The position numbers and the translations under genes are program-made. DNA of 64,000 nucleotides from the IMG/VR virus record IMGVR_UViG_3300045988_124082; one strand, given 5' to 3'. Within the stretch, counting starts at the first letter, position 1, and every line of letters starts with the position of its first letter. Below, piece after piece: positions 1 through 64,000 of this stretch. The stretch comes from a virus. The notes under the pieces were generated by a model. The model had not been told where the DNA came from, made no database searches, and saw only the letters and a program-made list of their open reading frames with translations.

Positions 1-1229
1 TCTGACTGTAAGATGTTCTTCTCAGTCATATTCTTACCTCGTAGGAAGAGCAGAGTCTTTCTGTAATCCATTCCAAGAATGTCTTTGATCTCTTTTATGG
101 TTGGCTCACAAAGCTCTCTTATTTGGTCGTCTGTAAGATAATAGCTTTGTAAGAACTGATAGTTAAGATTCCTTTCAGTATCACATTCTTGTTCGGCTGT
201 CTTGGCAAGAGCAAAGTGATAATCATACTTCTCAATGTTCTCTAAGTAGTCTTCCATAGACTCATATGCATCCCATAGCTTAAACATAGATGTTGTAAGT
301 ATCACCTGAGCGTCTCTAACGTCCCTAGGATGGCCCCAAGCATCAATAATGGTATAAGTCTTAGCTACGTCCTCTGCAAAGGCTCTAAAGTCCATACAGT
401 GAAGCATACCTTTACAGAATGGCCATCCTCTCATGTTGCCAGATGGAAGAGGAGTATCATAATCTCCATTCAGTTCACCGTTCCATTGTCTTGCAAGTTC
501 TGGAAGAACTAATCCTTCTCCATCAGATCCGTTGTGTACAAACTCTTGATCATCAAGAAGAGTTACTTCTGGCTCATCTGAGTTTGTATCATCCACATAA
601 AGAGCTTGTCCCTTAAAGATCGTCTCACAGTCTTGTACAACAATCACTCCTGATGGTGTAGTAACAACTGTAGAAGAAGAGCAGAAGAGTGCTTTGTACG
701 CTCCGAGCTTGTTTGGTATGATCGGAACTTCTTTATTTCTTCCGGCATCTACTTTCTCACAGAGAGCATCGTATACATTGTCACTGACAAAGATCACGAC
801 ACTATTCTTTAAACCTCCTGTGGTTCCTAAGAAGAGATTGTAGTGAAGATCGTTTACAATGAATCCATGCTTGCTGCAGTAGTCATAATCTTTCTTTGTG
901 TCGAAGACCACTGTGAGGTAGTCTGTTTGGAATCGACATTTGTACAGATCATTGTAGAGTAGTGAGATAAGTTCTTTGCTTCCTCTGTTGGCTGAAAGCT
1001 CTTTGATCTTCTTTCGGATTCTTTTTGCTCTTATGTCTGAATCATAGTCATGGATCAATGAGTCAATTGTTCTTAATGCTTCAGAACTTGAAAGAGTAAT
1101 AATGTCGTCTCCATTCTCCCTCGCTTCATTGAGTGGTAGAGAAAGTTTCCACTTCGCCTTTCTTAATCGGCTGCTGTGTAGTTTGTAAATATATTTCTGA
1201 CTCGTTTTTTGCTTAGAAATAATGATCAC
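1..1229 (-). CDS. Partial CDS (C-terminus lies beyond the window start); N-terminal ~409 aa of a putative eukaryotic-RdRP/YonO-like single-subunit RNA polymerase (tentative)
   Basis: My own translation shows an uninterrupted minus-strand frame from position 1 up to an AAGGAG RBS at 1229-1234. It is absent from the ORF track because there is no stop inside the window. Motifs read: LGAYKALFCSSST, NGSDGEGLVLPELA, MRGWPFCKGML, QVILTTSMFK, NLNYQFLQSY. Start codon is unclear (GTG at 1229 overlaps the RBS; ATT at 1223 or 1220 has better spacing). Confidence 0.5.
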   Translation of the reverse strand, partial: MIIISKQKTSQKYIYKLHSSRLRKAKWKLSLPLNEARENGDDIITLSSSEALRTIDSLIHDYDSDIRAKRIRKKIKELSANRGSKELISLLYNDLYKCRFQTDYLTVVFDTKKDYDYCSKHGFIVNDLHYNLFLGTTGGLKNSVVIFVSDNVYDALCEKVDAGRNKEVPIIPNKLGAYKALFCSSSTVVTTPSGVIVVQDCETIFKGQALYVDDTNSDEPEVTLLDDQEFVHNGSDGEGLVLPELARQWNGELNGDYDTPLPSGNMRGWPFCKGMLHCMDFRAFAEDVAKTYTIIDAWGHPRDVRDAQVILTTSMFKLWDAYESMEDYLENIEKYDYHFALAKTAEQECDTERNLNYQFLQSYYLTDDQIRELCEPTIKEIKDILGMDYRKTLLFLRGKNMTEKNILQS

Positions 1230-1335
1230 TCCTTTTTTGATTTTTTATGTGTTGAGTGGAGAGAAGTTTTTGTAATTTTTAGCCTCTCCAAAACTTAATC
1301 TCTTAGTATAAAAATTTCGGCGTCCATAATTTAAG

Positions 1336-1374
1336 TAATATTCTTAATGTTACTACGTAACATTAAAAATATTA
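1336..1374. promoter_or_regulatory. AT-rich imperfect palindrome between two minus-strand genes (operator or bidirectional terminator candidate)
   Basis: TAATATT-c-TTAATGTTAC-tac-GTAACATTAA-aa-AATATTA; the core 9-bp arms TAATGTTAC/GTAACATTA pair perfectly. Confidence 0.3.
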
Positions 1375-1472
1375 TTAAATCATTTATTTATTTTATAAAA
1401 CACTATTATTAAATAATATTTAATATTACTGTACCGCCCGATTTCGAAGACGGCATCGTAAGAATAGCGTAT

Positions 1473-2615
1473 TTATGCTGTTTGATACATAACAGAGGGT
1501 CTAAAACCTCTCCCAAAAAGAGGACTGATTTTACCATGTTTTTGAAGAAAAATGATAACTTTTCGAACATCTGTTTTGTACCGAACATGTTTCTTCTCAT
1601 AATACTCATGAATAAAATTCATTGATACATCACTTAACTCTTCTTCAGTCATATTAAGTCCATCGAGAAGTGGTTTACGAACCTTGTTCATATACTTTAT
1701 GGTGTAATTATTTATCAAATCATCTTTTCTACGCTGCGCAACTTTAATATACTTGTCAGTTAAATTATTCTGAACTCTTTTTTGATACATATAAAATTCA
1801 TACTCTCTTAGGTAGCTATGCTCTTGTGGGTAGAGATACTCTAAGTCGTATACAAACTTAAAGTATAAGTCTTGAAATTCAGGATATTTTTTTATCTCGT
1901 GCTTGAACTTAGAGAATACATTTGTATACATATGAGTTGAATATATGTCAACGTCAACATTCGTATGATATACAACACCTAAACAGTGTTTGTAGATTTC
2001 TTCTTCTCGAGGTGTGAATGGTCGCCATTCAGCTCCAGGATGATTTCTACAAATGATTTTCACATGTTTCTTAACTACACCTCTTTCTTGAAGAGATACA
2101 ATTGCATTCCTAAATCTTCCTTGAGCGCAATCTTTAATTGCTTCATATGCCGTATGGAAATATTCGACAGGGTATTTAAAATCGCTTAGGTCATAATCTT
2201 TTTTGTTTCCACAGATAAGTCCAAGTTTATTACACCAGTCATATTGGCTCCAGTTGTCATTAATATGATTGTCCAGAATATAGATGATCATCATTTCTAA
2301 CATGTATCCAGTACTCATGAAAGGACTTTTTAATTCCCATGAGAAGGGATTCTCAACATATTCTCCTCTTGCTTTTGTCACTTTAACTTGTCCATCTTTT
2401 TGTTTTTTTACATTTACGAAATGACTTAAATTAGCTTTATGGACTGCATAGTGACTCTTTCTGCCTTCCTTGTCGATTCCAACTAATTGAAGAATGTCAG
2501 AGTATTTGCTGTACTTGTGTCCTTCTTTCAGATTGGATAAATCGAAAAGATGTTGTCTCTCTTTCATGAACCAGAACTGTTCGTTTAGATATTCGTTTCT
2601 TTCTTGTAATGTCAT
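1473..2615 (-). CDS. Hypothetical protein (~380 aa)
   Basis: Track ORF 1473..2687. I start it at the internal ATG (MTLQERNEYL...), which is preceded by AAAGGAGG plus 8 nt. The longer N-terminus has no RBS and overlaps a repeat. Confidence 0.7.
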   Translation of the reverse strand: MTLQERNEYLNEQFWFMKERQHLFDLSNLKEGHKYSKYSDILQLVGIDKEGRKSHYAVHKANLSHFVNVKKQKDGQVKVTKARGEYVENPFSWELKSPFMSTGYMLEMMIIYILDNHINDNWSQYDWCNKLGLICGNKKDYDLSDFKYPVEYFHTAYEAIKDCAQGRFRNAIVSLQERGVVKKHVKIICRNHPGAEWRPFTPREEEIYKHCLGVVYHTNVDVDIYSTHMYTNVFSKFKHEIKKYPEFQDLYFKFVYDLEYLYPQEHSYLREYEFYMYQKRVQNNLTDKYIKVAQRRKDDLINNYTIKYMNKVRKPLLDGLNMTEEELSDVSMNFIHEYYEKKHVRYKTDVRKVIIFLQKHGKISPLFGRGFRPSVMYQTA

Positions 2616-2675
2616 TTTTTTGACCTCCTTTTCGTTGTTTGTTGTTGTTAATTTAATGAAAAAATGCATTTGTCT

Positions 2676-2781
2676 GAGTAATGACACTTTTCTTTCGATG
2701 AATTCACATTACCACAGATGTATGACAAAATCAATAGTTTTTTGAAGAAAAAAATAAAATTGTGAGAGTAATGACACTTTT
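2676..2781. repeat. Two exact 16-nt direct repeats GAGTAATGACACTTTT (2676-2691, 2766-2781)
   Basis: Read directly. They are spaced 90 nt apart, just upstream of the minus-strand gene start, so they may be operator or promoter elements. Confidence 0.6.
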
Positions 2782-2828
2782 TATTTCATTTAAGTACGTT
2801 TAAGGAGGCTTAGACTGGGATTTTTATG

Positions 2829-3024
2829 TCAAGTGTTTTTTGAAAATTTCTTAAAATGGTGCTTTCTTTGGCTGTTTTACTGGGGTTGTTCTGGATTTTT
2901 CTTTGATTTGTTGTACTTAGATGGGTAGGAATATGGCCGTTTTATGCGATTGTACAAAAATAAAATAAATTAATTTTTTATATGCTAAAGTATTGACTTT
3001 TGAAAAATCAAGTGTTTTTTGAAA
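2829..3024. repeat. Two exact 17-nt direct repeats TCAAGTGTTTTTTGAAA (2829-2845, 3008-3024)
   Basis: Read directly in the ORF-free divergent region. The second copy sits 8 nt after a TTGACT -35-like hexamer at 2994. Confidence 0.6.
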
Positions 3025-3039
3025 GAAATTTAAAAAAAT

Positions 3040-3300
3040 TTTTACCATGTGGAATTCTCAGAGAAGGGGTTTGCATTTATATAAGAAGAGCTTGGTTTTT
3101 GAAAAAATTTCAGAGAGATGGGTTTGCGGCAGAACAGGTGTTCTATATTTTAGAGTGTGCTGAGGGGTGTGTTTCTGGGGAAAGTTTTTATGAGGGGGGA
3201 GGAGTGTATGTGGGGTGTTTGGAAAGAAATATGGGGGATGTTTTTAGGGGGTTTTGAGGGGTTAAATGGCGTAGATGTGGGGTGGAGAAACGTCTGGCTG
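3040..3300 (+). other. C-depleted G/T-rich tract with about 10 runs of G3-G6 (G-quadruplex candidate)
   Basis: GGGG, GGGGGG and GGGGG runs at about 3066, 3164, 3176, 3194, 3212, 3233, 3246, 3258 and 3280. There are almost no C residues on the plus strand. The track ORFs here (3000..3257, 3157..3354) are low-complexity artefacts. Confidence 0.5.
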
Positions 3301-3544
3301 AACTTGTGGTATAGAATTACCAGCTATACAAATATCAGCAAAACTGCGATTTAAAAATAGTTTTAAGTAGCCCCATAAACACTTGTAAAAGTCCGTAAAT
3401 AACTATTTACTTGCGTTTTTGATCAGAAATAGATAGTCAAAAAAGCACGTATTTATGCGGGTTTGAGACCGTTTGAAAAGATTTTTAAAAATAATTTTTT
3501 TAGGGTATTGCAATATTTTCGTGGGCGTGGTCTTATACAGTTGT

Positions 3545-4440
3545 TCAAACGAACAGGGAACTTGATAAAGCAACAACCGGCAAGGGTTGTAAAACGTGCT
3601 TGCCAATGATTCAACATAAAAAGGGGGTAGCCCTACCCCTGTATAAAAATCGGGCGTGTACCTTGATAATTTCATAGCCTAAGGACTCTCGTTTTTCGGG
3701 AAGTCCGTTACTGTTCGACAAGTCTCCGAACAGGTTCAAAAAATCAGTTTCTTTGGAAACTGAACGACAGGCTAAAACTCTGCCCTGTTACTCATTCGTG
3801 ACAGGCAGACAAGTAAACCTTTGACTTATTGCCTGTACCCAACGTCACACGAACGTGGTACAGGATTTATAAGAAGTCGTTGCAAGTCCAAAGAAGTGTA
3901 GCAGATTTTTTGAATCGGTTCGCAAAAATACAGGTAGTGACAGCCTGTAGACAAACTACCGAACGGTTGAAAGGTTTCCTAAGCGATATATTTTATATTG
4001 CTTAGTATAGTCGATATGACAGGGTGTCAAACATTGACGGTTGACCCGAAACACGTCCATATACTATAAGTCCCTGTGGGGGTGGGGTCCTGTCTTTCAA
4101 GTGTTTGAAAAGCGTTGTTGTTGACACTATAACAGAGTACCGCCCACGGTAGAAAGTTCTAACAGGCACGACAACGGCTCTCATTCGAGCTGGGTATATT
4201 GTGCATTGAATACTACTACTTATCTAGTTCAACGGTAGGAGACTAGACTCTGTGAAATAATAGGCTATGACAGGTGCAACCCCTGTATAGTATCGAGTGA
4301 GTGCATGAACACTTGCGAGCGGTCAAAAGTCCCTTTAGGGATAATATTAGAACTCTGTGAGTTCATTAGAATACATCTAACAGGTGTGGTCTAATGAGTT
4401 CATAGGAACTCAATGCAACAAATACATATTTTTTAGGGTA
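3545..4440 (+). ncRNA. Candidate large structured ncRNA (class unknown); boundaries approximate
   Basis: About 0.9 kb with no credible ORF and visibly higher GC than its flanks. Dense local hairpins at 3711-3733, 3745-3762, 3780-3808, 3832-3864, 3930-3948 and 3979-4005. G-U-compatible mismatches favour the plus strand. A possible TTGCAA -35 lies at 3507. Confidence 0.4.
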
Positions 4441-4467
4441 CGACTGTATCCGGAATAGGAGTTTATC

Positions 4468-5445
4468 ATGAGTAGAAAATCAACAAAAACAACAACAGTA
4501 GCAAACATTACACTACCAGTCCGTAAAATGGACTTCACAGAAGCAACTAAAGAATTCCGTACTCTTTGTCGCAATTTCTATACAGATTTTGAGAAAGTCG
4601 CAGAGAACAGGGAAGCTCTACGAGCAGAGAAAACAGAGTGTGAAGAACACTTTGACACTCGAGTAAACAATGCTTTTGACGTATCCGAACCTGTGGATAC
4701 AGACAAAGAATTACCAACGGAGTATGCAGACCTTAGGAATATTCTAGAAAAATATTCCGTAATACAGGCTACAGGTCTGCTTTCTAAGGAAGATAATGAC
4801 TATCTTTCTGCACTTTGCGATAAGTGGAAAAAAGCTGACGCAAAGATTAGAAACTTAAAAAATCCAGTGCCTGAGAAGTCTCTAGTTGTAGATGCAATCT
4901 ATGACCTATACAAGGGATGCTCTACAGATATGAGTGAAAACCGTGACGGCTACGCTCGTAAAGTCAAGGGGTTCTTTGAATCTAAAGGCATGACACTAAC
5001 TTCTTATGGTTGGGATGTGTTCAATGCTTCCATTGGGTTCAATGTGAATAATGACAAAAACTTCTTAGAGACAGGTAAGTTCTTCAACCCTATTAAAAAG
5101 AGCAAGTTTGTAGAAAGATTCTATATGTTCTTCTGTGAGGGGTTTGTAAGTGCAGATTGCTTCCCTAAGACTAAGAAAGCACGTCATGTAGATGCAGAAG
5201 AACAGGCACCAGTGGCACCTCAGAAAGTTGAAACACCTGAGGAAGTACATGAAAAGTGTGCAGACGCTCGTGCTGAAATCTCAGCTCAGAAACTGGGTAC
5301 AACTGAGTCCAAACCAATGGACAAAATGACAGTGGCAGAGTTACGTACTTTCATTAAGAAACATGATACAACTGCCAAAGTATCTAAGTTGAAAAAAGCT
5401 GACTTAGTAGCTATGGCTACAAAGTTCACAAATGTAGCAGCTTAA
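4468..5445 (+). CDS. Hypothetical protein with a C-terminal SAP/HeH (Rho-N-like) DNA-binding motif
   Basis: RBS GGAATAGGAG. C-terminus MTVAELRTFIKKHDTTAKVSKLKKADLVAMA matches the helix-extension-helix pattern. Confidence 0.7.
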   Translation: MSRKSTKTTTVANITLPVRKMDFTEATKEFRTLCRNFYTDFEKVAENREALRAEKTECEEHFDTRVNNAFDVSEPVDTDKELPTEYADLRNILEKYSVIQATGLLSKEDNDYLSALCDKWKKADAKIRNLKNPVPEKSLVVDAIYDLYKGCSTDMSENRDGYARKVKGFFESKGMTLTSYGWDVFNASIGFNVNNDKNFLETGKFFNPIKKSKFVERFYMFFCEGFVSADCFPKTKKARHVDAEEQAPVAPQKVETPEEVHEKCADARAEISAQKLGTTESKPMDKMTVAELRTFIKKHDTTAKVSKLKKADLVAMATKFTNVAA

Positions 5446-5457
5446 TCTTACACAAAT

Positions 5458-5478
5458 AAATACCCATAGTGGGTATTT
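5458..5478 (+). terminator. Hairpin downstream of 4468..5445 (weak terminator; short T run)
   Basis: AAATACCC-atagt-GGGTATTT. Confidence 0.4.
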
Positions 5479-5484
5479 GTATAA

Positions 5485-5555
5485 GCCTGAGTGGGTACTC
5501 ACTTCCAACACCTCCAGAGTGAGTACGTCACAGGGTTCAACTCCCTGTACAGGCT
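5485..5555 (+). ncRNA. 71-nt tRNA-like element (acceptor-like stem plus canonical T arm, no D arm or anticodon loop)
   Basis: GCCTGAG pairs with TACAGGC (one A-A mismatch). An 8-bp hairpin spans 5495-5502/5519-5526 and is followed by a 4-nt linker. The T arm is CAGGG-TTCAACT-CCCTG (5531-5547). Confidence 0.35.
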
Positions 5556-5607
5556 ATAACTATCAATTTTTGAATTCCTAGTGACTGCTAGGAGAAAGGG
5601 GTATACC

Positions 5608-5904
5608 ATGATGTATACAAACAATTCAACAAATGACACGATGCACGAAAACTACGTCAACAGCTTACAGGCAGACATTGACAAGCTCAAAGTAACTCTG
5701 TCAACAACAACAGACCCAGATAAGAAATCTTGGTGTGAAGATTATATCAAAGCACTAGAAGAAGAGAAACAGGAATGTAAATACGAAACCTGTGCACTCT
5801 GTGGTGGAATCTGTGACCGTTGTTACTACACAGAAGCCTGTGAACGCTACAACGGAACAGGAACGGAAACACCTGTAGTCCGTAATGGGTTAGTAATTGG
5901 ATAA
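5608..5904 (+). CDS. Small Cys-rich hypothetical protein
   Basis: Started at ATG 5608 behind AGGAGAAAGGGG. Contains CALCGGICDRCYYTEAC. Confidence 0.65.
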   Translation: MMYTNNSTNDTMHENYVNSLQADIDKLKVTLSTTTDPDKKSWCEDYIKALEEEKQECKYETCALCGGICDRCYYTEACERYNGTGTETPVVRNGLVIG

Positions 5905-5916
5905 GGGGGTATAACC

Positions 5917-6234
5917 ATGAGGGATATAACCATGAGTAAGAAAATTAAAGTAGCTGTCTGCAAAGGCAGACACGAAATCCCACAGGCTACAGATGGGGCA
6001 ATCTTTGGAAACACAATAAAGGAAATGGATCCATTTAGCCTGTTATTAGAAGCATCAAAGAGATTGTTCTCTGACTTTGCTTTACGTAGTGGAGATAGAG
6101 TAGACCTGTATGTAACAGGTCTAACAATGGCGACTCTAGCCATAGTAAATGCTTGTCTTTCGACAGGCATAAGGATTGTATGCTATCACTATGATAGAGA
6201 AACAGGGAAATATATCCCACAGCCTATGCTGTAA
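5917..6234 (+). CDS. Hypothetical protein
   Basis: ORF with AAGGGGG RBS 7 nt upstream. Confidence 0.65.
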   Translation: MRDITMSKKIKVAVCKGRHEIPQATDGAIFGNTIKEMDPFSLLLEASKRLFSDFALRSGDRVDLYVTGLTMATLAIVNACLSTGIRIVCYHYDRETGKYIPQPML

Positions 6235-6256
6235 GACAAACTAAAACAGAAACCAA

Positions 6257-6292
6257 AAAAGCACGGAGAATAAAATAATTCCGTGCTTTTTT
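6257..6292 (+). terminator. Rho-independent terminator
   Basis: GCACGGA...TCCGTGC followed by T6. Confidence 0.75.
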
Positions 6293-6318
6293 CTATGTCT
6301 AAAGAAAGGAAATGAAAC

Positions 6319-6600
6319 ATGAATTTAAAAAGTACAATTTTATTAATTATTGGGGTCGTTATGATGATATGGGGGACGTTGGCAACAATGCAGAATATTA
6401 CTGACGCTCTCAGCACACGCACCACAATAGGCACATACAACAACGGAACCATCACGACCAAAGATGGAAACGTATGGAAAGTGTCTAATCACAACGGAAT
6501 CAGCACAAACAAATCTGTCAAAGTATCTGTCAAGTTTGATACAAAAGGAACTGACAGCGTACTTGATGACGAAATTGTAGAAATCACAGAAGCCAACTAA
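6319..6600 (+). CDS. Small membrane protein
   Basis: Hydrophobic N-terminal helix ILLIIGVVMMIWGTLA; RBS AAAGGAAATGAAAC. Confidence 0.65.
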   Translation: MNLKSTILLIIGVVMMIWGTLATMQNITDALSTRTTIGTYNNGTITTKDGNVWKVSNHNGISTNKSVKVSVKFDTKGTDSVLDDEIVEITEAN

Positions 6601-6617
6601 GAAAGGAAATAGGAATC

Positions 6618-7115
6618 ATGATAAAAATAACTGAAAATCTAGACAAGGCAAAGTTTGAAATGTTAAAAGCACACGTTGTAAATGTACTTTCAGCCCCAGA
6701 AAAATGGGTAGCAACAAAAGACCGGTCTAGAATGGTTACACACTGGGGTCGCAAGTGGGAGTTTGAATGTGAGTCAGATACAGAATGTTTTACAACGGAA
6801 AGTATCTTTGATGCTGTAGATTGGCTGTACGCAGAGCAAGACCCATACAAGGAAGAAAGCAAACCAGAACTAGAAGTGAAATTCTCAGCAGAAGTGAGTG
6901 TACAGGTTACAGATGAGTACATTGAGAAAGCGAAAAGAGGAGCCAAAAGAGAAATCTTGGAACATTTACAGGCTCATTTAGATGTAATGGCACAGCAGTC
7001 TTGGGAGCTTTACATAGACGAAGGTGTAGAACAAGGGAATGATATGCACTTAGGAGAGCAGAGAGCCTTTGCAATGACGCTCGCACAGGTAAACACAATT
7101 CTTAAAAACTTATAG
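6618..7115 (+). CDS. Hypothetical protein
   Basis: ORF with RBS GAAAGGAAATAGG. Confidence 0.65.
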   Translation: MIKITENLDKAKFEMLKAHVVNVLSAPEKWVATKDRSRMVTHWGRKWEFECESDTECFTTESIFDAVDWLYAEQDPYKEESKPELEVKFSAEVSVQVTDEYIEKAKRGAKREILEHLQAHLDVMAQQSWELYIDEGVEQGNDMHLGEQRAFAMTLAQVNTILKNL

Positions 7116-7132
7116 GAAAGGAAACTAAAACC

Positions 7133-7564
7133 ATGAGAACAAAAAGAGAATTAATGACAGAAATCTTAGAAACAGCTGTAATCGAATCTGTAAAATCAGA
7201 TTGTGAAGTTGTCCATTACGATGTAGAAGTACACGGGGAGATGCACAGATTACAAGTAATTACAGGTCAATTTTTTGTTGAGTTTCATCATCTGGAAGAT
7301 GGAGAATATAACTACAATTGTCCACACTTAGTCTATACTTTCGATCCATGGGAAATCGAAGAAGCGTTGGATACTTTCTTTATGATGGATGGAGAAACAG
7401 GAGAACTTCATGTTGACGAAAGCAAAATCGAACTTGGTATTGACTCTGATTTTACACCAGAAGCGAAACCAGAAATCACACGAGAAAATATTGAGGAAGC
7501 CTATAGTCATGCAACACAGTTAGCTTTCTTGCTTAAGGAAATTTACTTCGGAAACACTAATTAA
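7133..7564 (+). CDS. Hypothetical acidic protein
   Basis: ORF with RBS AGGAAAGGAAAC. Confidence 0.65.
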   Translation: MRTKRELMTEILETAVIESVKSDCEVVHYDVEVHGEMHRLQVITGQFFVEFHHLEDGEYNYNCPHLVYTFDPWEIEEALDTFFMMDGETGELHVDESKIELGIDSDFTPEAKPEITRENIEEAYSHATQLAFLLKEIYFGNTN

Positions 7565-7634
7565 TCAATACATAGAGGGGTAGTGATTTGATATATATCT
7601 AGTACAAATTATATATATTTGTAGCTAGAAAATC

Positions 7635-7675
7635 AGCCTTAGATAGCCAGTAAAGGAAATCTAAGGCTTTTTTTG
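7635..7675 (+). terminator. Rho-independent terminator
   Basis: AGCCTTAGAT...ATCTAAGGCT followed by T7. Confidence 0.8.
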
Positions 7676-7726
7676 TATCTATAAATATATTAATTCTTGT
7701 GGATGCACAAGAGAAAGGAAGAGCCT

Positions 7727-7999
7727 ATGGGATTAACAAAAAAAGAAATCTGTGAACGCTCAGAAACCATTGCATATTACAGTGGTTTATGTGGCGTAGA
7801 AGTGAAACAAATTACTTATGGAATTGAAGACTACATGTACTGTGAGTCTGGAGCTTGGGGTGGTGGTAAGAGCTATCACAAACTGAAAATCCAGACAGAC
7901 ATCAAAGGAAATATGTTCGTTAAATTACACGGGTATAGACTATTCTTAGATGAATTCATTCGTACAGGAAAGGAACAGACAAAGCTATGGGAACAATAA
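7727..7999 (+). CDS. Hypothetical protein
   Basis: Internal ATG behind GAGAAAGGAAGAG is preferred over the TTG/ATG at 7697. Confidence 0.6.
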   Translation: MGLTKKEICERSETIAYYSGLCGVEVKQITYGIEDYMYCESGAWGGGKSYHKLKIQTDIKGNMFVKLHGYRLFLDEFIRTGKEQTKLWEQ

Positions 8000-8274
8000 C
8001 ATCTTTAACATTGTTTGAACAACAATGTATGGAACAAAAGATATTCAAACTGAAAACACTAAAAGATTTTGGTCATGCAACTTACAAAGGATTTACACTT
8101 CGCAATGGTTATAGATACGGAATCACAGAGGAAGACGGAATCCATGTTGCGACTTCAAACTGGCAGCAAGGGAATTTCATTTACATGTACTTCTACAATG
8201 AATTAACAAACCAGTGGGAAGGATTGTGGATTGACTTAGAAGACGTAGAAATTGTGGAAGAGAAAGGAAATTAA
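7987..8274 (+). CDS. Hypothetical protein
   Basis: ORF overlapping the previous stop. Confidence 0.6.
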   Translation: MGTITSLTLFEQQCMEQKIFKLKTLKDFGHATYKGFTLRNGYRYGITEEDGIHVATSNWQQGNFIYMYFYNELTNQWEGLWIDLEDVEIVEEKGN

Positions 8275-8275
8275 G

Positions 8276-8728
8276 ATGGAAATTATAATTATTGCAAGTG
8301 CACTTTTTGGGATTATGACCGGATGGGTGTTAGGATACTCAATTAAAGAAGCTGAGGTAAAAGATACAAAGAACTTAGTCGATAATCTGAACAAGTTAAC
8401 CAGCAAAATAACCGAAGTCGAAAAGGAACTGGCAGAAACCAAAAAGGAAAGAGATTACGAAAAAAGCATGAACATTCATTGGTTCAATGAATATGAAAGA
8501 ATACGAGAAAAACATTATAGAGAAATGTCAAAACTCCGCCAGCAAACGGACTTTTTCGCAGCTGATGGAATAGACAAGTTTGTGGAAATGCGAAAACTAA
8601 AAAGCAAATGTTCAGAAGCTGTCAAGTATGCTATGAAAATGTCTCATCCAGACAACAATGGAAACGCCGAAGACTTTATGAAGTTCAGAAAGCTTTATAA
8701 AGAAATAACAGAGCAGAAAGGAAATTAA
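8276..8728 (+). CDS. Membrane-anchored coiled-coil protein with a C-terminal J-domain-like HPD segment
   Basis: N-terminal TM helix MEIIIIASALFGIMTGWVLGY. C-terminus AVKYAMKMSHPDNNGNAEDFMKFRKLYKEI. Paralog of 36283..36645. Confidence 0.6.
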   Translation: MEIIIIASALFGIMTGWVLGYSIKEAEVKDTKNLVDNLNKLTSKITEVEKELAETKKERDYEKSMNIHWFNEYERIREKHYREMSKLRQQTDFFAADGIDKFVEMRKLKSKCSEAVKYAMKMSHPDNNGNAEDFMKFRKLYKEITEQKGN

Positions 8729-8729
8729 G

Positions 8730-9026
8730 ATGTGGGAAATTGGAGATAGAGTGGTTGTTACTAAAGCCCCAGGTAGAACAATTGTAGCTAAGCTAGGCTA
8801 CAAGGGAACAGTTATTGATGTAGTAGATACAAGCGTACTTGTTGAATTTGATAAATACATTGGTGGACATAGTGGAAGTTGGAGTTCTCGTAACGGAAAG
8901 TTCGGACATTGTTATTGGCTACATCAGCTTGACGATGCAGACACAATTGGGGCTTATGTAGACTTTGCTTTAAGAGAAGAAGACTGTGTGTGTAAGAAAC
9001 TTAAAAAGAAAAACAACTTCTACTAA
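8730..9026 (+). CDS. NNYY-tail small protein (family I, MWEIGDRV small beta-barrel-like); tail KKKNNFY
   Basis: ORF plus RBS. The GDRVVV...GTV...VEFD...GGH...GHCYW pattern is shared with 7 paralogs. Confidence 0.75.
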   Translation: MWEIGDRVVVTKAPGRTIVAKLGYKGTVIDVVDTSVLVEFDKYIGGHSGSWSSRNGKFGHCYWLHQLDDADTIGAYVDFALREEDCVCKKLKKKNNFY

Positions 9027-9044
9027 AAGAAAGGCAGGGCAAAC

Positions 9045-9344
9045 ATGAGAGAACTTAAACTTGAAGATTGTAAAGTTGGGATGACTCTTAAGCTAAAGGA
9101 AGATTGTCCTTTTAGAAAGTATTGGGAAATAGATCCTAAGGAACCGGTAAAGTGCATTGTCCTAGAGGTGACCGAGAGTCAAATAGATAGCATTTTTGTA
9201 GATATCTACTATAAAAATGGGCGAAAATGTGTCCCGAGGAATTGGTATTTCTATACAGAAGATTCAATAATAGAGGCTAACGGTTATGAACTAATCTCAA
9301 AGAACTTAGAGTATCCGAACAAGCGAAAGAACAATTATTACTAA
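9045..9344 (+). CDS. NNYY-tail small protein (family II, LEDCKVG); tail KRKNNYY
   Basis: ORF plus RBS; N-terminal xEDCxVG motif. Confidence 0.75.
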   Translation: MRELKLEDCKVGMTLKLKEDCPFRKYWEIDPKEPVKCIVLEVTESQIDSIFVDIYYKNGRKCVPRNWYFYTEDSIIEANGYELISKNLEYPNKRKNNYY

Positions 9345-9354
9345 GAGGTGTAAT

Positions 9355-9681
9355 ATGCAGAAAGAAAGAGAAATTCAATTTGAAGATTGTCATATTGGCG
9401 ATGTTTTTAAGTTAGATAGACGCTCGCCATGGGTTGTGGAATGGATAATGGAATCAAATGGATACATCCCTAGAGAAGAAATCACAGCAGAGATTGTACA
9501 TATGATAAATAATGGTGACGTCAAAGAAGTTGGAATAAATGTTTATATAGGTAAAGCTTCATATGATCATTATGATACTTCTTATCTCCGAGAGGGAAGT
9601 AGGTATAAGGAAGACAATCTTGAAATGAATCTTAAAATGAAAAATCGTATCAAAGCAGGAAGAAAGAACAATTATTATTAG
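9355..9681 (+). CDS. NNYY-tail small protein (family II); tail GRKNNYY
   Basis: REIQFEDCHIGDVFKL; RBS GAGGTG. Confidence 0.75.
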   Translation: MQKEREIQFEDCHIGDVFKLDRRSPWVVEWIMESNGYIPREEITAEIVHMINNGDVKEVGINVYIGKASYDHYDTSYLREGSRYKEDNLEMNLKMKNRIKAGRKNNYY

Positions 9682-9691
9682 GAGTGGTTAT

Positions 9692-10000
9692 ATGAAGACA
9701 AAAGAAAGGGAAATTCGATTCGAAGATTGCCATGTTGGAGATGTACTTAGGTTAAAAACAAGATGTCCTTTTGTGGAATTTTACCTTACATCTGAAGAAA
9801 TTCCTGTAGCAAAAGAAGATAAGGTCACCGCAACAGTAGTTCACAAAGAAAAAGATATTCTTGATGTAATAGTACATATAAATGGAAAAAGATGTGAACT
9901 ATATTGGGATTGTTGGCTTACAAGTTCTACGGCTTATCGTGAACATAGTTTTCACATTAATGTCGATTCAAAGATTAATCGAAAGAACAACTATTATTAG
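9692..10000 (+). CDS. NNYY-tail small protein (family II); tail NRKNNYY
   Basis: REIRFEDCHVGDVLRL; RBS AGGAGTGG. Confidence 0.75.
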   Translation: MKTKEREIRFEDCHVGDVLRLKTRCPFVEFYLTSEEIPVAKEDKVTATVVHKEKDILDVIVHINGKRCELYWDCWLTSSTAYREHSFHINVDSKINRKNNYY

Positions 10001-10025
10001 ATATAAGAGAAAGGAAAATAAGACT

Positions 10026-10319
10026 ATGGGATATTTTAAAGTAGGAGATAGAGTAGAAGTTATTAAAAGCCATACCGAGGATTCATGTATTGATCACTAT
10101 GCTCCTGTAGGGCTTAAAGGAACTGTAGTTTATACAGAACCGAGACGTTTGACAAGGCAAATAGCTGTTGAGTTTGATAAGTCTTTTAAAGAAGGACACG
10201 GTTGTGATGGAAAAGTAAGAGGTAAGCGAGGGCAGTGGTATGAATATGATCCACATTCCAATATATATTGGAAAAATTGCTTAAAAATCTTATCCAAAAA
10301 GAAAAACAACTATTACTAA
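10026..10319 (+). CDS. NNYY-tail small protein (family I); tail KKKNNYY
   Basis: Track ORF 9882..10319 trimmed to MGYFKVGDRVEV behind AGAGAAAGGAAAA. The longer form overlaps the previous gene. Confidence 0.7.
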   Translation: MGYFKVGDRVEVIKSHTEDSCIDHYAPVGLKGTVVYTEPRRLTRQIAVEFDKSFKEGHGCDGKVRGKRGQWYEYDPHSNIYWKNCLKILSKKKNNYY

Positions 10320-10365
10320 AGGTATTTCAAAATCAGTGGAGTGATTTTTGTTAATACATGAAGAA

Positions 10366-10391
10366 AGGCGGGATTTATTCCCGTCTTTTTT
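10366..10391 (+). terminator. Rho-independent terminator
   Basis: GGCGGGA-tttat-TCCCGTC (one G-U pair) followed by T6. Confidence 0.7.
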
Positions 10392-10412
10392 CAAAATAGA
10401 AAGGAAATTAAG

Positions 10413-10808
10413 ATGAGCAAATTTAGATATTTAAATGAAGAAGAAACAAAAGTGTTATTACAGGTAACAGAATGGTTAGATAATCATTTCTTTAGTCCAG
10501 AAAATAAATTCGATGAAGAATATTTTGAGAAATACATGAGAGCAATCATTGACAACACAAGAGAAATGTACGAAGCGGTATACATTTGTGTGAACACAAA
10601 ACCTGTAACTGTAATGATTTATGACTATGTGCTTGACATTATTATTACCGATGCACAAGTTGACAAAGAAGATAGAGAGATTGTAGAGATTGCCTTTACA
10701 ACTTGGTTAATAAACATGACAGATAAACCATTTGAAAAGATTTTTGAATGGATGATTGAAGAAAGTTACAGGGGAAGAAAAGGAAGAGAGGATGAAGATA
10801 ATGAATAG
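10413..10808 (+). CDS. Hypothetical protein (no NNYY tail)
   Basis: ORF plus RBS AGAAAGGAAATTAAG. Confidence 0.65.
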   Translation: MSKFRYLNEEETKVLLQVTEWLDNHFFSPENKFDEEYFEKYMRAIIDNTREMYEAVYICVNTKPVTVMIYDYVLDIIITDAQVDKEDREIVEIAFTTWLINMTDKPFEKIFEWMIEESYRGRKGREDEDNE

Positions 10809-10944
10809 ATTTGAAACAGTAATGAAGTTAATTTGTTGGATTGCAGCAGTGACATTGGCATGGATGCACGTTTCAATTGTTGCAGTGATTGCACTTGCAT
10901 TGGTTGGAACTTTTGGAAGCGAGGTTGATTTGAGTGCAAAGTAG
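10801..10944 (+). CDS. Small membrane protein (47 aa)
   Basis: MNRFETVMKLICWIAAVTLAWMHVSIVAVIALALVG. Internal ATG with GGAAGAGAGG upstream. Confidence 0.5.
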   Translation: MNRFETVMKLICWIAAVTLAWMHVSIVAVIALALVGTFGSEVDLSAK

Positions 10945-11266
10945 AGAAACGAGAAGAAAAGTACACTTTGGAGATTGTCATGTAGGCGATGTTTTTGGAA
11001 TAGATAAAGATAGTCCTTATGTACGTAGAAAAAACAGCTTATATGATCTTGAACCATCAGATGTATTAAAGGCAAAAGTTATATATGTAGACAAAGAAGA
11101 TTCCTCCATTCGCATAAAGGCTTATGTAAATAATGAAGAGACTCCAAGATTTTCAGGTTGGCTTTACTCTTTGGTAAACAATTCAGGAATATTACTACAT
11201 AGGTCAGATTTGTTTATTGAGGACAATCTCAGATTCTTGTCAAAGAGAAAGAATAACTACTGGTAA
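10934..11266 (+). CDS. NNYY-tail small protein (family II); tail KRKNNYW
   Basis: GTG start; KVHFGDCHVGDVFGI. Confidence 0.7.
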   Translation: MQSRETRRKVHFGDCHVGDVFGIDKDSPYVRRKNSLYDLEPSDVLKAKVIYVDKEDSSIRIKAYVNNEETPRFSGWLYSLVNNSGILLHRSDLFIEDNLRFLSKRKNNYW

Positions 11267-11280
11267 AGAGAGGTGTAAGG

Positions 11281-11598
11281 ATGGAAGAGAAAAGAAAAGT
11301 ATGCTTCGATGATTGCGAAGTTGGCATGTTTTTTAGGATCGATAAAGACTGTCCATGGATGTATGACAATGAGTGGATGGATGGTTTTGATACATTGACA
11401 AACGCAGATGAGTTAAAAGTTAAAATTATCGATAAAGATGCTGATGATAGCAGTGTTGAGATAGAACTTTGGGCAGATGGTCAAAAGACACATATAACAG
11501 ATTGGCTCTATCAGTTTGAAGACGATCCAGAAGACAGAATTGGAAATAACCTTGAGTTTATATTAAAGAGGAAAAATAGAAAAAATAACTATTGGTGA
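11281..11598 (+). CDS. NNYY-tail small protein (family II); tail NRKNNYW
   Basis: KVCFDDCEVGMFFRI; RBS AGAGAGGTG. Confidence 0.75.
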   Translation: MEEKRKVCFDDCEVGMFFRIDKDCPWMYDNEWMDGFDTLTNADELKVKIIDKDADDSSVEIELWADGQKTHITDWLYQFEDDPEDRIGNNLEFILKRKNRKNNYW

Positions 11599-11608
11599 GG
11601 TGGTGTAA

Positions 11609-11869
11609 ATGGATAATGAATTAAAAATTGGAATGAAGTTCTTAGAAGTAAAAACCGGAATTGTCTGGAAGCTTACAGATATGAATTTTATACAAGAAGG
11701 GTTTTATATAATAGACAAATCATTGTGTTTTCAAGCTGTACGTATAAATACAGACGAGGATGATGTATGGAGAAGTACATCGTCAATGATACCTAAGACA
11801 ATGCTCGAAAGAAGATTGAAAAAAGGCGAATGGAAACAAATAAACAATAGAAAAAACAATTACTATTGA
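11609..11869 (+). CDS. NNYY-tail small protein (family IV); tail NRKNNYY
   Basis: ORF plus RBS GAGGTGGTG. Confidence 0.75.
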   Translation: MDNELKIGMKFLEVKTGIVWKLTDMNFIQEGFYIIDKSLCFQAVRINTDEDDVWRSTSSMIPKTMLERRLKKGEWKQINNRKNNYY

Positions 11870-11891
11870 TTGATAGTAGAAAGGACATATT

Positions 11892-13025
11892 ATGGAGGAT
11901 TTAAGATTAGTAACAACAGAAGAATTTAATGGGGTTGATTGCAACTTTTACAAGGCAGATAGTAACATGTGGATGACAAGAGGACAGATTGGTAAAGCTT
12001 TAGGGTATCACAATCCAAGGATTGCAATCGGGAAAATACATACTGCACATAGAGATAGACTTGATCCACTTTCAGTTGATACCAATTTAGTGTCTACTGA
12101 TGGAAAAGAATATTCTACTTATATATATAATGAAAGAGGCATCTTTGAAATCTGTAGATGGTCAAGACAACCAAAAGCAAATGAATTTATGGATTGGGTA
12201 TGGGACATTATAGAAGCATATAGACGTGGAGAATTCCAGAGAAAGCCTAGGGAAACAGCCATTACACCTGTTGAGAAATTCTTAGATGGAATGCAGAATA
12301 TGTTCTTAGAAATGAGAGAAGAGAACAAAATATTCAAAGATACTGTGTTGAAGATTTTAGAATCTCAGCAAGGACAGGAAGTACAAAAACCTGTTGAAAA
12401 ACTTGAAGCTCAAGAGAAAACTGTTAATCAAGTAAAAACAAAACCAGCTGTTAAGTCAGTTGTTAAGATTGAAAACCCTAGATTAGACACTTGGAAGTTC
12501 GAAATTGGTGCTAAAGCAGCCTATATTGTTTTTAATGGAAATGAATATAAAACAAAAGGAAAAGTATTCTCAGCATGTTATTCAAAAATGAAGAATGTGT
12601 ATGGAATTTGTTGGTCACAGGAAAATAAAGAATACAGGAGAGCTTTCGGATTAGAATCTCAGAGAGGTAGATTAAGTACTTTAGATGTTGTATTCAATGA
12701 TGAAAATTTGAAAGACCTGTTTGACAGTATTCTTGATGGAATATATGAAAACACAAAAAGAAAAGCTATAAAGAGAAATACGGGAACCAATCCAGAAAAA
12801 GATTGGCAATATTATAAAGAAAAGATTCAAAAACTTTGTGAGCAAACAGGCAACAAAAGTTTAGGCGGAAGCTCTATTTACTCAGGAATCATTAGAAAGA
12901 TGGATGTAGATTGGAGCAAGTATGAAACAAACAAAAAGAAAACTGAATTAGTTAAAAAATATCCAGAGTTGTTTGCAGAGTTCTCTAAGACAGCGGATAA
13001 ATATTTAGAGGAGAAGTTAAAATGA
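11892..13025 (+). CDS. Bro-N domain protein (phage antirepressor-like) with a long C-terminal extension
   Basis: N-terminus FNGVDCNFYKADSNMWMTRGQIGKALGY...ERGIFEICRWSRQPKANEFMDWVWDII fits the Bro-N pattern. Confidence 0.7.
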   Translation: MEDLRLVTTEEFNGVDCNFYKADSNMWMTRGQIGKALGYHNPRIAIGKIHTAHRDRLDPLSVDTNLVSTDGKEYSTYIYNERGIFEICRWSRQPKANEFMDWVWDIIEAYRRGEFQRKPRETAITPVEKFLDGMQNMFLEMREENKIFKDTVLKILESQQGQEVQKPVEKLEAQEKTVNQVKTKPAVKSVVKIENPRLDTWKFEIGAKAAYIVFNGNEYKTKGKVFSACYSKMKNVYGICWSQENKEYRRAFGLESQRGRLSTLDVVFNDENLKDLFDSILDGIYENTKRKAIKRNTGTNPEKDWQYYKEKIQKLCEQTGNKSLGGSSIYSGIIRKMDVDWSKYETNKKKTELVKKYPELFAEFSKTADKYLEEKLK

Positions 13026-13141
13026 GTATTAAAATTTTAGGACTTCGTCAAGATTGCTACAAAGTAATCATTGATGGAGTCCTTTTTAAATTCCCAACAG
13101 AACAAGAGTTTTTGGAATTCTTAGAGGAGATTGAGATATGA
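13022..13141 (+). CDS. Unlisted 39-aa ORF MSIKILGLRQDCYKVIIDGVLFKFPTEQEFLEFLEEIEI
   Basis: Below the track size cutoff. ATGA overlaps at both ends (13022-13025 and 13138-13141), which indicates translational coupling. Confidence 0.5.
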   Translation: MSIKILGLRQDCYKVIIDGVLFKFPTEQEFLEFLEEIEI

Positions 13142-13416
13142 GTTTTAGATTTGAAGTAGGTCAAGAGCTGGAATTACACAATAACTTGACGGATATGAAA
13201 GTTTACATGAGATCGGGAACGGTTGTTCGTATCTTAAGTAGAAAAACAAGAATGGATCATACACAAGGGGTTGAGAGAAATCGTTACAAGATTGCATATG
13301 AATTTCATACAAGCTTTTTGGAGATTGGAGATGGTTGTTACCACTGTGGAAAAGACTTTATCTGGGAAGAAGATTTAATTAGAGCTGTCGGTCAACGGAA
13401 GAATAATTATTATTAA
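13138..13416 (+). CDS. NNYY-tail small protein (family IV-like); tail QRKNNYY
   Basis: ORF coupled to the upstream small ORF. Confidence 0.75.
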   Translation: MSFRFEVGQELELHNNLTDMKVYMRSGTVVRILSRKTRMDHTQGVERNRYKIAYEFHTSFLEIGDGCYHCGKDFIWEEDLIRAVGQRKNNYY

Positions 13417-13428
13417 GAGGTGATTAAA

Positions 13429-13698
13429 ATGTGGAAAGTCGGAGATAGAGTCGTAATTATTCAAGATGCTAGAAGAAATTTAGAATCCTTTGTAGGTTTC
13501 AAGGGAACGGTTAACTTTGCAAGTAGAGATGAGATAAGTGTAGTTTTTGACAAATATGTAAACGGTCATGACTTACTAGGGGATTGTAAAAAAGGTTATG
13601 GATGGTTTTTGTCCTCAGACGGAGAGAACGAAAACGAAGCCGAAGCAAATGGAATGAGAGTCAAGAAAATTAACAACAGAAAAAATAATTATTGGTAG
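13429..13698 (+). CDS. NNYY-tail small protein (family I); tail NRKNNYW
   Basis: MWKVGDRVVII...GTV...VVFDKYVNGHD; RBS AAGAGGTGA. Confidence 0.75.
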   Translation: MWKVGDRVVIIQDARRNLESFVGFKGTVNFASRDEISVVFDKYVNGHDLLGDCKKGYGWFLSSDGENENEAEANGMRVKKINNRKNNYW

Positions 13699-13707
13699 GT
13701 GATAGGA

Positions 13708-13980
13708 ATGTGGGAAAAAGGTACAAGAGTTAGAATTATAAAATCAAACAGACTTATGACGCAAGTTGGTATCATGGGCACTGTGGTTTACATACATAAG
13801 GATGGAAATGATCGTTTTATAGTAGAGTTTGACGAACCTATGGATGGGAATTATATGACTACTTTTTGTGATTGCAAACCGAAGTGTTGGTGGTGGTTTG
13901 ATAATGTTCCGGGGAGAGTTGTTGAAACAGATGGTATAACAATTGAAAAAATAGGAAAAAGAAAAAACAATTATTACTAA
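13708..13980 (+). CDS. NNYY-tail small protein (family I); tail KRKNNYY
   Basis: MWEKGTRVRII...GTVVY...VEFDEPMDG...CWWWF. Confidence 0.75.
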   Translation: MWEKGTRVRIIKSNRLMTQVGIMGTVVYIHKDGNDRFIVEFDEPMDGNYMTTFCDCKPKCWWWFDNVPGRVVETDGITIEKIGKRKNNYY

Positions 13981-13992
13981 GGCGGTGAGAAC

Positions 13993-14340
13993 ATGTGGGA
14001 AATTGGAGATAGAGTGGCTGTTACAGACTTAGGCAAAGTCTCTCAAGAGAATTATGGAATTGAAATAAAGATTGGATACAAGGGAACTATTATCAACTTT
14101 TTAAAGATTGATGTCCCATGGAATTCTGATGAGATAATTAAATTCTTAGTAGAGTTTGACGAACCCATGGATGGACATGATGGAAATGATTTCGGTAAAA
14201 TAAGTGGGAAATCGGGACACTGTTGGTGGATGCGTGGAAACCAAGATAGTAATTTAATCAAATGGCGAGATAGCCGGGATTGTGAAGCACCATTAATATG
14301 TAAGAAAATCATGAAGAAAAGGAAAAACAATTTTTACTAA
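13993..14340 (+). CDS. NNYY-tail small protein (family I); tail KRKNNFY
   Basis: MWEIGDRVAV...VEFDEPMDGHDG...GHCWWM. Confidence 0.75.
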   Translation: MWEIGDRVAVTDLGKVSQENYGIEIKIGYKGTIINFLKIDVPWNSDEIIKFLVEFDEPMDGHDGNDFGKISGKSGHCWWMRGNQDSNLIKWRDSRDCEAPLICKKIMKKRKNNFY

Positions 14341-14355
14341 AAGGAGAATAAAGAA

Positions 14356-14946
14356 ATGTTTAAAGTTGGAGATAGTATTAAGATAACAAAAACAAAGATG
14401 GTTAATGATGGAATATTGGTAATAAATGATCGTTATATTCGGTTATGGTCTGTTTATGGAAAAGTAAAAAATCAACAGGAAGACGAAAAAGGTACTAAAA
14501 GCTTTATTGTAACTTTTGATAGTTGGAAAGAATTATTGGATAATGGGGATGGGGTATATAAAGAAGCGACAAATGAATGTGGATTAAATATAGTTATGTC
14601 AGAGAAAGGTGAAATATTTGATTCGGATGGAAAAGTTGTTGTTTGGTGTGAAAAACACTTACCATGGAAAGAGATAGAGGAAGGGGAAACCTATAAAATA
14701 AAACCAAATTCACGCTTATGTAAAGAAGTATTAGAATGGGTTGAATATAAATCAAAAGCTGAATTAAAAATAGACCCGAATGAACTGACTGCTATGGTTA
14801 AACACACAAATATTGCCCAGGGGCTTCTCTTAGCAGTTGTTGTTCCTCTTGTCAATGGTAAGAGAGTTACTGAACGTGGTTGGGAATTGTTTGAAAACAA
14901 TTATTCAGATCAACTTAACATAGATGACAGCATTGAAGAGTTATAA
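14356..14946 (+). CDS. Family I N-terminal domain fused to an extra domain, without the NNYY tail
   Basis: MFKVGDSIKI...; ends DDSIEEL. Confidence 0.7.
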   Translation: MFKVGDSIKITKTKMVNDGILVINDRYIRLWSVYGKVKNQQEDEKGTKSFIVTFDSWKELLDNGDGVYKEATNECGLNIVMSEKGEIFDSDGKVVVWCEKHLPWKEIEEGETYKIKPNSRLCKEVLEWVEYKSKAELKIDPNELTAMVKHTNIAQGLLLAVVVPLVNGKRVTERGWELFENNYSDQLNIDDSIEEL

Positions 14947-14959
14947 ATGATTTTTATTA

Positions 14960-14986
14960 AAAGCACAGGTTTTACTTGTGCTTTTT
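14960..14986 (+). terminator. Rho-independent terminator
   Basis: AAGCACA-ggttttact-TGTGCTT followed by T5. Confidence 0.7.
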
Positions 14987-15147
14987 ACATTGTATAGGAT
15001 GACCAAACATTGGTTGTCTTATAGAGTGTAAAAGCTCTAAATTACATATCTAAAATACATAACACTGCAAATTAATGGCTAGGGCAGGATCGTGTGTAAG
15101 AGATACATAGCTACAATAATATTTTATAAAAGAAAAGGAGAAACAAA

Positions 15148-15513
15148 ATGAAAGTAGTAATCGCAGAAAACAGATTAGAGGTAGTAACAGGAATCAAAAA
15201 GGCAGACTTCGACAAACAGGTAACAGACATGACTGTTAAAGATGACAAAGGAAATGTGACATTTAAGTTAAAAGTTGGAGAACAGCCTAACATTTCAGTA
15301 CTTGGTTTAACTTGCAACACAACTGTTGACAAAGAGTTAGCGGTAACAATGATTCTTCCAATGGAAACAGATGTTGAAGAAATCAAAATCAAGTATGGTA
15401 AGGCTTTAGTAGCAGCTGAAAAGAATCTGAAAGTAATTGCTGACAGAATCGTAGCAGATACAGAAGCAGTTGATGGAATCTTTGCAGACACAGAAGAAGC
15501 AACAGAAGCCTAG
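15148..15513 (+). CDS. Small protein A1 (121 aa), paralog of 16018..16362
   Basis: Strong RBS AAAAGGAGAAAC. Conserved LGLTCN(T/S)T(V/I)DK motif. Confidence 0.75.
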   Translation: MKVVIAENRLEVVTGIKKADFDKQVTDMTVKDDKGNVTFKLKVGEQPNISVLGLTCNTTVDKELAVTMILPMETDVEEIKIKYGKALVAAEKNLKVIADRIVADTEAVDGIFADTEEATEA

Positions 15514-15569
15514 GAACAGCCTTGAGTAAAGGTAAAACAATATAATCTAATATTAATTCATTCACTTAT

Positions 15570-15597
15570 AGGACGTCTCCCAAGGGCGTCCTTTTTA
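15570..15597 (+). terminator. Rho-independent terminator
   Basis: AGGACG-tctcccaagg-CGTCCT followed by T5. Confidence 0.7.
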
Positions 15598-15641
15598 GTT
15601 ACACATTTACATATTCAGGAGATTAAAAGGAGAACAAAATT

Positions 15642-15881
15642 ATGATGATCAATGTAACATTAGCAACAACAGCAGGTAAAAGTCTTGTAACAGTAGAAGG
15701 AAACCAGACTCCATCACAAGTACTTGAAGAGAACAGCGTAGCAACAACAGGAGCTACTGTATCACTCAATATGAGACCACTTGCAGATAATGAAAAAGGT
15801 AAAACTTTTGAAGAATTAGGATGCACAGATGGTGATTCCGTAATGTTATCAGCAGTTGTAAAAGCAGACTCAGCAATGTAG
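15642..15881 (+). CDS. Small protein B1 (79 aa), ThiS/MoaD/ubiquitin-like beta-grasp candidate
   Basis: The pattern V-TL....VTVEG..TPSQVLEE......GATVSLN.....L..LGCTDGDSVMLSAVVKA resembles sulfur-carrier/Ubl proteins. There is no C-terminal GG (it ends KADSAM). Confidence 0.7.
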   Translation: MMINVTLATTAGKSLVTVEGNQTPSQVLEENSVATTGATVSLNMRPLADNEKGKTFEELGCTDGDSVMLSAVVKADSAM

Positions 15882-16017
15882 TAGTAAATCAAATTAGATA
15901 GTAAATATTGAAAATCATAACGCCATGGGAAGTAATAAATTAGATGGGACAGGATGATTTGAGATTTTACATATAAAGAAACTTAAAAAAATCAATGAAT
16001 TAAAAAGGAGAACAAAC

Positions 16018-16362
16018 ATGAAAGTATCATTAAAAGAAAACGCATTAGAAATCAACACAGAAATCAAAAAAGCTGACTTTGACAAGAAAGTAAGCAACAT
16101 GACAGTAACAAACAAAGATGGTGTACCAACATTTGTTTTACGCTGTGGAAGAGAGGGAGAAATTTCTCAGTTAGGACTTACATGTAACTCTACAATTGAC
16201 AAGAACTTAGCTGTAACAATTGTGTTGCCTCCAGAAACAAAAATGGAAGACATCAAAGTTGAATATGGTAAAGCCCTTGTAAATGCAGAAAAGGGATTAA
16301 AAGTCCTTGCTGGGAGAATTGAAGCCGATACGAAAGCTATTGATGCGATTTTTGCGGAATAG
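16018..16362 (+). CDS. Small protein A2 (114 aa), paralog of A1
   Basis: RBS AAAAGGAGAACAAAC; aligns along its whole length with A1. Confidence 0.75.
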   Translation: MKVSLKENALEINTEIKKADFDKKVSNMTVTNKDGVPTFVLRCGREGEISQLGLTCNSTIDKNLAVTIVLPPETKMEDIKVEYGKALVNAEKGLKVLAGRIEADTKAIDAIFAE

Positions 16363-16467
16363 AAAGTAAAATAATATCTAATGTAATTTCACAACAAACA
16401 GGGACAGTCAACCCAATAAGTCCTACGAGTAACTGTTAACCAAGCAAAATATTTTCTCTTTCGACTC

Positions 16468-16510
16468 AAAAGCTTTGCAGGTAGGGGTTGGACAGCAAAG
16501 CTTTTGTTTT
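16468..16510 (+). terminator. Rho-independent terminator
   Basis: AAAAGCTTTGC...GCAAAGCTTTT followed by a T run. Confidence 0.75.
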
Positions 16511-16559
16511 AGTAACTATAGAACACAAGTATTAAAAGGATATAAAGGAGAACAAAATT

Positions 16560-16799
16560 ATGATGATCAATGTAACATTAGCAACAACAGCAGGTAAAAG
16601 TCTTGTAACAGTAGAAGGAAACCAGACTCCAAGTGAAGTGTTAGCTGAAAATAATGTAGCAACAACAGGAGCTACAATCTCTATGAATATGAGACCATTA
16701 AGTGTAGCTGAATTAACTGATACATTTGAAGAGCTTGGATGTAATGATGGTGATTCTATCATGTTATCAGCTGTAGTTAAAGCCGATTCTGCTTTCTAG
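16560..16799 (+). CDS. Small protein B2 (79 aa), paralog of B1 (beta-grasp candidate)
   Basis: The first 24 codons plus the RBS are 100 percent identical at nucleotide level to B1; the remainder has diverged. Ends KADSAF. Confidence 0.7.
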   Translation: MMINVTLATTAGKSLVTVEGNQTPSEVLAENNVATTGATISMNMRPLSVAELTDTFEELGCNDGDSIMLSAVVKADSAF

Positions 16800-16827
16800 T
16801 TCTAGCAGGTAAAGAGAGAAGAACATG

Positions 16828-16864
16828 AAGAGCGTAGGTGTCATAGCCTACGTTCTTATTTTTT
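16828..16864 (+). terminator. Rho-independent terminator
   Basis: AAGAGCGTAGG...CCTACGTTCTT followed by a T run. Confidence 0.7.
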
Positions 16865-16901
16865 ACTTATTAATTATATTCATAAGAAAGGAAAATACAT
16901 T

Positions 16902-18626
16902 ATGGAAGAAAGAAAATTTAAAACAAATGACTACGTGGTAGTAAAGAATTGGGATGAATTGGTTGAAGAATATGGATTGGTTGATCCCGAATCTGTTAGA
17001 GAACAGATGAGGAATGATGAGGATTGTTATTGGTCAGAAGAAGAGATTAATGAATACAATCCAGAAATCATTAATGTTCCATGGGGAGCAAGAAAAGCAA
17101 TGATTGATGAACTTGTAACTATGGGATTGATGAAGGTCAAAGAATATGGAGAAGATGGAAGTGTCCAGCTGGAAAGCGATACTTACATTGACAGTATTAT
17201 CCCAGAAGAGATTTTACAGCCTGTAAGCGAAGATGAGGTTAAGAATTATATCTTTTGGCTTAATAAAAAAGATGATGATTTTGTAATGCAGGACTACGAT
17301 TTTGCTCAAGCAAATGGATTATTAACTTATGTAGGATTGGTCAATGGAAGTATTGATTTTATCGGAGGAAACAAAGGTAATGAATTAATTGCTTATTTCT
17401 ATGCAGCATCAATTTTAAGATCAATTGATTTTAATGAGGGAGTTACAGAATATCTAAGCCATTGTCATGAAGTTAGTGTTCATACATTTGACCATTTTTA
17501 CACTGACAGAAAATCACATTTGCAGATTGTAGCGATAAAAGATGTTTCTGAGGATGGAGAAGAAGAACTTGTTAATATGTGGACAGAAAGAGGCTGGGAA
17601 GAAGTTGAATTCCACAACGATAAAGTTTTTAAGGTGTTTACTCATCCTGAGCAGAAAGGAACCACAATTTTCTTAAATGGAGAAAAAGAAGATTATAAAA
17701 AAGACTTTGAAGCTTATGAACTGATCATGCAGATTGTTAGCCATGTTTATGGAGATACAATGCAGGATGTTTTAGAAGTTGTTAGCAATAGAGATAGATC
17801 AGAAGCTATGAATATGATCCGTGATATTTTCTCAGAAGCGGATAAGCAGTATGTGAAAATCAAAAACAAAATTAATATTGAAAACTTCCTAAAGGTTGCA
17901 TCTAAAGGTCAGCAGAAACATTTAGAACGAGAAGTTCAGAATAATCAGGACAGAGTTAATAGCTATAAAGATAATCTCAGACACTCTCTTAAAACATTAA
18001 GAGAGTCACAAGAAAGACTCTTCGGATATTTACATATGAAAGATGATTCCCAGTTCAATGAAGTAAGAGAAATGTTAAACATGATGGGTGATGATTTAAG
18101 TGATTTTAGGTGTAATCCTAGCGGTGATTGGTTTAGCTTTGCAATCGTTCAGCCATTGTTATATTGGGATGATGATATTTACGAAAGAAACTTTGATGAT
18201 GAATACTTTGAAGAAGAGGCTGAATATGAAAAGACGAAAAAAGTATTCGACAAAATCTTTAAGACAAGAGAATACACTTTGTATCTACAGCAAGCAATAA
18301 TGATTGACTTGGTCAATAATAAACCAGTTGCAATGAGAGATTATAATTATACAAATGATATGTATATTCCTAATCCACATTTCCATGAGTTTAACTGTTG
18401 GGGAGCAAATGAAGCAAATTTAATTGAAGCGATTTCAAACAGAGATTATATGTCAATTTTCAATCTTGTTAGATCAGCTGTCGCTGGAATTTCTTTATAT
18501 GATACTTCTGTAGTAGGAGCTTTCTTTAATTATTGTGAAGACAGATTTACAAATAAAAAATGTCTTAAAGTTCCAGGAAGAGAAGAATTTATTTCATTCA
18601 AAGAAGCAAGAGCATTGGAGGATTAA
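16902..18626 (+). CDS. Large hypothetical protein (574 aa); possible E2-like Cys segment near the C-terminus (speculative)
   Basis: ORF plus RBS. Followed 3 nt later by the JAB gene. C-terminal IPNPHFHEFNCWG loosely recalls the E2 HPN...C motif. Confidence 0.7.
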   Translation: MEERKFKTNDYVVVKNWDELVEEYGLVDPESVREQMRNDEDCYWSEEEINEYNPEIINVPWGARKAMIDELVTMGLMKVKEYGEDGSVQLESDTYIDSIIPEEILQPVSEDEVKNYIFWLNKKDDDFVMQDYDFAQANGLLTYVGLVNGSIDFIGGNKGNELIAYFYAASILRSIDFNEGVTEYLSHCHEVSVHTFDHFYTDRKSHLQIVAIKDVSEDGEEELVNMWTERGWEEVEFHNDKVFKVFTHPEQKGTTIFLNGEKEDYKKDFEAYELIMQIVSHVYGDTMQDVLEVVSNRDRSEAMNMIRDIFSEADKQYVKIKNKINIENFLKVASKGQQKHLEREVQNNQDRVNSYKDNLRHSLKTLRESQERLFGYLHMKDDSQFNEVREMLNMMGDDLSDFRCNPSGDWFSFAIVQPLLYWDDDIYERNFDDEYFEEEAEYEKTKKVFDKIFKTREYTLYLQQAIMIDLVNNKPVAMRDYNYTNDMYIPNPHFHEFNCWGANEANLIEAISNRDYMSIFNLVRSAVAGISLYDTSVVGAFFNYCEDRFTNKKCLKVPGREEFISFKEARALED

Positions 18627-18629
18627 AAA

Positions 18630-19595
18630 ATGAGAAAAATTAGAATTGAAGAATTAGATGCACAGAGATTAGTACAAGAAGTGATAGCGAAAGCTATCAC
18701 TTCTATTGGTTTAACCCCAGAAAAATTACAGATGGAAATTAATCCTAATGTAAAACTTAAAGAAGAAGAGAAAATTGAGATTGCTTTTTCAGAAATGGCA
18801 GAAAAGAAAATGTATTATCTCATTCACGAATGTGAAAAAGAAATTGGTTGGCATGGACTTGTCAGTCGAAGCGAAAATGGATTCTATGTAGAAGACATTA
18901 TTGTATTCCCACAGGAAGTTACAGGAGCTACTGTAACATCAGATGATGAGCTATATCCAACTTGGATGCTTAGTCAGCCAGATGAGATTTACAATAAGAT
19001 TAGATTTCATGGACATTCACATGTAAATATGGCAACAAGTCCAAGTGGTGTAGATGATACGTATCAGGAGCAGATTATTCAACAGTTTATGTCTAGTCCA
19101 CTTGATGAAAATAATTTTTACATATTCGGCATTTTCAACAAAAAGGGAAGCTATTGGTTAAATATTTATGACATTTATAACAATAAATTTTATGAGACAG
19201 ATGATATTAGTTATGTTTTTTATCAGTCAGATGAACAGGCATGGGCTAAAGAACAGATTAAAGAGAATGTAAAAGAAGAAGTAGCTGTAAAAACAAGTGG
19301 ATATTATTCTAATGGATATGGTTATAGAGGCGGTGGATACGGAACAGAAGAGCTGTATGATACTTGGAAAAAGAACTATGATAAAAACAAAGGCAAAGAG
19401 AAGCCAAAAAAAGATGAAGCAGAGTTGCGAAAAGAATTAAGTGGAGCAATTATTGCAGATTTAACACCTCCAAAATGGCATAGTAAATGGAGTAAATGTT
19501 TACAGAGGATGATTAGCTGTGATGAAAGTCTTGATGATTTAATTGAAGAGTATTGTATTACTTATCCAGATTATAGTGGAACAAAAAAGAAATAG
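18630..19595 (+). CDS. JAB/MPN+ (JAMM) metallopeptidase domain protein
   Basis: Complete JAMM signature: E in HECEKEIGWHG, then HGHSHVNMATSPSGVDD, which fits H-x-H-x7-S-x2-D. Confidence 0.8.
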   Translation: MRKIRIEELDAQRLVQEVIAKAITSIGLTPEKLQMEINPNVKLKEEEKIEIAFSEMAEKKMYYLIHECEKEIGWHGLVSRSENGFYVEDIIVFPQEVTGATVTSDDELYPTWMLSQPDEIYNKIRFHGHSHVNMATSPSGVDDTYQEQIIQQFMSSPLDENNFYIFGIFNKKGSYWLNIYDIYNNKFYETDDISYVFYQSDEQAWAKEQIKENVKEEVAVKTSGYYSNGYGYRGGGYGTEELYDTWKKNYDKNKGKEKPKKDEAELRKELSGAIIADLTPPKWHSKWSKCLQRMISCDESLDDLIEEYCITYPDYSGTKKK

Positions 19596-19607
19596 AGGAG
19601 GATGATT

Positions 19608-20285
19608 ATGAATACAAGTAAAGTTTTAGAATTTTTTGATGCACAGACATTAGTTAAAAAACCAGTTCATGTAATTGGATGTGGAGCAATTGGCTCAAAT
19701 GTCGCAGAACAGCTTACAAGATTAGGAGTCTCAGTGATTCATCTCTGGGATTACGATCATGTTGAGCCTAAAAATGTAACTAATCAGATGTTCTTTGATG
19801 GGGATATCGGAAAAGCTAAGGTAGATGCAATTGAAAATTTGTGTAAGTCAATTAATCCACAGATTAAAATAATCAAACATGAAAGAGGGATTGATGATCC
19901 ATATATTCTTACAGGATATGTATTCTTATGTGTAGATAATATTGAGCTTAGAAAGAAAATCGTAGAGGCCAATAAGTTAAATCCAAACTGTATTGCGTTC
20001 TTTGATTTTAGAATGAGACTTACAGATGCACAGCATTATTTTGCTGATTGTTCAGTTAAAGAACAGGTTGAAAACTTAATTGGAACCATGAATTTTACCC
20101 ATGAAGAAGCGGCTGCAGCAACTCCTACAAGTGCTTGTGGAGTGGAATTAAGTGTATGCTATACAGTTAAGAATATTGTTTGTTATGGAATTGCAAATTT
20201 TGTTAACTTTTGCCTAGGGAATGAACCAAAACAGATGATTATTACAGATATGAAGACAATGGATGTGACAGTATTCCCTATGTAA
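19608..20285 (+). CDS. ThiF/MoeB/E1-like adenylyltransferase
   Basis: VHVIGCGAIGSNVAEQLTRLGV..IHLWDYDHVEPKNVTNQ: a Rossmann GxGxxG followed by the D-x-D-x-V-E-x-x-N motif. ATG 19608 is preferred over 19602 on RBS spacing. Confidence 0.8.
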   Translation: MNTSKVLEFFDAQTLVKKPVHVIGCGAIGSNVAEQLTRLGVSVIHLWDYDHVEPKNVTNQMFFDGDIGKAKVDAIENLCKSINPQIKIIKHERGIDDPYILTGYVFLCVDNIELRKKIVEANKLNPNCIAFFDFRMRLTDAQHYFADCSVKEQVENLIGTMNFTHEEAAAATPTSACGVELSVCYTVKNIVCYGIANFVNFCLGNEPKQMIITDMKTMDVTVFPM

Positions 20286-20291
20286 GAGGTG

Positions 20292-20567
20292 ATGATCTTG
20301 ATAGAAGAAAAATATAAAGCGGTACCTAAAAATTATAAGGGGATTGTAAGACTTAAGCCAACAATAGCACGTTTCCGCCCTTATTACCATGCGTATGTTA
20401 AGTTGGAGGAGGGCTATCACTATACGGGTAATCCAGATCACACAGTATACGTTGAGTTGTACAAGACTTATCAAGATTTAACAAACAATGGTAGGTGTAT
20501 AAGGGAAGGCCTTATAGAAGAAAGAAGCTTATATGTTCCAAGAGAACGTAAGAATAATTATTGGTAG
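20292..20567 (+). CDS. NNYY-tail small protein (family III, VPKxYKG); tail ERKNNYW
   Basis: Starts 4-7 nt after the E1 stop; the start codon is ambiguous (GTG 20289, ATG 20292 or TTG 20298). KAVPKNYKGIVRL...GNPDHTVYV. Confidence 0.7.
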   Translation: MILIEEKYKAVPKNYKGIVRLKPTIARFRPYYHAYVKLEEGYHYTGNPDHTVYVELYKTYQDLTNNGRCIREGLIEERSLYVPRERKNNYW

Positions 20568-20575
20568 GTGAGAAT

Positions 20576-20848
20576 ATGTGGGAAAAAGGTACAAGAGTTA
20601 AGATAATAGGGGGAGCAAAAATCGGCTTAATGGGGACAGTGGTTGTTAAGTGCACAGAAACCCCTGTCAATGACATTAGAGATCGCTTCTTAGTAGAGTT
20701 TGACGAATCCATGGGTGGACATAGTGGAAATGGAGCTTATGAAGGAAAGCGGGGACATTGTTGGTGGTTTGATTATTGTTTAGAAAAGGTTACTATCACA
20801 GATGGCATAAGCATTGAGCAAGTCAAAAGGAAAAATAATTTTTACTAG
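20576..20848 (+). CDS. NNYY-tail small protein (family I); tail KRKNNFY
   Basis: MWEKGTRVKII...VEFDESMGGHSG...GHCWWF. Confidence 0.75.
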   Translation: MWEKGTRVKIIGGAKIGLMGTVVVKCTETPVNDIRDRFLVEFDESMGGHSGNGAYEGKRGHCWWFDYCLEKVTITDGISIEQVKRKNNFY

Positions 20849-20861
20849 GGGGGGTGATTAG

Positions 20862-21077
20862 ATGTGGGAAGTTGGTGACAGAGTAGTAGTTAGTAGTGCA
20901 TTTAGGCCTAAAGTGAAAGGGACAGTCATTGCTATAGATGCGGAATCTACAATGCCTGTATTGGTTAAAATAGGTGGAATAGGAACAGGTATGTGGTTCT
21001 ATGAAAATGGTGATGATTTAGTTTGGAGTGACATTACTTGCACACGAGTGAAAAAGAGGAAAAACAATTATTATTGA
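20862..21077 (+). CDS. NNYY-tail small protein (family I, short); tail KRKNNYY
   Basis: MWEVGDRVVV...GTVIAID. Confidence 0.75.
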   Translation: MWEVGDRVVVSSAFRPKVKGTVIAIDAESTMPVLVKIGGIGTGMWFYENGDDLVWSDITCTRVKKRKNNYY

Positions 21078-21093
21078 GAAAGGATGATGACAG

Positions 21094-21381
21094 GTGTTTA
21101 AGGTTGGAGATAGGATCGTACTAACAGAAGAAAGCCGTCAAAGCTGCAATATATTTCATGAACATCCGGGAGATACTGCAACGGTTATTGGAGTTTCGAA
21201 AGTATCAAGTAGGTCTGATTATGAATGTGTTTTAGAATTTGATAGACATATTGGTGGACATGATGGGTTAACCGATGCCACAGGCAAGAACGGTCATTGT
21301 GTTATCTATTATTTTGATTCAACACAGTGGGATAAGTATTTTAGGAAAATCCAAAGTAAACGTAAGAATAATTATTATTAA
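21094..21381 (+). CDS. NNYY-tail small protein (family I); tail KRKNNYY
   Basis: GTG start; FKVGDRIVL...LEFDRHIGGHDG...GHCVIYY. Confidence 0.75.
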   Translation: MFKVGDRIVLTEESRQSCNIFHEHPGDTATVIGVSKVSSRSDYECVLEFDRHIGGHDGLTDATGKNGHCVIYYFDSTQWDKYFRKIQSKRKNNYY

Positions 21382-21396
21382 GAAAGAGGTGATCGT

Positions 21397-21713
21397 ATGC
21401 CAGAGGATGTAAAGTACCGTCCAGTTCCTAAAGGGTATACAGGTGTTTTTAGGCTAAGAGAAGATACGACGTCCTTAGCCAATGAGTTTTATGGAGCATG
21501 GGGCATTATAGACGACAAATTTTTAATCGATGAAGATTATTATAATGAAGAAAATGAATTTAAGGGAGATCCCGATCATGTAATTCGAGTAAGTTTTTAT
21601 CCTAGCCTTTTAGATCTGCAAAGAGGTGAAATCTTATTAGAGAAGTAGGAAGAGTGTCTGGGACAGAAAAGTATTGTTATATTCCTTTCAAAAGAAAAAA
21701 TAATTACTATTAA
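21397..21713 (+). pseudogene. Frameshifted family III NNYY-tail gene (or recoding site)
   Basis: Frame 0 stops at 21646-21648. Frame +2 continues ...EVGRVSGTEKYCYIPFKRKNNYY-stop (21711-21713) and aligns with its paralogs. The shift window is about 21628-21648. Confidence 0.6.
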
Positions 21714-21728
21714 GAAAGAGGTAATCAA

Positions 21729-22043
21729 ATGGAAAATAATGGTATATATCCTCCAGTACCTAAGGGATACAAGGGTGTTTTTAGAGTTAGACCTGATATG
21801 ATAGGATCAGATAATATGTTCTATGAAGCATATGGTATTACAGGAAAAGGTATTATAGAAGACATTGATTATTTAGAAGGCCAAGGAGAATTTACAGGAA
21901 ATCCACATCATATAATTAAAGCCATTTTTTATCAAACCTATGAAGACTTAAAGAACAGAGAATGTATGATACAAGGAAGGCCTGTTAAAATAAAAGAACA
22001 CTTACTTTACCCCGTGTCAAACAAGAAGAACAATTACTGGTAG
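21729..22043 (+). CDS. NNYY-tail small protein (family III); tail NKKNNYW
   Basis: YPPVPKGYKGVFRV...GNPHHIIKA. Confidence 0.75.
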   Translation: MENNGIYPPVPKGYKGVFRVRPDMIGSDNMFYEAYGITGKGIIEDIDYLEGQGEFTGNPHHIIKAIFYQTYEDLKNRECMIQGRPVKIKEHLLYPVSNKKNNYW

Positions 22044-22053
22044 GTGATTTAAG

Positions 22054-22323
22054 ATGATAGACGCAAAAGATATTAAAGAGGGTATGAAAATTAAGTATAA
22101 TGGTTGGGAATGGACTATAACAAAAGTGTTTGCAAAATATAATAATGTCTTGGATCTTCGGAATGATTGTATTAAAAAAATCATTGATCAAGATAGTTCA
22201 TTGATTTGGATTGAAGCATCGAAGAGACGCTTTGTGCCTGAATCTATGACTATGGAGTGGTTCTTTAAAGAACTGAAATATGGAACAATAAAGATTTTAA
22301 ATCGTAAAAATAATTATTATTGA
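22054..22323 (+). CDS. NNYY-tail small protein (family IV); tail NRKNNYY
   Basis: ORF plus RBS TAGGTGA. Confidence 0.75.
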   Translation: MIDAKDIKEGMKIKYNGWEWTITKVFAKYNNVLDLRNDCIKKIIDQDSSLIWIEASKRRFVPESMTMEWFFKELKYGTIKILNRKNNYY

Positions 22324-22332
22324 GGTGATGTG

Positions 22333-22623
22333 ATGTATTTAGAAGACATTAAAGTTGGTCAGAAAGTGAACTATCGAGGTCATTCCTACATAATAACTAA
22401 AAATGTTGTAAAGTATCGGGGAATAATTAGACCTTATTATTCTACATATTCGTATATCAAGGAAAGTACAAATTGTCATAGATCACGAATGTATTTTCGA
22501 AGAGTAGAAAATAAAAATGAACCGATTGATGGATTTTGGTTATTATATGACGAGATTGAAGAAAAAATGGATCGAGGGCTTATTAAATTTTTGAACATGT
22601 CAAAGAAAAATAATTATTATTAA
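22333..22623 (+). CDS. NNYY-tail small protein (family IV); tail SKKNNYY
   Basis: ATG 5 nt after GAGGTG. Confidence 0.75.
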   Translation: MYLEDIKVGQKVNYRGHSYIITKNVVKYRGIIRPYYSTYSYIKESTNCHRSRMYFRRVENKNEPIDGFWLLYDEIEEKMDRGLIKFLNMSKKNNYY

Positions 22624-22638
22624 AGGGGGTGCCACAAA

Positions 22639-23940
22639 GTGAATGGAATCAATAAAAGGAAATTAGAACTGTTTATGGATGATCAGCTATGGAGACAAAA
22701 TATTACACATCAGCAAAGCAAAGGTGTACATAGAGATGTATTAAGAATTGTGTGTGATCCAGAATACAAAGCACGGCTTTTAGGAATGATCTGGGATGGT
22801 AATTACAAAATTGCACCTCCGTATGTAGTAGAAATTCCTAAAGACAATGGAAAAGTAAGAGAAGTGTATGTTAATCAGCCAATTGACAGATTTGTTATGA
22901 CACAAATCAATTATGTTTATATGCAATTATATGGTCATATGATTCATCCAAGATGTGTGTCTTATCAGAAAGGAATTGGAGTTAAAAATATCGTAGATGA
23001 TATTTGTATGGAGCTTAAGAAACATCAAGGAGCTGTCGGGTATAAGGTAGACATTAGTAAGTATTTTGACAGTGTAAGCCGTGAGGTCCTTAATGAAATG
23101 ATTGATAAAATTGATACAGGAAGTCCTATTGATCAGATCGTAAGAGATTATTATATGGATGATTGTATCATTGATCAGAAAGGAAATGTTATTGAGAAAT
23201 ACAAAAGTATGACTCAGGGTTGTGCAGTGTCTACATTCTTTGCCAATTGTGTTTTAAAAGATGTTGATGAAGAGTTAAGCAAGATGGATATTATTTATTA
23301 CAGATATTCAGATGATATCTTGATGGTTGGTAAGGATGCAGATAAGGCTTTGAAGATGTTGGGAGAAATGTTAGAAACGAAAGGACTTACATTAAATCCT
23401 AAAAAGGTAGAAACAGTCAGTACAGATCAATGGTTTACATTCTTAGGAGTGCGAATTAATGGACAGAAAAGAAGTTTTTCTGAGAAGAGCTTAAAGGAAT
23501 TTCAGAAACATATTAGAGAATATGTAAATAAGAAAGCAGGAATTGGTAGCGTAAAAGTTGCAATCAGACAAATTAATAAATATCTGTATTTGAATTTCTT
23601 AAGGAATCCTAATGAGTTTGGTTGGGCTGAGTATTTCTTTAGTATTGTGAATGTCGAAGATGATATTAAGACATTAGATATGTGGATTAAAGATACACTC
23701 AGAGGTTTGTATACTGGTAAGAGAGGAAAAGAACAGATAGGTGGACTAGGTGTAAATAAAGTAACTAATGAATGTGGAGTATTAAGAGGGAAGGGCAACA
23801 AAGTAAGTTCAAATTTACGTAAAACAAGAAGTGATAAAGACATTTTAGAAGAAGCAGGATATATCAGTATGAATGAAATGTATCATCAGTTTAGATATAG
23901 CAAAGAATTGTACAGGGCTTCATTGACGGCTTTATCTTAA
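22639..23940 (+). CDS. Reverse transcriptase (free-standing, group-II-intron-like RT with a thumb/X-like C-terminus)
   Basis: RT motifs in order: IPKDNGKVREV (1), DRFVMTQI (2), YKVDISKYFDSV (3), TQGCAVSTFFANCVL (4), YYRYSDDILMVG (5, YxDD), KGLTLNPKKVE (6), FTFLGVRI (7). GTG start behind AAAGGGGGTG, 15 nt after the last NNYY gene. Confidence 0.85.
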   Translation: MNGINKRKLELFMDDQLWRQNITHQQSKGVHRDVLRIVCDPEYKARLLGMIWDGNYKIAPPYVVEIPKDNGKVREVYVNQPIDRFVMTQINYVYMQLYGHMIHPRCVSYQKGIGVKNIVDDICMELKKHQGAVGYKVDISKYFDSVSREVLNEMIDKIDTGSPIDQIVRDYYMDDCIIDQKGNVIEKYKSMTQGCAVSTFFANCVLKDVDEELSKMDIIYYRYSDDILMVGKDADKALKMLGEMLETKGLTLNPKKVETVSTDQWFTFLGVRINGQKRSFSEKSLKEFQKHIREYVNKKAGIGSVKVAIRQINKYLYLNFLRNPNEFGWAEYFFSIVNVEDDIKTLDMWIKDTLRGLYTGKRGKEQIGGLGVNKVTNECGVLRGKGNKVSSNLRKTRSDKDILEEAGYISMNEMYHQFRYSKELYRASLTALS

Positions 23941-23987
23941 GTGTAACCTAACACGAGGTACTTATGTGAAATGTTATAAGTCAAATC

Positions 23988-24075
23988 AGATCCCTAGGAT
24001 ACACGGGTGATTCCATGCATGGTTGATAACCAGCATTCCATCAACCCGTTCCTCCCTGGATCTTATCATCATAAA
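23988..24075 (+). repeat. Hairpin-box unit 1: imperfect ~76-nt hairpin plus ATCATAAA box (24068-24075)
   Basis: AGATCC..AGGA..ACGGGT...ACCCGT.TCCT..GGATCT, then TATC-ATCATAAA. Confidence 0.55.
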
Positions 24076-24160
24076 GGAAATTTAGAAACGTGTTATTAAC
24101 ATGAACATAAGAAAGTTACTATGGACGTTGTATGTGAGACAATGGAATTACATATAAGGC

Positions 24161-24235
24161 GCGTTGAAGCTGCAGGATGACTGGCAATACATTGACCAAG
24201 TCATCCCTGCAGCTCAACCGCTTTATAATCATAAA
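24161..24235 (+). repeat. Hairpin-box unit 2: ~61-nt hairpin plus ATCATAAA box (24228-24235)
   Basis: GCGgTTGAAGCTGCAGGATGACT-loop-AGTCATCCcTGCAGCTCAAcCGC with bulges, then TTTATA-ATCATAAA. Confidence 0.6.
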
Positions 24236-24318
24236 AGAATAAAGGAACATAGCATGATTGTGAGCATACAAACAAGCTAACATGGGCTAAACATACGAGA
24301 CGTTGAATCATACATAAT

Positions 24319-24422
24319 AAGGGCACAGCTGCCTTATGCAGCGGGAAATTAGTCTCCTCGACAATAATTTCACCGCTGCCACAGGCGTGCGTGCCCTTAT
24401 TAATCATAAACCAATAGAGAAA
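24319..24422 (+). repeat. Hairpin-box unit 3: ~80-nt three-segment hairpin plus a 20-nt box ATCATAAACCAATAGAGAAA
   Basis: AAGGGCAC/GTGCCCTT, GCAGCGG/CCGCTGC and GAAATTA/TAATTTC stems. The box at 24403-24422 is identical to 26662-26681. Confidence 0.6.
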
Positions 24423-24459
24423 ACATGTCGCCAATGTAGAGTATGTAGAAAGGAAAATC

Positions 24460-24996
24460 ATGAAAAGTTTATTTAAAGTATTGTATGAGCTGTCACAAGG
24501 AAACACCTTAATGATTAATAGTTGCATGTCTTTTAGAATGACAACTGATCTATACAAAAGACAAGTGAGATTTAAGAAGTATAAGGTTGTTGATCAAGGA
24601 AGCGTAGTAAGTGATGTGACATTGTGTAGTGGAGAGGTTATTGAGTATGATGACTTAATAAAGGAAGGAGATTTAGATTTTATATTACCAATTGAATTAA
24701 ACGAAAAAGAAAATCCATATGAGGTTATTGAATACCTGTATGGATTATTTTATTGTTCAGTTCCTGATAGATCTGCTGTTCAAAAGAAACAGAATTTTAT
24801 AGCAAAAGGATTAAATGATTTTGGGGCAAATGATTTTACAGGAATGAGAAGAAGTGAAATTCAGCCATTGTTAGAACTCTATGTGTTACTCGCTGGAATG
24901 AAAGGATGGATCACTTGGAAAGATGATAAGTTGTTCTTTTGGAAAGGTGAGCATAAGAGTTTGTATATATATAGAAAATGGATTTTAGGTTATTAG
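24460..24996 (+). CDS. Hypothetical protein (178 aa)
   Basis: ORF with RBS GAAAGGAAAATC. First gene after hairpin cluster 1. Confidence 0.65.
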   Translation: MKSLFKVLYELSQGNTLMINSCMSFRMTTDLYKRQVRFKKYKVVDQGSVVSDVTLCSGEVIEYDDLIKEGDLDFILPIELNEKENPYEVIEYLYGLFYCSVPDRSAVQKKQNFIAKGLNDFGANDFTGMRRSEIQPLLELYVLLAGMKGWITWKDDKLFFWKGEHKSLYIYRKWILGY

Positions 24997-25013
24997 GAAA
25001 GGAAGAACGTAAA

Positions 25014-25775
25014 ATGAATGTAGAAAAGAGTTTGGAAAAAGCAGGAGTAGACACAAAGAAATATCCTTCATTAGCTATGCAGAATATTTTAGGATATCAA
25101 GGGAAAGCGTTTGCAGAAAATTCATACCTGTATAGAAAGATCATGGGAGATGGGCATGTGTTTAATCCTTATATACACAGAAGATGGCTTCCATATCAGT
25201 TTATGAATGCTGTCCATTGGACAAGACAGTATTATGCAGAGACTATTGGTTATGTAAAGATGCTTGAAAAAGAATTGATGCGTGGCAATAATGTAGATAA
25301 TTGGAAATATATGTACGATAAATTTGGAAAAGAGCTTAATGCTTTATATACACTCTCAAAAAGAGATAAAAAAGCGTATAAAGAAAGATGGGCTGCTTTT
25401 GGAAGATTAGAAATTTTGAAATATTTCTCTCAAGGGTTTGATTGTGTAGGGATAAATCAAAATACATTTTTGGAAATGAAAAATTTATTAGCGGATGAAA
25501 GATTTGAAGCTGAACGATATTGGCGATATCCTAATTGTTTATTGTATAAACGGCCACAATTTAGAAAAGATTTGGTAACAACAACTTTCCATTCAGGAAT
25601 TTATTTTACATTAAAACATATTATGATGTTTGATTATGAAAAATTACATATGTCTTCATCCCAAAAAGAAAGCCTAAAACGGATTAGAGAAGATTTAATT
25701 AACGGAGATTTCAATTATGAGCAGGCTTTTACAATTATTGAAGATTACGTAGCAAGATATTACAATCCAAGATAG
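25014..25775 (+). CDS. Hypothetical protein (253 aa)
   Basis: Internal ATG behind AGGAAAGGAAG is preferred over 24978, which overlaps the previous gene. Confidence 0.6.
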   Translation: MNVEKSLEKAGVDTKKYPSLAMQNILGYQGKAFAENSYLYRKIMGDGHVFNPYIHRRWLPYQFMNAVHWTRQYYAETIGYVKMLEKELMRGNNVDNWKYMYDKFGKELNALYTLSKRDKKAYKERWAAFGRLEILKYFSQGFDCVGINQNTFLEMKNLLADERFEAERYWRYPNCLLYKRPQFRKDLVTTTFHSGIYFTLKHIMMFDYEKLHMSSSQKESLKRIREDLINGDFNYEQAFTIIEDYVARYYNPR

Positions 25776-25788
25776 AGAGGGGAATTAT

Positions 25789-26286
25789 ATGCCAGAAGAA
25801 GTAAAAGAATTAACTATTAAAGAAGCAGATGAGTTTATTAAAAAGAAAGTAATCGGAGTTCTCATAAAAGCAGATGTAACAATCATAGTAAATGAATTAG
25901 AAGCTATTTATGGAGATTCGTTAGCAAATGGAACGGTTGGAGATTCGTTTTATATTTATAACTGTCCAGAAAATTATGATGAATCAGATTATGAAGAGCT
26001 TGAGTATATTGATTATGATGATATGTATGAAGATGATATTCGTGAAGAGAGAGCTGAAGCAGGAGATTTTAATCTTAAAGTATATAAGTGGTTCATTGTT
26101 GATCCAAGATTTACAGAATTATTAAAAGATTTGGGCGAGATAGTTGCTCCAGATATTAACCTTTGGGGATGTTGTGAAGACATTGAAGACGCAAGCGAAG
26201 CAACTGTAATTGAAGAATTTTTTGAAAGAATGCAGATTCTGTATGGACAAAAGAATGCAATTATTACAGAAAAGCTGAGTGCTTAA
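25789..26286 (+). CDS. Highly acidic hypothetical protein (possible DNA mimic; speculative)
   Basis: ORF plus RBS GAGAGGGGAA. Contains the stretch ENYDESDYEELEYIDYDDMYEDDIREERAEAGD. Confidence 0.65.
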   Translation: MPEEVKELTIKEADEFIKKKVIGVLIKADVTIIVNELEAIYGDSLANGTVGDSFYIYNCPENYDESDYEELEYIDYDDMYEDDIREERAEAGDFNLKVYKWFIVDPRFTELLKDLGEIVAPDINLWGCCEDIEDASEATVIEEFFERMQILYGQKNAIITEKLSA

Positions 26287-26290
26287 ACCA

Positions 26291-26332
26291 ACAAAAGGGA
26301 GATGTACCCTTTGTAGAAATACTTATCATAAA
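26291..26332 (+). repeat. Hairpin-box unit 4a: short hairpin plus ATCATAAA box (26325-26332)
   Basis: ACAAAAGGG-agatgta-CCCTTTGT, then agaaatactt-ATCATAAA. Confidence 0.5.
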
Positions 26333-26337
26333 CCATC

Positions 26338-26454
26338 GAAGAAGGAGGATCTTCAGAACCCTCCGCATTGATTACGTTAAACATCACTTCGTAATGATTT
26401 AACAGCATCAACTGCGAGAGGAGTTCATGAAGATCCTCCTTCTTGAATCATAAA
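26338..26454 (+). repeat. Hairpin-box unit 4b: ~108-nt hairpin plus ATCATAAA box (26447-26454)
   Basis: The 16-bp basal stem pairs GAAGAAGGAGGATCTT with AAGATCCTCCTTCTT. An inner stem pairs ATTACG with CGTAAT. Confidence 0.6.
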
Positions 26455-26550
26455 TACATAGAGGAATACATCAAAGATAAGTTGTTCTACATTTTTTGCA
26501 AGAGATATACTTGCTGATTTAATGAATTGTGTTTGAATCACTCACATAAT

Positions 26551-26681
26551 CGGGAGAAAGGAGGCATAATCTCATCTCCTCCACTGGCAAGCCAGGGAGG
26601 ACTTGATGAGATTACATTCCGCTGCGGCGTCATTGTGCCTCCATTCTCCTGATCATGTTTGATCATAAACCAATAGAGAAA
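26551..26681 (+). repeat. Hairpin-box unit 5: ~99-nt hairpin plus the 20-nt box ATCATAAACCAATAGAGAAA
   Basis: Stems GGGAGAA.GGAGGCA/TGCCTCC.TTCTCC, AATCTCATC/GATGAGATT and CCTCC/GGAGG. Box at 26662-26681. Confidence 0.6.
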
Positions 26682-26742
26682 TATATCACCTCACAATGAG
26701 TTAAATCTGTAACTATTAATTTACATAGAAAAGGAGAAACAG

Positions 26743-27312
26743 ATGAAAGCGATTTTTAAAGGAGAAAAAGTTGTAAGAACTAAATTAACATTAGACACTG
26801 GACTTGAAAGACTGGAAGGATCGGATGTTAGCTATTTTGTGAGACGACCTAAGCTGACACATGAAGTAAGTGAAGAAAAGGGTGGAATCATTTTAGAAAA
26901 GGATCTTTCTTTTAATAAAATCTTACTCTTAAAAGATGCTAATGAAGTGACAGTTGATGAATTTACATTTGTATTATCAGGCATTATTGATTACAACTTA
27001 GATGAAGAATGTGTAGTTTTTTACACAGACGCTTGTTGTTCAATTGAAGATACAGATGGGCAGAACAAAATCGAAGCCTATCATAAACTTTTGGATGCAT
27101 ATGAAAAGCAGGTAGGAACGAAAGAAAGTCAAGAGGAAGAATGCGATTGTGCTTACTGTAATGGAGATTACGTTTGTGCTTTTTGTAGAGATGATGATGA
27201 ATCAGAATTAGATGATGAAGAGGACATCGGAAAGAAAGCAATGGATAATCTAGAAGATCTAAATAAAATTCTTGCAGAGTTCTTCGGGGATATTCCGGGA
27301 TTCAAGTGTTAG
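26743..27312 (+). CDS. Hypothetical acidic Cys-rich protein
   Basis: RBS AAAAGGAGAAAC; CDCAYCNGDYVCAFC. Confidence 0.65.
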   Translation: MKAIFKGEKVVRTKLTLDTGLERLEGSDVSYFVRRPKLTHEVSEEKGGIILEKDLSFNKILLLKDANEVTVDEFTFVLSGIIDYNLDEECVVFYTDACCSIEDTDGQNKIEAYHKLLDAYEKQVGTKESQEEECDCAYCNGDYVCAFCRDDDESELDDEEDIGKKAMDNLEDLNKILAEFFGDIPGFKC

Positions 27313-27328
27313 TTAAAGATTGATATTG

Positions 27329-27359
27329 AGAGAGACACTTCGTATGAGGTGTCTCTTTT
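27329..27359 (+). terminator. Rho-independent terminator
   Basis: AGAGACACT-tcgtatga-GGTGTCTCT followed by T4. Confidence 0.7.
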
Positions 27360-27397
27360 AGTATATAGATTTTTTAGAAAGGAGATGAAAAAGGAAA

Positions 27398-28192
27398 ATG
27401 GCAACAGAGTTTGACAAACGAATGAAAGCTTATGAATGTGTCTCAAGACAGTACTTAACAAGAAGAGTACCAGTTGCAATTAGGGTAGATGGAAAGGCAT
27501 TTCATACATTCACTAGAGGGTTTCAGAAACCATTTGATGAAGTGCTTAGCAACACAATGCAAGCCACAATGATGAAAATGTGTAGACAGATTCAGGGTTG
27601 TGTGTTTGCTTACACACAGAGTGATGAAATTACATTTATTCTTATCGATTATCAGAAGCTAAATTCTGATGGCTGGTTTAACTACCGTACTGATAAGATG
27701 TGTAGCATTGCAGCGAGTATGGCTACTATGGAGTTCAATAAGGCTTTTAGTGCTTTTGTTTATGGATTTAAGGTAAACAAGGGAGAAGACATATCAAGCG
27801 AAGATATGGAAGTGCTTAAGGCCTATGAGAAATCTAAGGAACGTGGAGCTATGTTTGATGCTAGAGCGTTCTCAATTCCAAAAGAAGAAGTCACAAACTT
27901 AATCTATTGGAGACAACAGGATGCTATGAGAAATGCAGTTCAGATGGTTGGACAAGCATTTTATTCTCACAAAGAACTTCAGGGTGTTAATTGTGAAATG
28001 CTTAAAGAAATGTTACTGGCTGATAAGGGAATTGAATGGGATAAGATTCCTGTGAAATACCAGAGAGGCAGTTGTTGTGTCAAGGTTGATGGTGAATGGA
28101 CTATTGACAATAACATTTCTATCTTCAGAGGTAGTGACAGAGAGCAAATTGATAAGCTTGTGTTTGTTGAGAGTGAAGAGGATCAGGAGTGA
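27398..28192 (+). CDS. Thg1-like protein (tRNA-His guanylyltransferase family, 3'-5' nucleotidyltransferase)
   Basis: FDKRMKAYE...RRVPVAIRVDGKAFHTFTRGFQKPFDE...VFAYTQSDEITFIL matches the Thg1/TLP N-terminal catalytic core pattern. Confidence 0.75.
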   Translation: MATEFDKRMKAYECVSRQYLTRRVPVAIRVDGKAFHTFTRGFQKPFDEVLSNTMQATMMKMCRQIQGCVFAYTQSDEITFILIDYQKLNSDGWFNYRTDKMCSIAASMATMEFNKAFSAFVYGFKVNKGEDISSEDMEVLKAYEKSKERGAMFDARAFSIPKEEVTNLIYWRQQDAMRNAVQMVGQAFYSHKELQGVNCEMLKEMLLADKGIEWDKIPVKYQRGSCCVKVDGEWTIDNNISIFRGSDREQIDKLVFVESEEDQE

Positions 28193-28214
28193 TCAGGAAG
28201 GAGAAATATGATTA

Positions 28215-28448
28215 GTGATTTATAAACATGAGAAAAGAACTGTAACGATAGAGGAAATTGAAATTAAATCATGCCCTTTTTGTGGTTCAGATGAAGTAAA
28301 ACCGATTTACTACAAAGAGCAATGGGGATGGTCAAATGCCGAAAACTTTGTTAAATGTTGCAGATGCGGAGCAAAAGGCCCTTTGATTTCAAGAGTTGAA
28401 GGTGACCATACCATTGAATCAATAAAAGCTTGGAATAGAAGAAACTAA
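28215..28448 (+). CDS. Lar-family restriction-alleviation-like zinc-ribbon protein
   Basis: CPFCGS...CCRCGAKGP...SIKAWNRR; GTG start. Confidence 0.6.
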   Translation: MIYKHEKRTVTIEEIEIKSCPFCGSDEVKPIYYKEQWGWSNAENFVKCCRCGAKGPLISRVEGDHTIESIKAWNRRN

Positions 28449-28464
28449 TCAGGAAGGAGGATAA

Positions 28465-29217
28465 ATGGGAGTAGAGACAAAAGAAATCCCATTCTATGAT
28501 GACACTTTGTTAGGTGTTAAAGATGAGGATGGTAAAGTTTGGTTGGCTGTTAGAAAAGCTTGTTTGGATATTGGGTTGTCAAATGAACAGGCTAAAAGAC
28601 AAATTAGAAATATTAGGAATTCCGAACTCTTTAAATCCAAGTGGGGCAAATTCGCCCCAGTTCAAAATGAGGGCGGAAGACAGGTGACTAGAGAAGTAAT
28701 TTGCATCCAAGAAAAATTTGTACCAATGTGGTTAGCTCAAATTACTCTTACGCCTAAGATGAAAAAAGAAAACCCAGAAGCGGTAAGCAAGTTACTCAGG
28801 TATCAGCTTGAAGCTGCTGATGTATTACATACGGCCTTCTATAAAACAGATAGACAGAAAGAGCTGTTACATGAGTCTTTAGGACTGGAAGGCAAAATTC
28901 TTAAAATGGAAGAGCAGATCGTAGCTTTTACAGAAACCATTAAAGAGCAAGCAGAAAGACTTGATAAAGTCATGGACAATATGACTATTGATACTAAAAA
29001 GCAGAGTCGTATTCAGAAAGCAGCAAAGGAAAGAGTAAGTGAATTACTTGGTGGAGCTCATTCAGGGCTTTATAAAGCTAAAGGTGCTTTGTATTTTGCA
29101 AATCTGTGGCATCAGTTTAGAGAACAGTTTGAATGTGGAACTTATAAAGATCTTAGTCCAAACGATTTTGAAGATGCAATTGATTTCATTGAGAGTTGGA
29201 CATATGTAGAAAGGTAG
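28465..29217 (+). CDS. Phage regulatory (antirepressor-like) protein with an ORF6C-type C-terminal domain
   Basis: C-terminal IQKAAKERVSELLGGAHSGLY...YFANLWHQFREQFECGTYKDL is paralogous to the C-terminus of 32793..33530. Confidence 0.6.
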   Translation: MGVETKEIPFYDDTLLGVKDEDGKVWLAVRKACLDIGLSNEQAKRQIRNIRNSELFKSKWGKFAPVQNEGGRQVTREVICIQEKFVPMWLAQITLTPKMKKENPEAVSKLLRYQLEAADVLHTAFYKTDRQKELLHESLGLEGKILKMEEQIVAFTETIKEQAERLDKVMDNMTIDTKKQSRIQKAAKERVSELLGGAHSGLYKAKGALYFANLWHQFREQFECGTYKDLSPNDFEDAIDFIESWTYVER

Positions 29218-29229
29218 AGGAAGTTTAAA

Positions 29230-30108
29230 ATGTTAATGTTTTTATTTAGAGTATTGTTGATTATTGCAACTATAGTGTTAATTGTTGTTGGGTGTTTTGA
29301 TTTCGATATACAGGAACCAAAGAAATCCAAGAAAGGTGCTTTATGGGCATTAGTTCCTATTGTGATTTTTGTACTTACATTGTGTGTTGTATATGTACCA
29401 TCTAATAATGTAGGAATCCGTTGGTCAGCGTTCAGTGGAACTAGCAGCAAGACATTAAATGAAGGAATTACATTCAAGAGTCCAATTGATAAGGTATTCC
29501 TTATTCCAACTACTGTAGAAGAGAGAACAATCAAAAACGTAAATGTGCAAACGAAAGATGCACAGTTTGTCAGAGCTGAAGTGAATGTTAAGTTCCGTGT
29601 TAATCAGAAAGACGCCTTTAAGGTATACAAGAGATACACAACACTTGACAACTTAAAGCAGAATATCATTAGCAACTATGCTCAGAAGAGTATTGAAACA
29701 GTTGTTACTCAGTACAATGTGATTGATACTCTTGGTGCTAAGAAAAATGAGATTTATGCTTTAGCTACAAAAGATTTACAGAATATGCTTAAAGATGAGG
29801 GTGTTGAGCTTGTGCAGCTGACTATCAAAGACATGAACGCAGGTAGTGAGATTGAAAAAGCGATCGCTGATGAGGCAGTTGCCAAGAAACGTGTAGAAAC
29901 AGCAGAGCAGAATCGTCTTAAGGCTAAGAAAGATGCTGAGACTAAGGTAGTTAATGCTAAAGCAGAAGCAGATGCAAACAAAATCTTAGAGAAACAGTTG
30001 ACAAATAAAATCTTAATTCAGCAGTGGATTGAGAAATGGAACGGAGAGGTTCCTAAAGTATCTGGTGATAGTAAATCTATGATCAATATTCAGGATCTCT
30101 TGAATTAG
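29230..30108 (+). CDS. SPFH/band-7 (prohibitin/HflC-like) membrane protein
   Basis: N-terminal TM helix, then VPSNNVGIRWSAFSG...FKSPIDKVFLIPTT...VQTKDAQFVRAEVNVKFRV, followed by a coiled coil. Confidence 0.7.
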   Translation: MLMFLFRVLLIIATIVLIVVGCFDFDIQEPKKSKKGALWALVPIVIFVLTLCVVYVPSNNVGIRWSAFSGTSSKTLNEGITFKSPIDKVFLIPTTVEERTIKNVNVQTKDAQFVRAEVNVKFRVNQKDAFKVYKRYTTLDNLKQNIISNYAQKSIETVVTQYNVIDTLGAKKNEIYALATKDLQNMLKDEGVELVQLTIKDMNAGSEIEKAIADEAVAKKRVETAEQNRLKAKKDAETKVVNAKAEADANKILEKQLTNKILIQQWIEKWNGEVPKVSGDSKSMINIQDLLN

Positions 30109-30114
30109 TATTGA

Positions 30115-30139
30115 GCCGGCTCGTAAGAGCTGGCATTTT
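30115..30139 (+). terminator. Rho-independent terminator abutting the tRNA-like gene
   Basis: GCCGGCTC-gtaa-GAGCTGGC followed by ATTTT. Confidence 0.7.
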
Positions 30140-30289
30140 GGGGACATAGCTTAATAGGTAAAGCAAAACTACATTCTTCCATAAAGAACTTAAAACTAAA
30201 ATTTTCATATTAAATATAAACATTTTGTACCTCCCTATTGTAATAAAATAACACTTATATTTATGTGGGTTCGAATCCCACTGTCCCCA
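30140..30289 (+). tRNA. tRNA-like gene with an aberrant ~95-nt AT-rich middle; anticodon not assignable
   Basis: 7-bp acceptor stem GGGGACA/TGTCCCC. D arm GCTT-AATAGGTA-AAGC (30149-30164). T arm GTGGG-TTCGAAT-CCCAC (30265-30281). Discriminator A, no encoded CCA. I could not fold a 5-bp anticodon stem in 30166-30259. Confidence 0.45.
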
Positions 30290-30331
30290 TTGTAGTTTTT
30301 AAATAAGTAAGTAAAGAAAGGAAGTAGAAGT

Positions 30332-30571
30332 ATGTTAATTGTAAGTCAGGAGAAATCTGAAGTCTATAATATACAGATGATGAAATGCTTGTATGTATCT
30401 CATTCTGGAGATTGGTTTTTTATCTCTATGGATCTCTTAGGAGATGGAAATGTAACCTTAGGAGATTTTGAATCATATGAAAGAGCGAATGAGGTATTAC
30501 TTAAAATTATAGAAGAATATAAGAACCGTATTCCAGATCAGAATACGGTTTTTTACATGCCACAGGAATAG
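30332..30571 (+). CDS. Hypothetical protein
   Basis: ORF plus RBS AAAGGAAGTAG. Confidence 0.6.
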   Translation: MLIVSQEKSEVYNIQMMKCLYVSHSGDWFFISMDLLGDGNVTLGDFESYERANEVLLKIIEEYKNRIPDQNTVFYMPQE

Positions 30572-30581
30572 AGGTGAGATT

Positions 30582-31076
30582 ATGGGAATTCGATATAAGT
30601 GTTTTTATCATTCAATTTATAAAAAAGACAACGGAGAATTAGACATAAGAACAAGAGATATATGTATAGGAGCTTTAGCTAGAGGTTATAAAAATTTAGA
30701 AGACTGTAAAACGAAATGTAGATCAAAAGGTATCTGTATTCCTATTATTCTCATTGAGAATATACTAATGGAATTTAAAGAACAGAAATTTACTTGGAAA
30801 GACATGGTTGAAATAGATGGGAAACATTATGAAGAAGAATTTCCCATTTCTGGATTAATGGATGATGAAAACACTTATCAAATTGATGAGTTTATAAATG
30901 CAGTTGCACTGAAACATAATGTATATCCAGAAAATATTAAAACGTATATAATGGATGGATTTAAACTATGTGGAAAAGATTTTGGATTCATTGACAGTGA
31001 TGATATAGATTATGCTCCACATAGAGCAGAATATGGATGTTATATCAATGGAACTCCAGAAGAGTGTTATGACTAG
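30582..31076 (+). CDS. Hypothetical protein
   Basis: ORF plus RBS GAGGTGAG. Confidence 0.6.
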   Translation: MGIRYKCFYHSIYKKDNGELDIRTRDICIGALARGYKNLEDCKTKCRSKGICIPIILIENILMEFKEQKFTWKDMVEIDGKHYEEEFPISGLMDDENTYQIDEFINAVALKHNVYPENIKTYIMDGFKLCGKDFGFIDSDDIDYAPHRAEYGCYINGTPEECYD

Positions 31077-31159
31077 AGAGGTGAGAGCAGTGGAAATGAT
31101 CGAAGTAGAAATTAGACCAGAAGTACGTGAACAGTGTAATAACTGAGAGAGGAGAATTT

Positions 31160-31459
31160 ATGAGAGTAAGAGAGCTTTTAGATAAAGTAATTGAGTTAAA
31201 TGGAGAATTTTTAGAGAAACAGATAAAAGGGGAAATTGATCATAGTTTTAGAGATCCTGATACTATTTTAGCAGATCTTATGGATGATCAGGATTTTGAA
31301 ACAAGTGCGACAGCAATTGAATTATTTTCAATTTACAGAGATCAAGAGAATGGGCATGAGACTTTTAATGACATGTTCAGATTCTTTACAGGAAAGGAAT
31401 TCGATGATTATCTGAAAGAATGTAAAGAAGTTTTAGAGCATGAGATCGATAGAAGTTAG
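31160..31459 (+). CDS. Hypothetical acidic protein
   Basis: Internal ATG behind GAGAGAGGAG is preferred over GTG 31127. Confidence 0.6.
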   Translation: MRVRELLDKVIELNGEFLEKQIKGEIDHSFRDPDTILADLMDDQDFETSATAIELFSIYRDQENGHETFNDMFRFFTGKEFDDYLKECKEVLEHEIDRS

Positions 31460-31472
31460 GAGAGTGACCAAA

Positions 31473-31709
31473 GTGAGTAAGTTACATGAACGTGCCTATT
31501 GTCAAGAATGTGGAAAGCTTGTTGACTATAGTATTCGTGATGAAGTGGTGGAAGAGAATTTCCATGGAACTATAGTTCATTTCCCTTTTAAAGTTGGTCG
31601 TTACAAAGAATGTGGAACAGAGGTTGCAACAGATAATGGGTATAATTTTAGAAGAGGAGATGCAGTGTGGGAAGCTTATAAGAAACTGAAAGGAGAATTC
31701 ATAAGATGA
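31473..31709 (+). CDS. MqsA/YgiT-like zinc-ribbon protein (start uncertain)
   Basis: CQECGKLVDYS...FKVGRYKECGTEV. Paralog of 35068..35292. GTG 31473 lies behind AGGAGAG. Confidence 0.55.
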   Translation: MSKLHERAYCQECGKLVDYSIRDEVVEENFHGTIVHFPFKVGRYKECGTEVATDNGYNFRRGDAVWEAYKKLKGEFIR

Positions 31710-31737
31710 GGTATCAGATGCGTACCTCATCTTTTTT
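31705..31737 (+). terminator. Rho-independent terminator
   Basis: GATGAGGTA...TACCTCATC followed by T6. Confidence 0.8.
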
Positions 31738-31786
31738 CTAACGTCGCAATTTGCGACTTTAGGCTATCAGAAAGGAAAATTTACAT

Positions 31787-32377
31787 ATGAGTAGAGTAAA
31801 AGAAATCAAAAAGCAGACAGATAACAAGTTTTTGAATCTGTATGACTATACTGTGGTCGATAAGAATGGAAATGAGCATCCATATTATGTAGCTAGCAGA
31901 CATAATGAAGAAGAGTTGGTAGCTAAAGTAGGAGAGCCTAAAGCAGACGCAGTGCTAATGTATGCTTATTATGGTGAGGAAAGAGATAAGCTGGTATTGA
32001 TCAGACAGTTTAGATATCCAGTAAATGATTACATATATGAACTTCCTGCGGGTCTTGTAGATGAGGGAGAGACAGTTGTAGAAGCTGCAATTAGAGAAAT
32101 GAAAGAAGAAACCGGTTTAGACTTTAAGCCATGTGATGATATGTCTGGATTAAATAGACCGTGTTTTTCAAGTGCTGGTATGACAGATGAATGTGTTAGT
32201 ACTGTGTATGGGATTGCAACTGGTGAGATTGATTTAAGTAAGTTAGAAGCGAATGAAGATTTGACAGTACAGATCGTAGATGTGGATGAAGCAGTGAGGA
32301 TATTAGCAGAAGAGAAGTTGGGAATCAGGACTTATTATCTTCTATTGTTGTTTATTGCTGGGTCTAAGGATAGATAG
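31787..32377 (+). CDS. Nudix hydrolase (ADP-ribose pyrophosphatase-like)
   Basis: Nudix box GLVDEGETVVEAAIREMKEETGL. Confidence 0.8.
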   Translation: MSRVKEIKKQTDNKFLNLYDYTVVDKNGNEHPYYVASRHNEEELVAKVGEPKADAVLMYAYYGEERDKLVLIRQFRYPVNDYIYELPAGLVDEGETVVEAAIREMKEETGLDFKPCDDMSGLNRPCFSSAGMTDECVSTVYGIATGEIDLSKLEANEDLTVQIVDVDEAVRILAEEKLGIRTYYLLLLFIAGSKDR

Positions 32378-32390
32378 GAGTGATTATGGT

Positions 32391-32777
32391 ATGAGATGTT
32401 ATGTAACAGGAAAGGCAAAAACGACATCAGATTCAATAGCAATAGATTTTATAGAAGCCAGAAGAGGCGAGGAACTTTTTGTACTGGATTGGGACGAAAC
32501 AGAACTAGGATTTGATACCGAATGCGATAAAAATGGTTATCGTACATTCTCTGGGAGATTAAAAGGAATTAAATTTAATGAGGAGTATGCAAATGGTAGA
32601 ATTGATGAAATTCGAGGTGCACAATTATCTGATGTACAGTTTTATATTCCAGATGATACTTGTTTGGTTGAAGATATTAGTTTTAATACTGTACAGCTAG
32701 ATGATGAAGGTGACTTATATGATTTCTGGATTGATAATCCTTATAGAAAGGTAAATTATACAGTGTGTTATGAATAG
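32391..32777 (+). CDS. Hypothetical protein
   Basis: ATG 32391 behind TAGGAG is preferred over TTG 32355. Confidence 0.6.
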   Translation: MRCYVTGKAKTTSDSIAIDFIEARRGEELFVLDWDETELGFDTECDKNGYRTFSGRLKGIKFNEEYANGRIDEIRGAQLSDVQFYIPDDTCLVEDISFNTVQLDDEGDLYDFWIDNPYRKVNYTVCYE

Positions 32778-32792
32778 AAAGGAAATTTACAT

Positions 32793-33530
32793 ATGGCAGA
32801 GTTAGTTAAGAAAGAAAGTACAGTGGATCAGTTACAACAGATGGTATTTGATAATGCTGATTTTGGAGAAGTGAGAACGGTTGTTATTGATGGTGAGCCG
32901 TGGTTTGTGAGCAAGGATGTTGCAGATTGTCTCGGATATTCAAACAGTAGAGATGCAATTAGTAAGCATGTTTTCTCTGAAGATAAGGATGTCGCAAAAT
33001 GCGACACCCCTTCAGGAAGACAGAATATGTCAATCGTAAACGAATCAGGATTATACGCATTGATCTTTGGAAGCAAGTTAGAGAAAGCAAGAGAATTCAA
33101 AAGATGGGTAACATCTGAAGTACTTCCTACATTAAGGAAAACAGGACATTATGAAGTTGCAGCAGATCAGAGTGTTAACCAACTTTTAGCAGAGTTTGGT
33201 GATTTTAAGGTTACATATGTTCAACAGATGGTTGAATTCAAAGATGCTTTAGAAAAGCAGACAAAGGCATTTGACAAGAGTATTTCAAACATGACTCTTT
33301 CAACAAGTCAGCAAAACAAAGTACATAGAGCAGTTAAAGATAGAGTGGGTTTACTGTTAGGTGGTGCCCACTCTGATTTATATAAAGAGAAAAGCAGAAT
33401 GTATTTTGCTAATCTCTGGAATGATCTTAAGGCTGAGTTTGAGTGCGGTAGTAGATGGCAGGATCTGAATCCAGCTTATATGGAAGAAGCTATGAGTTGG
33501 ATTAGATATTGGAACTATGAAGGGAGATAA
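32793..33530 (+). CDS. Bro-N plus ORF6C antirepressor-like protein
   Basis: FGEVRTVVIDGEPWFVSKDVADCLGYSNSRDAISKHV...ESGLYALIFGSKLEKAREFKRWVTSEVLPTLRKTG. Confidence 0.75.
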   Translation: MAELVKKESTVDQLQQMVFDNADFGEVRTVVIDGEPWFVSKDVADCLGYSNSRDAISKHVFSEDKDVAKCDTPSGRQNMSIVNESGLYALIFGSKLEKAREFKRWVTSEVLPTLRKTGHYEVAADQSVNQLLAEFGDFKVTYVQQMVEFKDALEKQTKAFDKSISNMTLSTSQQNKVHRAVKDRVGLLLGGAHSDLYKEKSRMYFANLWNDLKAEFECGSRWQDLNPAYMEEAMSWIRYWNYEGR

Positions 33531-33533
33531 GTT

Positions 33534-33818
33534 ATGACCAATGAAATGAAAGAAATGAAAATCTGGATTTCACAGCGAGATAAGAAGTATAGATATATGC
33601 TGTTAGATCGTATGAGACAAGATTGTGAGTACTATTTAAATGGTCATGAGTGTGTTAATCATTTGTGGGGCAAGACAGAAGAAGAACAGATTGATTATAT
33701 GTTATTCATTTGGGATTTGTTCACAGAGAATGAAAAGCCAGAATGGTTAAGTAGAGAGCAGATTATTGAGTTTGGGAAAAGAATGGGAGTAGAGGTGAAA
33801 GAAAATGAGTACATATAA
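33534..33818 (+). CDS. Hypothetical protein
   Basis: ORF plus RBS. Confidence 0.6.
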   Translation: MTNEMKEMKIWISQRDKKYRYMLLDRMRQDCEYYLNGHECVNHLWGKTEEEQIDYMLFIWDLFTENEKPEWLSREQIIEFGKRMGVEVKENEYI

Positions 33819-34128
33819 AATCGGAGAAATATTAGTATCAAAAAGAGAAACAGAAGTTGAAACAAACTGGGGAAGAAAAGAGATAATTCCTAAAGGGAAC
33901 AAAATTATTATCACCGCTCATGGACTTGGACATCACATAAGGAATGGTATGAAACAGCCTTTGAGAAAGGATGATGTTGTAAAAGGTTATGACACAGAAG
34001 GACTTGCAGAGTATTTGTTTACGTGTATGAAAAGTCATCTTCCGATGGATGATATGATGTATGATTATGACTTAACAGAAGAGAATATCAAAGAAGTTAT
34101 TGAAGAAGCATTGGATGAGATTTTTTAG
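33805..34128 (+). CDS. Hypothetical protein
   Basis: ORF plus RBS GAGGTGAAAG. Confidence 0.6.
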   Translation: MSTYKIGEILVSKRETEVETNWGRKEIIPKGNKIIITAHGLGHHIRNGMKQPLRKDDVVKGYDTEGLAEYLFTCMKSHLPMDDMMYDYDLTEENIKEVIEEALDEIF

Positions 34129-34144
34129 AAGAGGTGGTTAGGAA

Positions 34145-34540
34145 ATGATAACTGTATTGATCATATTTTCGATTGTGATAGTGTATGTAATTATTTACAA
34201 AACAAATCATTATTTACTAACACATAAAGAATCACCATGGACATATCCAAGATTGCATAAATGCAGATGTGGTGGAAAGCCACAAGTTAAATGGTCTTAT
34301 AGTCCAGATCTTAATTATGAAACACATAAATTATGTGGGTTGAGAGGAATATATGAAGTTAAAATCAATTGCCCAAAATGTGGCTTTTCTGTAACAGTAA
34401 ATAGGCATTACGATTTATCAACTAAGGGGAACAATTTTAAAACAATTCCCGATCCAGGAAGTATTAATAGGGCAAATATGAAAGCGATAAGAGCATGGAA
34501 TGAAACAAGTCCAGAAAAATGTGAGGAGTGTGACCGATGA
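34145..34540 (+). CDS. Membrane-anchored Lar-like zinc-ribbon protein
   Basis: N-terminal TM helix, then CRCGGKP...CPKCGF...MKAIRAWNE. Confidence 0.55.
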   Translation: MITVLIIFSIVIVYVIIYKTNHYLLTHKESPWTYPRLHKCRCGGKPQVKWSYSPDLNYETHKLCGLRGIYEVKINCPKCGFSVTVNRHYDLSTKGNNFKTIPDPGSINRANMKAIRAWNETSPEKCEECDR

Positions 34541-34890
34541 AAAATAAGAAATTAGACAAGTTCAATATGAAATATCCAGTGATTGTATTTCACGATAAGA
34601 TACCTAAAGAAATTCCATACATAGCCTATATTCCATATTTCCTATGTAATACACAGGGAAAAACCGAAAAAGAATTGGAGCTTATGGTAGATGATCTTAT
34701 TAAGATGTATTTGGAGGAAGATCATTGGCAATTACCAGACTATGCAGATCCTGATATCAGTGATTGGGAATTAAAACAAATTGCAGACAATTCCCTTAAA
34801 GATCAGGGAGTGACTGAGGAAGAAAGAAAACAAATTGAAGTATCTGTTTGGTGGTATGAAGTGAAAACAGAGCTTAGAAAGGAACGATGA
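34537..34890 (+). CDS. HicB-like (UPF0150 fold) protein
   Basis: YPVIVFHDK...YIAYIPYFLCNTQGKTEKELELMVDDLIKMYLEE. Confidence 0.5.
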   Translation: MKNKKLDKFNMKYPVIVFHDKIPKEIPYIAYIPYFLCNTQGKTEKELELMVDDLIKMYLEEDHWQLPDYADPDISDWELKQIADNSLKDQGVTEEERKQIEVSVWWYEVKTELRKER

Positions 34891-34900
34891 GATGGAAGTG

Positions 34901-35068
34901 ATGTTTTACATATTATGGGTTTTTGGTTTGATCGCAGCTCTGTGTGTGATTATTGGAATCCCATACATGTTAATTTATAACTACAAAAGAATCAGAGCTA
35001 TTGACAAGAAACTTGATGGGATGCTTAGGGGATTAAGCATTATGTTTGGTGAAGGAGATGATGAATAA
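34901..35068 (+). CDS. Unlisted 55-aa membrane protein MFYILWVFGLIAALCVIIGIPYML...
   Basis: Below the track cutoff. Fills the gap between neighbours; its stop TAA overlaps the next ATG (TAATG at 35066-35070). Confidence 0.5.
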   Translation: MFYILWVFGLIAALCVIIGIPYMLIYNYKRIRAIDKKLDGMLRGLSIMFGEGDDE

Positions 35069-35292
35069 TGGAAGAAAAATTATTATGTTCTCATTGTCGT
35101 GAAAGAGTGCCTTATGAGACTTTTTCCAAAGAAACAACTGAAGTAATAAAGGGAATAGAAGTTACTTACACAGAAAACTATGGTGTTTGTAAAATTTGTG
35201 GACATCGAATCTTTGTTCCAGAGTTTGAGGATGACAACATGGAAAGATTAGATGAAGCTTATTGGAGAGAAGCAAAAAAAGAAAAGGAGTGA
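35068..35292 (+). CDS. MqsA/YgiT-like zinc-ribbon protein
   Basis: CSHCRERVPYE...YGVCKICGHRIFVPEFED. Confidence 0.6.
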   Translation: MEEKLLCSHCRERVPYETFSKETTEVIKGIEVTYTENYGVCKICGHRIFVPEFEDDNMERLDEAYWREAKKEKE

Positions 35293-35298
35293 GCAATA

Positions 35299-35865
35299 AT
35301 GAAACCATATGATACAGGACTAGTGTGTGGGAGATTCCAGACATTTCATAAGGGACATGAGAGACTGGTTGATACCGGTCTTTTATTATGCGATCGTTTA
35401 TTGATTCTGATTGGATCAGCACAGGAGTGCGGGACTGAAAGGAATCCATTCAACATTAACACAAGAACAAAGATCTTAAAGGAAATCTATGGAGATCGAC
35501 CAGAAGTAATGATCTATGGATTAGCTGATATGACAGATGAGAATGATATTTGTCCTGAGTGGGGTAAATACTTATTAAATAATGTAGATCGTTATATCTA
35601 CAAGAACCCAGAGATCATGATTTATGGAAACGATGAAAGTCGAAGTGGCTGGTTTGATAAGAAAGACTTGGCCAATACAGCAGAACTGATCGTAAATAGA
35701 CAGGACTTGCCAATTAGTGCAACTATGGTAAGAGAAGCCATGGCAAAAGATGATCGCAAGAAATGGATGAGTTTAGTGAATCCAAGGTTACATAAAATGT
35801 ATGATGAGCTGCGAGCAGAGCTTATGAGTGTGCCATTTTATCAGGAGTTGAACAAAGGAGAGTGA
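35299..35865 (+). CDS. Nicotinamide/nicotinate mononucleotide adenylyltransferase-like (cytidylyltransferase superfamily)
   Basis: GRFQTFHKGH (HxGH motif) and ISATMVRE (ISxTxxR-type motif). Confidence 0.75.
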   Translation: MKPYDTGLVCGRFQTFHKGHERLVDTGLLLCDRLLILIGSAQECGTERNPFNINTRTKILKEIYGDRPEVMIYGLADMTDENDICPEWGKYLLNNVDRYIYKNPEIMIYGNDESRSGWFDKKDLANTAELIVNRQDLPISATMVREAMAKDDRKKWMSLVNPRLHKMYDELRAELMSVPFYQELNKGE

Positions 35866-35869
35866 TATA

Positions 35870-36277
35870 ATGAATGATTTTAGAATAGGAGATAAGGTAT
35901 ATTTTCATCCATACTGTTATGATGATTATAGCATTAAATATGGCACGATTTCTAGATTTGAACAATCGTTAGACCCAGAAAGGCAATATGCAATTATATC
36001 ATGTAAAAGAGGAGAGGGCCAGAATAAATATCATATGTTTCCTGAGGATTTATATCGTACAAAGGGGAAAGTAGAAGAAATTCTAAAACAGGAGTTTCGC
36101 GCCAGAGTAGATGAAGTTAAAAAAGATATTCACACATTAGAGGACCTTTTGAATTTTTTATATGACAATGATGTTGCTATTGACATAGATGAGGACGATG
36201 ATTATACAGATTGGGTAGATCGTGTTGCTGTTCAAGAATTAGCAAAAGAAATCTGTGGGATTGAATTAGGAGAGTAG
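35870..36277 (+). CDS. Hypothetical protein
   Basis: ORF plus RBS AAAGGAGAG. Confidence 0.6.
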   Translation: MNDFRIGDKVYFHPYCYDDYSIKYGTISRFEQSLDPERQYAIISCKRGEGQNKYHMFPEDLYRTKGKVEEILKQEFRARVDEVKKDIHTLEDLLNFLYDNDVAIDIDEDDDYTDWVDRVAVQELAKEICGIELGE

Positions 36278-36282
36278 TACTT

Positions 36283-36645
36283 ATGAGCTTATTAGAATTT
36301 ATTTACTCACTTACAGTACTTGGTATGGGATTTTTCTTAGGCTGGGGTCTTCATGATACTAGGACAGAGGATAAGGCTGACGAATATAAAAGAAAACTTA
36401 CTTATGCAGAATATGAAATATCTGAATTAATACGAGAAAATCGTAAATTACGATTGCAGGTAAGTGTTTTAAATGATGATCTTATATCACTTAGAAAAGG
36501 AAATGCTACATATACTCAGGGACATAAGGAATCGCCTGAAGTTAAAGAGGCTGTTAAATATGCAATGAAATCTGCACATCCTGATAATGGTGGAGATGCA
36601 AAAGACTTCGTGAAGTTTAGAGAGTTATATAACAAGATTAAGTAA
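36283..36645 (+). CDS. Membrane-anchored coiled-coil protein with a J-domain-like HPD segment (paralog of 8276..8728)
   Basis: TM helix FIYSLTVLGMGFFLGWGL. C-terminus AVKYAMKSAHPDNGGDAKDFVKFRELYNKIK. Confidence 0.6.
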   Translation: MSLLEFIYSLTVLGMGFFLGWGLHDTRTEDKADEYKRKLTYAEYEISELIRENRKLRLQVSVLNDDLISLRKGNATYTQGHKESPEVKEAVKYAMKSAHPDNGGDAKDFVKFRELYNKIK

Positions 36646-36712
36646 ATACATAAAGAAACTAATCGAGTATCAGATTTAGGATACAAGGCAGTATTAACCA
36701 CAAAGTAATTAG

Positions 36713-36766
36713 AAAACCGGCGATTGGAATCTACCACAGGAAACATTCCAATCGCCGGTTTTTTTC
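36713..36766 (+). terminator. Strong Rho-independent terminator
   Basis: 14-bp stem CCGGCGATTGGAAT/ATTCCAATCGCCGG followed by T7. Confidence 0.85.
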
Positions 36767-36846
36767 TAATTACTAAGATCATAAACAAAATAAAGGAAGA
36801 TACCACACTGATGAGTATTCTGTTTAAAAGAAAAGGAGATTACATA

Positions 36847-38016
36847 ATGAGAGTAGTAGAATCAGGAAGAAAATACAAATTTTACAATAACGCAATTACA
36901 ACATATGAGCAGTTGCCAGCAAAAACATATAGGGTAGCTTTTAATGATCAGGAAGGTTTTTCATTGGTTGAAACACATGACTTAGAAATGACAGAAACAA
37001 AAGTTTATGGTCAACATTTAGAAAAAGTAGATAAGGTTCTAAATGCATTAGATAAGATGAAACGTAATTTAGGAGTGATCTTAAGTGGTGACAAAGGAAT
37101 TGGTAAGTCATTGTTCTCTAAGATGTTAGGAATCAAAGCGAAAGAAAGTGGAGTGCCAGTTATCTTAGTAGACGAGTATATTCCAGGAATTGCAAATTTC
37201 TTAGACGATATTGAACAGACTGTAATGGTATTGTTTGATGAATACGACAAGACTTTTGATGAAAACAAATATAATTGTCAGGCAGAAATGCTGTCATTGT
37301 TTGATGGGATGAGTGCAGGCAAAAAGCTATTTGTTATTACTTGTAATAAGATTGATGAGCTAAGTTCCTTCTTATTAAATAGACCAGGAAGATTTCATTA
37401 TCATTTTAGATTTGCTTACCCTACAGTAGATGAGATTCAAGCATATATGGAAGACAAACTTGAAGAACAGTACTATGGAGAAATTGAAAATGTAATTGCC
37501 TTTAGTCTACGAATGAAATTGAATTATGATTGTCTTAGAGCAATTGCATTTGAGCTAAATACTGGGTCAAGCTTTAAAGAGGCGATTGAGGATCTTAATA
37601 TTTTAAGAATGTATAGTACCGAATATATAGATATCGTTGTTGAATTTGAAAATGGGAAAATATTAGAAGGAAGTGTACCAGAAAATGAACTATATGACGG
37701 TTCAGGATATGATATGGATTTGCATATTCCTTTGACTATTTCTAAATTATACAATGATAGAGACATTGGAGAAATGAGATTAAATTTCACAGACAATTAC
37801 GTAGATCCTGAGGAAAAATTAATTATGTTTAATTTTGAAGGTAATGAAGTCAAATTTTATGATACTTATACACCACATAAAATGCCAGATGAGGCCAAGT
37901 CTGAGGTTGCTAGAGAAATTACTAAAATTATTGAGGAAAATTATTCAGAACAGCAGGTTAAACGTATTTTTATGGCACCAAAAGAAAACAAAGATGAATA
38001 TAGATTTTTTGGTTAG
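36847..38016 (+). CDS. AAA+ ATPase
   Basis: Walker A GDKGIGKS and Walker B VLFDEYD. ATG 36847 behind AAAAGGAG; the track start 36724 lies inside the terminator. Confidence 0.75.
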   Translation: MRVVESGRKYKFYNNAITTYEQLPAKTYRVAFNDQEGFSLVETHDLEMTETKVYGQHLEKVDKVLNALDKMKRNLGVILSGDKGIGKSLFSKMLGIKAKESGVPVILVDEYIPGIANFLDDIEQTVMVLFDEYDKTFDENKYNCQAEMLSLFDGMSAGKKLFVITCNKIDELSSFLLNRPGRFHYHFRFAYPTVDEIQAYMEDKLEEQYYGEIENVIAFSLRMKLNYDCLRAIAFELNTGSSFKEAIEDLNILRMYSTEYIDIVVEFENGKILEGSVPENELYDGSGYDMDLHIPLTISKLYNDRDIGEMRLNFTDNYVDPEEKLIMFNFEGNEVKFYDTYTPHKMPDEAKSEVAREITKIIEENYSEQQVKRIFMAPKENKDEYRFFG

Positions 38017-38030
38017 AGAGGAGTGATTGA

Positions 38031-38945
38031 ATGAAGTGTTTTTATCATTTAGATTTAGATGGGAAGTGTGCGGGCTATTTAGTATGGCATTATGCTTGTT
38101 TAGGAGAGGAAGATGAAAACCCAGAGAATTTTATTAAGATTAATTATGGCATGGAGTTTCCATTAGACAAAATTAAAAGAGATGAAAGAGTGTTTATTGT
38201 TGATTTTAGCATTGAACCGGAAGATATGAAAGAACTCTTAAAAATTACAAAAAATGTAGTTTGGATTGATCATCATAAAACGACTATTGAAAAATATAAG
38301 GATTTTGAAAGCTATATTCCAGGGATAAGAATGACAGGGCCTGGAATATCAGGGGCTTCATTGACATGGTGGTATTTCAATAATAATGCTCTCTTCGATG
38401 GAATGGAAAGGGTACAAGGGTTACAGCCAAAAGAAGATGAAGATTGGGATGAAGATATGCCCCTTGCTCTTTTATTAGTAGCTGACTGGGATACATGGAC
38501 ATTCAATTATAGAGAGAAAACTAAATACTTTCATACAGCATTTGAAATGTTGGAATATGAGCCTTGGCAATTTGGCGAATGGTTCGAGCTTATAAAAGAT
38601 CCTTATGTTCTTATTGAGCAAGGACGACTTCTTTATAAGTACAAACAGAAACAGGCAGAAGAATATATCAGTTCAAAGGGATTCGCTGTAGAGTTTGAGG
38701 GATATAAGTGTTTCGCTGTGAATCATGGATTGATTAATTCAGATTTCTTCGAGTCAGTTGATGATAAGTATGATATCTATATTGGATTTGCTTATAATGG
38801 TGGAAGCAAGAGATGGAGCTATAGCTTGAGAGCTGCGAATGATGATGTGGACGTAAGTGAGATCGCTATTAAGTACGGTGGTGGCGGACACAAAGGAGCT
38901 GCAGGATTCGCAAGTGATAAGTATGTTTTAGGAGAGATGAGCTAA
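38031..38945 (+). CDS. DHH/DHHA1 phosphoesterase (NrnA/RecJ-like)
   Basis: HLDLDG, DHHKT and GGGHKGAAGF motifs. Confidence 0.8.
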   Translation: MKCFYHLDLDGKCAGYLVWHYACLGEEDENPENFIKINYGMEFPLDKIKRDERVFIVDFSIEPEDMKELLKITKNVVWIDHHKTTIEKYKDFESYIPGIRMTGPGISGASLTWWYFNNNALFDGMERVQGLQPKEDEDWDEDMPLALLLVADWDTWTFNYREKTKYFHTAFEMLEYEPWQFGEWFELIKDPYVLIEQGRLLYKYKQKQAEEYISSKGFAVEFEGYKCFAVNHGLINSDFFESVDDKYDIYIGFAYNGGSKRWSYSLRAANDDVDVSEIAIKYGGGGHKGAAGFASDKYVLGEMS

Positions 38946-39475
38946 TGAAAAAGTTAAATGATGAACAGAGGAAGTTGATTGAAAATAACTACAAGTTGAT
39001 TAGGTTCCTATATAGAAGAAGTTATACTAGAGTGTGCTCTTGGGAGGTCTTTCAAGGGTTAGGACATGAAGCAATATGTAAAGCTGCTTTAGGATATGAT
39101 CCTTCAAAAGGCAAGTTTACTACATATTTTACTTGGAAAATTAAACAAGCAATTGAACATTATTTTCGCTGTAACAACTATGATGTTCGAAAAGCCAATG
39201 ATGGAGCAATGTCACTATATACACCACTTGAAGATTGTAAGAAGAAGGAAATAACCATATTAGATACATTACAAGCAAGCGATAATATCGCAGATACGGT
39301 AACAGAAGAAATTTATTGGAAAGAAAAGATAAGTAAATTACCCGATAAAATTAAAAAGATGATCCAATTGACTTATGAAGGATACGGGCGAGAAGAGGTT
39401 GCCAAGAAGTTAAATGTCAGTAGATCTCTTGTTAGTGTGCGTATCATTGAATTTAAAAAGTCCATGGGGTATTAG
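38945..39475 (+). CDS. Sigma-70 family (ECF-like) RNA polymerase sigma factor
   Basis: Region-2-like GHEAICKAALGYDPSKGKFTTYFTWKIKQAI and region-4 HTH GREEVAKKLNVSRSLVSVRI. Confidence 0.7.
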   Translation: MKKLNDEQRKLIENNYKLIRFLYRRSYTRVCSWEVFQGLGHEAICKAALGYDPSKGKFTTYFTWKIKQAIEHYFRCNNYDVRKANDGAMSLYTPLEDCKKKEITILDTLQASDNIADTVTEEIYWKEKISKLPDKIKKMIQLTYEGYGREEVAKKLNVSRSLVSVRIIEFKKSMGY

Positions 39476-39493
39476 AAAGGGGAGATGTGAAGA

Positions 39494-39958
39494 ATGGGTT
39501 TTTATCAGTATGGTCGTTATTGGGAGAACACGGAAGATGCTCACAATAGTGACTATTGGAAACACGAGGCAGCAAAAGATTTAAGAAGAAAGGGGATTGA
39601 GTGTATCTGGTTTGGTGTAGACAATAGAACACCTGAGATGTGGGCAGAAATACAGGAAGACATTGCCAGAGAAGAAAGAGAAAAAGAAGAAGACCGCAAA
39701 TATATGGAAGAGCATATTGGAGAATATATATGGGCTTTTATTAAAGGAATTGTTATAGTCTGTACGTTCCCTTGTTTGTGCTGGCTATACTTAGGTGTTA
39801 GGTATGGCCATATGAACTACCAACAAAAAAATGCGTATAAGCTGGCTTGGGTGTTTAGTTTATTAGCATTAATATTTGGCCCTGTAGGATTTATGATGGT
39901 GTTTACACTGTTTGGATTGTATATCATCTTTGATGCAGGGCATGGGATGATGCCATAG
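39494..39958 (+). CDS. Membrane protein
   Basis: Two C-terminal hydrophobic helices. Confidence 0.6.
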   Translation: MGFYQYGRYWENTEDAHNSDYWKHEAAKDLRRKGIECIWFGVDNRTPEMWAEIQEDIAREEREKEEDRKYMEEHIGEYIWAFIKGIVIVCTFPCLCWLYLGVRYGHMNYQQKNAYKLAWVFSLLALIFGPVGFMMVFTLFGLYIIFDAGHGMMP

Positions 39959-39973
39959 AAAGGAGACGATTAA

Positions 39974-40963
39974 GTGAGCAATAGGGAAGGACACGAACAA
40001 GAAATTGAAGCAAAGACCAGAGAAAAACTTAAGGATTTGCCAGACTATTTGAACCAGTTCTATTATAGAATGACAGCAAATGGAATGCAGGCAACTACGA
40101 AAAGAAGTTACATTGGTTATTGTGTAAATTTCTTAAAGTATTTTTCTCCTGATTTGAGCATAGATCCAAACGATATAACAGATAGTGATATTGACAAATA
40201 TATGGATTCAATCACTTATATAAATGGTAAGAAAGCTTCGGTGTCTAGTAGGGCAACGAAGCTTTCTGCTTTAAAAACATTCTTTGGATTTATGAAAGAA
40301 AGGGGAATTATAGAAAGAGATCCAACTAAAAGTATTAGGCCACCTAAGAATAAAGGACTTAATCCTGTTGTATACTTAACAGAAACAGAAATTAAGATGG
40401 TTGAGCACACAATTCGTACTGGAGCAGGATCTCATAAAGCAAAAGCCAAACAAAAGAAATGGCGGAATAGAGATTTAGCCATTTACTTTTTATTCTTATC
40501 AACCGGGATAAGGGTAGAAGCCTTGTCTGAGATTGATGTCGAAGACATTGACTTTCACGATAAAAAACTAATTGTTATAGACAAAGGTGAGAAAGAAATA
40601 ATACATTTTTTGTCTGACCAGTTGATAGAATATATACAGATTTGGCTCGAAGATAGAGAAAAGTTTTTAACAGAAAAAGGTAAAGAAGAAAAAGCGTTAT
40701 TTCTTAATACTTCTTTAAACAGGTTGGGAGCAACAGGTATAAGAAGAATGATAAAGAAATATACAGCAAATTTAGATAAAAAAATCACTCCACATAAATT
40801 AAGAAGTACATTTGCAACTATGATTTATCAAAAGACAGGGGACATTTATTTAGCTTCTCAGATGATAGCTCACGAAAATATTAACACAACAAAGCGATAT
40901 GCAGCTTGTGTTGAAGAGAGCAAGAGAGAAGCATCAGATATGATAGGAGATGTCCTTTTTTAA
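39974..40963 (+). CDS. Tyrosine recombinase/integrase (XerC/D-like)
   Basis: Catalytic pattern TGIRVEAL ... HKLRSTFAT ... HENINTTKRY; N-terminal SAM-like domain. Confidence 0.8.
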   Translation: MSNREGHEQEIEAKTREKLKDLPDYLNQFYYRMTANGMQATTKRSYIGYCVNFLKYFSPDLSIDPNDITDSDIDKYMDSITYINGKKASVSSRATKLSALKTFFGFMKERGIIERDPTKSIRPPKNKGLNPVVYLTETEIKMVEHTIRTGAGSHKAKAKQKKWRNRDLAIYFLFLSTGIRVEALSEIDVEDIDFHDKKLIVIDKGEKEIIHFLSDQLIEYIQIWLEDREKFLTEKGKEEKALFLNTSLNRLGATGIRRMIKKYTANLDKKITPHKLRSTFATMIYQKTGDIYLASQMIAHENINTTKRYAACVEESKREASDMIGDVLF

Positions 40964-40979
40964 TAAGGAGGAGTGCTTT

Positions 40980-41321
40980 ATGTGCATGAGGGGAGATATT
41001 TATTGTGTTGAATTAAAGAGTTATGAAAAACACGTACAAAAAGGAAAGCGACCAGTATTGGTCATCAGTAATAACAAAAACAACTTTAATAGTCCAGTCG
41101 TTACCGTGGTGCCTTTTACATCTGTAACAAAGAAAATGGATTTGGACACACATGTAGTTATTTATAAGAGCTTTGGATTACGATTGGATTCTATGGCTCT
41201 TGGTGAACAGATTATGCCTATCGATAAAAGCAGGCTTACAGAAGATAATTTGATAGGTCACATAGACGACAAAAGGCTTTTAGAGAAAATAAAAGAAGCA
41301 TGTATTTGCCAGATTTCATAG
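40980..41321 (+). CDS. PemK/MazF-family toxin-like endoribonuclease
   Basis: RGDIYCVEL...GKRPVLVISNN...VVTVVPFTS; RBS AAGGAGGAG. Confidence 0.75.
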   Translation: MCMRGDIYCVELKSYEKHVQKGKRPVLVISNNKNNFNSPVVTVVPFTSVTKKMDLDTHVVIYKSFGLRLDSMALGEQIMPIDKSRLTEDNLIGHIDDKRLLEKIKEACICQIS

Positions 41322-41377
41322 AATCATTATAAATTATATGGTAAGATAAGAAAAGATATATAGAAAGTTGGTGGAAC

Positions 41378-42172
41378 ATGATTATTACAGAGACCAATAA
41401 TGAAACAATTGTAGAAAATTTGAAAAAGCTTCTTGAATACAGGGTTGGGTTGACAAAGTATTTAAGAAAAATAGTTAGTAATTTTGATATAGACTTGGTT
41501 AGATTGTCACAAATTGTATCAGGTCAGGTTAAGCTAAATGAAATAACATTATATGAATATTATGCAATTTGTTGGGGATTCATAGCTTTTAATAAAGAAA
41601 GACATAACTTTTTTAAGACTATTGATCTAAAAGAAGCGACTATTGATTTAAGTTCAAAAACAATAAAGATTTCTCACCATGTAGAAAAAAATAGAATATT
41701 AGAGGTTGTGCCTCAAAAGTATTACACAATCAGATCTTCTATTAAAGAATTAAATATGTTGACTCACAATGGACTGATAAAAGAAACAGATGTTATAAAA
41801 CAAACATTGATATCTCATGATGGTAGATCAGGGTCTTTAGGTTATGGAAGCAAACGTAGCATAGATGAAATCAGAAATATGATACTAAAGGGAACATATT
41901 GGAGTGTTCCGATCACCATAGGCACAATTAAGAATGACATCAAAATAGAAAATGGTGATTTGGTAATTGCCGGAACCTATGAGGTGATAGATGGATACCA
42001 TACTTTCATGGCATTTAAGGGAATCAGCGAAGAAAAAGATTTTCCAGTGATATTAAATGTAGTAAAGCTAGAAGATCAGAATGAAATGGAAAGCATCATT
42101 CTTCAAATGGATCATAAAAATACTGTTTGGAAAAATAGTTATGCAAAGAAAGGGGATCCCTATGGAGAATAA
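41378..42172 (+). CDS. Hypothetical protein (N-terminal HTH-like segment; IDGYHTF ParB/Srx-like motif, weak)
   Basis: ORF; motif reading only. Confidence 0.5.
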   Translation: MIITETNNETIVENLKKLLEYRVGLTKYLRKIVSNFDIDLVRLSQIVSGQVKLNEITLYEYYAICWGFIAFNKERHNFFKTIDLKEATIDLSSKTIKISHHVEKNRILEVVPQKYYTIRSSIKELNMLTHNGLIKETDVIKQTLISHDGRSGSLGYGSKRSIDEIRNMILKGTYWSVPITIGTIKNDIKIENGDLVIAGTYEVIDGYHTFMAFKGISEEKDFPVILNVVKLEDQNEMESIILQMDHKNTVWKNSYAKKGDPYGE

Positions 42173-43028
42173 GACTTTTATTGATCAGATGGGAGAGAAT
42201 GGATACACAATTAATGATGTAACATTCTTTTTAGATATGGTTAAATTATACGAAGAACATTACCAGATGTCTATTGCAGATTTTGATATAAATAAAATCA
42301 ACAGTATGCTTAATATTTTAAGTCCTAAAAATTCATTAGAAATCAATGGTCTAAAAGGCTTGTTGGAGTGCTATTTTAAATATCTAAACGCAAGTATGAA
42401 ATTCAATCCAAAAGATATAAAGATTAAAATTCCTTACTATCTTATGTGTGAAGATAAAATACAAAGCGAAGAAGAGATTTTAAGCCAGATTCGCAAGTTG
42501 GATAATCCAATAGATAAAGTTATCTTGGCATGTCCTTATTATGGGATAGGTGGAACAGGCATGAGCGAGCTTTTAGGAATAATGAGCTATGATATGGACT
42601 ATGAAAATAATCAGGTTGCTGTGTATAAACAAAAAATTGATCCAAACAAAAGAGTGGTTATTGATTTACCAAAGGAAACAATTTTATGGATGAAAGAGGC
42701 TATAGAATGTGTTGAATGTAATGGAGAAATGTTTATACAAGATGATCATCTTATTAAGAAAAGAGTTACAAGCAAAGGAGATGATCGAAAGAAATGGATT
42801 GATCAAAGAATGAAGCGAATCAATGAAGAGCTAGGCACTCAGTATTCATTTGCATTATTAAGGCGAACAGGATTGATCAATTCTTTTAGAGCTGCGGCAG
42901 AACAATATCATATCAACTTGGATGCGATACTTAATTCAGAAATTGGTGTGAGGATTATGACACAATACTCGTATCAGACTCGAAGAAAGGCAGTGTTGTT
43001 AAATAAATACAAAGAATATGTTGATTAA
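42162..43028 (+). CDS. Hypothetical protein
   Basis: ATG 42162 (MENKTFIDQ) overlaps the previous stop and is preferred over 42081. Confidence 0.55.
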   Translation: MENKTFIDQMGENGYTINDVTFFLDMVKLYEEHYQMSIADFDINKINSMLNILSPKNSLEINGLKGLLECYFKYLNASMKFNPKDIKIKIPYYLMCEDKIQSEEEILSQIRKLDNPIDKVILACPYYGIGGTGMSELLGIMSYDMDYENNQVAVYKQKIDPNKRVVIDLPKETILWMKEAIECVECNGEMFIQDDHLIKKRVTSKGDDRKKWIDQRMKRINEELGTQYSFALLRRTGLINSFRAAAEQYHINLDAILNSEIGVRIMTQYSYQTRRKAVLLNKYKEYVD

Positions 43029-43031
43029 CTT

Positions 43032-43063
43032 GGAAGTGGTAAATATTACCACTTCCTTTTTTT
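43032..43063 (+). terminator. Rho-independent terminator
   Basis: GGAAGTGGTA-aatat-TACCACTTCC followed by T7. Confidence 0.85.
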
Positions 43064-43139
43064 ATGCAAATGCTTCACAATATGAATGGAACATGGTAAT
43101 ATATAAAAAGAACATACGTTCGATAGGAGGTGCTACGAT

Positions 43140-43520
43140 ATGAAAGAAGCAAAAATAAACATCAGAGTGGTAACAGAAGAGGGGGACTACATTGTCGCTG
43201 GAAATGTTAGCACAGATTTTAAATTAGCTGCACAAATAAAACGATTATATAATGAAGTTTTATCTGAAAGCGAATTGGTCAAAGTTAAATATAAAAGTGA
43301 GGATGATAGTGTTCTAGTTGAACAGGATTATTATTATCCAACTATTAATATAGAAGAGAACATTGTAAGTATATTTGATTCAAGAGGCGGAAAAGATATG
43401 TCAATCCAATTGCCCGCAATAACAGATATGATTTTTAAAGAAGGAAATGGGCGTTTTGATTATACTATAACATTAAAATTACATAGTGGTAAGATTATTT
43501 TTAGTGGAATTTTAGAATAG
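43140..43520 (+). CDS. Hypothetical protein
   Basis: RBS TAGGAGGTG. Confidence 0.65.
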   Translation: MKEAKINIRVVTEEGDYIVAGNVSTDFKLAAQIKRLYNEVLSESELVKVKYKSEDDSVLVEQDYYYPTINIEENIVSIFDSRGGKDMSIQLPAITDMIFKEGNGRFDYTITLKLHSGKIIFSGILE

Positions 43521-43627
43521 TCGAGCAGACTTCCCACATTAATTGAAGCTGAATATCGTAGGCACAGCCTAGTGTTTTATGGGGGTAGTAAAATACTCAT
43601 ATATGCATAGAAGGATAAGGCAACAAC

Positions 43628-43659
43628 AAGCAGTCATGAATTGTTCATGGCTGCTTTTG
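43628..43659 (+). terminator. Rho-independent terminator
   Basis: AAGCAGTCATGAA-ttg-TTCATGGCTGCTT followed by T's. Confidence 0.7.
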
Positions 43660-43786
43660 TTATATAAAAATTTATTTTAAAGAAAGGAGACAAAAGAAAT
43701 GAAAAGGAACAAAGCAAGAGGTTCAGTCCCAATTGGAGACTAAGCAGAAGGAAATTCTTAATGGTAACCAATCGGGGATTGGAACA

Positions 43787-43984
43787 ATGATGGATAGCAC
43801 AAGAGTAATTAAACCAAGTGTAAATTATCGATACAAAAAGAAATGGCAGTGCAAAAAATGTGGTCATATCTTTAGAGCTGGAGAAGCTCATAAAAAGTAT
43901 CGTAATTATGCAGGTATTCAATTATTTGATATGTGTTGCCCAAAGTGCGAATCAAAAGATTTGTACTCAATGATTCATAACTAA
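43787..43984 (+). CDS. Zinc-ribbon protein (start uncertain)
   Basis: CKKCGH...CCPKCES. The strong RBS upstream serves a 14-codon ORF in another frame (43699-43743). Confidence 0.45.
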   Translation: MMDSTRVIKPSVNYRYKKKWQCKKCGHIFRAGEAHKKYRNYAGIQLFDMCCPKCESKDLYSMIHN

Positions 43985-44015
43985 AAACTATTTAAGAAAC
44001 AAGGAGAAAAAATTA

Positions 44016-44927
44016 ATGGAACAGACAACAATCTTTTTATCACAGGCAACAGCAAAAGCTTACACAGAAGGAGTTTTATCCGAAATCAAACTTGAAATTG
44101 TTAAAGATGAGAAAGATGGAGGAAATAAAGTAGAAGGATACATCACAATTAAAACAGATGATATCAATTATACTACTTACAATATCAGTGCAAAAGCTAC
44201 AACAAAAGCAGGTAAGCCAAGTAAATCTTATGAAAATCTGGTTGCATTTATGGGAAGAGCTCACTCTATCGCTGAAGTTGGAGAAGAGGAAGCTACAAAA
44301 GTAAGAGTTAATGGACAGGTAAATCCATGGACATCTTTTAACCAGATGGGTGCAAAAACTCATAAAGTAGGATACAAAACGGGATTTGTTTCAATTATCT
44401 CAGAACTAAAAGATCCACGTAGCACATTTGAAGTTGAGTGTTTCGTTCAGAGTGTTGATGATGAGTTTGATAAAGAAACTCAGGTTCCAACAGGAAGAGC
44501 AATTTTACATACGTTATTACCTATTTACAACAATGGAATTGAGCCATTAGATATTGTGGTACCTCAGGAATATGCAATGGCTTGTAAGCAGCTGTTTACT
44601 CAGCCAGGATGTCAGAGTGCCCATATTGTTGGTAATATTGGCAATACAAAAGAAGAAAAGAAAACTACAGTTGAATATCAGATTGGAGGAGCTGTAACAA
44701 AAACTCAGACGAAGAATGTTAATGAGCTTATCTTAACACATGCGGGAACAATGGAACAGCAGTATGAGTTGGAAACAATCCAGAGAGCAATTGCTGAATA
44801 TGATCTTGTCCTTGAATCCAAAAAGAAACGTGCAATGGAAAGCAATAAAGCAGGTGGCAATAAGACTATTGGTGGAACAACAATTGGTGCTAGTGCAGCT
44901 GCTGGACATAGAAACTTTGGATTTTAG
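44016..44927 (+). CDS. Hypothetical protein; candidate ssDNA-binding/recombination partner by position only
   Basis: RBS CAAGGAGAAAA. Sits immediately upstream of the Sak4-like ATPase. Confidence 0.6.
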   Translation: MEQTTIFLSQATAKAYTEGVLSEIKLEIVKDEKDGGNKVEGYITIKTDDINYTTYNISAKATTKAGKPSKSYENLVAFMGRAHSIAEVGEEEATKVRVNGQVNPWTSFNQMGAKTHKVGYKTGFVSIISELKDPRSTFEVECFVQSVDDEFDKETQVPTGRAILHTLLPIYNNGIEPLDIVVPQEYAMACKQLFTQPGCQSAHIVGNIGNTKEEKKTTVEYQIGGAVTKTQTKNVNELILTHAGTMEQQYELETIQRAIAEYDLVLESKKKRAMESNKAGGNKTIGGTTIGASAAAGHRNFGF

Positions 44928-44946
44928 TCAATAGGAGGATAAGTGA

Positions 44947-45939
44947 ATGCAGATTTTAGATATTTTTAATCCACAGGTAAGTCAGGTAGCTCATGGTTTA
45001 GAAGGAAAAATTATTATGCTTTATGGTGGTAACTCAACCGGTAAAACATATCAGTCAGTTAGGATGGACAAACCATTTGTACTGGCGTGTGAATCTGGAT
45101 TGAATGCTCAGAATGGGGTACCTTATGCAAACATTCATACATGGGCAGATTTCTTGAATGTTATTAATCAGCTGACAAACCCAACAACAATTGATAAAGC
45201 AAAAGAATTATACTCAACCATTATTATAGATGAAGTTTATGCATCAGCTCAGTTCTGTCAGACTTACATCTGTAATAAACACAACTCTCCAAGCATTGGA
45301 GAAGGAAATGGTGGATATGGACTTTGGCAGTACTATGAAACTGAGTATTGGAAAGCAGTAAACTCAATTGTATCTTCTGGTTACACAGTAGTATTCATTG
45401 CTCATGCATCTGAAAACAAAGATGGAAAGATTATTCCTAAAGGAGATAAGAGGTCTATCACACCAATCATGGATAACTGTGATATTATCGCTTTCTTAAA
45501 TTCTAATGGAGTAGATGAACATGGTAAAGTTGTTCATTCTTCTGCTTACTTCGCAGAGACAGATGCTTACTTTGCAAGAAGTAGATTTGATTACATTGTG
45601 CCTTACATTGAAGATTTTACAGCTGAAAATCTAAGCAAAGCTATTCAGGATGCAATTGAAGCTCAGGAAGAAGCTGAAGGATTTGAGAGTGTATCATATG
45701 AAGTTCAGACACAGAATAAAACAATTGATAAGATTCCTTTTGATAAATTAAAAGAAGATGTAGTTGCTTTAGGAATGAATTTCTGTGAGGCAGGTCATCA
45801 AGAACGTCTACAGGAATTAATTGCTGATTGCCTAGGTGAAGGAAATTCAGTACAGGAAGCGACAGAGAGACAGTATGAATCATTAGAAATCTTACTGGCT
45901 AAATTAGAAGAACAGAAACAGAAGTTAGGTGTAGCTTAG
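44947..45939 (+). CDS. Sak4-like/AAA_24-type RecA-fold ATPase
   Basis: KIIMLYGGNSTGKTY (Walker A) and TIIIDEV (Walker B). Confidence 0.7.
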   Translation: MQILDIFNPQVSQVAHGLEGKIIMLYGGNSTGKTYQSVRMDKPFVLACESGLNAQNGVPYANIHTWADFLNVINQLTNPTTIDKAKELYSTIIIDEVYASAQFCQTYICNKHNSPSIGEGNGGYGLWQYYETEYWKAVNSIVSSGYTVVFIAHASENKDGKIIPKGDKRSITPIMDNCDIIAFLNSNGVDEHGKVVHSSAYFAETDAYFARSRFDYIVPYIEDFTAENLSKAIQDAIEAQEEAEGFESVSYEVQTQNKTIDKIPFDKLKEDVVALGMNFCEAGHQERLQELIADCLGEGNSVQEATERQYESLEILLAKLEEQKQKLGVA

Positions 45940-45955
45940 GCTACGCTTTTTTAGT

Positions 45956-46558
45956 TTGGAGGCAAATAGCTTGAGTAAAAGGAAATGTGTTATTTGCTCA
46001 AACTGGATAGAAAAAGGAGATGAGACGGTTCCTTATAAGAATCGTCTCGCCCATGTCCAGTGCTTTAATTCAATGATGAAAATGGCTGTAAAAAGCAATT
46101 CTGAGAAGAAAGCAGCTAAGAGTAAAAAGACTAAGAAAATTAATCCTAAGTCTACGGTCTTGGGAGATTGCTTGACAGAAGAGGAAAGCAAGCAAAAAAG
46201 ATCTTTGATCAATTATATTGAAGAGTTGTTTGGTGAAAGAGCAAACGCTAAGACATATACACAGATCAAAAATCTTATGAGAGATTATCCCTATTTTACT
46301 TATGTGGGATTGGAACAATCGATAAGGTTTTTCTATGAGATTAAAGAGAATCCGATTACTAATCAAGGTTTGGGAATAGTTCCCTATGTCTATGATCAGG
46401 CTCAGGAATACTTTAAGAATCTCTGCGAAGTACAGGCCCACAATGCTTCCATATCAAATATAAATGAGTTATACACTCATAAAAAAGTGAGAATAGCACC
46501 ACCTAAGATAGTGGAAGAAGAAAGTATAGAAAGAACTGGAGGTGGTTACGATTGGTAG
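45956..46558 (+). CDS. Hypothetical zinc-finger protein (possible helicase loader by position)
   Basis: TTG start; CVICSNW...HVQC. Confidence 0.5.
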   Translation: MEANSLSKRKCVICSNWIEKGDETVPYKNRLAHVQCFNSMMKMAVKSNSEKKAAKSKKTKKINPKSTVLGDCLTEEESKQKRSLINYIEELFGERANAKTYTQIKNLMRDYPYFTYVGLEQSIRFFYEIKENPITNQGLGIVPYVYDQAQEYFKNLCEVQAHNASISNINELYTHKKVRIAPPKIVEEESIERTGGGYDW

Positions 46559-47784
46559 GATTAATTAATAAGCGAGCCATTGTACAGGTGTTAGGCTGCT
46601 TATTAAATAAACCAGACCTGTTAGATACCTATTATATAGAAGAAATAGATGTTGACGAAGACTTTTATGTGTATATTTTGAATACGATTAAAGTTTTACA
46701 TAAGCAAAATGTACCAGTGATTGATGCATTTGCAATTGATTCTTATCTATCGTCTTATGATGCTCAGTATAAGATCTTTTCGATGAATAATGGTGTGGAT
46801 TACATAGAGAACGCTAAGAAAATAGCTGTTCTTGAGAACTTTGAGTACAACTACAAGACTCTTAAGAAGTTCACATTATTGAGATATTACGACTATAAGG
46901 GAACTGATATTAAATTCATTTATGATCCAACAAAGTTGAATCCTGAGGATCAGGAGAGAGAGACAAGGAAATTAGATGAATATACAGTAGATGAGATTAT
47001 CGAGCTTGTTGAGCTGGAAATGGTTACAAAGCCTAAGTTACATTTTAATACAGTTCAATCAGAACAGGGACAGTTAGCTGGATCTGGACTGAAAGAACTA
47101 AAAGAGAAATGGAAACAAGAGCCAGAGTTCGGTATTTCATTACAAAGTCCAACAATGAACACAATTGCTAGAGGAGCTCGATTGAAAAAGTTTTATTTGA
47201 GATCGGGTGGAACAGCTTCAGGTAAAACAAGAATGGCTGTTGGAGATGTTTGTACGTATTCTGTACCATGGTTTTATGATACTTTCGAGTGCGAATGGAA
47301 ATTTACAGGTTTCTCAGAGCCAGCTTTGTTTATCTCAACAGAATTAGAGGCAGATGAGATCCAGAGTATGATCATAGCTTTTGTAAGTGGTGTAAACGAA
47401 TCTAAAATCTTGGATGGTAAATATTCAGGAGATGAAGAAGAACGTGTAGATAAAGCTATTCAGTTTATTGAGAGCGCCCCTTTATATATTGAACACATTG
47501 ATGATTTTGATATTAACGATATTGAGAATCTGATCAAGAGATATAAAAAAGAAAAAGGTGTGCTGTATGTGAGCTTTGACTACATTCATACATCAGTAAA
47601 GTTGATCATGCAAATTGCCAGTATGTCAAAGGGAATGAAGTTACAAGAACATCAGATCTTATATATGTTTGCTATAAAGCTAAAAGAACTCTGCAATAAG
47701 TTGGGAGTACATATTGATTCAAGTACACAGCTTAATGGAGAGTATAAAAATGCAAGAGATAAAGATGAGACTCTCTTGCGAGGT
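46552..47784 (+). CDS. dnaB: DnaB-type replicative helicase, exon 1
   Basis: Walker A GGTASGKT. The exon is exactly 411 codons and ends ...ETLLRG. The track ORF reads 16 further codons into the intron before a stop. Confidence 0.75.
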
Positions 47785-48749
47785 ACAGAAGTGCCTGTAA
47801 CTCCTTATCCGTTTATCAGCGGGGTATTTTAATAATGCTAACGGGGAAGTCTTACCATGTAAAGATGAAGATAATCCCGTGTCATGGCTAATGTGTAAGG
47901 AAGGAGTAAAATTTGTACAATAAAAAATTAAATATATCTGGGATATATGTTATAACGAATGACGTAAATGGAAAACAGTATGTGGGAGCGTCAAAAAATA
48001 TAGAGAAAAGGTGGAGCGACCATAGGTCTAAGTCCATCCATCCTAGAAAAAAGGATGAATTTGACAGTAAATTTTACAAAGCCATTAGAGAATATGGATT
48101 GGAACATTTTGACATAGAAGTGTTAGAGCAGTGTAGTGAAACAGAAATGTTTGATAGAGAAATATACTGGGTTAAAAAATTAAATACTTTCCAAAATGGC
48201 TACAACAATGACTACGGTGGGTATAAAGTTTGTGAAACACATATCCATAGAGGAGAAGACCATGGAAGGGCAGCACTAACTAAACAGGAAGTGATAGACT
48301 GTAGAAAATTATACGCCCAAGGAGAATCTTCAAGAGAGGTATATGAAAAATCTTATAAAGATAAAATTACATATAGTGGCTTCCAAAGAATGTGGCATGG
48401 AAAGAGCTGGAAAGATGTAATGCCAGAAGTGTTCCGAAATAATCCAAGACCCAAAAAGAAAGCAACAGATGATGATATTAGAACTATTAGACAGAGATTT
48501 GACAATGGAGAAGGTTGTTATTCAATTTCTAAAGATTATAAAGGTAAATTGGCTTATGCAACAGTTTACGATATTGCACATAGGAACAGATTTAAAGACG
48601 TAAATTAAAAATTGTACACATTAGCAGCGATGTATCGACTAACCCAGCAATGGGAGTAGGAGAGCTATTGATACGCTTTCCCAAACAGGGTTCTTACGGA
48701 AACGTAAGTAAGAGATAGTCAGCGCTCATAGAAATATGGGATTAACGTG
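47785..48749 (+). mobile_element. Group I intron (965 nt) carrying a GIY-YIG homing endonuclease
   Basis: The 5' exon ends in T and the intron ends in G. The P1 candidate pairs AGGT with GCCT (47794-47797). GCTAACGG at 47837 and GAGATAGTC at 48711 are shared with the polymerase introns. Joining the exons gives LLRG-AKSIADKIDIG, which fits the DnaB LRxSGxIEQDAD region. Confidence 0.7.
47913..48608 (+). CDS. GIY-YIG homing endonuclease (intron-encoded)
   Basis: SGIYVITNDVNGKQYVGAS...RWSDH...YGLEHFDIEVLE...EIYWVKKLNT. TTG start behind AAGGAAGGAG. Confidence 0.8.
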   Translation: MYNKKLNISGIYVITNDVNGKQYVGASKNIEKRWSDHRSKSIHPRKKDEFDSKFYKAIREYGLEHFDIEVLEQCSETEMFDREIYWVKKLNTFQNGYNNDYGGYKVCETHIHRGEDHGRAALTKQEVIDCRKLYAQGESSREVYEKSYKDKITYSGFQRMWHGKSWKDVMPEVFRNNPRPKKKATDDDIRTIRQRFDNGEGCYSISKDYKGKLAYATVYDIAHRNRFKDVN

Positions 48750-49115
48750 GCAAAAAGTATAGCAGATAAGATAGATATAGGTATTATATCAATGCCTCCG
48801 ACAAGAGAGGAACTCAAAGCAGTAGAACCAATCTTAGAAGACAGAGGCGTAACGATGAATCCAAACTTAATTTACCATATATATAAGGTAAGAAGAGGAA
48901 AGATTTCACGAGTTCGATTGTGGCTTCATGCAGATCTAGGCACATGTAGGTCATATGATTTGTTTGTAACAAACAATGATAATGAGCTTATACCGGTCGA
49001 ACAAATAACAATTGAAAATGTAGAACAGATTCTTGAAGATAACTCAGTAGAGCATGACGACATTCCATTAAATGAAGAAGAACACGATGAAGCTATTAAG
49101 CAGTTTTTCTTTTAG
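48750..49115 (+). CDS. dnaB: DnaB-type helicase, exon 2
   Basis: In frame when spliced to 47784 (AKSIADKIDIGIIS...). Confidence 0.7.
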   Translation, partial: AKSIADKIDIGIISMPPTREELKAVEPILEDRGVTMNPNLIYHIYKVRRGKISRVRLWLHADLGTCRSYDLFVTNNDNELIPVEQITIENVEQILEDNSVEHDDIPLNEEEHDEAIKQFFF

Positions 49116-49127
49116 GAGGTGTTTAAC

Positions 49128-50234
49128 ATGCAGAGTTTAGATAAGGATTTGATCAAGGAGAGCTTAACTCTTGATGATATTAGAGCAATCCTAAGGGATT
49201 TAGGATCGGAAGAACCGATCTTAGATGATAAAGGAAATTTAATTGCTCAGACAATATGTCATCATGGAAGCAAATTTAAGCTATATTATTATCCAGATTC
49301 TCGAATGTTTCATTGCTACACAGATTGTGGTGACTCATTTGACATTTATGAACTGGTAATTAGAAGCAAAAGAAGTGTAGGTATTACAATATCTTTTCCT
49401 CAAGCAGTGAGATACGTAGCAAATATATCTAATTTATTATTGTTTGAGAATGATGAGTTGGAACAATTCAAGGAACAGAAAATAGATGATTGGGGTTGGT
49501 TATCTAAGTTTACTCAAAAAGAAAAGAAATTTAGAAATCCAGGAGCAATCAGTGAGAATATACTTGAAATGTTTTGTTACAGACCTCATGAATTATGGAT
49601 TAAAGACAATATTAGTCCAGAATCCATGAAGAAATTTGAAATTAGCTATTGGGGCAAAGAGAATAAAATAATCATTCCTCATAGAGATATTTGTGGAAAT
49701 CTAATAGGTATCAGAGGAAGAAACTTAAATGAAGAAGAATTAGCAGCTGGACGAAAATATATGCCAATTACGGTGGAAGGAAAGACTTTGAAGCATAATT
49801 TGGGAGATACATTATATGGATTGTATCAAAACAAAGATGCAATTGTCCGATCTGGAAGATTGTTTTTGGTTGAAAGTGAAAAGTCTGTGTTGCAAATTGA
49901 AACAATGTATCCAGATTATAATTATGCATTGGCGGTATGTGGATCAAATCTGACAGATCATCAATGTGAGATTATAAAAAGCTTAGGTGTTGATCGATGT
50001 TATATTGCTTTTGATAAGGAATATATCGATCACAAAAGCAAAAGAGCATTGCTGTACTATGAAAAATTGTGCAAGCTTGCTGAGAAACTAAACCCATATA
50101 TGTCAGTTTACCTGATTATGGATCGACAGAATTTACTTCAAGAAAAAGATAGTCCTTCTGATAGAGGGAAAGAAATCTTTGAAAAGCTCTTAGATGATAA
50201 GATTGGAGTAAAGCCAAAAGAGAGAAAGGAGTAA
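49128..50234 (+). CDS. dnaG: DNA primase (DnaG-type; CHC2 zinc finger plus TOPRIM)
   Basis: CHHGSKFKLYYYPDSRMFHCYTDCG; LVESEKSVLQ; AFDKE. Confidence 0.8.
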   Translation: MQSLDKDLIKESLTLDDIRAILRDLGSEEPILDDKGNLIAQTICHHGSKFKLYYYPDSRMFHCYTDCGDSFDIYELVIRSKRSVGITISFPQAVRYVANISNLLLFENDELEQFKEQKIDDWGWLSKFTQKEKKFRNPGAISENILEMFCYRPHELWIKDNISPESMKKFEISYWGKENKIIIPHRDICGNLIGIRGRNLNEEELAAGRKYMPITVEGKTLKHNLGDTLYGLYQNKDAIVRSGRLFLVESEKSVLQIETMYPDYNYALAVCGSNLTDHQCEIIKSLGVDRCYIAFDKEYIDHKSKRALLYYEKLCKLAEKLNPYMSVYLIMDRQNLLQEKDSPSDRGKEIFEKLLDDKIGVKPKERKE

Positions 50235-50236
50235 CC

Positions 50237-50452
50237 ATGAGAAGATTAGCATTTCTTGATTATGGTACAAAAGTAGTAGATACAATTACTGGTTATTGTG
50301 GTATTGTGACTGCTGCTGCACATTATTATGACAAGTGTCCGAATCGGTATTACATTGAAGGTATCGACAGTACAGGGAGACCTTGTGGAGATTGGTTTGA
50401 TGCAGAAAGGTTAGAAGTAGAAGAGGAAGTAAACAATGATAGTTCAAAATGA
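50237..50452 (+). CDS. Hypothetical protein
   Basis: RBS AAAGGAG. Confidence 0.6.
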   Translation: MRRLAFLDYGTKVVDTITGYCGIVTAAAHYYDKCPNRYYIEGIDSTGRPCGDWFDAERLEVEEEVNNDSSK

Positions 50453-51434
50453 TTTAATTGAATTGATCAAAGACTCTGTAGTGAACATGACCAAAGATGA
50501 GGCAAAAGAGTCTGGGCTACCACAGTTTAGTTATTCCAAACTTGATGTATTACACCAATGTAATAGAAGATATAAACTGAAATACGTAGACAAAAACTAT
50601 TCAAAAAGTTCAACAATCCCTTTGGAATTTGGTAGTTTATTACATAGAGTTTTAGAAGAAAAAGGAAATATGATTCTCTCTGGGGAAGAAGTTGATTATG
50701 GAAAGCTTAGAGAGATGCTTAATGATGGGGTTCCAGATGAAGAACTCCTTGGAGTTAAGGGTCTTGCAGGTAAATATTTAATGGACTTCTATGAGGGAGA
50801 CAATGCAACTGGAAGGAACTATCCTGAAAAGGCATACTTGTTTGAGACACAGGTATTGCCAAGTAGAATGGAATCAGAAGAATGGCATCCGATTTGTACG
50901 GAACAGCCATTCTTTTTTAGTTTCGATGGGAAAATCGTTTTACATGGATTCATTGATAGAGTGGATCAGGATGCAGATGGGAATCTAAAAGTTATTGATT
51001 ATAAGACATCCAAGAAGGTGTTTTCAGAAGACAAATTGAAGACTCCATTACAGATGTTTATATATGATCTGGCCTGTTATGCATTATTTGATAAGATTCC
51101 AGTTGCTCACGAGTATGACTTTATTTGTATTGATCAACAAGTAACAGAAGAAGATGGTGTGTGTACAAAAGGCTATTTCAAGAGAGGACTTAAGAAATTG
51201 AGAAACCTTCTTGAACATGAGGAACAGATCACAAAAGATAATGATTTTGCTCCAAATGCAACTCCATTATGTTACTGGTGTGATTTTGCAGGTCATACAC
51301 CGAACGCTGATCCGACATTGAAAGGTATGTGCCCTTATTATTCTTTATGGACGCCTACTCAGAAGACGTTTAAGGTTAATGCTCGGTATGAAGAGAAGCA
51401 AGATATTAGTTCAAATAGAAAGTTTATTTTCTAG
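50436..51434 (+). CDS. PD-(D/E)XK nuclease, Cas4/RecB-like, with a C-terminal Cys cluster
   Basis: GFIDRVDQDADGNLKVIDYKTSKK; QMFIYD; CYWCDFAGH...CPYY. Confidence 0.75.
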   Translation: MIVQNDLIELIKDSVVNMTKDEAKESGLPQFSYSKLDVLHQCNRRYKLKYVDKNYSKSSTIPLEFGSLLHRVLEEKGNMILSGEEVDYGKLREMLNDGVPDEELLGVKGLAGKYLMDFYEGDNATGRNYPEKAYLFETQVLPSRMESEEWHPICTEQPFFFSFDGKIVLHGFIDRVDQDADGNLKVIDYKTSKKVFSEDKLKTPLQMFIYDLACYALFDKIPVAHEYDFICIDQQVTEEDGVCTKGYFKRGLKKLRNLLEHEEQITKDNDFAPNATPLCYWCDFAGHTPNADPTLKGMCPYYSLWTPTQKTFKVNARYEEKQDISSNRKFIF

Positions 51435-51442
51435 GAGATAAC

Positions 51443-52845
51443 ATGGCAGATTTAGAATTTTATTCATTACACAATCATACTGAGTATTCAAATATCAGGT
51501 TAATTGATTGTATCAATAAGATTCCTATGTTAATCAAAAGAGCGGTTAAATTGGGCATGAAAGGAATTGCAATCACTGATCATGAAACATTAAGTGGTCA
51601 TATTCAGGCAATGATTTATGTTCGTGATGAGAAAAAGAAAGGTAACATTCCCAAGGATTTTAAATTGATTCTTGGGAATGAAATCTATCTAGTCAATGGA
51701 ACCGCAGATTACATAAAGGAAAATTTTAAAGCTGGAAATGGAAAGTTGTTTTATCATTACATTCTTTTAGCAAAGGATGAAATTGGTCATAGACAGCTTA
51801 GAGAATTGAGTTCAAATGCATGGGACAGGTCTTTTCAAACAGGAAAAATGACAAGAGTTCCAACTGAGAAATCAGACCTTGAGAAGATCATAAGAGAGGA
51901 ACCGGGTCATTTGATTGCATCGACAGCTTGCTTAGGCGGAGAGCTTCCTACTTTGATTATGCAGATGGAAGAAGCTCAAAACGAATTGGAATTATATGAA
52001 GCCAAATGTAAAATTGATGATTTCGTTCGATGGAACATTGATTTGTTTGGTGAAGATTTCTTCTTTGAAATGCAACCAGGAGCATCTGAAGAACAGGAAA
52101 AGGTTAACAAGTGGTTACTTAAATTATCAGAAGTTTATGGTGTTAAGTGTATCATAACAACCGATTCACATTATTTATCTAAGAATTCTCAGATGATTCA
52201 TAAAGCGTATTTGCAAAGTAAAGAGGAAGAAAGAGAAGTAGATGATTTCTATCAGACTACATATTTAATGGAAATTCCAGAAATGTACGATTACATGAAG
52301 TACTTTGACAAAGAAACTGTAACAGAAGCTATCAACAATACAGCGATCATTGGGAACAAGATTAAAGAGTATTCATTAAGTTGTTCTACGATCGTCCCTG
52401 AAGCAGAAGTACCAAAATTTGAAATAGAAAATTATTTTGAAAAATATTATCAGAGATTTACAACACTGCAGGAATACGCAAATAGCAGCAACATCTATGA
52501 CAGATATCTGTTGTACTTAATTGAAAAGGGATATCAGAAGAAAGAAATTCATGCAAAAGTTCGCAGGAATGACTTTACCGAAGAGCAAAAAGTAGAACGA
52601 ATAGCTATTGAATTACAAGAGATGGCATTAGTTACAGAGAAGATTAAGTCAAGTATTTCTTCCTATTATATATCAACCTTAGAACTAATCAATATCATGT
52701 GGGAAGAGGGAGATAGTTTAGTAGGAGTAGCCAGAGGATCAGTTACTGGTATGTATACAATGTATTTAATTGATTTAATACAGATGAATCCTTTAGATTG
52801 GGGATTGCCTCATTGGAGACATATTTCCCATGAGAAAGCAGAGTT
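51443..52845 (+). CDS. dnaE: DnaE-type DNA polymerase III alpha subunit, exon 1 (PHP domain)
   Basis: HNHTEYSNIRLIDC...GIAITDHETLSGH. The exon ends within ...HEKAELS. Confidence 0.75.
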
Positions 52846-53878
52846 ATCGGATTTGAAAAAGTCCGCTTATATAGTGATATATATGACAAAATGTGGTGAA
52901 CTTACAAATGTAAGGTGTGCGAAAGTGCTAACGGTATCAGTTAAATAAGGCAAGGCTCGAATACGCTGACTAAGAGAACCTACGGTCTTGAAAGAGATAG
53001 CAGGCAATACCGTGCTAAGAATAATGTTAAATCTGTCAAAAGGCAGGTGTTAAGAAATAGAAGATTCAATAAGTTATATTTATTCTATTACAAATAAAGT
53101 TACAGGATATATTTATGTAGGATCAACATCAAGAAGTGTTGAAGAAAGAACGAATGAACACTTTAGACAAGGAATGTTACAAAAATGTCCTAATTCAGAA
53201 TTTTATAAAGATATTCAAAAATATGGAAAAGAAAATTTTGAAATAAAACAATTAGACGAATGCTTTACAAGACATCGTTATGTAATAGAAGAATATTGGT
53301 GGAAGAAATTATATAAAGAAAATTATTTAATGTATGAAATTAAGATGGGAAATAGCCATAGCAAAAATACAAAACAACGGATTGCGATTGCTAGGAACCG
53401 TCAAGACAGAATTGACTTTTATAATTCAGAAGAGTTTAAGGTTAAAACCAGTTTGAAGACTTCAGGAGAATTAAATGGTATGTGGGGCAAGAAAGATGAA
53501 CAAGCCATAAACGGAAGAATGATATGTGCATTCCATGATAAAGAACATACACAAGTTTTTAAGATTTTCAATTCTGTAAAGACTGCATTAAATTACATAG
53601 GCATAAAAGGACATGCTGGGCTATTAAAAGCTTGTAGAGGAAATGAATTATACCATGGTTACTATTGGACGAAAGAATGGATTGATAGATAGATTTAACA
53701 TTATTAAAGTGTAACGACTAAATTGGACAAACTTATAAAACTGTCCTAAGAGGAATAAGGTGAAAGTCCTTATCTGTAGTGCCACACACGAGAAATCCTT
53801 GTATAAGCAAGCCAATGGATTAACATTGGGTGATGAGATAGTCTAGTCCGTACAGAAATATCACGAAAGTGACGGTAG
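52846..53878 (+). mobile_element. Group I intron (1033 nt) with a GIY-YIG endonuclease ORF
   Basis: ATCGG is duplicated at both junctions. Only the 52845|52846 and 53878|53879 pair gives a 5' exon ending in T and an intron ending in G. GCTAACGG at 52927 and GAGATAGTC at 53835. The spliced product reads AELS-VDIDSQKNR (compare the DnaE PDIDIDF motif). Confidence 0.65.
53054..53692 (+). CDS. GIY-YIG homing endonuclease (intron-encoded); start codon unresolved
   Basis: The GIY-YIG core SYIYSITNKVTGYIYVGSTSRSVEERTNEH lies upstream of the first ATG (53174) but in the same open frame, which begins after the stop at 53051. Only ATA/ATT candidates follow AGGTG. Confidence 0.6.
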   Translation, partial: EIEDSISYIYSITNKVTGYIYVGSTSRSVEERTNEHFRQGMLQKCPNSEFYKDIQKYGKENFEIKQLDECFTRHRYVIEEYWWKKLYKENYLMYEIKMGNSHSKNTKQRIAIARNRQDRIDFYNSEEFKVKTSLKTSGELNGMWGKKDEQAINGRMICAFHDKEHTQVFKIFNSVKTALNYIGIKGHAGLLKACRGNELYHGYYWTKEWIDR

Positions 53879-55017
53879 ATCGGTTGATATTGACTCACAA
53901 AAGAATCGTAGAGAACAAATTATCTCTGCTGTAAAAGATCGAAAAGGAGAAAGAAGAGTATTAAATTGTTGTACATTCAAAACAGAAGGTAGCAAATCGG
54001 CTATTTTAACTTCATGTAGAGCTTTAGGAATTGATCCAGATACTTCTAGTTATTTGGCTGGAATGGTGCCAGTAACAAGAGGTGCTACATGGAGTTTACA
54101 TGATTGTATATACGGAAACGAAGAAAAAGAACGAGAAGCAGTGCCGGGGTTTGAGAATGAAATGAGAAGTCATGATCAATTACTTGATATTGCAATGGGA
54201 ATTGAAGGACTAATTTGTGGAAGATCTATTCATGCTTCTGCAGTATATGTCTTTAATGAAGATTTTATTGCTCACAATGCTCGAATGAAAGCCCCAAATG
54301 GAGTGTTAACCACTCAGTTTAATATGGCTGATTCAGATGAGTGTGGTGGGTTAAAGATGGATTTCTTAACGATTGAAGCGCTTGACAAGATCCGCCTGAC
54401 AATGGAACAGCTCATTGATGCAGGGTATATGGAATGGCAAGGATCTTTAAGAGAAACGTATGATAAATATCTTCATCCAGATGTTCTTGATTATGAAACT
54501 AGAGAAATGTGGGATTGGGTAGCAGAAAACAAAGTTGTGGATCTGTTCCAGTTTAATACACAGACTGGGTTACAGGCCGCAAGGCGTATCCAACCTCATA
54601 GTTTAGAAGAATTGGCTGCAGCAAACTCTATTATGAGACTTATGGTAACAGAAGAGGGAGCTGAACAGCCGATTGATACTTATATTAGATTTAAAAATGA
54701 TATTGGCCAATGGTATGACTTGATGAAAACGAAGTATCATTTGACTGATCATGAAATTGAAATTTTAGAGAAATACCTCAAATCCAATTATGGTGTAGGT
54801 GATACTCAGGAAATTGTAATGGAAATCAGTATGGATAAAGAGATTGCTGATTTTAGTGTTGCTGATAGCAATAAGCTGAGGAAAAGTATTGCAAAGAAGA
54901 AACCAGCTTTACAGCAAGCAATGAAAGAGCAATTTTTTGAGAGAGGAAAAGAAAACCATGCTTCAGATAATCTGTTGAACTACGTTTGGAAAGAAGTTGT
55001 AGGGAAACAGCTTGGGT
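53879..55017 (+). CDS. dnaE: DnaE-type polymerase, exon 2
   Basis: The frame is open from the junction (the track starts it only at 54054). Ends ...VVGKQLG. Confidence 0.7.
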
Positions 55018-55268
55018 TAAATGAAGGCTCAAGTAAAACTCAGGAAACACAAGCAAAAGTGGTGTCTGTTGTATACAGGCTAACGGTGGACAACCAGTAT
55101 TGGTCAATACCGTGCCGAGCTTAATTGAAGGTGTAGAGACTGAAGTAGGCAGAGATTAGCACTGTTGAATGCGCTGAGATAGGGTGATCAATGTCTGAAG
55201 CAATAAATATGATCACTCAAGATAGAGTCCAATCCCTTTAAAATACTAGGTAACTAGGGGTATTAATG
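55018..55268 (+). mobile_element. ORF-less group I intron (251 nt)
   Basis: P1 pairs exon CTTGGGT with GCTCAAG (55027-55033), including the terminal U-G pair. AGAGACTGAA is R-like and AAGATAGAGTCC (55219-55230) is S-like. The intron ends in G. Splicing restores QLG-Y-SFSKNHTYPYSAIGLQELNLAYHYP (compare the DnaE GYGFNKSH motif). Confidence 0.75.
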
Positions 55269-56707
55269 ATTCATTTTCTAAGAATCATACCTATCCATAC
55301 AGTGCTATAGGATTGCAGGAGTTAAATCTTGCATACCATTATCCGATTATTTATTGGAATACAGCTTGCTTAACCGTAAATGCAGGAGCTGATGAAGAAT
55401 CCAAAGGATCTAAGCAGTCCACAGATTACGGAAAAGTAGCAACGTCTATAGCACAGATGCAGAAGAGAGGTATTAAAATTCAAGCTCCACTGATTAACAA
55501 AGCGGAATTAGGATTTAAAGCCGATGAAGAGAACAATGCAATCTTATTTGCATTAAAGAGTATTTCAGGAATCGGTGATGATGTAGTAGAAATTATAAGA
55601 CAAGCAAGGCCATTCGCTTCATTCGAAGATTTTTATGAAAGAATGGTTGCCACAAAGCTAGTCAAAACAGGTCAGATGATTCAGTTGATTAAAGCAGGTT
55701 GCTTTGATGAATTTGATGAAAACAGAGTAGATTTACTTTATACGATCGTAAGATTATGTAAATGTAATCTAATCTCAAGTCTGACTAAATCACAATTGAA
55801 TCGTATGCAGGAATTACAATTTATGTATCCAGAGCTTAATCTTATTCCAGATGAAGTTTTAGATGGAATTCAAGTATACAATTTCTCACAGTATGTAAAA
55901 GAATTGAAAGTTGTAAAGAAATATATTGATCCGTCAAGAAAAATGTTGAAGTGTGGCTATCATGATGAAATCATTGAACTAGATGATAGAGCAATGCAAT
56001 TTTTCATAAATCACTACACAGAAGATTCCATCTATGACGTTAAAGATGAACATTACTTGATTTACAAAAAGAAATTCAATAAAGAAACTGAAAAGAAATT
56101 AGAGTCTCTTAGAGAATATCTGGCTAACCCGAATACATTACTTAAGTATAATAAAGCTCTCGTGAAAGATGAAGCCAAAAAAGTGGTTACAGGAACCACA
56201 TCTCATATGGAAATGGAATCACTGTGTGTTTATGTACATGAACATGAATTGGCAGACCTTAACAGAGATGAATTTAATATTGTCAATTTCTTTAATCTTT
56301 CAGAAGAACCAGTAGTTGCATCTACGTATAAAAGAAAGGTTAAGAGGGTTGAGAACGGACAAGAGATTCAAGAAGTCAAAGAGTTTCCTAAGTATTTCAT
56401 TAGTAAAATCTGGGGAACTGTCTTAGACAAGAATAAAGATCGACATACGGTTACATTATTGACCCCTGAGGGAGTTGTAAATGTGAAATATACTAAAGGA
56501 GCTTTCCTACATTATAACAAGAAGACCTCAATGGAAGAGTCTTGGTTCAAGAGAGGTCAAATGATAATGGTTACGGGGTATCGCAATGGCGATATGTTCA
56601 GATGCTATAACTATGGAGACACAATCTTCAAACATACTACATCATTGATTACAAACATCGGAGAGAAAGGAGTAGAGGTAATGACAGAAAGGATGAGAGA
56701 AGCATGA
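55269..56707 (+). CDS. dnaE: DnaE-type polymerase, exon 3
   Basis: The total spliced length is 3981 nt, i.e. 1326 codons plus a stop, with all frames consistent. Confidence 0.75.
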
Positions 56708-59004
56708 GATGTATAGGAAAAGCAGTTAAAACTATACATAGGAACAATGATTCTTATTTTACAATTGCTTCCTTTGATCTTGTAAAAGAGATCGATGGTG
56801 AAGTTGAAATTCATCCAATATATAAAACATTTACAGTAGTCGGTATCATGCCATATTTAATGGAAGATGCCGACTATGAAATTTCAGCCACAGAAGTAGA
56901 AAATAAGAAATATGGAAAGCAGTATCAAGTTAATTCGATCAATTTATATTTACCAAATGGAATTGAAAGTAAAGAAGGTCAAAAAGAATTTTTAGATATT
57001 ATCTTTACAAAACTTCAGGTAAAAGAAATGTATGAGGCATTAGATGATCCATACATGACATTGAAAGATGGTGATATATCTTCATTGGTCAAAGTTAAAA
57101 ATTGTGGTATGAAGACAGCAGTTGCTTGGATTGATAAGTTCAAAACATATATGCCATTATCAAACGCAATGAAAGAGCTTAGTGAATATGGTTTGACAGA
57201 AGCGTTATTAAGAAGAATTGTAAATCATTATAAATCATCTGATATTGCAGTTGAGATTATTCAAAATAAACCATATAAGCTTATTGAAGTCAATGGTGTT
57301 GGATGGCACAAGTGTGATGAGATTGCTATGAAAGGTGGCTTAAAGCCCGATTCACCAGAAAGAATTGGTACTTACATATTATATTATCTCCAAGAGAGAG
57401 CGAATGAGGGATATTCATATATTCCTGCGGATGCTAATACAGAGATAGAGAATGGTATTGTCTCAAAAACTCAAAAGCCAATCAATTTTATTGATACAAT
57501 GATAGAGTTTTTTGGAGATGATATTTCAGATGAGGCACTAAAAGGTGGTTTAGATTATGTAAATGATCAACTATGGTTTAGTGACGATCGTAAGTTTGTA
57601 GGACTAAAAAGGATCTATGATCTAGAAATGAGCGTTGCTGAGAACCTAATTAGGATAAGAGATGGAGAAAACGATTTCAAGTATTCTAATTGGGAAGACA
57701 TCATTAAGCAAAAGGAAATTGATCAAGGTTGGGAGTACAATGAACAACAGATTAAAGGTATTAAAGCAGTCTTAGAGAATCAAGTAGTTGTTATCACAGG
57801 TAAAGCTGGTACTGGTAAATCATCAATTGTAGATGCTATGATCGCTGTTTTACAGGGTTATTCATATGCACAAACGGCCTTAAGTGGACGAGCTGCAGCA
57901 AGAATGGCTGAAATTACACATGAAGAAGGATATACAATCCACCGTTTGTTAGGATTTCCTAAAGGAGATCGTGATCACGGTGGTTTTGTTTTTCACGAAG
58001 ATAATAAATTACCAAGAGATATCATCATTTTGGATGAAGTGTCAATGGTAGACGGAGAATTGTTTAACAGGCTTGTAAAAGCAATTAAAACAGGATCAAA
58101 GTTAATCATGTTAGGAGACACAGGACAGCTTGAATGTATTGGTTGTATGAACATAGCGGCTGATTTAATTGCATCAAAGGAAATTGTTTCTATTGAATTA
58201 AGCCAGATCCACAGACAGGCTGCTAATTCAGGAATTATTACAGAGAGCATAAAAGCCAGAGAGGGTATTCAACTTATCGAAAAAGATTGGATTGGAACCG
58301 AGGTTAGAGGTAAACTTAATGACTTGGTTTTAGATTGCTTCTCAGATAAAAGTAATACGTTTTATAAGATAATGCAACATGCTTCATCCGAACTTGAAGA
58401 TGGAACAGACATTATGGATCTTATGGTAATTGCTCCATCGTATAAAAATGAGTCAGGTGTAGACAATTTAAATGCAGCTTTACAATCACTGTACAATCCA
58501 GATAGTCCTGAAAAGAAGGAAGTGTTTGTACAAAAGAGTTCTAAAGCTTGGATACTTCGTGAGGGAGACAAGATCATCAATGTGCAGAATGATTATTATG
58601 CAAAGAATAAATTTACTGCAGGAATCTTCAATGGGAATATAGGAGTTGTTAAAAACATTGATATAGATGCTAATACAATTGCTGTTGATTTTCAGGATAT
58701 TCCGGGAATTATGATTCTTCCAAAGAAAAATTGGAAAGATTTAGAACTAGGATATGCAATCACTTGTCATAAAGCACAGGGATCTCAGTGTAAGAAAGTA
58801 ATTGTTGGATTGGATTTTGGATCATTTATACAGCTTTCAAGAGAATGGGTATATACAGCAATGACAAGAGCTATTGATAAGTGCTATATGGTTGCACAGA
58901 ATAATGCTCTTAGATATGCAGTAAGCAAGAATAGCATTTCTGTAAAGAGAACTCATTTAGTAAAGCTGTTGACCTATAAAGCTGCTAATAAATTTTCATT
59001 TTAG
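56704..59004 (+). CDS. RecD-like SF1 DNA helicase
   Basis: ITGKAGTGKSS; IIILDEVSMVD; MLGDTGQLECIG; AITCHKAQGSQ. Confidence 0.8.
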   Translation: MRCIGKAVKTIHRNNDSYFTIASFDLVKEIDGEVEIHPIYKTFTVVGIMPYLMEDADYEISATEVENKKYGKQYQVNSINLYLPNGIESKEGQKEFLDIIFTKLQVKEMYEALDDPYMTLKDGDISSLVKVKNCGMKTAVAWIDKFKTYMPLSNAMKELSEYGLTEALLRRIVNHYKSSDIAVEIIQNKPYKLIEVNGVGWHKCDEIAMKGGLKPDSPERIGTYILYYLQERANEGYSYIPADANTEIENGIVSKTQKPINFIDTMIEFFGDDISDEALKGGLDYVNDQLWFSDDRKFVGLKRIYDLEMSVAENLIRIRDGENDFKYSNWEDIIKQKEIDQGWEYNEQQIKGIKAVLENQVVVITGKAGTGKSSIVDAMIAVLQGYSYAQTALSGRAAARMAEITHEEGYTIHRLLGFPKGDRDHGGFVFHEDNKLPRDIIILDEVSMVDGELFNRLVKAIKTGSKLIMLGDTGQLECIGCMNIAADLIASKEIVSIELSQIHRQAANSGIITESIKAREGIQLIEKDWIGTEVRGKLNDLVLDCFSDKSNTFYKIMQHASSELEDGTDIMDLMVIAPSYKNESGVDNLNAALQSLYNPDSPEKKEVFVQKSSKAWILREGDKIINVQNDYYAKNKFTAGIFNGNIGVVKNIDIDANTIAVDFQDIPGIMILPKKNWKDLELGYAITCHKAQGSQCKKVIVGLDFGSFIQLSREWVYTAMTRAIDKCYMVAQNNALRYAVSKNSISVKRTHLVKLLTYKAANKFSF

Positions 59005-59016
59005 AGAGGCAATTGT

Positions 59017-59223
59017 ATGAATATAAATATACCTGAGGATGTTCTTATGTATGACCCTTTTTGCATTGCTTTAGTATACGATGTCTCAGCAAATGAGGTA
59101 CAAAAAATATTTCATAATTATGTAAAAAAATATGGGAACATGCTTTCACGTAAGGAAATATATGACCTTGTCAACTCGTATGTAAGTCTACATAAAGAAG
59201 ACATGGAAAAATTAAATTTTTAA
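59017..59223 (+). CDS. Hypothetical protein
   Basis: RBS AGAGAGG. Confidence 0.6.
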   Translation: MNINIPEDVLMYDPFCIALVYDVSANEVQKIFHNYVKKYGNMLSRKEIYDLVNSYVSLHKEDMEKLNF

Positions 59224-59231
59224 ACAAATTA

Positions 59232-59263
59232 GGACTCGATGTAAATACATCGGGTTCTTTTTT
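59232..59263 (+). terminator. Rho-independent terminator
   Basis: ACTCGATGTA-aa-TACATCGGGT followed by TCTTTTTT. Confidence 0.75.
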
Positions 59264-59289
59264 AATTTACAAAGAAAAGGAGAAGAAAC

Positions 59290-59424
59290 ATGACAACAGA
59301 AACAAAAATCACATTACTAAAAAGCAGAGTGGAACTTTTAAAGAGTAGAGGTACTCAGTGTAGTAGAATCATTGCTAAACTTCAGAGAAAAATTAGAAGT
59401 CTGGAGGGTTGTGCAAATGATTAA
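59290..59424 (+). CDS. Unlisted 44-aa ORF MTTETKITLLKSRVELLKSRG...
   Basis: RBS AAAAGGAGAAG. Overlaps the next gene's start (ATGATTAA). Confidence 0.45.
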   Translation: MTTETKITLLKSRVELLKSRGTQCSRIIAKLQRKIRSLEGCAND

Positions 59425-60700
59425 AATTGAACATCCAGTATTTCCAAGTCCTGAGCAGATGGATTTTATTATTGAAGGTATGCGTAATGCAAAGAACAGT
59501 TGGAAGCTAAGTGATAGTTTCAAATGTACAGACACTAATGCGTGTCAAGACTGTCCCTCAAATGGCGGAGATAGATGCAGATCTTTCGATCCTATTAGAG
59601 GAATGGTTTTAGGAGACAAAGATTTCGCTTTAATGGAAAAATTAGCCAAAGCAGGTACCGATCACAGAAAATACCTAAGAATGATGCAGGTAGGAGTAAG
59701 AATTACAGCACCCTTGTATTTTTATAAAGAACTAGATACATACAAGGTTGGTACGGTATGTAATTCATGTAGTACAATGCATAAAATCGAAGCAAAAGAA
59801 TTTACCTTAGATGATTTTAGCTGTGAGCATCTTGTAGAAGATAATGATATACATGAAGATATCAGTGTTCCAGACGGAGAAGAATATATTTATTATGCTC
59901 CAAAAGATATATTACAGGAATGGATTATACCAAGTCTAAACAAATGCAGAAACGTGTTCCTTGACACAAAGAATAAAGTTTGGTGGTGGCAGATGATTCA
60001 ACTACTTCCATCAAGCTATAATCAGACACGTAATTACACGTTTACATACGAAAATCTAATTAACATGTACTTCGCAAGAAGAAATCATAAATTGGATGAG
60101 TGGAGAATCTTCTGTCAGTGGATGTTAGACAATGTGCCATACTTCAAAGAATTAGTAGATTACATAGAAAAAGGAGACAACAAAGTGAGCAAAGGAATTA
60201 AGTTTAGTTACGTAGGAAAAGACGAAAAAGTAAAATCATTAAAAGAGTTCTTCTCTGCAGAAGGATTTAAAGTACCAGATGAGGAATTAGCTGCAATGAC
60301 CGTAGAACTTCCTAAGAGAGCTACAAAAGGATCTGCAGGATATGATTGCTATAGTCCAATTGGTTTCTGCTTAGAACCTGGACAGGAAATTAAATTACCT
60401 ACATTGCTTAAGGCATATATGCCTCAGGATATTTTCTTAGGAGCTTATCCAAGAAGTGGATTAGGATTTAAGTATTATGCAAGATTAGCTAACACAGTTG
60501 GTATCGTTGACAGCGACTATGCTGATAATGAAGGCAATGAGGGTCATATCTTTGTAAAGATCAGAAATGAAGGAGACAAGCCTATGAGTATTAATCCGGG
60601 AGATGGTATTTGTCAGTTTATTTTCCAGAAGTATTTTACAACAGAAGACGATGAAGCTGAAGGAACTAGAGAAGGCGGTTTTGGTAGTACAGATAAATAG
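59417..60700 (+). CDS. dut: Fusion protein: diverged ThyX-like N-terminal domain (tentative) plus a C-terminal dUTPase
   Basis: dUTPase motifs GSAGYDCYS, PRSGLG, GIVDSDY, GDGICQFIF and REGGFGSTD. The N-terminal ~270 aa resembles the ThyX layout but lacks RHR/SxRY. An internal GTG at 60186 behind AAAGGAG could also start a stand-alone dUTPase. Confidence 0.7.
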   Translation: MIKIEHPVFPSPEQMDFIIEGMRNAKNSWKLSDSFKCTDTNACQDCPSNGGDRCRSFDPIRGMVLGDKDFALMEKLAKAGTDHRKYLRMMQVGVRITAPLYFYKELDTYKVGTVCNSCSTMHKIEAKEFTLDDFSCEHLVEDNDIHEDISVPDGEEYIYYAPKDILQEWIIPSLNKCRNVFLDTKNKVWWWQMIQLLPSSYNQTRNYTFTYENLINMYFARRNHKLDEWRIFCQWMLDNVPYFKELVDYIEKGDNKVSKGIKFSYVGKDEKVKSLKEFFSAEGFKVPDEELAAMTVELPKRATKGSAGYDCYSPIGFCLEPGQEIKLPTLLKAYMPQDIFLGAYPRSGLGFKYYARLANTVGIVDSDYADNEGNEGHIFVKIRNEGDKPMSINPGDGICQFIFQKYFTTEDDEAEGTREGGFGSTDK

Positions 60701-60708
60701 GAGGCCTT

Positions 60709-60921
60709 ATGGACAATCATGAAAGAAATGATATCCATATAGGCTGTGCTATGGCTCTAGTTTTAGGAATCATTTGGATATTAATCTGGTTTGCAATCTA
60801 TTCTATATTAGCAGCAGGAATGTTGTGGGTACTTACATTGATTGCACCAACTGTTACATTTTCAATTAAATTTGTACTTATAGTCGGAGTGTTGTTGGCA
60901 ATCCTTCGATTTATTTTGTAA
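60709..60921 (+). CDS. Small membrane protein
   Basis: Two hydrophobic helices; RBS TAGGAGG. Confidence 0.65.
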   Translation: MDNHERNDIHIGCAMALVLGIIWILIWFAIYSILAAGMLWVLTLIAPTVTFSIKFVLIVGVLLAILRFIL

Positions 60922-60936
60922 GAAAGAAGTGATCAA

Positions 60937-61209
60937 GTGCTCAAGATTAAAAAGGCACATAAAGACAAAGATGAATGGATTTTATACAATCCAGACAACT
61001 TTGCATTACATACACATTGTAGGAGTTTCAGGGTCGCTTTGAGCATTAAAAAGAATGTAGAGAAGAAGCGATTACCAAGAAGCAGGAATTTACGGACATT
61101 AGAGAGTCATAGGAGAGTAACTGGTAATCGCAAATACATTCGTCAATTGGATGCACTAATAGAAGAAGTTAAAAGTGAGAAAGGAGAAAAAAAGAATGAT
61201 AATTGCTAG
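60937..61209 (+). CDS. Basic hypothetical protein
   Basis: GTG start. Confidence 0.55.
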   Translation: MLKIKKAHKDKDEWILYNPDNFALHTHCRSFRVALSIKKNVEKKRLPRSRNLRTLESHRRVTGNRKYIRQLDALIEEVKSEKGEKKNDNC

Positions 61210-61402
61210 CGTAATTAATATTATCGCAATTCTGATCTGGATTTCACTTATTGGATCGGGAGCTTATTTAATGCATACAGGTAAAAAATTAGGAGACAAA
61301 GAAAAACGAGAAAAAGGTCGTAGAACCGTCACAACAGGCTGTGTCTTTTGGTGCATTTATTATCCAATTTCAATCATTATTAGATTATTAGGAGGATTCT
61401 AA
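61196..61402 (+). CDS. Small membrane protein
   Basis: ATG behind AAAGGAGAAAAAAAG. Confidence 0.6.
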   Translation: MIIASVINIIAILIWISLIGSGAYLMHTGKKLGDKEKREKGRRTVTTGCVFWCIYYPISIIIRLLGGF

Positions 61403-61581
61403 TGAGTAAAGAAACAATTAAAATGTTTTGTATTCTTATATGGGGTTGCACTTTTATCCCCGGACTCTTTATTGAACATAAAGGAGATGTAAAAGGTGAT
61501 ATAAAATTGTCAACGATAGGTGCATTCCTCAGAATGATTGGAAGCATTTCACTATTCGTTGCGGTATTAATGAATTTTTAA
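61402..61581 (+). CDS. Unlisted 59-aa membrane protein MSKETIKMFCILIWGCTFIPGLF...
   Basis: One residue below the track cutoff. RBS AGGAGG; TAATG overlap with the previous stop. Confidence 0.55.
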   Translation: MSKETIKMFCILIWGCTFIPGLFIEHKGDVKGDIKLSTIGAFLRMIGSISLFVAVLMNF

Positions 61582-61593
61582 AAGGAGAGTCAA

Positions 61594-62127
61594 ATGAGTA
61601 AAGTATTATTAGTTTTACTTGGAGAAAGTGGAACAGGTAAAACAACAATTGCAAATGAATTAAGAAATAAGTATAACATGAAAGTTCTTCAGAGCTATAC
61701 GACTCGACCTAAAAGAGATGAAAATGAAGATGGTCATACATTCGTTTCTTTAGGAGAATATTTATTGCTAAAAGACAAAGTCGCTGAAAATAAATACAGC
61801 GGCTATTTTTATTGTGCAACTGAAGAGCAGGTTAATGAGAATGACATCTATGTATGTGACTGCGAAGGTATTAAGATGCTTCGAGAAACATATAAGGGAG
61901 ACAAAAAGATTATTGTTGTTAGACTAACATGTCCAAGAGATGAACGTATTAAGAGAATGGAGAAAGATAGAAGAACATCTCAGACCATTCTTTTAAGAGA
62001 TCTTTATGATGAGAAGGCTTTTCAGTATGCAGATATGTTAGCAGATTACATGTTAGACAATGATAATCTTGAAGAAACTGTTGATGCTGTTCGTTATATT
62101 TACGAGAAAGAATGTGAGGAAGGCTAA
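61594..62127 (+). CDS. Guanylate-kinase-like nucleoside monophosphate kinase
   Basis: GESGTGKTT P-loop; SYTTRPKRDENEDGHTFVS. Confidence 0.7.
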   Translation: MSKVLLVLLGESGTGKTTIANELRNKYNMKVLQSYTTRPKRDENEDGHTFVSLGEYLLLKDKVAENKYSGYFYCATEEQVNENDIYVCDCEGIKMLRETYKGDKKIIVVRLTCPRDERIKRMEKDRRTSQTILLRDLYDEKAFQYADMLADYMLDNDNLEETVDAVRYIYEKECEEG

Positions 62128-62687
62128 TGGAATACATAGTAGAATATCGTGCCGTTCTTAAAGAAAATAAGAGTGGGAATATTTTAGTAGAAATTCCAGA
62201 TTTGCATATGTTTTGTTATGGATCATCTATGACAGAGGCCATGGACGAAACAGAGAGATGTATTACAGAAGAGTGTATTGAGAGGCTGAGTACTAATCAG
62301 CCTCTTCCAATGGTTACAGCAAAAAAAGAAGATCTGGATTCTTACATATTGAAGAATTTTGAACAGACAATGGTGATTCCAATGTTTGTGAAATTTGATT
62401 ATACAAGACCTACTGAGATTGCAGATGTTAAAGAAAAGGCTGCTTCTTTAGGGGAGAGTGTTAAAAGATTAGGTTCTAAACTGAAAAAGTTATATGAGAT
62501 TAAAAGAGATACTCGGAAGTTGAAGAAAAAATTACATAAAGAATCTGAACAAAATCTTAAAGAAATGAAACAGATCTTTGATGAATGGCATGGAATTATT
62601 GACAAGGATATTAAAGGATCTAAAGGGAGAGCAGATGAAATTTTAGCAGAACTTAAAAATGTAGAAGATTTTGATGAGGAGGAATAA
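62127..62687 (+). CDS. HicB-like N-terminal domain protein with a charged C-terminal coiled coil
   Basis: YIVEYRAVLKENKSGNILVEIPDLHMFCYGSSMTEAMDE. Confidence 0.55.
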   Translation: MEYIVEYRAVLKENKSGNILVEIPDLHMFCYGSSMTEAMDETERCITEECIERLSTNQPLPMVTAKKEDLDSYILKNFEQTMVIPMFVKFDYTRPTEIADVKEKAASLGESVKRLGSKLKKLYEIKRDTRKLKKKLHKESEQNLKEMKQIFDEWHGIIDKDIKGSKGRADEILAELKNVEDFDEEE

Positions 62688-62690
62688 ACA

Positions 62691-64000
62691 GTGCAGGTAG
62701 TTAAGAGAGATTGTTCTTTAGTAGATTTTGATAGGACAAAAATTTATAATGCCATTATGAAAGCGATGAAAAATGGGTCAGGAATTGTCAAACCTGTTAT
62801 CGCAAAACAGATTGCGGAAGAAATTGAAGCAGAGTGTAGAGAAAAAGCAGATGATGTTGATATTTCTACAATTGAATCAAGAGTATTTTTAAAGTTAATT
62901 GAGAAAGATCAAGGACTTACAGCTAAAGCATACGAAGGGTATAGGAAAGTAAGAGAATTCCAGAGAGAAAATAATACCATAGATGATGAAATTTTTCGTT
63001 TGATCGAAGATTGTGATGATTACATTAAAGATGAAAACGCAAATAAAAATTCAGTTTTAAATCCTACAAAAAGAGATTACATAGCAGGATCAGTTAGCAA
63101 AGATGCGACAGTAAGATATTTGCTTTCTCCAGAGATTGTACAAGCACATAAAGAGGGAATTATTCATTTCCATGATACAGATTATTTTATTCAAAAGATG
63201 CACAATTGTGGATTAATTAATTTAGAAGACATGCTTCAGAATGGAACAGTGATCAGTGAAACATTGATCGAGAAGCCACATTCTTTTTCAACAGCCTGCA
63301 ATATATCAACACAAATTATTGCTCAGGTTGCAAGTTCTCAATATGGTGGACAGAGTATTTCATTGGCTCATTTGGCACCATTTGTAGAAGTTAGTAGGAA
63401 GAAAATACAAACAGAAGTTGAAAAAGAATGGGAAGGAGTTATTGTTGATGACAAAGAAGAACGATTAAGAAGAATTGTATCCGATAGATTACGTTTAGAG
63501 ATTAAAAAGGGTGTACAAACAATTCAATATCAGCTAGTGACTTTAATGACAACGAACGGGCAATCACCTTTTATTACAATCTTTATGTATTTAAACGAAG
63601 CAAGAAACGAACAAGAGAAAAAAGATCTTGCCATGCTTATTGAAGAAATGATAGTACAACGAACAGAAGGTGTTAAAAACGAAGATGGTGTATTTATTGC
63701 ACCAGCATTTCCAAAATTAATTTATGTCCTAGAAGACGATAATTGCGATGAATCTACAGAGTATTGGTATCTGACAAAATTAGCAGCAAAATGTTCTGCA
63801 AAAAGATTAGTGCCAGACTATATTTCTGAAAAGGTTATGAAAGAGCTAAAAGGAGATGTTTATACTTGCATGGGGTGCAGGTCATTCTTAACCCCTGATC
63901 GTTTCACAGACAAAGGAATTGGCAATATTGCTAACGCAAAAAATTATGATCCTAAAGAACATAAATATTATGGAAGATTTAACCAAGGTGTCGTTACTAT
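62691..64000 (+). CDS. nrdD: Anaerobic ribonucleoside-triphosphate reductase (class III), N-terminal part; runs off the window
   Basis: GTG start behind GAGGAGGAA. ATP-cone VVKRDCSLVDFDRTKIYNAIMKA; GIIHFHDTDYF. The frame is open to 64000 and is not in the track. Confidence 0.75.
   Translation, partial: MQVVKRDCSLVDFDRTKIYNAIMKAMKNGSGIVKPVIAKQIAEEIEAECREKADDVDISTIESRVFLKLIEKDQGLTAKAYEGYRKVREFQRENNTIDDEIFRLIEDCDDYIKDENANKNSVLNPTKRDYIAGSVSKDATVRYLLSPEIVQAHKEGIIHFHDTDYFIQKMHNCGLINLEDMLQNGTVISETLIEKPHSFSTACNISTQIIAQVASSQYGGQSISLAHLAPFVEVSRKKIQTEVEKEWEGVIVDDKEERLRRIVSDRLRLEIKKGVQTIQYQLVTLMTTNGQSPFITIFMYLNEARNEQEKKDLAMLIEEMIVQRTEGVKNEDGVFIAPAFPKLIYVLEDDNCDESTEYWYLTKLAAKCSAKRLVPDYISEKVMKELKGDVYTCMGCRSFLTPDRFTDKGIGNIANAKNYDPKEHKYYGRFNQGVVT

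Follow-up and report, generated by a model that had tools for sequence, protein, structure and literature searches.

Why should a run of small genes ending on almost the same six residues lie between an E1-like gene and a reverse transcriptase (RT) in the genome of a gut phage? The question is raised by a virus record of IMG/VR (IMGVR_UViG_3300045988_124082), whose 64,000-nucleotide stretch was analysed as a whole and is called the window here. The run, array 2, fills positions 20289-22623 with eight consecutive small open reading frames on the + strand, placed between the ThiF/E1 gene and the RT gene (Table 1). An earlier note on this DNA regarded that position as the strongest positional evidence that the proteins work with the neighbouring enzymes. 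We show here that array 2 is one part of a larger set: a C-terminal tail with the consensus [RK]-K-N-N-[YF]-[YW]-stop is common to about 20 small genes in three blocks (8730-11869, 13138-14340 and 20289-22623). The reading that we prefer, with a probability of roughly one in three, is that the tail is a docking motif on diversifying early proteins and that the ubiquitin-like (Ubl) machinery of the adjacent cassette is its most likely receptor.

The borders of array 2 are tight. The E1 stop ends at 20285, and GTG 20289, ATG 20292 and TTG 20298 are in-frame start candidates of the first array gene, so that the gap measures 3, 6 or 12 nt by start choice; TTG 20298 may be the true start because an SD-like GAGGTG overlaps 20286-20291. 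At the other end the last stop lies at 22623 and the RT begins with GTG at 22639, leaving the 15 nt already described, with the SD AGGGGGTG. Gaps inside the array are 8-16 nt with SD-like GAGG/GGTG in each, and a terminator-like site was not found between E1 and RT. Gaps of 3-16 nt, SD motifs and the lack of a terminator suggest that array 2 is probably co-transcribed with the Ubl-X-JAB-E1-RT cassette. Eight genes are indeed present, with the tail in frame in seven. In the gene at 21397, frame 1 runs into a stop at 21648 before any tail; the tail can be read in the +1 frame, which ends at 21713. The tail is out of frame because one A was lost from an A-run near 21630 (a 1-nt deletion; GGTGAAA in the window versus GGTGAAAA in the relatives L001 and L009), and the gene is either a pseudogene or the product of an assembly error; its counterpart is intact in L001 and L009 and missing in L004. 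The tails had been called identical, whereas those of array 2 end, in order, on YW, FY, YY, YY, YY, YW, YY and YY. Likewise, two blocks had been counted, and the eight further tail genes at 8730-11869 bring them to three. The assignment of the bodies was borne out by all-against-all BLASTP: the VPKGY...GNPDH family (D; 20292, 21397 and 21729) is restricted to array 2 and absent from the first array of that note, and array 2 also holds copies of the MWE-GDRV family (A; 20576, 20862 and 21094) and of the IKxGxK family (C; 22054 and 22333). Block 1 lies directly upstream of the cassette and adjoins its 5' side, and a gene without a tail (10413-10808) interrupts the run of tail genes in Block 0.

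Table 1. Positions of the tail genes, the Ubl-X-JAB-E1 cassette and the UG27 system in the window.
Feature	Position	Strand	Remarks
Block 0, eight tail genes (8730, 9045, 9355, 9692, 10026, 10934, 11281, 11609)	8730..11869	+	families A, B, C
Block 1, four tail genes (13138, 13429, 13708, 13993)	13138..14340	+	mostly family A
Ubl-X-JAB-E1 cassette	15148..20285	+	two 114-121-aa protein/Ubl pairs, X, JAB, E1
Two pairs: 114-121-aa protein + 79-aa Ubl	15148/15642 and 16018/16560	+	
Protein X, 574 aa	16902-18626	+	
JAB/MPN+ peptidase	18630-19595	+	motif HSH-x7-S-xx-D
ThiF/E1	19602-20285	+	Pfam ThiF 9.6e-22
Tail gene, family D (VPKNYKG...GNPDH)	20289..20567	+	tail RKNNYW; start possibly TTG 20298
Tail gene, family A (SH3/CAP-Gly-like barrel, MWEKGTRV...VEFD...GGHSG...GHCWW)	20576..20848	+	tail RKNNFY
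Tail gene, family A, short (71 aa)	20862..21077	+	tail RKNNYY
Tail gene, family A (MFKVGDRI...)	21094..21381	+	tail RKNNYY
Tail gene, family D, frameshifted	21397..21713	+	RKNNYY in +1 frame
Tail gene, family D (VPKGYKGVFRV...GNPHH)	21729..22043	+	tail KKNNYW
Tail gene, family C (DIKEGMKIKY)	22054..22323	+	tail RKNNYY
Tail gene, family C (DIKVGQKVNY)	22333..22623	+	tail KKNNYY; alternative GTG start 22330
UG27 RT system	22639..25775	+	RT, non-coding region, two accessory ORFs
RT	22639-23940	+	PADLOC RT_UG27
Structured non-coding region	23941-24459		three long hairpins
Small accessory ORF, RTas346	24460-24996	+	PADLOC match 6e-14
Probable large accessory ORF, 265 aa	24978-25775	+	by place and size

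The tail is far above chance expectation and is maintained as a peptide. Twenty ORF ends match NN[YFW][YFW]-stop, all on the + strand and between 8.7 and 22.6 kb, whereas shuffles yield 0.23 on average and never more than 2. Pairwise codon differences in five tail codons are 379 synonymous versus 126 non-synonymous, while the five codons directly upstream show 70 synonymous versus 821 non-synonymous differences. Since the tail codons vary synonymously, selection acts on the peptide. The end is always aromatic-aromatic-COOH, every tail contains at least one Tyr, and in two genes of the relative L163 a Thr takes the place of the Lys at -5 (KKKTNNYY). The bodies that carry the tail fall into four families, A-D, with undetectable mutual homology (hhalign probability of A versus B, C and D below 1%).

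The RT that follows array 2 matches PADLOC RT_UG27 over residues 5-431 of 433 (E 1.3e-164; the runner-up, UG26, at 9e-52). Behind it lie the three hairpins of region 23941-24459 (z = -7.7), with a short AUCAUAAA-like run after each of them, and the ORF at 24978-25775, which has no PADLOC match, is found at 51% identity in L160-L162. With its full-length RT match, then the three-hairpin region and RTas346, the system resembles UG27 of gut phages (Mestre et al. 2022, PMC9226505). According to the sections available of the two accounts (PMC9226505; bioRxiv 10.64898/2026.09.22.753630), about 14,000 UG27 loci are known, the system consists of three proteins and a non-coding RNA, with accessory clusters 346 (small) and 337 (large) and an intergenic array of ~150-nt structured RNAs, and it produces cDNA in E. 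coli with no further genes from the phage. Those sections present UG27 as stand-alone and mention neither Ubl/E1/JAB nor tail genes, whereas here it sits at the RT position of a Ubl-JAB-E1 cassette. Since UG27 is reported as self-contained, the RT would have no need for the tail proteins.

These observations bear on the idea that the conserved element acts as nucleic acid or through the RT, be it as a recombination or cassette site, in translational coupling, as a DGR-like RT target or with the tail Tyr residues as protein primers. The block adjoins the RT, the array genes are hypervariable and each tail offers at least one Tyr, all of which this idea would accommodate. However, the order of residues is fixed while synonymous sites vary freely, G/C third positions included, the RT is of the UG27 class and not a DGR enzyme, no repeat joins the non-coding RNA region or a template-like copy to the array genes, the variation is scattered through the bodies and spares the C-terminus, and UG27 is reported to make its cDNA with its own three proteins alone. 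We consider this explanation largely refuted and highly improbable. Specific candidates were rejected: diversification of the array by a DGR or by the RT, because the RT is UG27 and no repeat is shared between its surroundings and the array genes; an integron-like cassette array at the DNA level, because copies of the tail DNA are just 60-90% identical with mostly synonymous differences; and an AU-rich translational enhancer, because the residue order is fixed and the tail contains G/C third positions and TGG.

A second trait of the tail genes is the speed at which their bodies change. Identity between strains is 67-98% for tail genes versus 96-100% for the cassette and RT, dN/dS is 0.2-1.1 versus 0.02-0.3 in E1, JAB, RT and X, and the bodies evolve at about ten times the rate of the adjacent enzymes; mosaic recombinants between tail-gene paralogs are present. 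The arrays lie upstream of genes for DnaB, a split Pol III alpha and RecD2, with small orphan genes around them, and by this gene order the tail genes are early-region phage genes. A virion-targeting signal that loads these proteins into the capsid for co-injection would be expected to look similar: a single short terminal peptide, conserved on many small proteins that are unrelated and evolve fast. The internal proteins of T4, encoded in a hyperplastic locus, carry an N-terminal capsid-targeting sequence that is cleaved by the prohead protease and serves their packaging, and encapsulin cargo is loaded through cargo-loading peptides. The tail genes share with the T4 proteins the arrays of small unrelated fast-evolving members, the one short terminal peptide and a copy number that varies between related phages. 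The T4 signal, however, is N-terminal, cleaved and a packaging signal, while the tail is C-terminal and belongs to the early region. The genes lie in the early/replication part, away from structural genes, and neither a prohead protease site nor a structural neighbour was seen. We hold virion targeting to be very unlikely.

The cassette between Block 1 and array 2 offers a candidate partner. The Ubl profile, built from 11 homologs, has ubiquilin UBL, SAMP2 and PF1061 as its top PDB matches (E 0.009-0.1 only), and the H-S-H-x7-S-x2-D motif of the JAB peptidase is evident in the translation, with the homolog in L020 matching Pfam JAB at 0.0019, under the curated cut-off. PADLOC E1-E2 models match the ThiF/E1 protein over its adenylation part only, and neither X nor the 121-aa protein has a UBC/E2 match in Pfam, NCBIfam, PADLOC or PHROGs. 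Foldseek gave no usable match for X; its model is poor, and since it has a pLDDT of 55.6 from only five sequences such matches are meaningless. A ThiF E1-like domain, a JAB/MPN+ peptidase and a small beta-grasp-like protein occur together in Bil, Bub and type II CBASS (Cap2/Cap3) as they do here. This cassette differs from those systems in being phage-encoded, in lacking a detected E2, in a Ubl terminus that reads K-A-D-x-A plus 0-2 residues among homologs instead of ending on Gly, and in its conserved partners, an uncharacterised 430-580-aa protein and an RT. A Gly or GG end is absent and the Ubl of the window terminates in ADSA[MF]; for this reason conjugation by the cassette is no more than putative.

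Is the link between tails and cassette conserved? The earlier note had proposed gene neighbourhood in homologous phages as a check, and within this lineage the E1-RT slot always holds tail genes, 2-8 of them. Relatives with 88% identity in E1, 85% in RT, 58% in JAB and 48-65% in X have two, three or eight there, always including one member of family A and one of family D, with unchanged tails. Outside the lineage the picture is different. About 25 other phage lineages carry the Ubl-X-JAB-E1-RT cassette, there with RTs of the retron type, and nearly all of these lineages have no shared-tail genes within 10 kb, so the cassette enzymes generally do without tail partners. The L020 lineage has a tail of another sequence, PDIWEYI. 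In most of these lineages the E1-RT spacer is non-coding and about 300 nt long (170-740 nt), and an Rfam scan of seven cassette loci detected no known retron RNA in such spacers. In the lineage of the window, the place of the usual retron-type RT has been taken by a UG27 RT. Related cassettes are found in Clostridia/Bacillota MAG contigs. The tails themselves are narrowly distributed: a scan with the tail DNA pattern recovered multi-tail loci in this lineage only, among the matches listed, plus single chance matches, and families B and D were not found outside it in IMG/VR. No annotated phage matched 8700-24500 by megablast, and there were likewise no matches for the tail genes in PHROGs and Pfam or for the profiles of families B, C and D among PDB sequences. 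Among the matches listed, and on sequence criteria, the tail family is present in a single phage lineage only, and its co-occurrence with the cassette is therefore inseparable from common descent; as all tail-bearing genomes share ancestry, the linkage may be inherited rather than selected.

The claim that tail proteins work with the cassette enzymes is consequently upheld in part. In its favour are the slot kept in divergent relatives, the missing terminator and the contact of Block 1 with the 5' side of the cassette; against it are the self-contained UG27 system, the tail-less cassettes elsewhere, the single lineage and the distance of eight of the 20 tail genes, which lie more than 3 kb upstream of the cassette, past a Bro-N gene. 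We grade the position as suggestive, not as strong evidence. The same facts lend themselves to a reading in which the tail docks onto a host hub and the position inside the cassette is incidental; it might be a C-terminal degron by which a host protease keeps early proteins short-lived, or a handle for some other host machine. Genes in an early region among small orphan genes, bodies that diversify like arms-race genes, a non-coding spacer permissive for gene insertion in most other lineages, eight tail genes far away and cassettes that do without tails elsewhere would all be in line with it. Yet no host motif or partner was identified, and the block stayed in its slot while X diverged to 48% identity. 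A host hub is possible, if on the unlikely side.

Docking onto the cassette machinery, the preferred reading, would account for the tail as follows. Array 2 is one of three blocks of some 20 small early genes, a set restricted to this lineage, and all that its members have in common is a C-terminal [RK]-K-N-N-[YF]-[YW]-COOH, predicted to be flexible and exposed, which is borne by bodies of at least four unrelated kinds. This peptide would be a short linear docking motif that plugs fast-diversifying small binding modules into a single common receptor, most likely X, JAB or E1 of the Ubl machinery. The tail proteins could serve as substrate adaptors that can replace one another, or they could themselves be substrates, with the basic patch beside the tail as the site of tagging. 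The analysis shows the excess of the tails, their constraint as a peptide, the fast, mosaic and number-variable bodies, the slot kept within the lineage and the predicted disorder of the tail; that the tail binds a partner at all, that this partner belongs to the cassette and that the cassette conjugates a Ubl is inferred. The tail-less cassettes elsewhere, the lack of an E2 match, the non-Gly end of the Ubl, the eight remote tail genes, the Thr at -5 in L163 and the shared ancestry count against this reading.

In line with a flexible and exposed tail, the AF2 model of family A, the largest of the families (20576..20848, pLDDT 76), is a folded barrel apart from the tail, where pLDDT falls below 50 and disorder is predicted. 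The fold of this barrel leads to a further possibility, namely that family A reads the tail and the 20 proteins form a network of readers and tails, in head-to-tail assemblies or auto-inhibition, where the ligands would be families B, C and D. CAP-Gly domains, readers of acidic-aromatic EEY/F-COOH tails at the C-terminus (p150Glued, CLIP-170, EB1, alpha-tubulin), are the best Foldseek matches of the model in the PDB (E 0.03-0.5, probability 0.9-1.0, TM 0.45-0.64), led by p150Glued 1txq_A (E 0.03, probability 1.0) and including CLIP-170 and TBCB. By hhalign, with CAP-Gly sequences confirmed against the PDB, family A reaches 78% against the p150Glued domain and 89% against four CAP-Gly domains, aligning VGDRV...G.GTV...VEFDxxxGGHDG with VGxRV...G.G.V...GVxLDEPxGKNDG. 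The small barrel may have a CAP-Gly-like fold, and the tails, always aromatic-aromatic-COOH, end aromatic at a free C-terminus. On the other hand, the array 2 family A genes have no Pfam CAP_GLY match at E<=0.1, their profile reaches E about 1 only against PDB sequences, and tandem-repeat homologs match the generic SH3-like SH3_12, DUF4314, DUF4926 and SH3_15 instead; among viral structures Foldseek returned only uncharacterised or KOW-like small barrels. The loop aligned to GKNDG reads GGHDG, GGHSG or DGHDG, and tail-less homologs outside the lineage keep GHDG, so that this motif is not tied to the tail. The tail-less homolog P0104 is a truncated ortholog from the same lineage. The His/Cys pattern may be plain metal binding, AF2 does not dock the tail in cis, and the tail is basic where CAP-Gly ligands are acidic. 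A reader network strikes us as doubtful.

A more detailed version of docking onto the cassette is that the tails are handles of an expandable, phage-encoded set of adaptors for a machine of ubiquitin-like conjugation or deconjugation. Their small, hypervariable domains would catch host (defence) proteins, which the invariant K-N-N-aromatic-aromatic-COOH would deliver to Ubl-X-JAB-E1; family A may read tails in this scheme as well. We regard it as rather unlikely in this specific form. It has a parallel in viral F-box/PRANC (ankyrin-F-box) adaptors of ubiquitin ligases, expanded and diversifying families whose members bind their targets through a variable body and carry a conserved element for docking at the C-terminus, there a folded domain of about 40 residues that docks onto Skp1/cullin. 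Both share the variable body, the conserved C-terminal element and the expanded multigene family linked to a ubiquitin-type machine. In contrast, the element has only six residues here, an E2 or E3 is not recognisable and docking is putative.

A literature search returned nothing relevant on the tail strings, on CAP-Gly in phages or on a retron with ThiF and JAB, and no description was found of the widespread phage cassette of which the E1-RT adjacency forms part. A six-residue C-terminal peptide kept on about 20 otherwise unrelated, fast-evolving early proteins would be a clean natural case of a short linear motif used as a phage address label. Once its receptor is identified, an entire group of genes from viral dark matter would receive a function in one step. 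If the receptor is the adjacent Ubl-JAB-E1 machinery, phages, like eukaryotic viruses, would assemble repertoires of adaptors for ubiquitin-like modification, and if the adaptor reading is true, the tail genes would be the bacterial-virus counterpart of the F-box/PRANC families.

Array 2, a block of eight small genes, fills the slot between the ThiF/E1 gene and the reverse transcriptase (RT) of a phage genome of about 130 kb, of which the window represents the early and replication part (near-identical IMG/VR contigs measure 115-134 kb). The genes are separated by 8-16 nt, with a Shine-Dalgarno-like GAGG/GGTG in each gap. As the earlier note had stated, the last stop codon lies 15 nt before the RT start, while the proposed 4-7 nt between the E1 stop and the first gene become 3, 6 or 12 nt with a GTG, ATG or TTG start, respectively. 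Seven of the eight genes end in the tail [RK]-K-N-N-[YF]-[YW]-stop. In gene 21397 one A is missing (GGTGAAA, window 21625-21650, versus GGTGAAAA in the related contigs L001 and L009, where the A-run is intact), and this one-base deletion makes the frame stop at 21648 and leaves the tail in the +1 frame, up to 21713. The gene is absent from the contig L004; in the window it is either decaying or misassembled at the homopolymer. Replication genes follow downstream (DnaB-like helicase, split Pol III alpha, RecD2, dUTPase). Pol III alpha is distributed over at least three ORFs, and an intron, intein or homing element may lie in the intervening stretches. An Rfam tRNA match may represent an intron-containing or otherwise unusual tRNA; ARAGORN found no tRNA in the window.

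Features of the window
Feature	Position	Strand	Remarks
Block 0	8730-11869	+	eight tail genes, families A, B, C; upstream of Bro-N gene
Block 1	13138-14340	+	four tail genes
196-aa gene	14356-14946		between block 1 and cassette
Duplicated pre-Ubl/Ubl region	15148-16799		pairs 15148/15642 and 16018/16560
Terminator-like hairpin	15570-15592	+	3' of first 121-aa gene
Terminator-like hairpin	16828-16857	+	3' of second Ubl gene
ThiF/E1 gene	19602-20285	+	Pfam ThiF 1e-21
Array 2	20289-22623	+	eight small genes, between ThiF/E1 and RT
RT	22639-23940	+	RVT_1 6e-21
Non-coding region	23941-24459		519 nt, 3' of RT
Rfam tRNA match	30140-30289		150 nt, 43.7 bits
Pol III alpha, whole	51443-56707		split
Pol III alpha piece	51443-52948		PHP + NTPase
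Pol III alpha piece	54054-55124		NTPase + finger
Pol III alpha piece	55313-56707		HHH

The window has 20 ORFs whose last four residues before the stop are NN[YFW][YFW], all on the + strand and all within 8.7-22.6 kb, compared with a mean of 0.23 expected from shuffles. They form three blocks and not the two originally described, block 0 being the addition. The tail is written in many ways, with AAA/AAG, AAC/AAT, TAT/TAC and five different Arg codons in use. In pairwise comparisons the five tail codons show 379 synonymous and 126 non-synonymous differences, while the five codons directly upstream show 70 and 821. At the DNA level the tail regions share only 60-90% identity, and this, together with the synonymous variation, indicates that what is conserved is not an element of DNA or RNA. 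The tail is real, and selection acts on it as a peptide.

The bodies, i.e. the remainder of these proteins, fall into four families by all-against-all BLASTP: A (MWExGDRV...VEFD...GGHDG...GHCWW; eight or nine members, three in array 2), B (five, none in array 2), C (IKxGxK; three, two in array 2) and D (VPKGYKG...GNPDH; three, all in array 2). This confirms that array 2 adds a family lacking from the other array then recognized, besides further copies of A and C. Profile-profile comparison revealed no relation of A to B, C or D (probability <1%). In IMG/VR searches families B and D are confined to this phage lineage; family A is widespread, its profile matching 1,963 cluster representatives, among which tandem-repeat proteins with SH3_12, DUF4314 or DUF4926 signatures are numerous. 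The family A genes of array 2 have no Pfam match. An AlphaFold model of one of them, gene 20576, predicts a six-stranded barrel (pLDDT 76) and a disordered tail (pLDDT <50), and its closest PDB matches are CAP-Gly domains. With hhalign, family A and CAP-Gly align at 78-89% probability, GGHDG opposite GKNDG, with weak support from sequence only (E ~1). From this similarity in fold and profile, the CAP-Gly-like barrels of family A might themselves be the tail readers, which we regard as doubtful. The 196-aa gene has a family A-like N-terminus (MFKVGDSIKI) and lacks the tail; among nine close relatives it occurs only in the window and in L007.

The RT is a UG27 RT (PADLOC 1e-164). The fold of the non-coding region behind it (MFE -164.6 kcal/mol, z = -7.7) has three long hairpins, with a AUCAUAAA-like run after each, which is consistent with the ncRNA array published for UG27. 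Further on come an RTas346 homolog and then a 265-aa ORF. Published work describes UG27 as a phage system that comprises an RT, a pair of accessory proteins and an ncRNA array, and these parts alone yield short cDNAs in E. coli (PMC9226505). Thus, UG27 does not need the tail genes. The view that their position is strong evidence for work with E1, JAB and RT is supported only in part: the RT link is the weakest, the link to the cassette of Ubl, X, JAB and E1 genes is plausible. Nucleic-acid or RT-coupled mechanisms are largely excluded.

The 79-aa cassette proteins are Ubl-like, with ubiquilin UBL and SAMP2 as top PDB profile matches at E values of only 0.009-0.1, and the 321-aa protein bears a JAMM motif. 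No E2 was found; X (574 aa) and the 121-aa protein have no such match in Pfam, NCBIfam, PADLOC or PHROGs. The pre-Ubl/Ubl pair is tandem-duplicated (DNA repeat 85% over 168 nt); contig L186 has a single pair. Two strong hairpins (9-12 bp stems and a T run), the sole + strand terminator-like ones outside coding sequence between 8 and 27 kb, may attenuate transcription inside the cassette.

Loci collected from IMG/VR lineages and MAG contigs with an E1 alignment show the order (pre-Ubl protein)-Ubl-X-JAB-E1-RT conserved in about 25 diverged phage and MAG lineages with E1 40-54% identical (L010, L020, L168-L178, L187-L200, beside window 15148-23940). Ubl-X-JAB-E1-RT is kept in 11 further IMG/VR lineages, L010, the large L020 group and 11 of the 12 MAG contigs reaching >500 nt past E1, mostly Clostridia/Bacillota. 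We found no description of this cassette in the searchable literature. In all of these loci outside the lineage of the window the RT is retron-type and usually follows E1 after a non-coding spacer of ~300 nt; a UG27 RT in this position and genes inside the spacer occur only in this lineage. Neighbourhood conservation, suggested earlier as a check, gives a divided answer. Within the lineage the slot stably holds tail genes: two or three in relatives with E1 88%, RT 85%, JAB 58% and X 48-49% identical, and eight, their families in almost the same order, in a 173-kb contig (X 65%). Families A and D are both represented in every one of these slots, and the tails are unchanged. Beyond it, shared-tail genes, all full-length paralogs, flank the cassette in two cases only, as family A genes ending in PDIWEYI(K) in the L020 group (L011-L035; e.g. 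L020 5608-5868, 12745-13029) and as five SH3-like genes ending in C-x-C-E/D-S-L-L in L196 (3244-3492; 10074-12256); in the other ~25 lineages none lies within 10 kb. The early-gene context and the existence of cassettes without tails would suit a host hub or degron as receptor, with position incidental, an option we hold possible but on the unlikely side. Our leading candidate receptor is the adjacent Ubl machinery, at a probability of roughly one in three; it would read the tail, as suggested by the persistent insertion into an otherwise uninterrupted cassette and by probable co-transcription.

Among strains of one phage species, cassette proteins and RT are 96-100% identical and tail genes 67-98%. 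The dN of tail genes is ~10x that of E1 or RT and their dN/dS 0.2-1.1 versus 0.02-0.3 for E1, JAB, X and RT; since the ratio is below 1 at large distances, they are real coding genes. Their database homologs include paralog mosaics, and copy number varies in relatives (7 or 8 genes in array 2, 4 to 8 in block 1), with the tail kept in all variants. The searchable literature yielded no description of the motif or its families. Many variable proteins sharing a single short terminal address are known from T4 internal proteins, encapsulin cargo and F-box/PRANC families, which the tail genes resemble in general design. By architectural analogy the tail could serve virion packaging, which seems improbable. 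The data support reading the tail as a short linear motif at the C-terminus, one handle shared by small early proteins whose repertoire is diversifying.

Follow-up and report, generated by a model that had tools for sequence, protein, structure and literature searches.

Reverse transcriptases (RTs) of the UG27 class are very common in human gut viromes and, to our knowledge, make up one of the few RT systems that are carried routinely by phages rather than by their hosts. The class was defined in 2022 (PMC9226505), and five of its systems have been tested experimentally (10.64898/2026.09.22.753630). In these homologous systems each central hairpin of the RNA units is copied into single-stranded DNA (ssDNA) of 50-100 nt. 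Synthesis starts at an AUC and is abolished when the catalytic motif is changed to YSAA; deletion of either accessory open reading frame (ORF) also abolishes the ssDNA, so that all three proteins are required (10.64898/2026.09.22.753630). The authors of the preprint found nothing complementary to the hairpins in phage or host genomes, and they report that the number of units differs between related phages (10.64898/2026.09.22.753630).

The locus described here lies on a 64,000-nt stretch of viral DNA (IMG/VR virus record IMGVR_UViG_3300045988_124082), the whole of which is referred to below as the window. Its analysis was computational, with family membership and RNA architecture read from the sequence. 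The positions of all features are listed in Table 1. Taken together, they very probably represent a complete UG27 system (RT, small and large accessory proteins sORF and bORF, and RNA array) that works by the UG27 biochemical mechanism, an estimate that covers identity and biochemistry and does not extend to the biological role.

Table 1. Features of the UG27 locus and its surroundings in the 64,000-nt window.
Feature	Position	Strand	Description
Terminator-like hairpin 5' of gene block	16828..16857	+	consensus scan
UG27 reverse transcriptase	22639..23940	+	433 aa; GTG start; catalytic YSDD at residues 223-226
ncRNA unit 1	23941..24110	+	170 nt; central hairpin 23988-24063; divergent 3' motif AUCAUAAAGGAAAUUUAGAA
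ncRNA unit 2	24115..24269	+	155 nt; central hairpin 24158-24222; motif 24228-24244
ncRNA unit 3	24275..24445	+	171 nt; central hairpin 24315-24402; motif 24403-24419
Small accessory protein (sORF)	24460..24996	+	178 aa; cluster 346 of Mestre et al. 2022
Large accessory protein (bORF)	24978..25775	+	265 aa; cluster 337 of Mestre et al. 2022
Clade-specific acidic ORF	25789..26286	+	165 aa; pI 4.05; splits RNA array
ncRNA unit 4	26294..26490	+	197 nt; central hairpin 26339-26444; motif 26447-26463
ncRNA unit 5	26498..26707	+	210 nt; central hairpin 26544-26658; motif 26662-26678
Terminator-like hairpin closing gene block	27323..27364	+	consensus scan; 19-pair stem, then T-rich tail
Probable sixth, orphan unit	36659..36819	+	perfect 27-bp central stem 36704-36774; motif AUCAUAAACAAAAUAAAGGAA

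A first-pass annotation of the window, made from the sequence alone, had described the RT gene as a free-standing enzyme with a YSDD motif and a thumb-like C-terminal end. All of the residue strings it quoted are present in the protein (TQGCAVSTFFAN at 192, INKYLYLNFLRNPNEFGWAEYFF at 312 and MWIKDTLRGL at 348). Residues 66-273 match Pfam RVT_1 (E 5.6e-21), while the thumb-like end is seen by Pfam as a sub-threshold match of residues 286-356 to GIIM (thumb/X; E 0.031). Homologues are plentiful (n=1124 at E <= 1e-20), and Y223, S224, D225 and D226 are invariant among 39 of them. The preceding ORF stops at 22623 and leaves a gap of 15 nt, with a Shine-Dalgarno-like AAAGGGGGTG inside it, so that, as had been pointed out, there is no room upstream for intron domains. 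Against the RT profiles of PADLOC the protein scores 546.2 bits with RT_UG27 (E 1.3e-164), in an alignment of nearly full length that pairs residues 5-431 of the RT with positions 2-419 of the 420-position profile. The second-best class, RT_UG26, reaches 174 bits (E 8.9e-52), and Drt9 and Drt2 reach 98 and 58 bits. On this profile evidence the RT can firmly be placed in UG27, a class 2 UG/Abi RT. The suggestion of an undescribed retroelement, which was to fall if the enzyme belonged to a known class and had its canonical partners nearby, has to be given up: the UG27 profile leads its nearest competitor by 546 to 174 bits, and the partners RTas346 and RTas337, together with a canonical RNA array, adjoin the gene. 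The locus belongs to a family that is already known.

Two accessory genes follow the RT on the same strand. The sORF matches the PADLOC profile RTas346 (E 6.3e-14) and has 299 homologues; of 29 loci compared, with RT identities down to 31%, 28 have one that is encoded 3' of the RT and in the same orientation. The bORF matches RTas337 (E 2.4e-10) and follows the sORF in 26 of the 29, and the gene order RT-sORF-bORF is kept in 26-28 of the 29 loci, including that of the cultured Bacteroides phage BS-TP1. A conserved motif, DGxVFNPYIHRRWLPxQF, marks the bORF family, and G59, N63, R68, R69 and Q74 are invariant in 20 sequences. The AlphaFold2 model of the sORF is confident (pLDDT 89.6). The monomer model of the bORF is all-alpha (pLDDT 76), and the DGxVFNPYIHRRWLPxQF segment is disordered in it. 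Searches of the PDB (by Foldseek for the sORF) gave no fold match for either model, and the only match of the sORF in a viral structure library is another uncharacterised phage protein. An OB-fold had been considered for the sORF, from a weak profile match to p19 of Tetrahymena telomerase (E 0.012), and was rejected, as Foldseek on the confident model gave it no support. Neither protein shows a recognisable effector domain in family and PDB fold searches. The acidic ORF further downstream has homologues in close relatives only (L011-L020) and no match in family profile searches; it is not a core component of UG27.

The non-coding DNA of the locus contains five UG27-type units of 155-210 nt, three of them after the RT and two after the acidic ORF. 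The repeated structured RNA that the first-pass annotation had seen downstream is thus real: the two gaps that hold the units fold with z-scores of -7.7 and -10.6 against shuffled sequences, and the motif ATCNTAAANNNNTANAG occurs in four exact copies where 0.15 are expected, all on the + strand and all within these two gaps. Every unit combines a small hairpin and a basal stem with a long central hairpin, a motif of the form AUCAUAAA-N4-UARAG (exact in units 2-5), and a proposed pseudoknot. For the pseudoknot, the small 5' hairpin of every unit has a loop complementary to the first 5-6 nt after the motif. The partners differ among units and are complementary within each of them (proposed as AACACG/CGUGUU in unit 1, ACAUG/CAUGU in unit 3, GAUGUA/UACAUC in unit 4 and GAUAUA/UAUAUC in unit 5, alongside CUAUG/CAUAG), and the same arrangement of loop and post-motif pairing is found in two further loci (L023 and L039). 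Across loci, a noisy test of this hairpin-loop pseudoknot gave a modest enrichment, with pairing in 70% of cognate against 41% of non-cognate combinations (p 5e-4); two earlier automatic tests, one using a wide upstream window and the other minimum-free-energy folds, gave no discrimination.

The distance from AUC to UARAG is N9 in this array, with N12 in unit 1 and N10 in the orphan unit, and distant UG27 loci have arrays with AUC-N8/9-UANAG motifs. The literal motif of the preprint, ATCNNNNNNNTANAG, has 15 matches against 11.7 expected, none of them in the array. At their 5' junctions the central hairpins carry AAUCA, GAAUCA, AAAUCA, AACCA or AUUACA, and the corresponding junction in phage BS-TP1 is AAUUCA; these are related, and not identical, to UUYA. 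Alignment of the five units by MAFFT matched only their 3' halves and gave no direct structural seed. The covariance model R1 was built from three trimmed and N-padded seeds; its maximum match (about 123 nt) is shorter than a whole unit and does not reach across the long hairpins. R1 finds its seeds again, among them unit 2 at 52 bits; unit 3 is not one and was recovered at 18.4 bits (E 0.054 over 20 kb). Unit 1 is the least typical and was missed by R1; it is defined by a manual decomposition into elements, checked against the sequence, and by its fold.

Outside these five units, the best match to R1 in the window lies some 10 kb downstream, at the start of the next gene, which it overlaps. 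It was not a seed and scores 19.4 bits (E 0.1 across the whole window, 0.03 over 20 kb). By eye, it shows the complete architecture of a unit, with a small hairpin, CUAAUC-GAGUAUC-AGAUUUAG, the loop of which (GUAUC) pairs with GAUAC after the motif, and two basal stems, GGAUAC/GUAUUC and GCAGU/ACUG. This is probably a sixth RNA unit, at a lower confidence than the other five. Another site with motif and hairpin, at 6185, lies inside a plausible coding ORF and was dismissed as chance.

The central hairpins change three times as fast as the scaffold that holds them, and their pairing persists. Among close relatives 19% of the columns vary in the central hairpin against 6% in the scaffold (p 3e-9). 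In units 4 and 5, eight pairs of the central hairpins are altered on both sides, a number that none of 500 shuffles reached and for which slid controls gave 0-1; one relative (L014) has two compensatory pairs in the central hairpin of unit 2. The scaffold helices are invariant among close relatives, and their support comes from the comparison of paralogous units and from the noisy test across loci. The central hairpins show no complementarity to the rest of the window beyond a longest match of 13 nt.

The window consists of a single long series of genes that share one strand. Relatives that are 95-99% identical lie on IMG/VR viral contigs, which span 115-134 kb where they exceed 100 kb (two shorter ones are of 70 and 93 kb), and the phage that carries the system, a large one from the gut, is of about that size, 115-134 kb. 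Its strong Shine-Dalgarno sites point to a host among the Bacillota. The consensus scan found no convincing terminator-like site on the + strand between 16902 and 27312, and it is for this reason plausible that the RT and the neighbouring small ORFs are co-transcribed. A scan for sigma-70 promoters was uninformative (55 sites against 55 expected). In the first-pass annotation this co-transcription had been read as a link between the RT and a family of protein tags. The link is not a general one: small ORFs with the KNNYY tail are confined to the closest phage clade and are absent from all of the more distant UG27 loci examined. E1-like and JAB-like genes occur in a single other clade, about 50% identical in the RT, where they abut the RT.

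By homology with the tested systems, the three proteins would form a complex on each RNA unit, and reverse transcription would begin immediately 3' of the central hairpin, at the conserved AUC. The RT would then copy this hairpin and halt at its 5' base, giving one short ssDNA hairpin per unit with a predicted length of 73-121 nt; three of the predicted cDNAs (91-121 nt) are near or above the published 50-100 nt. We infer that such cDNA is made in this phage. That the RNAs may serve as cDNA templates, with a YSDD-to-YSAA mutant as the control, had been proposed from the sequence and agrees with what the preprint reports for homologues (10.64898/2026.09.22.753630).

As to their role, the best guess, and a tentative one, is counter-defence, with the variable ssDNA hairpins serving as decoys or as ligands of host factors. 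This is more likely than that they are base-pairing guides for the recognition of nucleic acids. Rapid change of the hairpins with their pairing preserved, a split array and accessory folds without relatives together favour a diversifying pressure on hairpin shape or identity, which is what a function in an arms race would predict. In a stronger and rather doubtful form of the proposal, the array would be a fast-evolving modular library of ssDNA hairpins aimed at host defence or sensing proteins, acting as decoys or aptamers recognised by shape, with units serviceable in trans. If true, units would be free to sit at any genomic position, as the orphan unit does, and a single RT-sORF-bORF complex would serve them. 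A functional link between the system and the E1-like and JAB-like genes may exist in this clade as well.

Membership of the UG/Abi family, many classes of which are antiviral (PMC9226505), suggests a different role, a defence or superinfection-exclusion module of DRT/Abi type carried by the phage, in which the cDNA or the RT activity blocks rival phages or triggers abortive infection. PADLOC files RT_UG27, RTas346 and RTas337 under DRT, and the five systems of the preprint are all in integrated prophages (10.64898/2026.09.22.753630). However, Mestre et al. found no enrichment of UG27 in defence islands and predicted a non-defence role (PMC9226505), and the genes here sit in a same-strand block of a phage genome that measures about 130 kb, and neither accessory protein has a recognisable effector domain. 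Known DRT systems, moreover, do not have variable arrays of many different hairpins, and a defence module is unlikely. Service to the DNA metabolism of the phage itself, with the hairpins as primers, origin-like structures or ligands in packaging or regulation, would suit the neighbours of the system, which are same-strand genes of an early or DNA-metabolism type, and also the lack of complementarity of the cDNAs elsewhere, so that structure rather than sequence may matter. It is nevertheless quite improbable, since the hairpins evolve fast and are wholly different between units and phages, which is unexpected for ligands of conserved replication proteins, and since unit number differs among related phages (10.64898/2026.09.22.753630).

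Two further readings concern the identity of the elements rather than their role. Long hairpins in intergenic DNA could have nothing to do with the RT and be terminators or regulatory stem-loops of the usual kind, and the stem of the orphan candidate (36704-36774) does have a T-run and precede a ribosome-binding site. For units 1-5 this is very unlikely: a common 17-nt motif stands directly 3' of each hairpin, far above chance; the small hairpin, pseudoknot and basal stem are common to all units; and the consensus scan labels no central hairpin as a terminator. Similar arrays follow UG27 RTs in distant phages, and homologous arrays are experimentally proven RT templates (10.64898/2026.09.22.753630). 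The RT itself might be a degenerate enzyme of the group II intron-like (G2L), retron or DGR kind with overlooked partners, since the solved structures nearest to it in sequence are those of group II intron and G2L RTs (E 2.3e-30), the group II RT/maturase model matches and there is a weak GIIM thumb match. The scores are far under their cut-offs, though (124 bits against 300 for TIGR04416 of NCBIfam, 71.6 against 235 for the retron RT model NF038233), compared with 546 bits for UG27. In 21500-27500 Rfam has no match, even at E <= 1, to any known RNA, group II introns and retrons included, and the NAxxH motif was not found in the RT protein. Direct repeats of at least 40 nt within 12-34 kb are only paralogous small genes, the differences between which are mixed and not adenine-specific, and there is therefore no DGR template/variable pair. 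On each of these points (intron, retron and template repeat) the first-pass annotation had judged correctly. With the canonical UG27 partners also in place, profile scores and gene context refute a degenerate enzyme.

As a UG27 system, the locus can be set beside several better-known retroelements. Group II intron and G2L RTs provide the solved structures closest to its RT in sequence and have in common with it a thumb/X-like region after the palm; the locus differs from them in lacking an intron RNA, the space for intron domains and a maturase or endonuclease module. Retrons likewise turn part of a structured ncRNA into short, abundant hairpin ssDNA and need accessory proteins, but they have one template unit per locus where there are many here, and their NAxxH motif, msr/msd and an above-cut-off profile match were not found at this locus. 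DRT2 (UG2) and DRT9 (UG28) are closer, being class 2 UG systems with a free-standing RT that has no fused domain, a neighbouring structured ncRNA as template, and cDNA as the functional output. They differ in that they defend the host and that each copies one ncRNA into long cDNA, concatemeric or homopolymeric; UG27 is phage-borne, requires two further proteins, and turns an array into many short hairpin cDNAs that differ from one another.

The nearest system is UG27 itself (PMC9226505; 10.64898/2026.09.22.753630), which the locus resembles in its RT and both accessory profiles, in the YSDD, in being phage-encoded, and in an array whose units measure about 150-210 nt and contain a small basal hairpin, pseudoknot, central hairpin and AUC...UANAG. 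It adds nothing categorically new to this family, of which it is a clean and complete example. What is new here, and also bears on function, is the threefold variability of the hairpins with compensatory changes, an array that is split and possibly dispersed, and accessory proteins without a relative among the solved structures of the PDB. In its details it departs from the published description at several points. The text of the preprint gives AUC-N7-UANAG and a 5' motif UUYA, where the units described here have AUC-N9-UARAG (N10 and N12 in two units) and AAUCA/AAYCA. Published units are of about 135-170 nt, and two of those found here are longer, with central hairpins of 106 and 115 nt. Finally, in contrast to the published systems, the array is divided by a clade-specific acidic ORF and probably has an orphan unit 10 kb away.

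The RT gene (22639–23940, + strand, read from sequence) starts with GTG and encodes 433 aa. The upstream ORF ends at 22623, and the 15-nt gap before the RT start carries a Shine-Dalgarno-like AAAGGGGGTG. The translation contains YSDD (residues 223–226), TQGCAVSTFFAN at 192, INKYLYLNFLRNPNEFGWAEYFF at 312 and MWIKDTLRGL at 348, and NAxxH is absent; for the ORF, the 15-nt gap, the peptide strings and the missing NAxxH the first-pass annotation agrees with the sequence, and the feature itself is real. Pfam RVT_1 covers residues 66–273 (E 5.6e-21), with a weak GIIM thumb-like match C-terminal to it (E 0.031). Far stronger is the PADLOC profile RT_UG27, of which positions 2–419 (of 420) align with residues 5–431 (E 1.3e-164, 546 bits), against 174 bits for the runner-up, RT_UG26, and ~107 bits or less for the remaining classes. 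Rather than the undescribed retroelement originally proposed, the element is a standard member of UG27, an already known class of UG/Abi RTs that was defined in 2022 (Mestre et al., PMC9226505) and biochemically characterised in 2026 (10.64898/2026.09.22.753630). RT homologues at E ≤ 1e-20 number 1124, and one 99% identical cluster comprises 459 sequences. There is no solved structure of any UG27 RT, the nearest solved chains by sequence being group II intron and G2L RTs.

The exclusion of group II introns, retrons and DGRs, already made from the sequence alone, is upheld. In Rfam searches at gathering thresholds (whole window) and at E ≤ 1 (21500–27500), no known RNA family, group II introns and retrons included, is hit in the vicinity of the RT gene. 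The NCBIfam model for group II RT/maturase reaches 124 bits against a cut-off of 300, and that for retron RTs 71.6 bits against 235. Within 12–34 kb, all long direct repeats belong to small paralogous genes, and their substitutions are mixed; the template/variable pair of a DGR is thus absent.

Two ORFs 3' of the RT match PADLOC profiles for clusters 346 and 337, the UG27 partners of Mestre et al. 2022 (PMC9226505), which the 2026 preprint (10.64898/2026.09.22.753630) names sORF and bORF. Pfam and PHROG return nothing for either. Iterated profile searching covered the ORFs of 29 loci whose RT identity descends from 99% to 31%: 28 viral loci and one from BS-TP1, a cultured Bacteroides phage. 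In 28/29 loci a same-strand sORF homologue is located 3' of the RT, the exception being cut off by its contig end, and a bORF homologue is found in 26/29. Homologues of the ORFs at 25789–26286 and 26743–27312 are restricted to the closest clade, and these are therefore no core UG27 components; both (+) flank the second part of the RNA array, encode highly acidic products (pI 4.05 and 4.30, Asp+Glu 42 and 46) and have no significant family match. The structural model of sORF, built from 48 sequences, is confident (pLDDT 89.6, pTM 0.88), and matches no PDB fold (best E 4) and only one uncharacterised phage protein in the viral structure library. A weak profile match to telomerase p19 (E 0.012) is unsupported, because the fold search gave no PDB match. 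For bORF the prediction is an all-alpha model (pLDDT 76), again with no PDB fold match; the protein's most conserved segment, DGxVFNPYIHRRWLPxQF, sits in a low-confidence part.

Coordinates of the accessory ORFs and array units
Feature	Position	Strand	Basis
ncRNA unit 1	23941-24110	+	manual decomposition, pieces verified on sequence
ncRNA unit 2	24115-24269	+	manual decomposition, pieces verified on sequence
ncRNA unit 3	24275-24445	+	manual decomposition, pieces verified on sequence
sORF	24460-24996	+	178 aa; PADLOC RTas346 E 6.3e-14
bORF	24978-25775	+	265 aa; PADLOC RTas337 E 2.4e-10
ncRNA unit 4	26294-26490	+	manual decomposition, pieces verified on sequence
ncRNA unit 5	26498-26707	+	manual decomposition, pieces verified on sequence

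The gaps at 23941–24459 and 26287–26742 fold well above shuffled sequence (z −7.7 and −10.6) and hold the five ncRNA units. All units share one order of elements: a small hairpin at the 5' end comes first, then the basal stem, which is in two parts, an AAUCA-like 5' junction and a central hairpin of 65–115 nt. Next come the 3' junction with AUCAUAAA-N4-UARAG, 3 nt, a pseudoknot segment of 5–6 nt complementary to the small-hairpin loop, and finally the basal stem's 3' strands. Exact copies of ATCNTAAANNNNTANAG number 4 (expected 0.15), found only in the two array gaps and only on the + strand; the version in unit 1 is a variant that carries 3 inserted nt. The structured-RNA array suspected downstream of the RT is thus confirmed. 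The proposed pseudoknot pairs (GAUGUA/UACAUC, GAUAUA/UAUAUC, ACAUG/CAUGU, CUAUG/CAUAG, AACACG/CGUGUU) differ in each unit yet stay complementary within it, a pattern of covariation between paralogous units. Elsewhere, a strong ~130-nt hairpin at 6050–6199 (+) is followed by ATCACTATGATAGAG, a literal fit to the preprint's AUC-N7-UANAG; since it falls within a plausible ORF of 105 aa (5917–6234) and the other unit elements are missing, it is judged a chance occurrence.

Among ten phages with 95–99% identical RTs, the scaffold helices are invariant, and so uninformative for or against those helices, whereas the central hairpins vary yet stay paired (variable columns 19% vs 6% in the scaffold, Fisher p 3e-9). 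In units 4–5, 8 pairs are altered on both sides, a number reached by 0/500 shuffles (slid controls 0–1); the corresponding figure for units 1–3 is 3 pairs, reached by 40/500. Distant loci have the same kind of array, with AUC-N8/9-UANAG motifs and, in several units, the hairpin-loop pseudoknot; an automated cross-locus test of the latter, which is noisy, gave 70% for cognate vs 41% for non-cognate pairs (p 5e-4). BS-TP1 shows 8 motif sites at a spacing of ~140–180 nt. In the record of this phage (PQ571274.1, 79351–83904) the UG27-type RT, 38% identical, is annotated as 'tail protein', the sORF and bORF homologues as 'hypothetical protein', and the 1.35-kb gap after the RT, which is the array, carries no annotation.

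Position 36778 stands out when the whole window is scanned for the motif together with a hairpin, and the same site is picked by R1, a rough covariance model bootstrapped from trimmed, N-padded units 2, 4 and 5, whose only non-seed matches below E 0.1 are unit 3 and 36659–36819. The latter has all unit elements, among them a central stem of 27 perfectly matched bp and a pseudoknot (GUAUC/GAUAC), and is a probable sixth unit, of lower confidence because the start of the following gene overlaps it. Its 14-nt apical loop (CTACCACAGGAAAC, 36730–36743) is present as the exact reverse complement in a related phage locus, L041, with the 27-bp arms unchanged; by sequence comparison, this change is a small inversion between inverted repeats.

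Strong terminator-like sites on the + strand are located at 16828–16857 and 27323–27364. As 16902–27312 has none beyond coding-internal ones, the E1-like and JAB-like genes, the KNNYY-tailed ORFs, the RT, both arrays and the accessory genes may form one transcript. The suggested co-transcription of the RT with a protein-tag family is to that extent plausible, but the tagged ORFs occur in the closest phage clade only and are absent from other UG27 loci. There are 19 of these small ORFs (8730–22623, +; 71–145 aa), ending in [RK]KNN[YF][YW] and a stop, and Pfam gives nothing for them. Their tail codons vary synonymously (AAT/AAC, TAT/TAC; stop TAA/TAG), which speaks for the peptide, not the DNA, being under selection. 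The region 16902–20285 (+) holds three of these genes. One is a 574-aa ORF without assigned function; another, of 321 aa, matches no profile and shows, by eye, HGHSH...S..D, a JAB/JAMM-like motif; the third encodes a ThiF protein of E1 type (PF00899, E 9.6e-22; PADLOC E1-E2 profile matched in the E1 part only). Homologues of all three lie directly 5' of the RT in loci L021, L022, L023 and L026, an arrangement absent from more distant loci; the E1-like and JAB-like genes adjoin the RT in one further clade only, with RTs ~50% identical. Judged by this distribution, neither they nor the tagged ORFs are general UG27 partners; together, the 16902–20285 genes and tagged ORFs look like a cassette for tag processing or conjugation, so far uncharacterised. 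Just 5' of the E1-like/JAB-like block is a duplicated ~79-aa gene (~15640–15880 and ~16560–16800, +; MMINVTLATTAGKS...KADSAM / ...KADSAF), with 85% DNA identity over 168 nt, substitutions that are not adenine-specific, and no family match found. A Thg1-like tRNA-His guanylyltransferase gene (27398–28192; PF04446, E 9.3e-32) is followed 2 kb downstream by a 150-nt tRNA-like sequence (30140–30289, +; Rfam RF00005, 43.7 bits) with canonical 5' and 3' ends and a ~78-nt internal insertion, for which ARAGORN makes no call. The strong Shine-Dalgarno sites suggest a Bacillota host.

Five UG27 systems have been assayed in E. coli, each yielding ssDNAs of 50–100 nt mapping to the central hairpins, with synthesis starting at the conserved AUC and ending at the hairpin's opposite side; the product is abolished by YSDD-to-YSAA and by deletion of either accessory ORF (10.64898/2026.09.22.753630). 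The functional intuition of the first-pass annotation was therefore good. By homology, this locus would produce five, perhaps six, distinct ssDNA hairpins, with predicted lengths of 83, 73, 91, 111 and 121 nt for units 1–5, all of which fold computationally as DNA hairpins. The preprint authors found no complementarity of UG27 products to phage or host genomes (10.64898/2026.09.22.753630), and the predicted ssDNAs have none to the rest of the window (longest match 13 nt). The hairpins could be shape-based decoys or ligands against host factors, a role tentatively favoured because the copied hairpins change fast with pairing kept, and units are gained, lost and dispersed. Alternatively, the system may be a phage-carried exclusion module, or may serve the phage's own DNA metabolism.

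Relative to published UG27, the motif spacing differs, the 5' motif is a variant, two hairpins are long, the array is split and a candidate orphan unit is present, and these departures are details only.

Follow-up and report, generated by a model that had tools for sequence, protein, structure and literature searches.

A probable UG27 reverse transcriptase ncRNA array in the gap behind a phage reverse transcriptase gene

The ORF-free stretch at positions 23941-24459 of the window, the 64,000-nt DNA of IMG/VR virus record IMGVR_UViG_3300045988_124082 analysed here, is very probably array 1 of a UG27 reverse transcriptase (RT) ncRNA system, laid out as RT, array 1, a small accessory protein (sORF), a large accessory protein (bORF) and a two-unit array 2. 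It is made up of three abutting ncRNA units of 159-172 nt, located in the gap between the RT and the sORF. A sequence-only reading of this stretch had regarded its conserved flanks around variable stems as folded nucleic acid elements tied to the adjacent RT, and this core idea holds. The locus opens no new category.

UG27 is the one large group among UG/Abi RTs that is carried mainly by phages and not in defence islands. A predicted ncRNA with three long stem-loops was described after UG27 RTs in gut phages (Mestre et al., 2022; PMC9226505), and arrays of ~150-nt units next to UG27 RTs were reported in the 'Minerva' preprint (September 2026; bioRxiv 10.64898/2026.09.22.753630), in phages or prophages of Bacteroidota or Bacillota hosts. 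According to the same preprint, each unit has an asymmetric internal loop bearing AUC...UANAG and UUYA motifs, together with a pseudoknot and a basal hairpin; units measure ~135-170 nt, with modes at 149 and 167 nt, and additional ones lie in neighbouring gaps (bioRxiv 10.64898/2026.09.22.753630). In five homologous systems, RT, sORF and bORF were all needed for hairpin-shaped ssDNAs of 50-100 nt mapping to the central hairpins (bioRxiv 10.64898/2026.09.22.753630); these discrete products are ssDNAs and not small RNAs of the kind that the sequence-only reading had envisaged for the units here.

Results

Reverse transcriptase

The upstream ORF (22639-23940, + strand; 433 aa, GTG start, catalytic YSDD) is, as judged from its sequence, a UG27 class-2 UG/Abi RT. 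It matched the PADLOC model RT_UG27 with E=1.3e-164 (positions 5-431 of the protein, 2-419 of the 420 profile positions), followed by RT_UG26 as the second-best model (9e-52) and, within class 2, by UG17 (E=9e-30) and Drt9 (E=1e-28), while the Pfam domain RVT_1 was found with E=5.6e-21. The active site RYSDD (Y223 S224 D225 D226) is unchanged across a 19-homologue alignment.

Among the analogies offered by the sequence-only reading, the retron msr/msd is the nearest in mechanism, because an RT-adjacent structured RNA is partly copied into short, abundant hairpin ssDNA (here a predicted product) and the RT recognises the RNA structure flanking the template, as it would here. The system is nevertheless not a retron, because the RT is UG27, the retron model scored under its cutoff (NCBIfam retron_St85_RT, 71.6 bits against 235; PADLOC retron RT model, E=9e-17 against 1e-164 for UG27), and the units are downstream and multi-copy. 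Retrons have an RT of another clade and a single msr-msd upstream of it, with a1/a2 repeats and a 2'-5' branch at the priming G, whereas five tandem or split units, each with a basal stem of its own to close it, follow the RT here, together with two accessory proteins.

Two other RT-associated elements were rejected. A group II intron had no Rfam match at the gathering threshold or at E<=1, and TIGR04416 reached 124 bits against a cutoff of 300; the Rfam search returned only chance miRNA-precursor matches to unit 3 and a tRNA elsewhere. Diversity-generating retroelements (DGRs) resemble the locus in having a phage-encoded RT, a nearby non-coding template RNA and hairpins, but they differ in RT family, no Avd was found, and the window holds no TR/VR repeat pair: the one repeat in it that reaches 100 nt (15612-15779 and 16530-16697) differs at 25 positions, spread over all four bases, and corresponds to the 5' ends of two paralogous genes.

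Structure of array 1

The 519-nt gap has a minimum free energy of -164.6 kcal/mol compared with -114.7 +/- 6.5 for shuffled sequences (z = -7.7; 0/100 shuffles equal), and it is regarded as non-coding because indels of 1, 2 and 4 nt separate close relatives. The units share one layout. From 5' to 3', a mini-hairpin is followed by a two-part basal stem (P1a-GAR/GA-P1b) and then by an asymmetric internal loop with (A/U)UYA on its 5' side and AUCAUAAA-N4-5-UANAG-AAA on its 3' side; this scaffold carries a central hairpin of 75-115 nt whose sequence is unique to each unit, and the loop of the mini-hairpin pairs with a box located 3 nt after UANAG to form a pseudoknot. The two-part basal stem, the 5' mini-hairpin and the pseudoknot are features beyond those seen in the sequence-only reading.

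Unit 1 (23946-24111, + strand, 166 nt; from folds) opens with a mini-hairpin at 23946-23959, has a 7-bp pseudoknot between 23949-23955 and 24089-24095, and is closed by P1a (23961-23967 with 24105-24111) and P1b (23971-23976 with 24097-24102). Its 5' AUCA (23985-23988) and 3' motif ATCATAAAGGAAATTTAG (24068-24085) enclose the central hairpin at 23988-24063, and the predicted cDNA template spans 23985-24070. The P1 duplex was computed at -12.8 kcal/mol, and its own 3' flank ranked 1/20 as a partner.

Unit 2 (24115-24273, + strand, 159 nt; folds and pairing tests) has its mini-hairpin at 24115-24126, the pseudoknot at 24119-24123 with 24248-24252, P1a at 24127-24134 with 24265-24273 and P1b at 24139-24143 with 24257-24261. 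The 5' AUUA (24147-24150), the central hairpin (24153-24227) and the 3' motif ATCATAAAAGAATAAAG (24228-24244) give a predicted cDNA template of 24147-24230; the P1 duplex (-13.2 kcal/mol) also ranked first, and compensatory changes were seen in the relative L004.

Unit 3 (24275-24446, + strand, 172 nt; folds and pairing tests) is built of a mini-hairpin at 24275-24288, a pseudoknot at 24280-24284 with 24424-24428, P1a at 24291-24296 with 24441-24446 and P1b at 24300-24305 with 24432-24437. Its 5' AUCA lies at 24307-24310, the central hairpin at 24315-24402 and the 3' motif ATCATAAACCAATAGAG at 24403-24419, the predicted cDNA template being 24307-24405; the P1 duplex (-13.6 kcal/mol) ranked first, and one pair shows a double change from G-C to A-U.

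The three long imperfect hairpins recognised beforehand are thus present, the first with unchanged bounds and the others wider than the 24161-24221 and 24319-24398 given originally. As had been claimed, their stems are unrelated: sequence comparison found no sequence in common among the stems of array 1 or with the remaining window. The octamer ATCATAAA does follow each hairpin, at 24068, 24228 and 24403 (0-4 nt 3' of it), and is enriched in the window (17 occurrences against 8.9 +/- 2.8 expected; 0/100 shuffles at 17), as is the extended motif ATC[AG]TAAA-N3-7-T[ATG]NAG (9 against 1.2 in shuffles). The boxes described as GAAAYAT are real and can now be assigned to the tail of the UANAG block plus the 3' strand of the pseudoknot, while the upstream GACGTTG box of units 2 and 3 (24124 and 24299) is the 5' strand of the basal stem. 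The ATAAG/CTTAT flanks proposed for every stem base occur in units 2 and 3 only, the base of unit 1 being AGATCC/GGATCT.

The central stems are GC-enriched (0.42-0.50 against 0.35 for the window) and follow a stop codon, as would be expected of ordinary intrinsic terminators or attenuators. This explanation is very improbable, since a T-run follows 0/5 hairpins, the A-rich AUCAUAAA standing there instead, a scan finds no + strand terminator between 20000 and 27322 and hence none in either array, and three such hairpins in tandem, each then followed by a conserved A-rich box, fit it poorly.

A role of the stems as restriction-site decoys was also considered and is unsupported: the remaining window shows no avoidance of their palindromic hexamers (CCTAGG, CTGCAG, CAGCTG and others), and the strongly avoided words CGCG, GCGC and AACGTT are not enriched in the stems, save for one GCGCG in unit 2.

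Accessory proteins and array 2

By homology, the two ORFs after array 1 encode the conserved pair of accessory proteins found alongside UG27 RTs. The sORF (24460-24996, + strand, 178 aa), with the conserved blocks NPYE.IE.LY..SVP and FFWKG...YR.WIL, has homologues directly adjoining UG27 RTs in L011-L013, L015-L017 and L020, and the bORF (24978-25775, + strand), with the blocks IM.DG.VFNPYIHRRWLP.QF and SGAYYTLKH, has homologues adjoining the sORF in L011-L017 and L020; its ORF opens at 24978, and the start conserved among homologues is the M at 25014 (253 aa). Altogether, sORF/bORF homologues flank UG27 RTs in 7-8 independent loci with RT identities from 84% down to 36%. Neither protein has a Pfam or PHROG match, as published for UG27 accessory proteins.

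A conserved 165-aa ORF (ORF165; 25789-26286, + strand) lies between bORF and array 2; L011-L014 have it in the same place, and L015 lacks it at this position. It does not belong to the known UG27 components, nor is it paralogous to sORF or bORF; the idea that ORF165 and ORF189 are duplicated accessory genes was rejected, as they have no similarity to either.

The second array, at 26294-26707, contains two longer units, both from folds and pairing tests. Unit 4 (26294-26490, + strand, 197 nt) has a mini-hairpin at 26294-26312, a 6-bp pseudoknot (26301-26306 with 26467-26472), P1a at 26313-26318 with 26485-26490, 5' AUCA at 26325-26328, a central hairpin at 26339-26444, the 3' motif at 26447-26463 and a predicted cDNA template of 26325-26449, with a first-ranked P1 duplex of -16.6 kcal/mol. 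The ATCATAAA at 26325 was rejected as a separate unit, being the 5' AUCA loop motif of unit 4. Unit 5 (26498-26707, + strand, 210 nt) has a mini-hairpin at 26498-26514, a pseudoknot at 26504-26509 with 26682-26687, P1a at 26516-26523 with 26700-26707, 5' AUCA at 26537-26540, a central hairpin at 26544-26658 and, at 26662-26678, the same 3' motif as unit 3; its predicted cDNA template spans 26537-26664, and its P1 duplex (-14.7 kcal/mol) ranked first.

The first terminator-like site after the RT (27323-27364, + strand), the sole + strand site in the scan of 20000-28500, is likely the end of an RT-array1-sORF-bORF-ORF165-array2-ORF189 transcription unit. Outside the arrays, the motif matches at 36440 and 47280 (the latter on the - strand) are without a substantial adjacent hairpin, and the - strand match at 39897 folds only weakly and diffusely, with 28 bp over a span of 121 nt (MFE -16.9).

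Pairing tests

Pairing was assessed in 20 units from six loci (the window and L011-L015). MAFFT alignments of full units and of apex-removed units placed at most 9-11/20 sequences in a common stem register, and own-versus-cross pairing tests were used in place of a covariance model because the stems were left out of register. All 20 units keep the anatomy while their stem sequences are unrelated, and the 5' mini-hairpin formed in 17/20 mini-unit folds. The basal stem duplex averaged -13.3 kcal/mol with own flanks and -5.2 +/- 2.2 with cross pairs, the own 3' flank being the best partner in 18/20 units (permutation p<5e-5). The in-register pseudoknot reached 5.3 bp with its own partner and 2.9 bp with cross partners (p<2e-5), by at least 10 different sequences.

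These results bear on whether the hairpins could act as DNA, either as cruciform or single-strand recombination sites (attC-like or IS200/IS605-like ends, both suggested by the sequence-only reading) or as signals for replication or packaging. Their form as long, bulged inverted repeats suits such a role, as does the mosaic look of unit 1 in L011, where the unit 1 scaffold encloses the hairpin of window unit 2 together with its 3' motif, so that recombination between units occurs; the window, which encodes phage replication genes, also has a tyrosine recombinase at 39974-40963. The latter, however, is of generic phage type, ~13 kb from the nearest array and the only recombinase. Neither an integron integrase nor a Y1 transposase was found around the arrays of the window or of four syntenic relatives (L011-L014), and the elements are single-copy rather than mobile repeats. 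G-U pairs are retained on the + strand, and the pseudoknot and basal stem covary over ~130-190 nt, the signature of an RNA fold; the covarying pseudoknot and the G-U pairs therefore point to RNA, and a DNA-level role is highly unlikely.

Relatives and variation

The same locus was found on ten IMG/VR viral contigs of 70-134 kb, and distant relatives occur in MAGs of Clostridia, Christensenella and Lachnospiraceae; a nucleotide search of a phage collection gave no match. Unit number ranges from 3 to 5 across relatives and is at least 7 (7-8) in the more distant UG27 loci L016 and L017, which have the same layout.

AUC and UANAG are in the right place and order in 5/5 window units. The published 3' motif AUCNNNNNNNUANAG stands directly after the central hairpin with a 7-nt spacer, whereas AUC and UANAG are 9 nt apart in four units here and 10-12 nt apart in unit 1, depending on whether UUUAG or UAGAA is counted; in L015-L017 the spacer is 9-10 nt, and L020 has AUG-N7-UAUAG. 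We read the longer spacer as a clade variant. AUC is likewise lengthened here to the clade-specific octamer AUCAUAAA, and the published 5' UUYA is replaced by AUCA (units 1, 3, 4 and 5) or AUUA (unit 2). The UYA core is present in most of the 20 units, and a literal UUCA in one L015 unit and in the L016 and L017 arrays.

Compensatory changes, on which the sequence-only reading had staked its structural interpretation, are seen in the homologous regions of relatives: central hairpins in close relatives are 93-100% paired with 3 double-compensated pairs, although covariation among such near-identical relatives is weak by itself (4 cells; 8/500 shuffles as high). Close-relative diversity is about three times higher in the central stems (pi 0.057 and 0.035) than in the flanks (0.018 and 0.016).

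Discussion

The locus agrees with published UG27 arrays in RT family, phage context and two accessory proteins lacking known domains, in the tandem, structure-conserved and sequence-diverse units placed after the RT and in a neighbouring gap, and in the basal hairpin, pseudoknot, 3' AUC...UANAG and 5' UYA surrounding a variable central hairpin. The array 1 units are near the published modes in length, and their number differs among relatives. Besides the motif variants, it departs from those arrays in its longer array 2 units, in predicted array 2 products above the reported 50-100 nt and in the extra ORF165. DRT2 (UG2), DRT9 (UG28) and DRT10 (UG17) are also class 2 UG/Abi RTs with an adjacent structured ncRNA template containing a pseudoknot; they differ in serving host defence, in having one ncRNA upstream of the RT and in making concatemeric or homopolymeric cDNA, whereas UG27 systems are phage-borne, form arrays and yield short discrete hairpin cDNAs.

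By analogy with the five experimentally tested homologous systems, the arrays would be transcribed with the operon, and RT, sORF and bORF would recognise the scaffold. Reverse transcription would begin at the AUC that immediately follows the central hairpin and end after the 5'-side UYA, giving one short ssDNA per unit (predicted lengths 86, 84, 99, 125 and 128 nt for units 1-5) that may refold as a DNA hairpin; the predicted cDNAs do fold as DNA hairpins in silico (z = -4.4 to -10.8). We infer cDNA synthesis and its boundaries at this locus by transfer from those systems.

Alternatively, the units might serve as structured RNA without being reverse transcribed in this clade, by binding or regulating the RT complex or the operon; they could be scaffolds, couplers of translation, or sites between cistrons for RNase III processing and stabilisation. 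The arrays do lie between cistrons of one co-oriented operon, with the sORF ribosome-binding site 3 nt past unit 3, long imperfect hairpins look like RNase III sites, and the motif spacing is unlike that of the published template motif. We nevertheless regard this alternative as unlikely, because the scaffold, motifs and three proteins are the same as in systems whose hairpins are proven templates, the RT active site is intact, and mere processing sites need no covarying pseudoknot, two-part basal stem or two loop motifs.

As part of a UG27 ncRNA system, the locus is a well-resolved further example, of Bacillota type and from a phage of ~130 kb, in a group whose cDNA products have only just been seen. 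It offers five units in two arrays, the longer-spacer clade box AUCAUAAA-N4-5-UANAG, covariation support and predicted cDNA coordinates, and it may be useful for understanding how RT start and stop are set and what the hairpin DNAs do. Our working guess is that the shape of the ssDNA products matters, for instance in binding or decoying a host protein, rather than base-pairing with a target; complementarity of the central hairpins elsewhere in the window was not found, the best matches being 10-13 nt with E>=0.05.

A more tentative reading, which we consider possible though doubtful, treats the central hairpins as cassettes that can be exchanged within an unvarying scaffold, with selection on their shape rather than their sequence. 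If it is true, the phage would produce a limited set of ssDNA hairpins able to evolve, five in this case, which would bind proteins as decoys or inhibitors, possibly directed against host defence or DNA-repair factors, and array composition would follow host range. The mosaic unit 1 of L011 and the lack of complementarity elsewhere in the window are compatible with this reading. Among relatives of 95-99% identity, the central hairpins drift at about the rate of third codon positions, with pairing kept.

A UG27 reverse transcriptase locus in a phage

The ORF ending at 23940 (22639-23940, + strand) encodes a reverse transcriptase (RT; Pfam RVT_1) with an intact YSDD active site, matching the PADLOC model RT_UG27 over its full length (E=1.3e-164), with far weaker scores for the runner-up models UG26 (9e-52), UG17 (9e-30) and Drt9 (1e-28). 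Assignment to the retron or group II intron RT types was rejected, as the scores of both models lay well under their cutoffs. The RT is followed by a 519-nt gap (23941-24459) without a credible ORF, and then by two ORFs of 178 aa (sORF, 24460-24996) and about 253 aa (bORF, 24978-25775, conserved start at 25014), neither of which was matched in Pfam or PHROG searches. Both are kept next to UG27 RTs across loci with 84% to as little as 36% RT identity, and their homologues there have clear sequence blocks in common. The locus was found on ten IMG/VR viral contigs of 70-134 kb (RT identity 95-99%) and phage replication genes are encoded in the window, on which basis it is located in a phage.

UG27 RTs occur mainly in gut phages of Bacteroidota and Bacillota, in association with two proteins of unknown function and a putative ncRNA 'with three long stem-loops' after the RT (Mestre et al. 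2022, PMC9226505). The window locus has the same three-protein set of RT, sORF and bORF as these systems.

Structured units in the intergenic gaps

The sequence-only reading had described three long imperfect hairpins with unrelated stems in the gap after the RT, each followed by an octamer. Hairpins of mutually unrelated sequence are present at 23988-24063, 24153-24227 and 24315-24402, and ATCATAAA lies 0-4 nt after each of the three. The gap folds far more stably than shuffled sequence (z = -7.7), while the octamer is enriched across the window (17 copies vs 8.9 +/- 2.8 expected) and recurs in a second gap (26287-26742). The hairpins, the octamer following them, its enrichment and its recurrence confirm the observation: the feature is real and was correctly noticed. 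The ATAAG/CTTAT stem base attributed to every hairpin was found in units 2 and 3, but not in unit 1. Intrinsic terminators were excluded because no T-run follows the hairpins.

Folding of the window units and of the matching gaps of five related loci (L011-L015) revealed one common layout, seen 20 times. From the 5' end, it comprises a mini-hairpin (stem 3-5 bp, loop 6-7 nt), the 5' strand of basal stem P1a (6-8 bp), a purine-rich junction of 2-3 nt (mostly GAG, GAA or AAG), the 5' strand of P1b (6-9 bp), a short loop with (A/U)UYA, mostly AAUCA, and a central hairpin of 60-125 nt. The box AUCAUAAA-N4-5-UANAG-AAA follows, then a box of 5-7 nt that pairs with the mini-hairpin loop to make a pseudoknot, and finally the P1b 3' strand, a GA junction and the P1a 3' strand. 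Two further boxes reported from the sequence fall into place here, the 'GAAAYAT' box combining the end of UANAG with the pseudoknot's 3' strand, and the upstream GACGTTG box corresponding to the 5' strand of the basal stem. Array 1 consists of three abutting units (23946-24111, 24115-24273 and 24275-24446; linkers 1-3 nt), and array 2 of two more (26294-26490 and 26498-26707).

Covariation and divergence of the units

Because the units differ in sequence, pairing was assessed by comparing each unit's strands with its own partners and with those of other units, using an identical search for both. Across the 20 units, the mean basal-stem duplex energy was -13.3 kcal/mol for own and -5.2 +/- 2.2 for cross pairs; in 18/20 the top-ranked 3' flank was the unit's own, and none of 20,000 permutations reached the observed mean. 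For the pseudoknot, a fixed 11-nt window ending 3 nt before P1a was compared with the 9 nt starting 2 nt after UANAG. The contiguous Watson-Crick helix averaged 5.3 bp in own and 2.9 bp in cross pairs, a value reached in 0/50,000 permutations, and at least ten different sequence pairs form this helix. Hairpins acting as DNA-level recombination sites would leave such RNA-type covariation unexplained, and a cognate enzyme was not found nearby.

Among close relatives (RT identity 95-99%), the flanks of the RNA units hardly vary: their pi values of 0.018 and 0.016 approach that of RT codon positions 1+2 (0.010). Central stems are about three times as variable (0.057 and 0.035), near the diversity of third codon positions (0.03-0.08), and their helices remain 93-100% paired. 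Both-sided changes occur at three pairs, with the double change of related locus L004, GCGCGUUGAAGC/GCUCAACCGC to GACCGGAAGC/GCUUCCGGUC, as an example; two U1 basal helices, entered one column out of register, are disregarded in this paired-change test. Central stems drift near-neutrally under a pairing constraint. In L011 (RT identity 84%), where array 1 has two units vs three in the window, unit 1 (6303-6461) is a mosaic relative to window 23946-24273: the mini-hairpin, pseudoknot and basal stem correspond to those of window unit 1, the central hairpin (GUUGAGCUGCAGGA...) and the box AUCAUAAAAGAAUAAAG to those of window unit 2. The near-neutral drift and this mosaic unit fit a cassette model in which shape weighs more than sequence. 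The stems were not enriched in palindromes avoided by the phage, and no complementarity to them was found elsewhere in the window.

Relation to published UG27 arrays and predicted cDNA templates

A preprint of 24 September 2026 resolves the UG27 ncRNA region as a variable array of ~150-nt units (length modes 149 and 167 nt), each with a basal hairpin, a pseudoknot and an asymmetric internal loop in which AUCNNNNNNNUANAG and UUYA flank a diverse central hairpin, and with extra units sometimes held in neighbouring gaps (bioRxiv 10.64898/2026.09.22.753630). In five heterologously expressed systems, 50-100-nt ssDNAs, starting at AUC and ending after UUYA, required RT, sORF and bORF together, and these ssDNAs showed no complementarity to phage or host (bioRxiv 10.64898/2026.09.22.753630). 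That the window units are purely regulatory or processing RNA is unlikely, since they match these validated template units; the retron, DGR and group II intron readings each fail a defining test.

Every published architectural feature recurs in the window, two details excepted: AUC and UANAG are 9 nt apart (10-12 nt in unit 1) instead of 7 nt, and AUCA or AUUA stands in place of UUYA as the 5' motif. The Clostridia-type MAG loci L015-L017 carry AUC[AG]UAAA with a 9-10-nt spacer, L017 has UUCA as its 5'-side motif, and L020, another related locus, carries AUG-N7-UAUAG; judging from these motifs, both differences look like clade variants. The feature is a case of the ncRNA array associated with UG27 RTs, which was described recently, and shows minor clade-specific variations. 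The UG27 system is unusual, but the discovery of its arrays has already been made, so the window arrays add a member with clade-specific variations to a known type.

The fold and its covariation are demonstrated by computation, as are the conserved boxes and the set of proteins. The operon genes are all co-oriented and the first + strand terminator-like site after the RT is at 27323, which suggests that the arrays are co-transcribed with the operon. By homology, RT, sORF and bORF would start copying at AUC and proceed back as far as the UYA motif, giving predicted templates at 23985-24070 (unit 1, 86 nt), 24147-24230 (unit 2, 84 nt), 24307-24405 (unit 3, 99 nt), 26325-26449 (unit 4, 125 nt) and 26537-26664 (unit 5, 128 nt). 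The predicted minus-sense DNAs fold into stable hairpins (z = -4.4 to -10.8).

Other features of the window

The intergenic region 36646-36847 (+) contains a near-perfect 27-30-bp inverted repeat (36704-36774) followed by AAG-ATCATAAA-CAAAA-TAAAG-GAAGATACC, the 3' box of the array units. It has a single 6-bp basal helix, lacks an in-register pseudoknot and also resembles a bidirectional terminator. The region may represent a sixth unit, orphaned or degenerate, or its similarity to the units may be due to chance. In the related locus L086, the 14-nt loop of the repeat occurs in exactly inverted form (CTACCACAGGAAAC against GTTTCCTGTGGTAG).

An ORF for a Thg1-like tRNA-His guanylyltransferase of the 3'-5' polymerase family (27398-28192, +; PHROG 4717, E=6e-78) lies downstream of array 2, one gene away, and occupies the equivalent position in L011. 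A tRNA-like gene at 30140-30289 (+) reaches 43.7 bits against the Rfam tRNA model, with intact acceptor, D and T arms and an anticodon arm of 93 nt vs 15 nt in the model, an insertion of ~78 nt; ARAGORN makes no call for it. The DNA polymerase is seemingly split into ORFs 51443-52948 and 55313-56707 (+), ~2.4 kb apart, one matching the N-terminal and the other the C-terminal part of PHROG 405, an arrangement that suggests an intervening element.

Upstream of the RT, a block encoding proteins of 574 and 321 aa and a ThiF/E1-like protein of 227 aa (16902-20285, +) holds its position in relatives, being complete in L011-L014 and replaced by 286-aa and 225-aa ORFs in L015. A 168-nt direct repeat (15612-15779 and 16530-16697, 85% identity) spans, in two paralogous small genes (MMINVTLATTAGKSLVTVEGNQTP...), the RBS and the codons for the N-terminal part; it was rejected as a DGR template/variable pair because the mismatches are not A-specific. 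Direct-repeat families of 46-53 nt (62-91% identity) at 8800-11400, 13800-14200 and 20687-20732 lie inside runs of small tandem ORFs of ~100 aa each, a pattern pointing to small paralogous genes arrayed upstream of the RT region.
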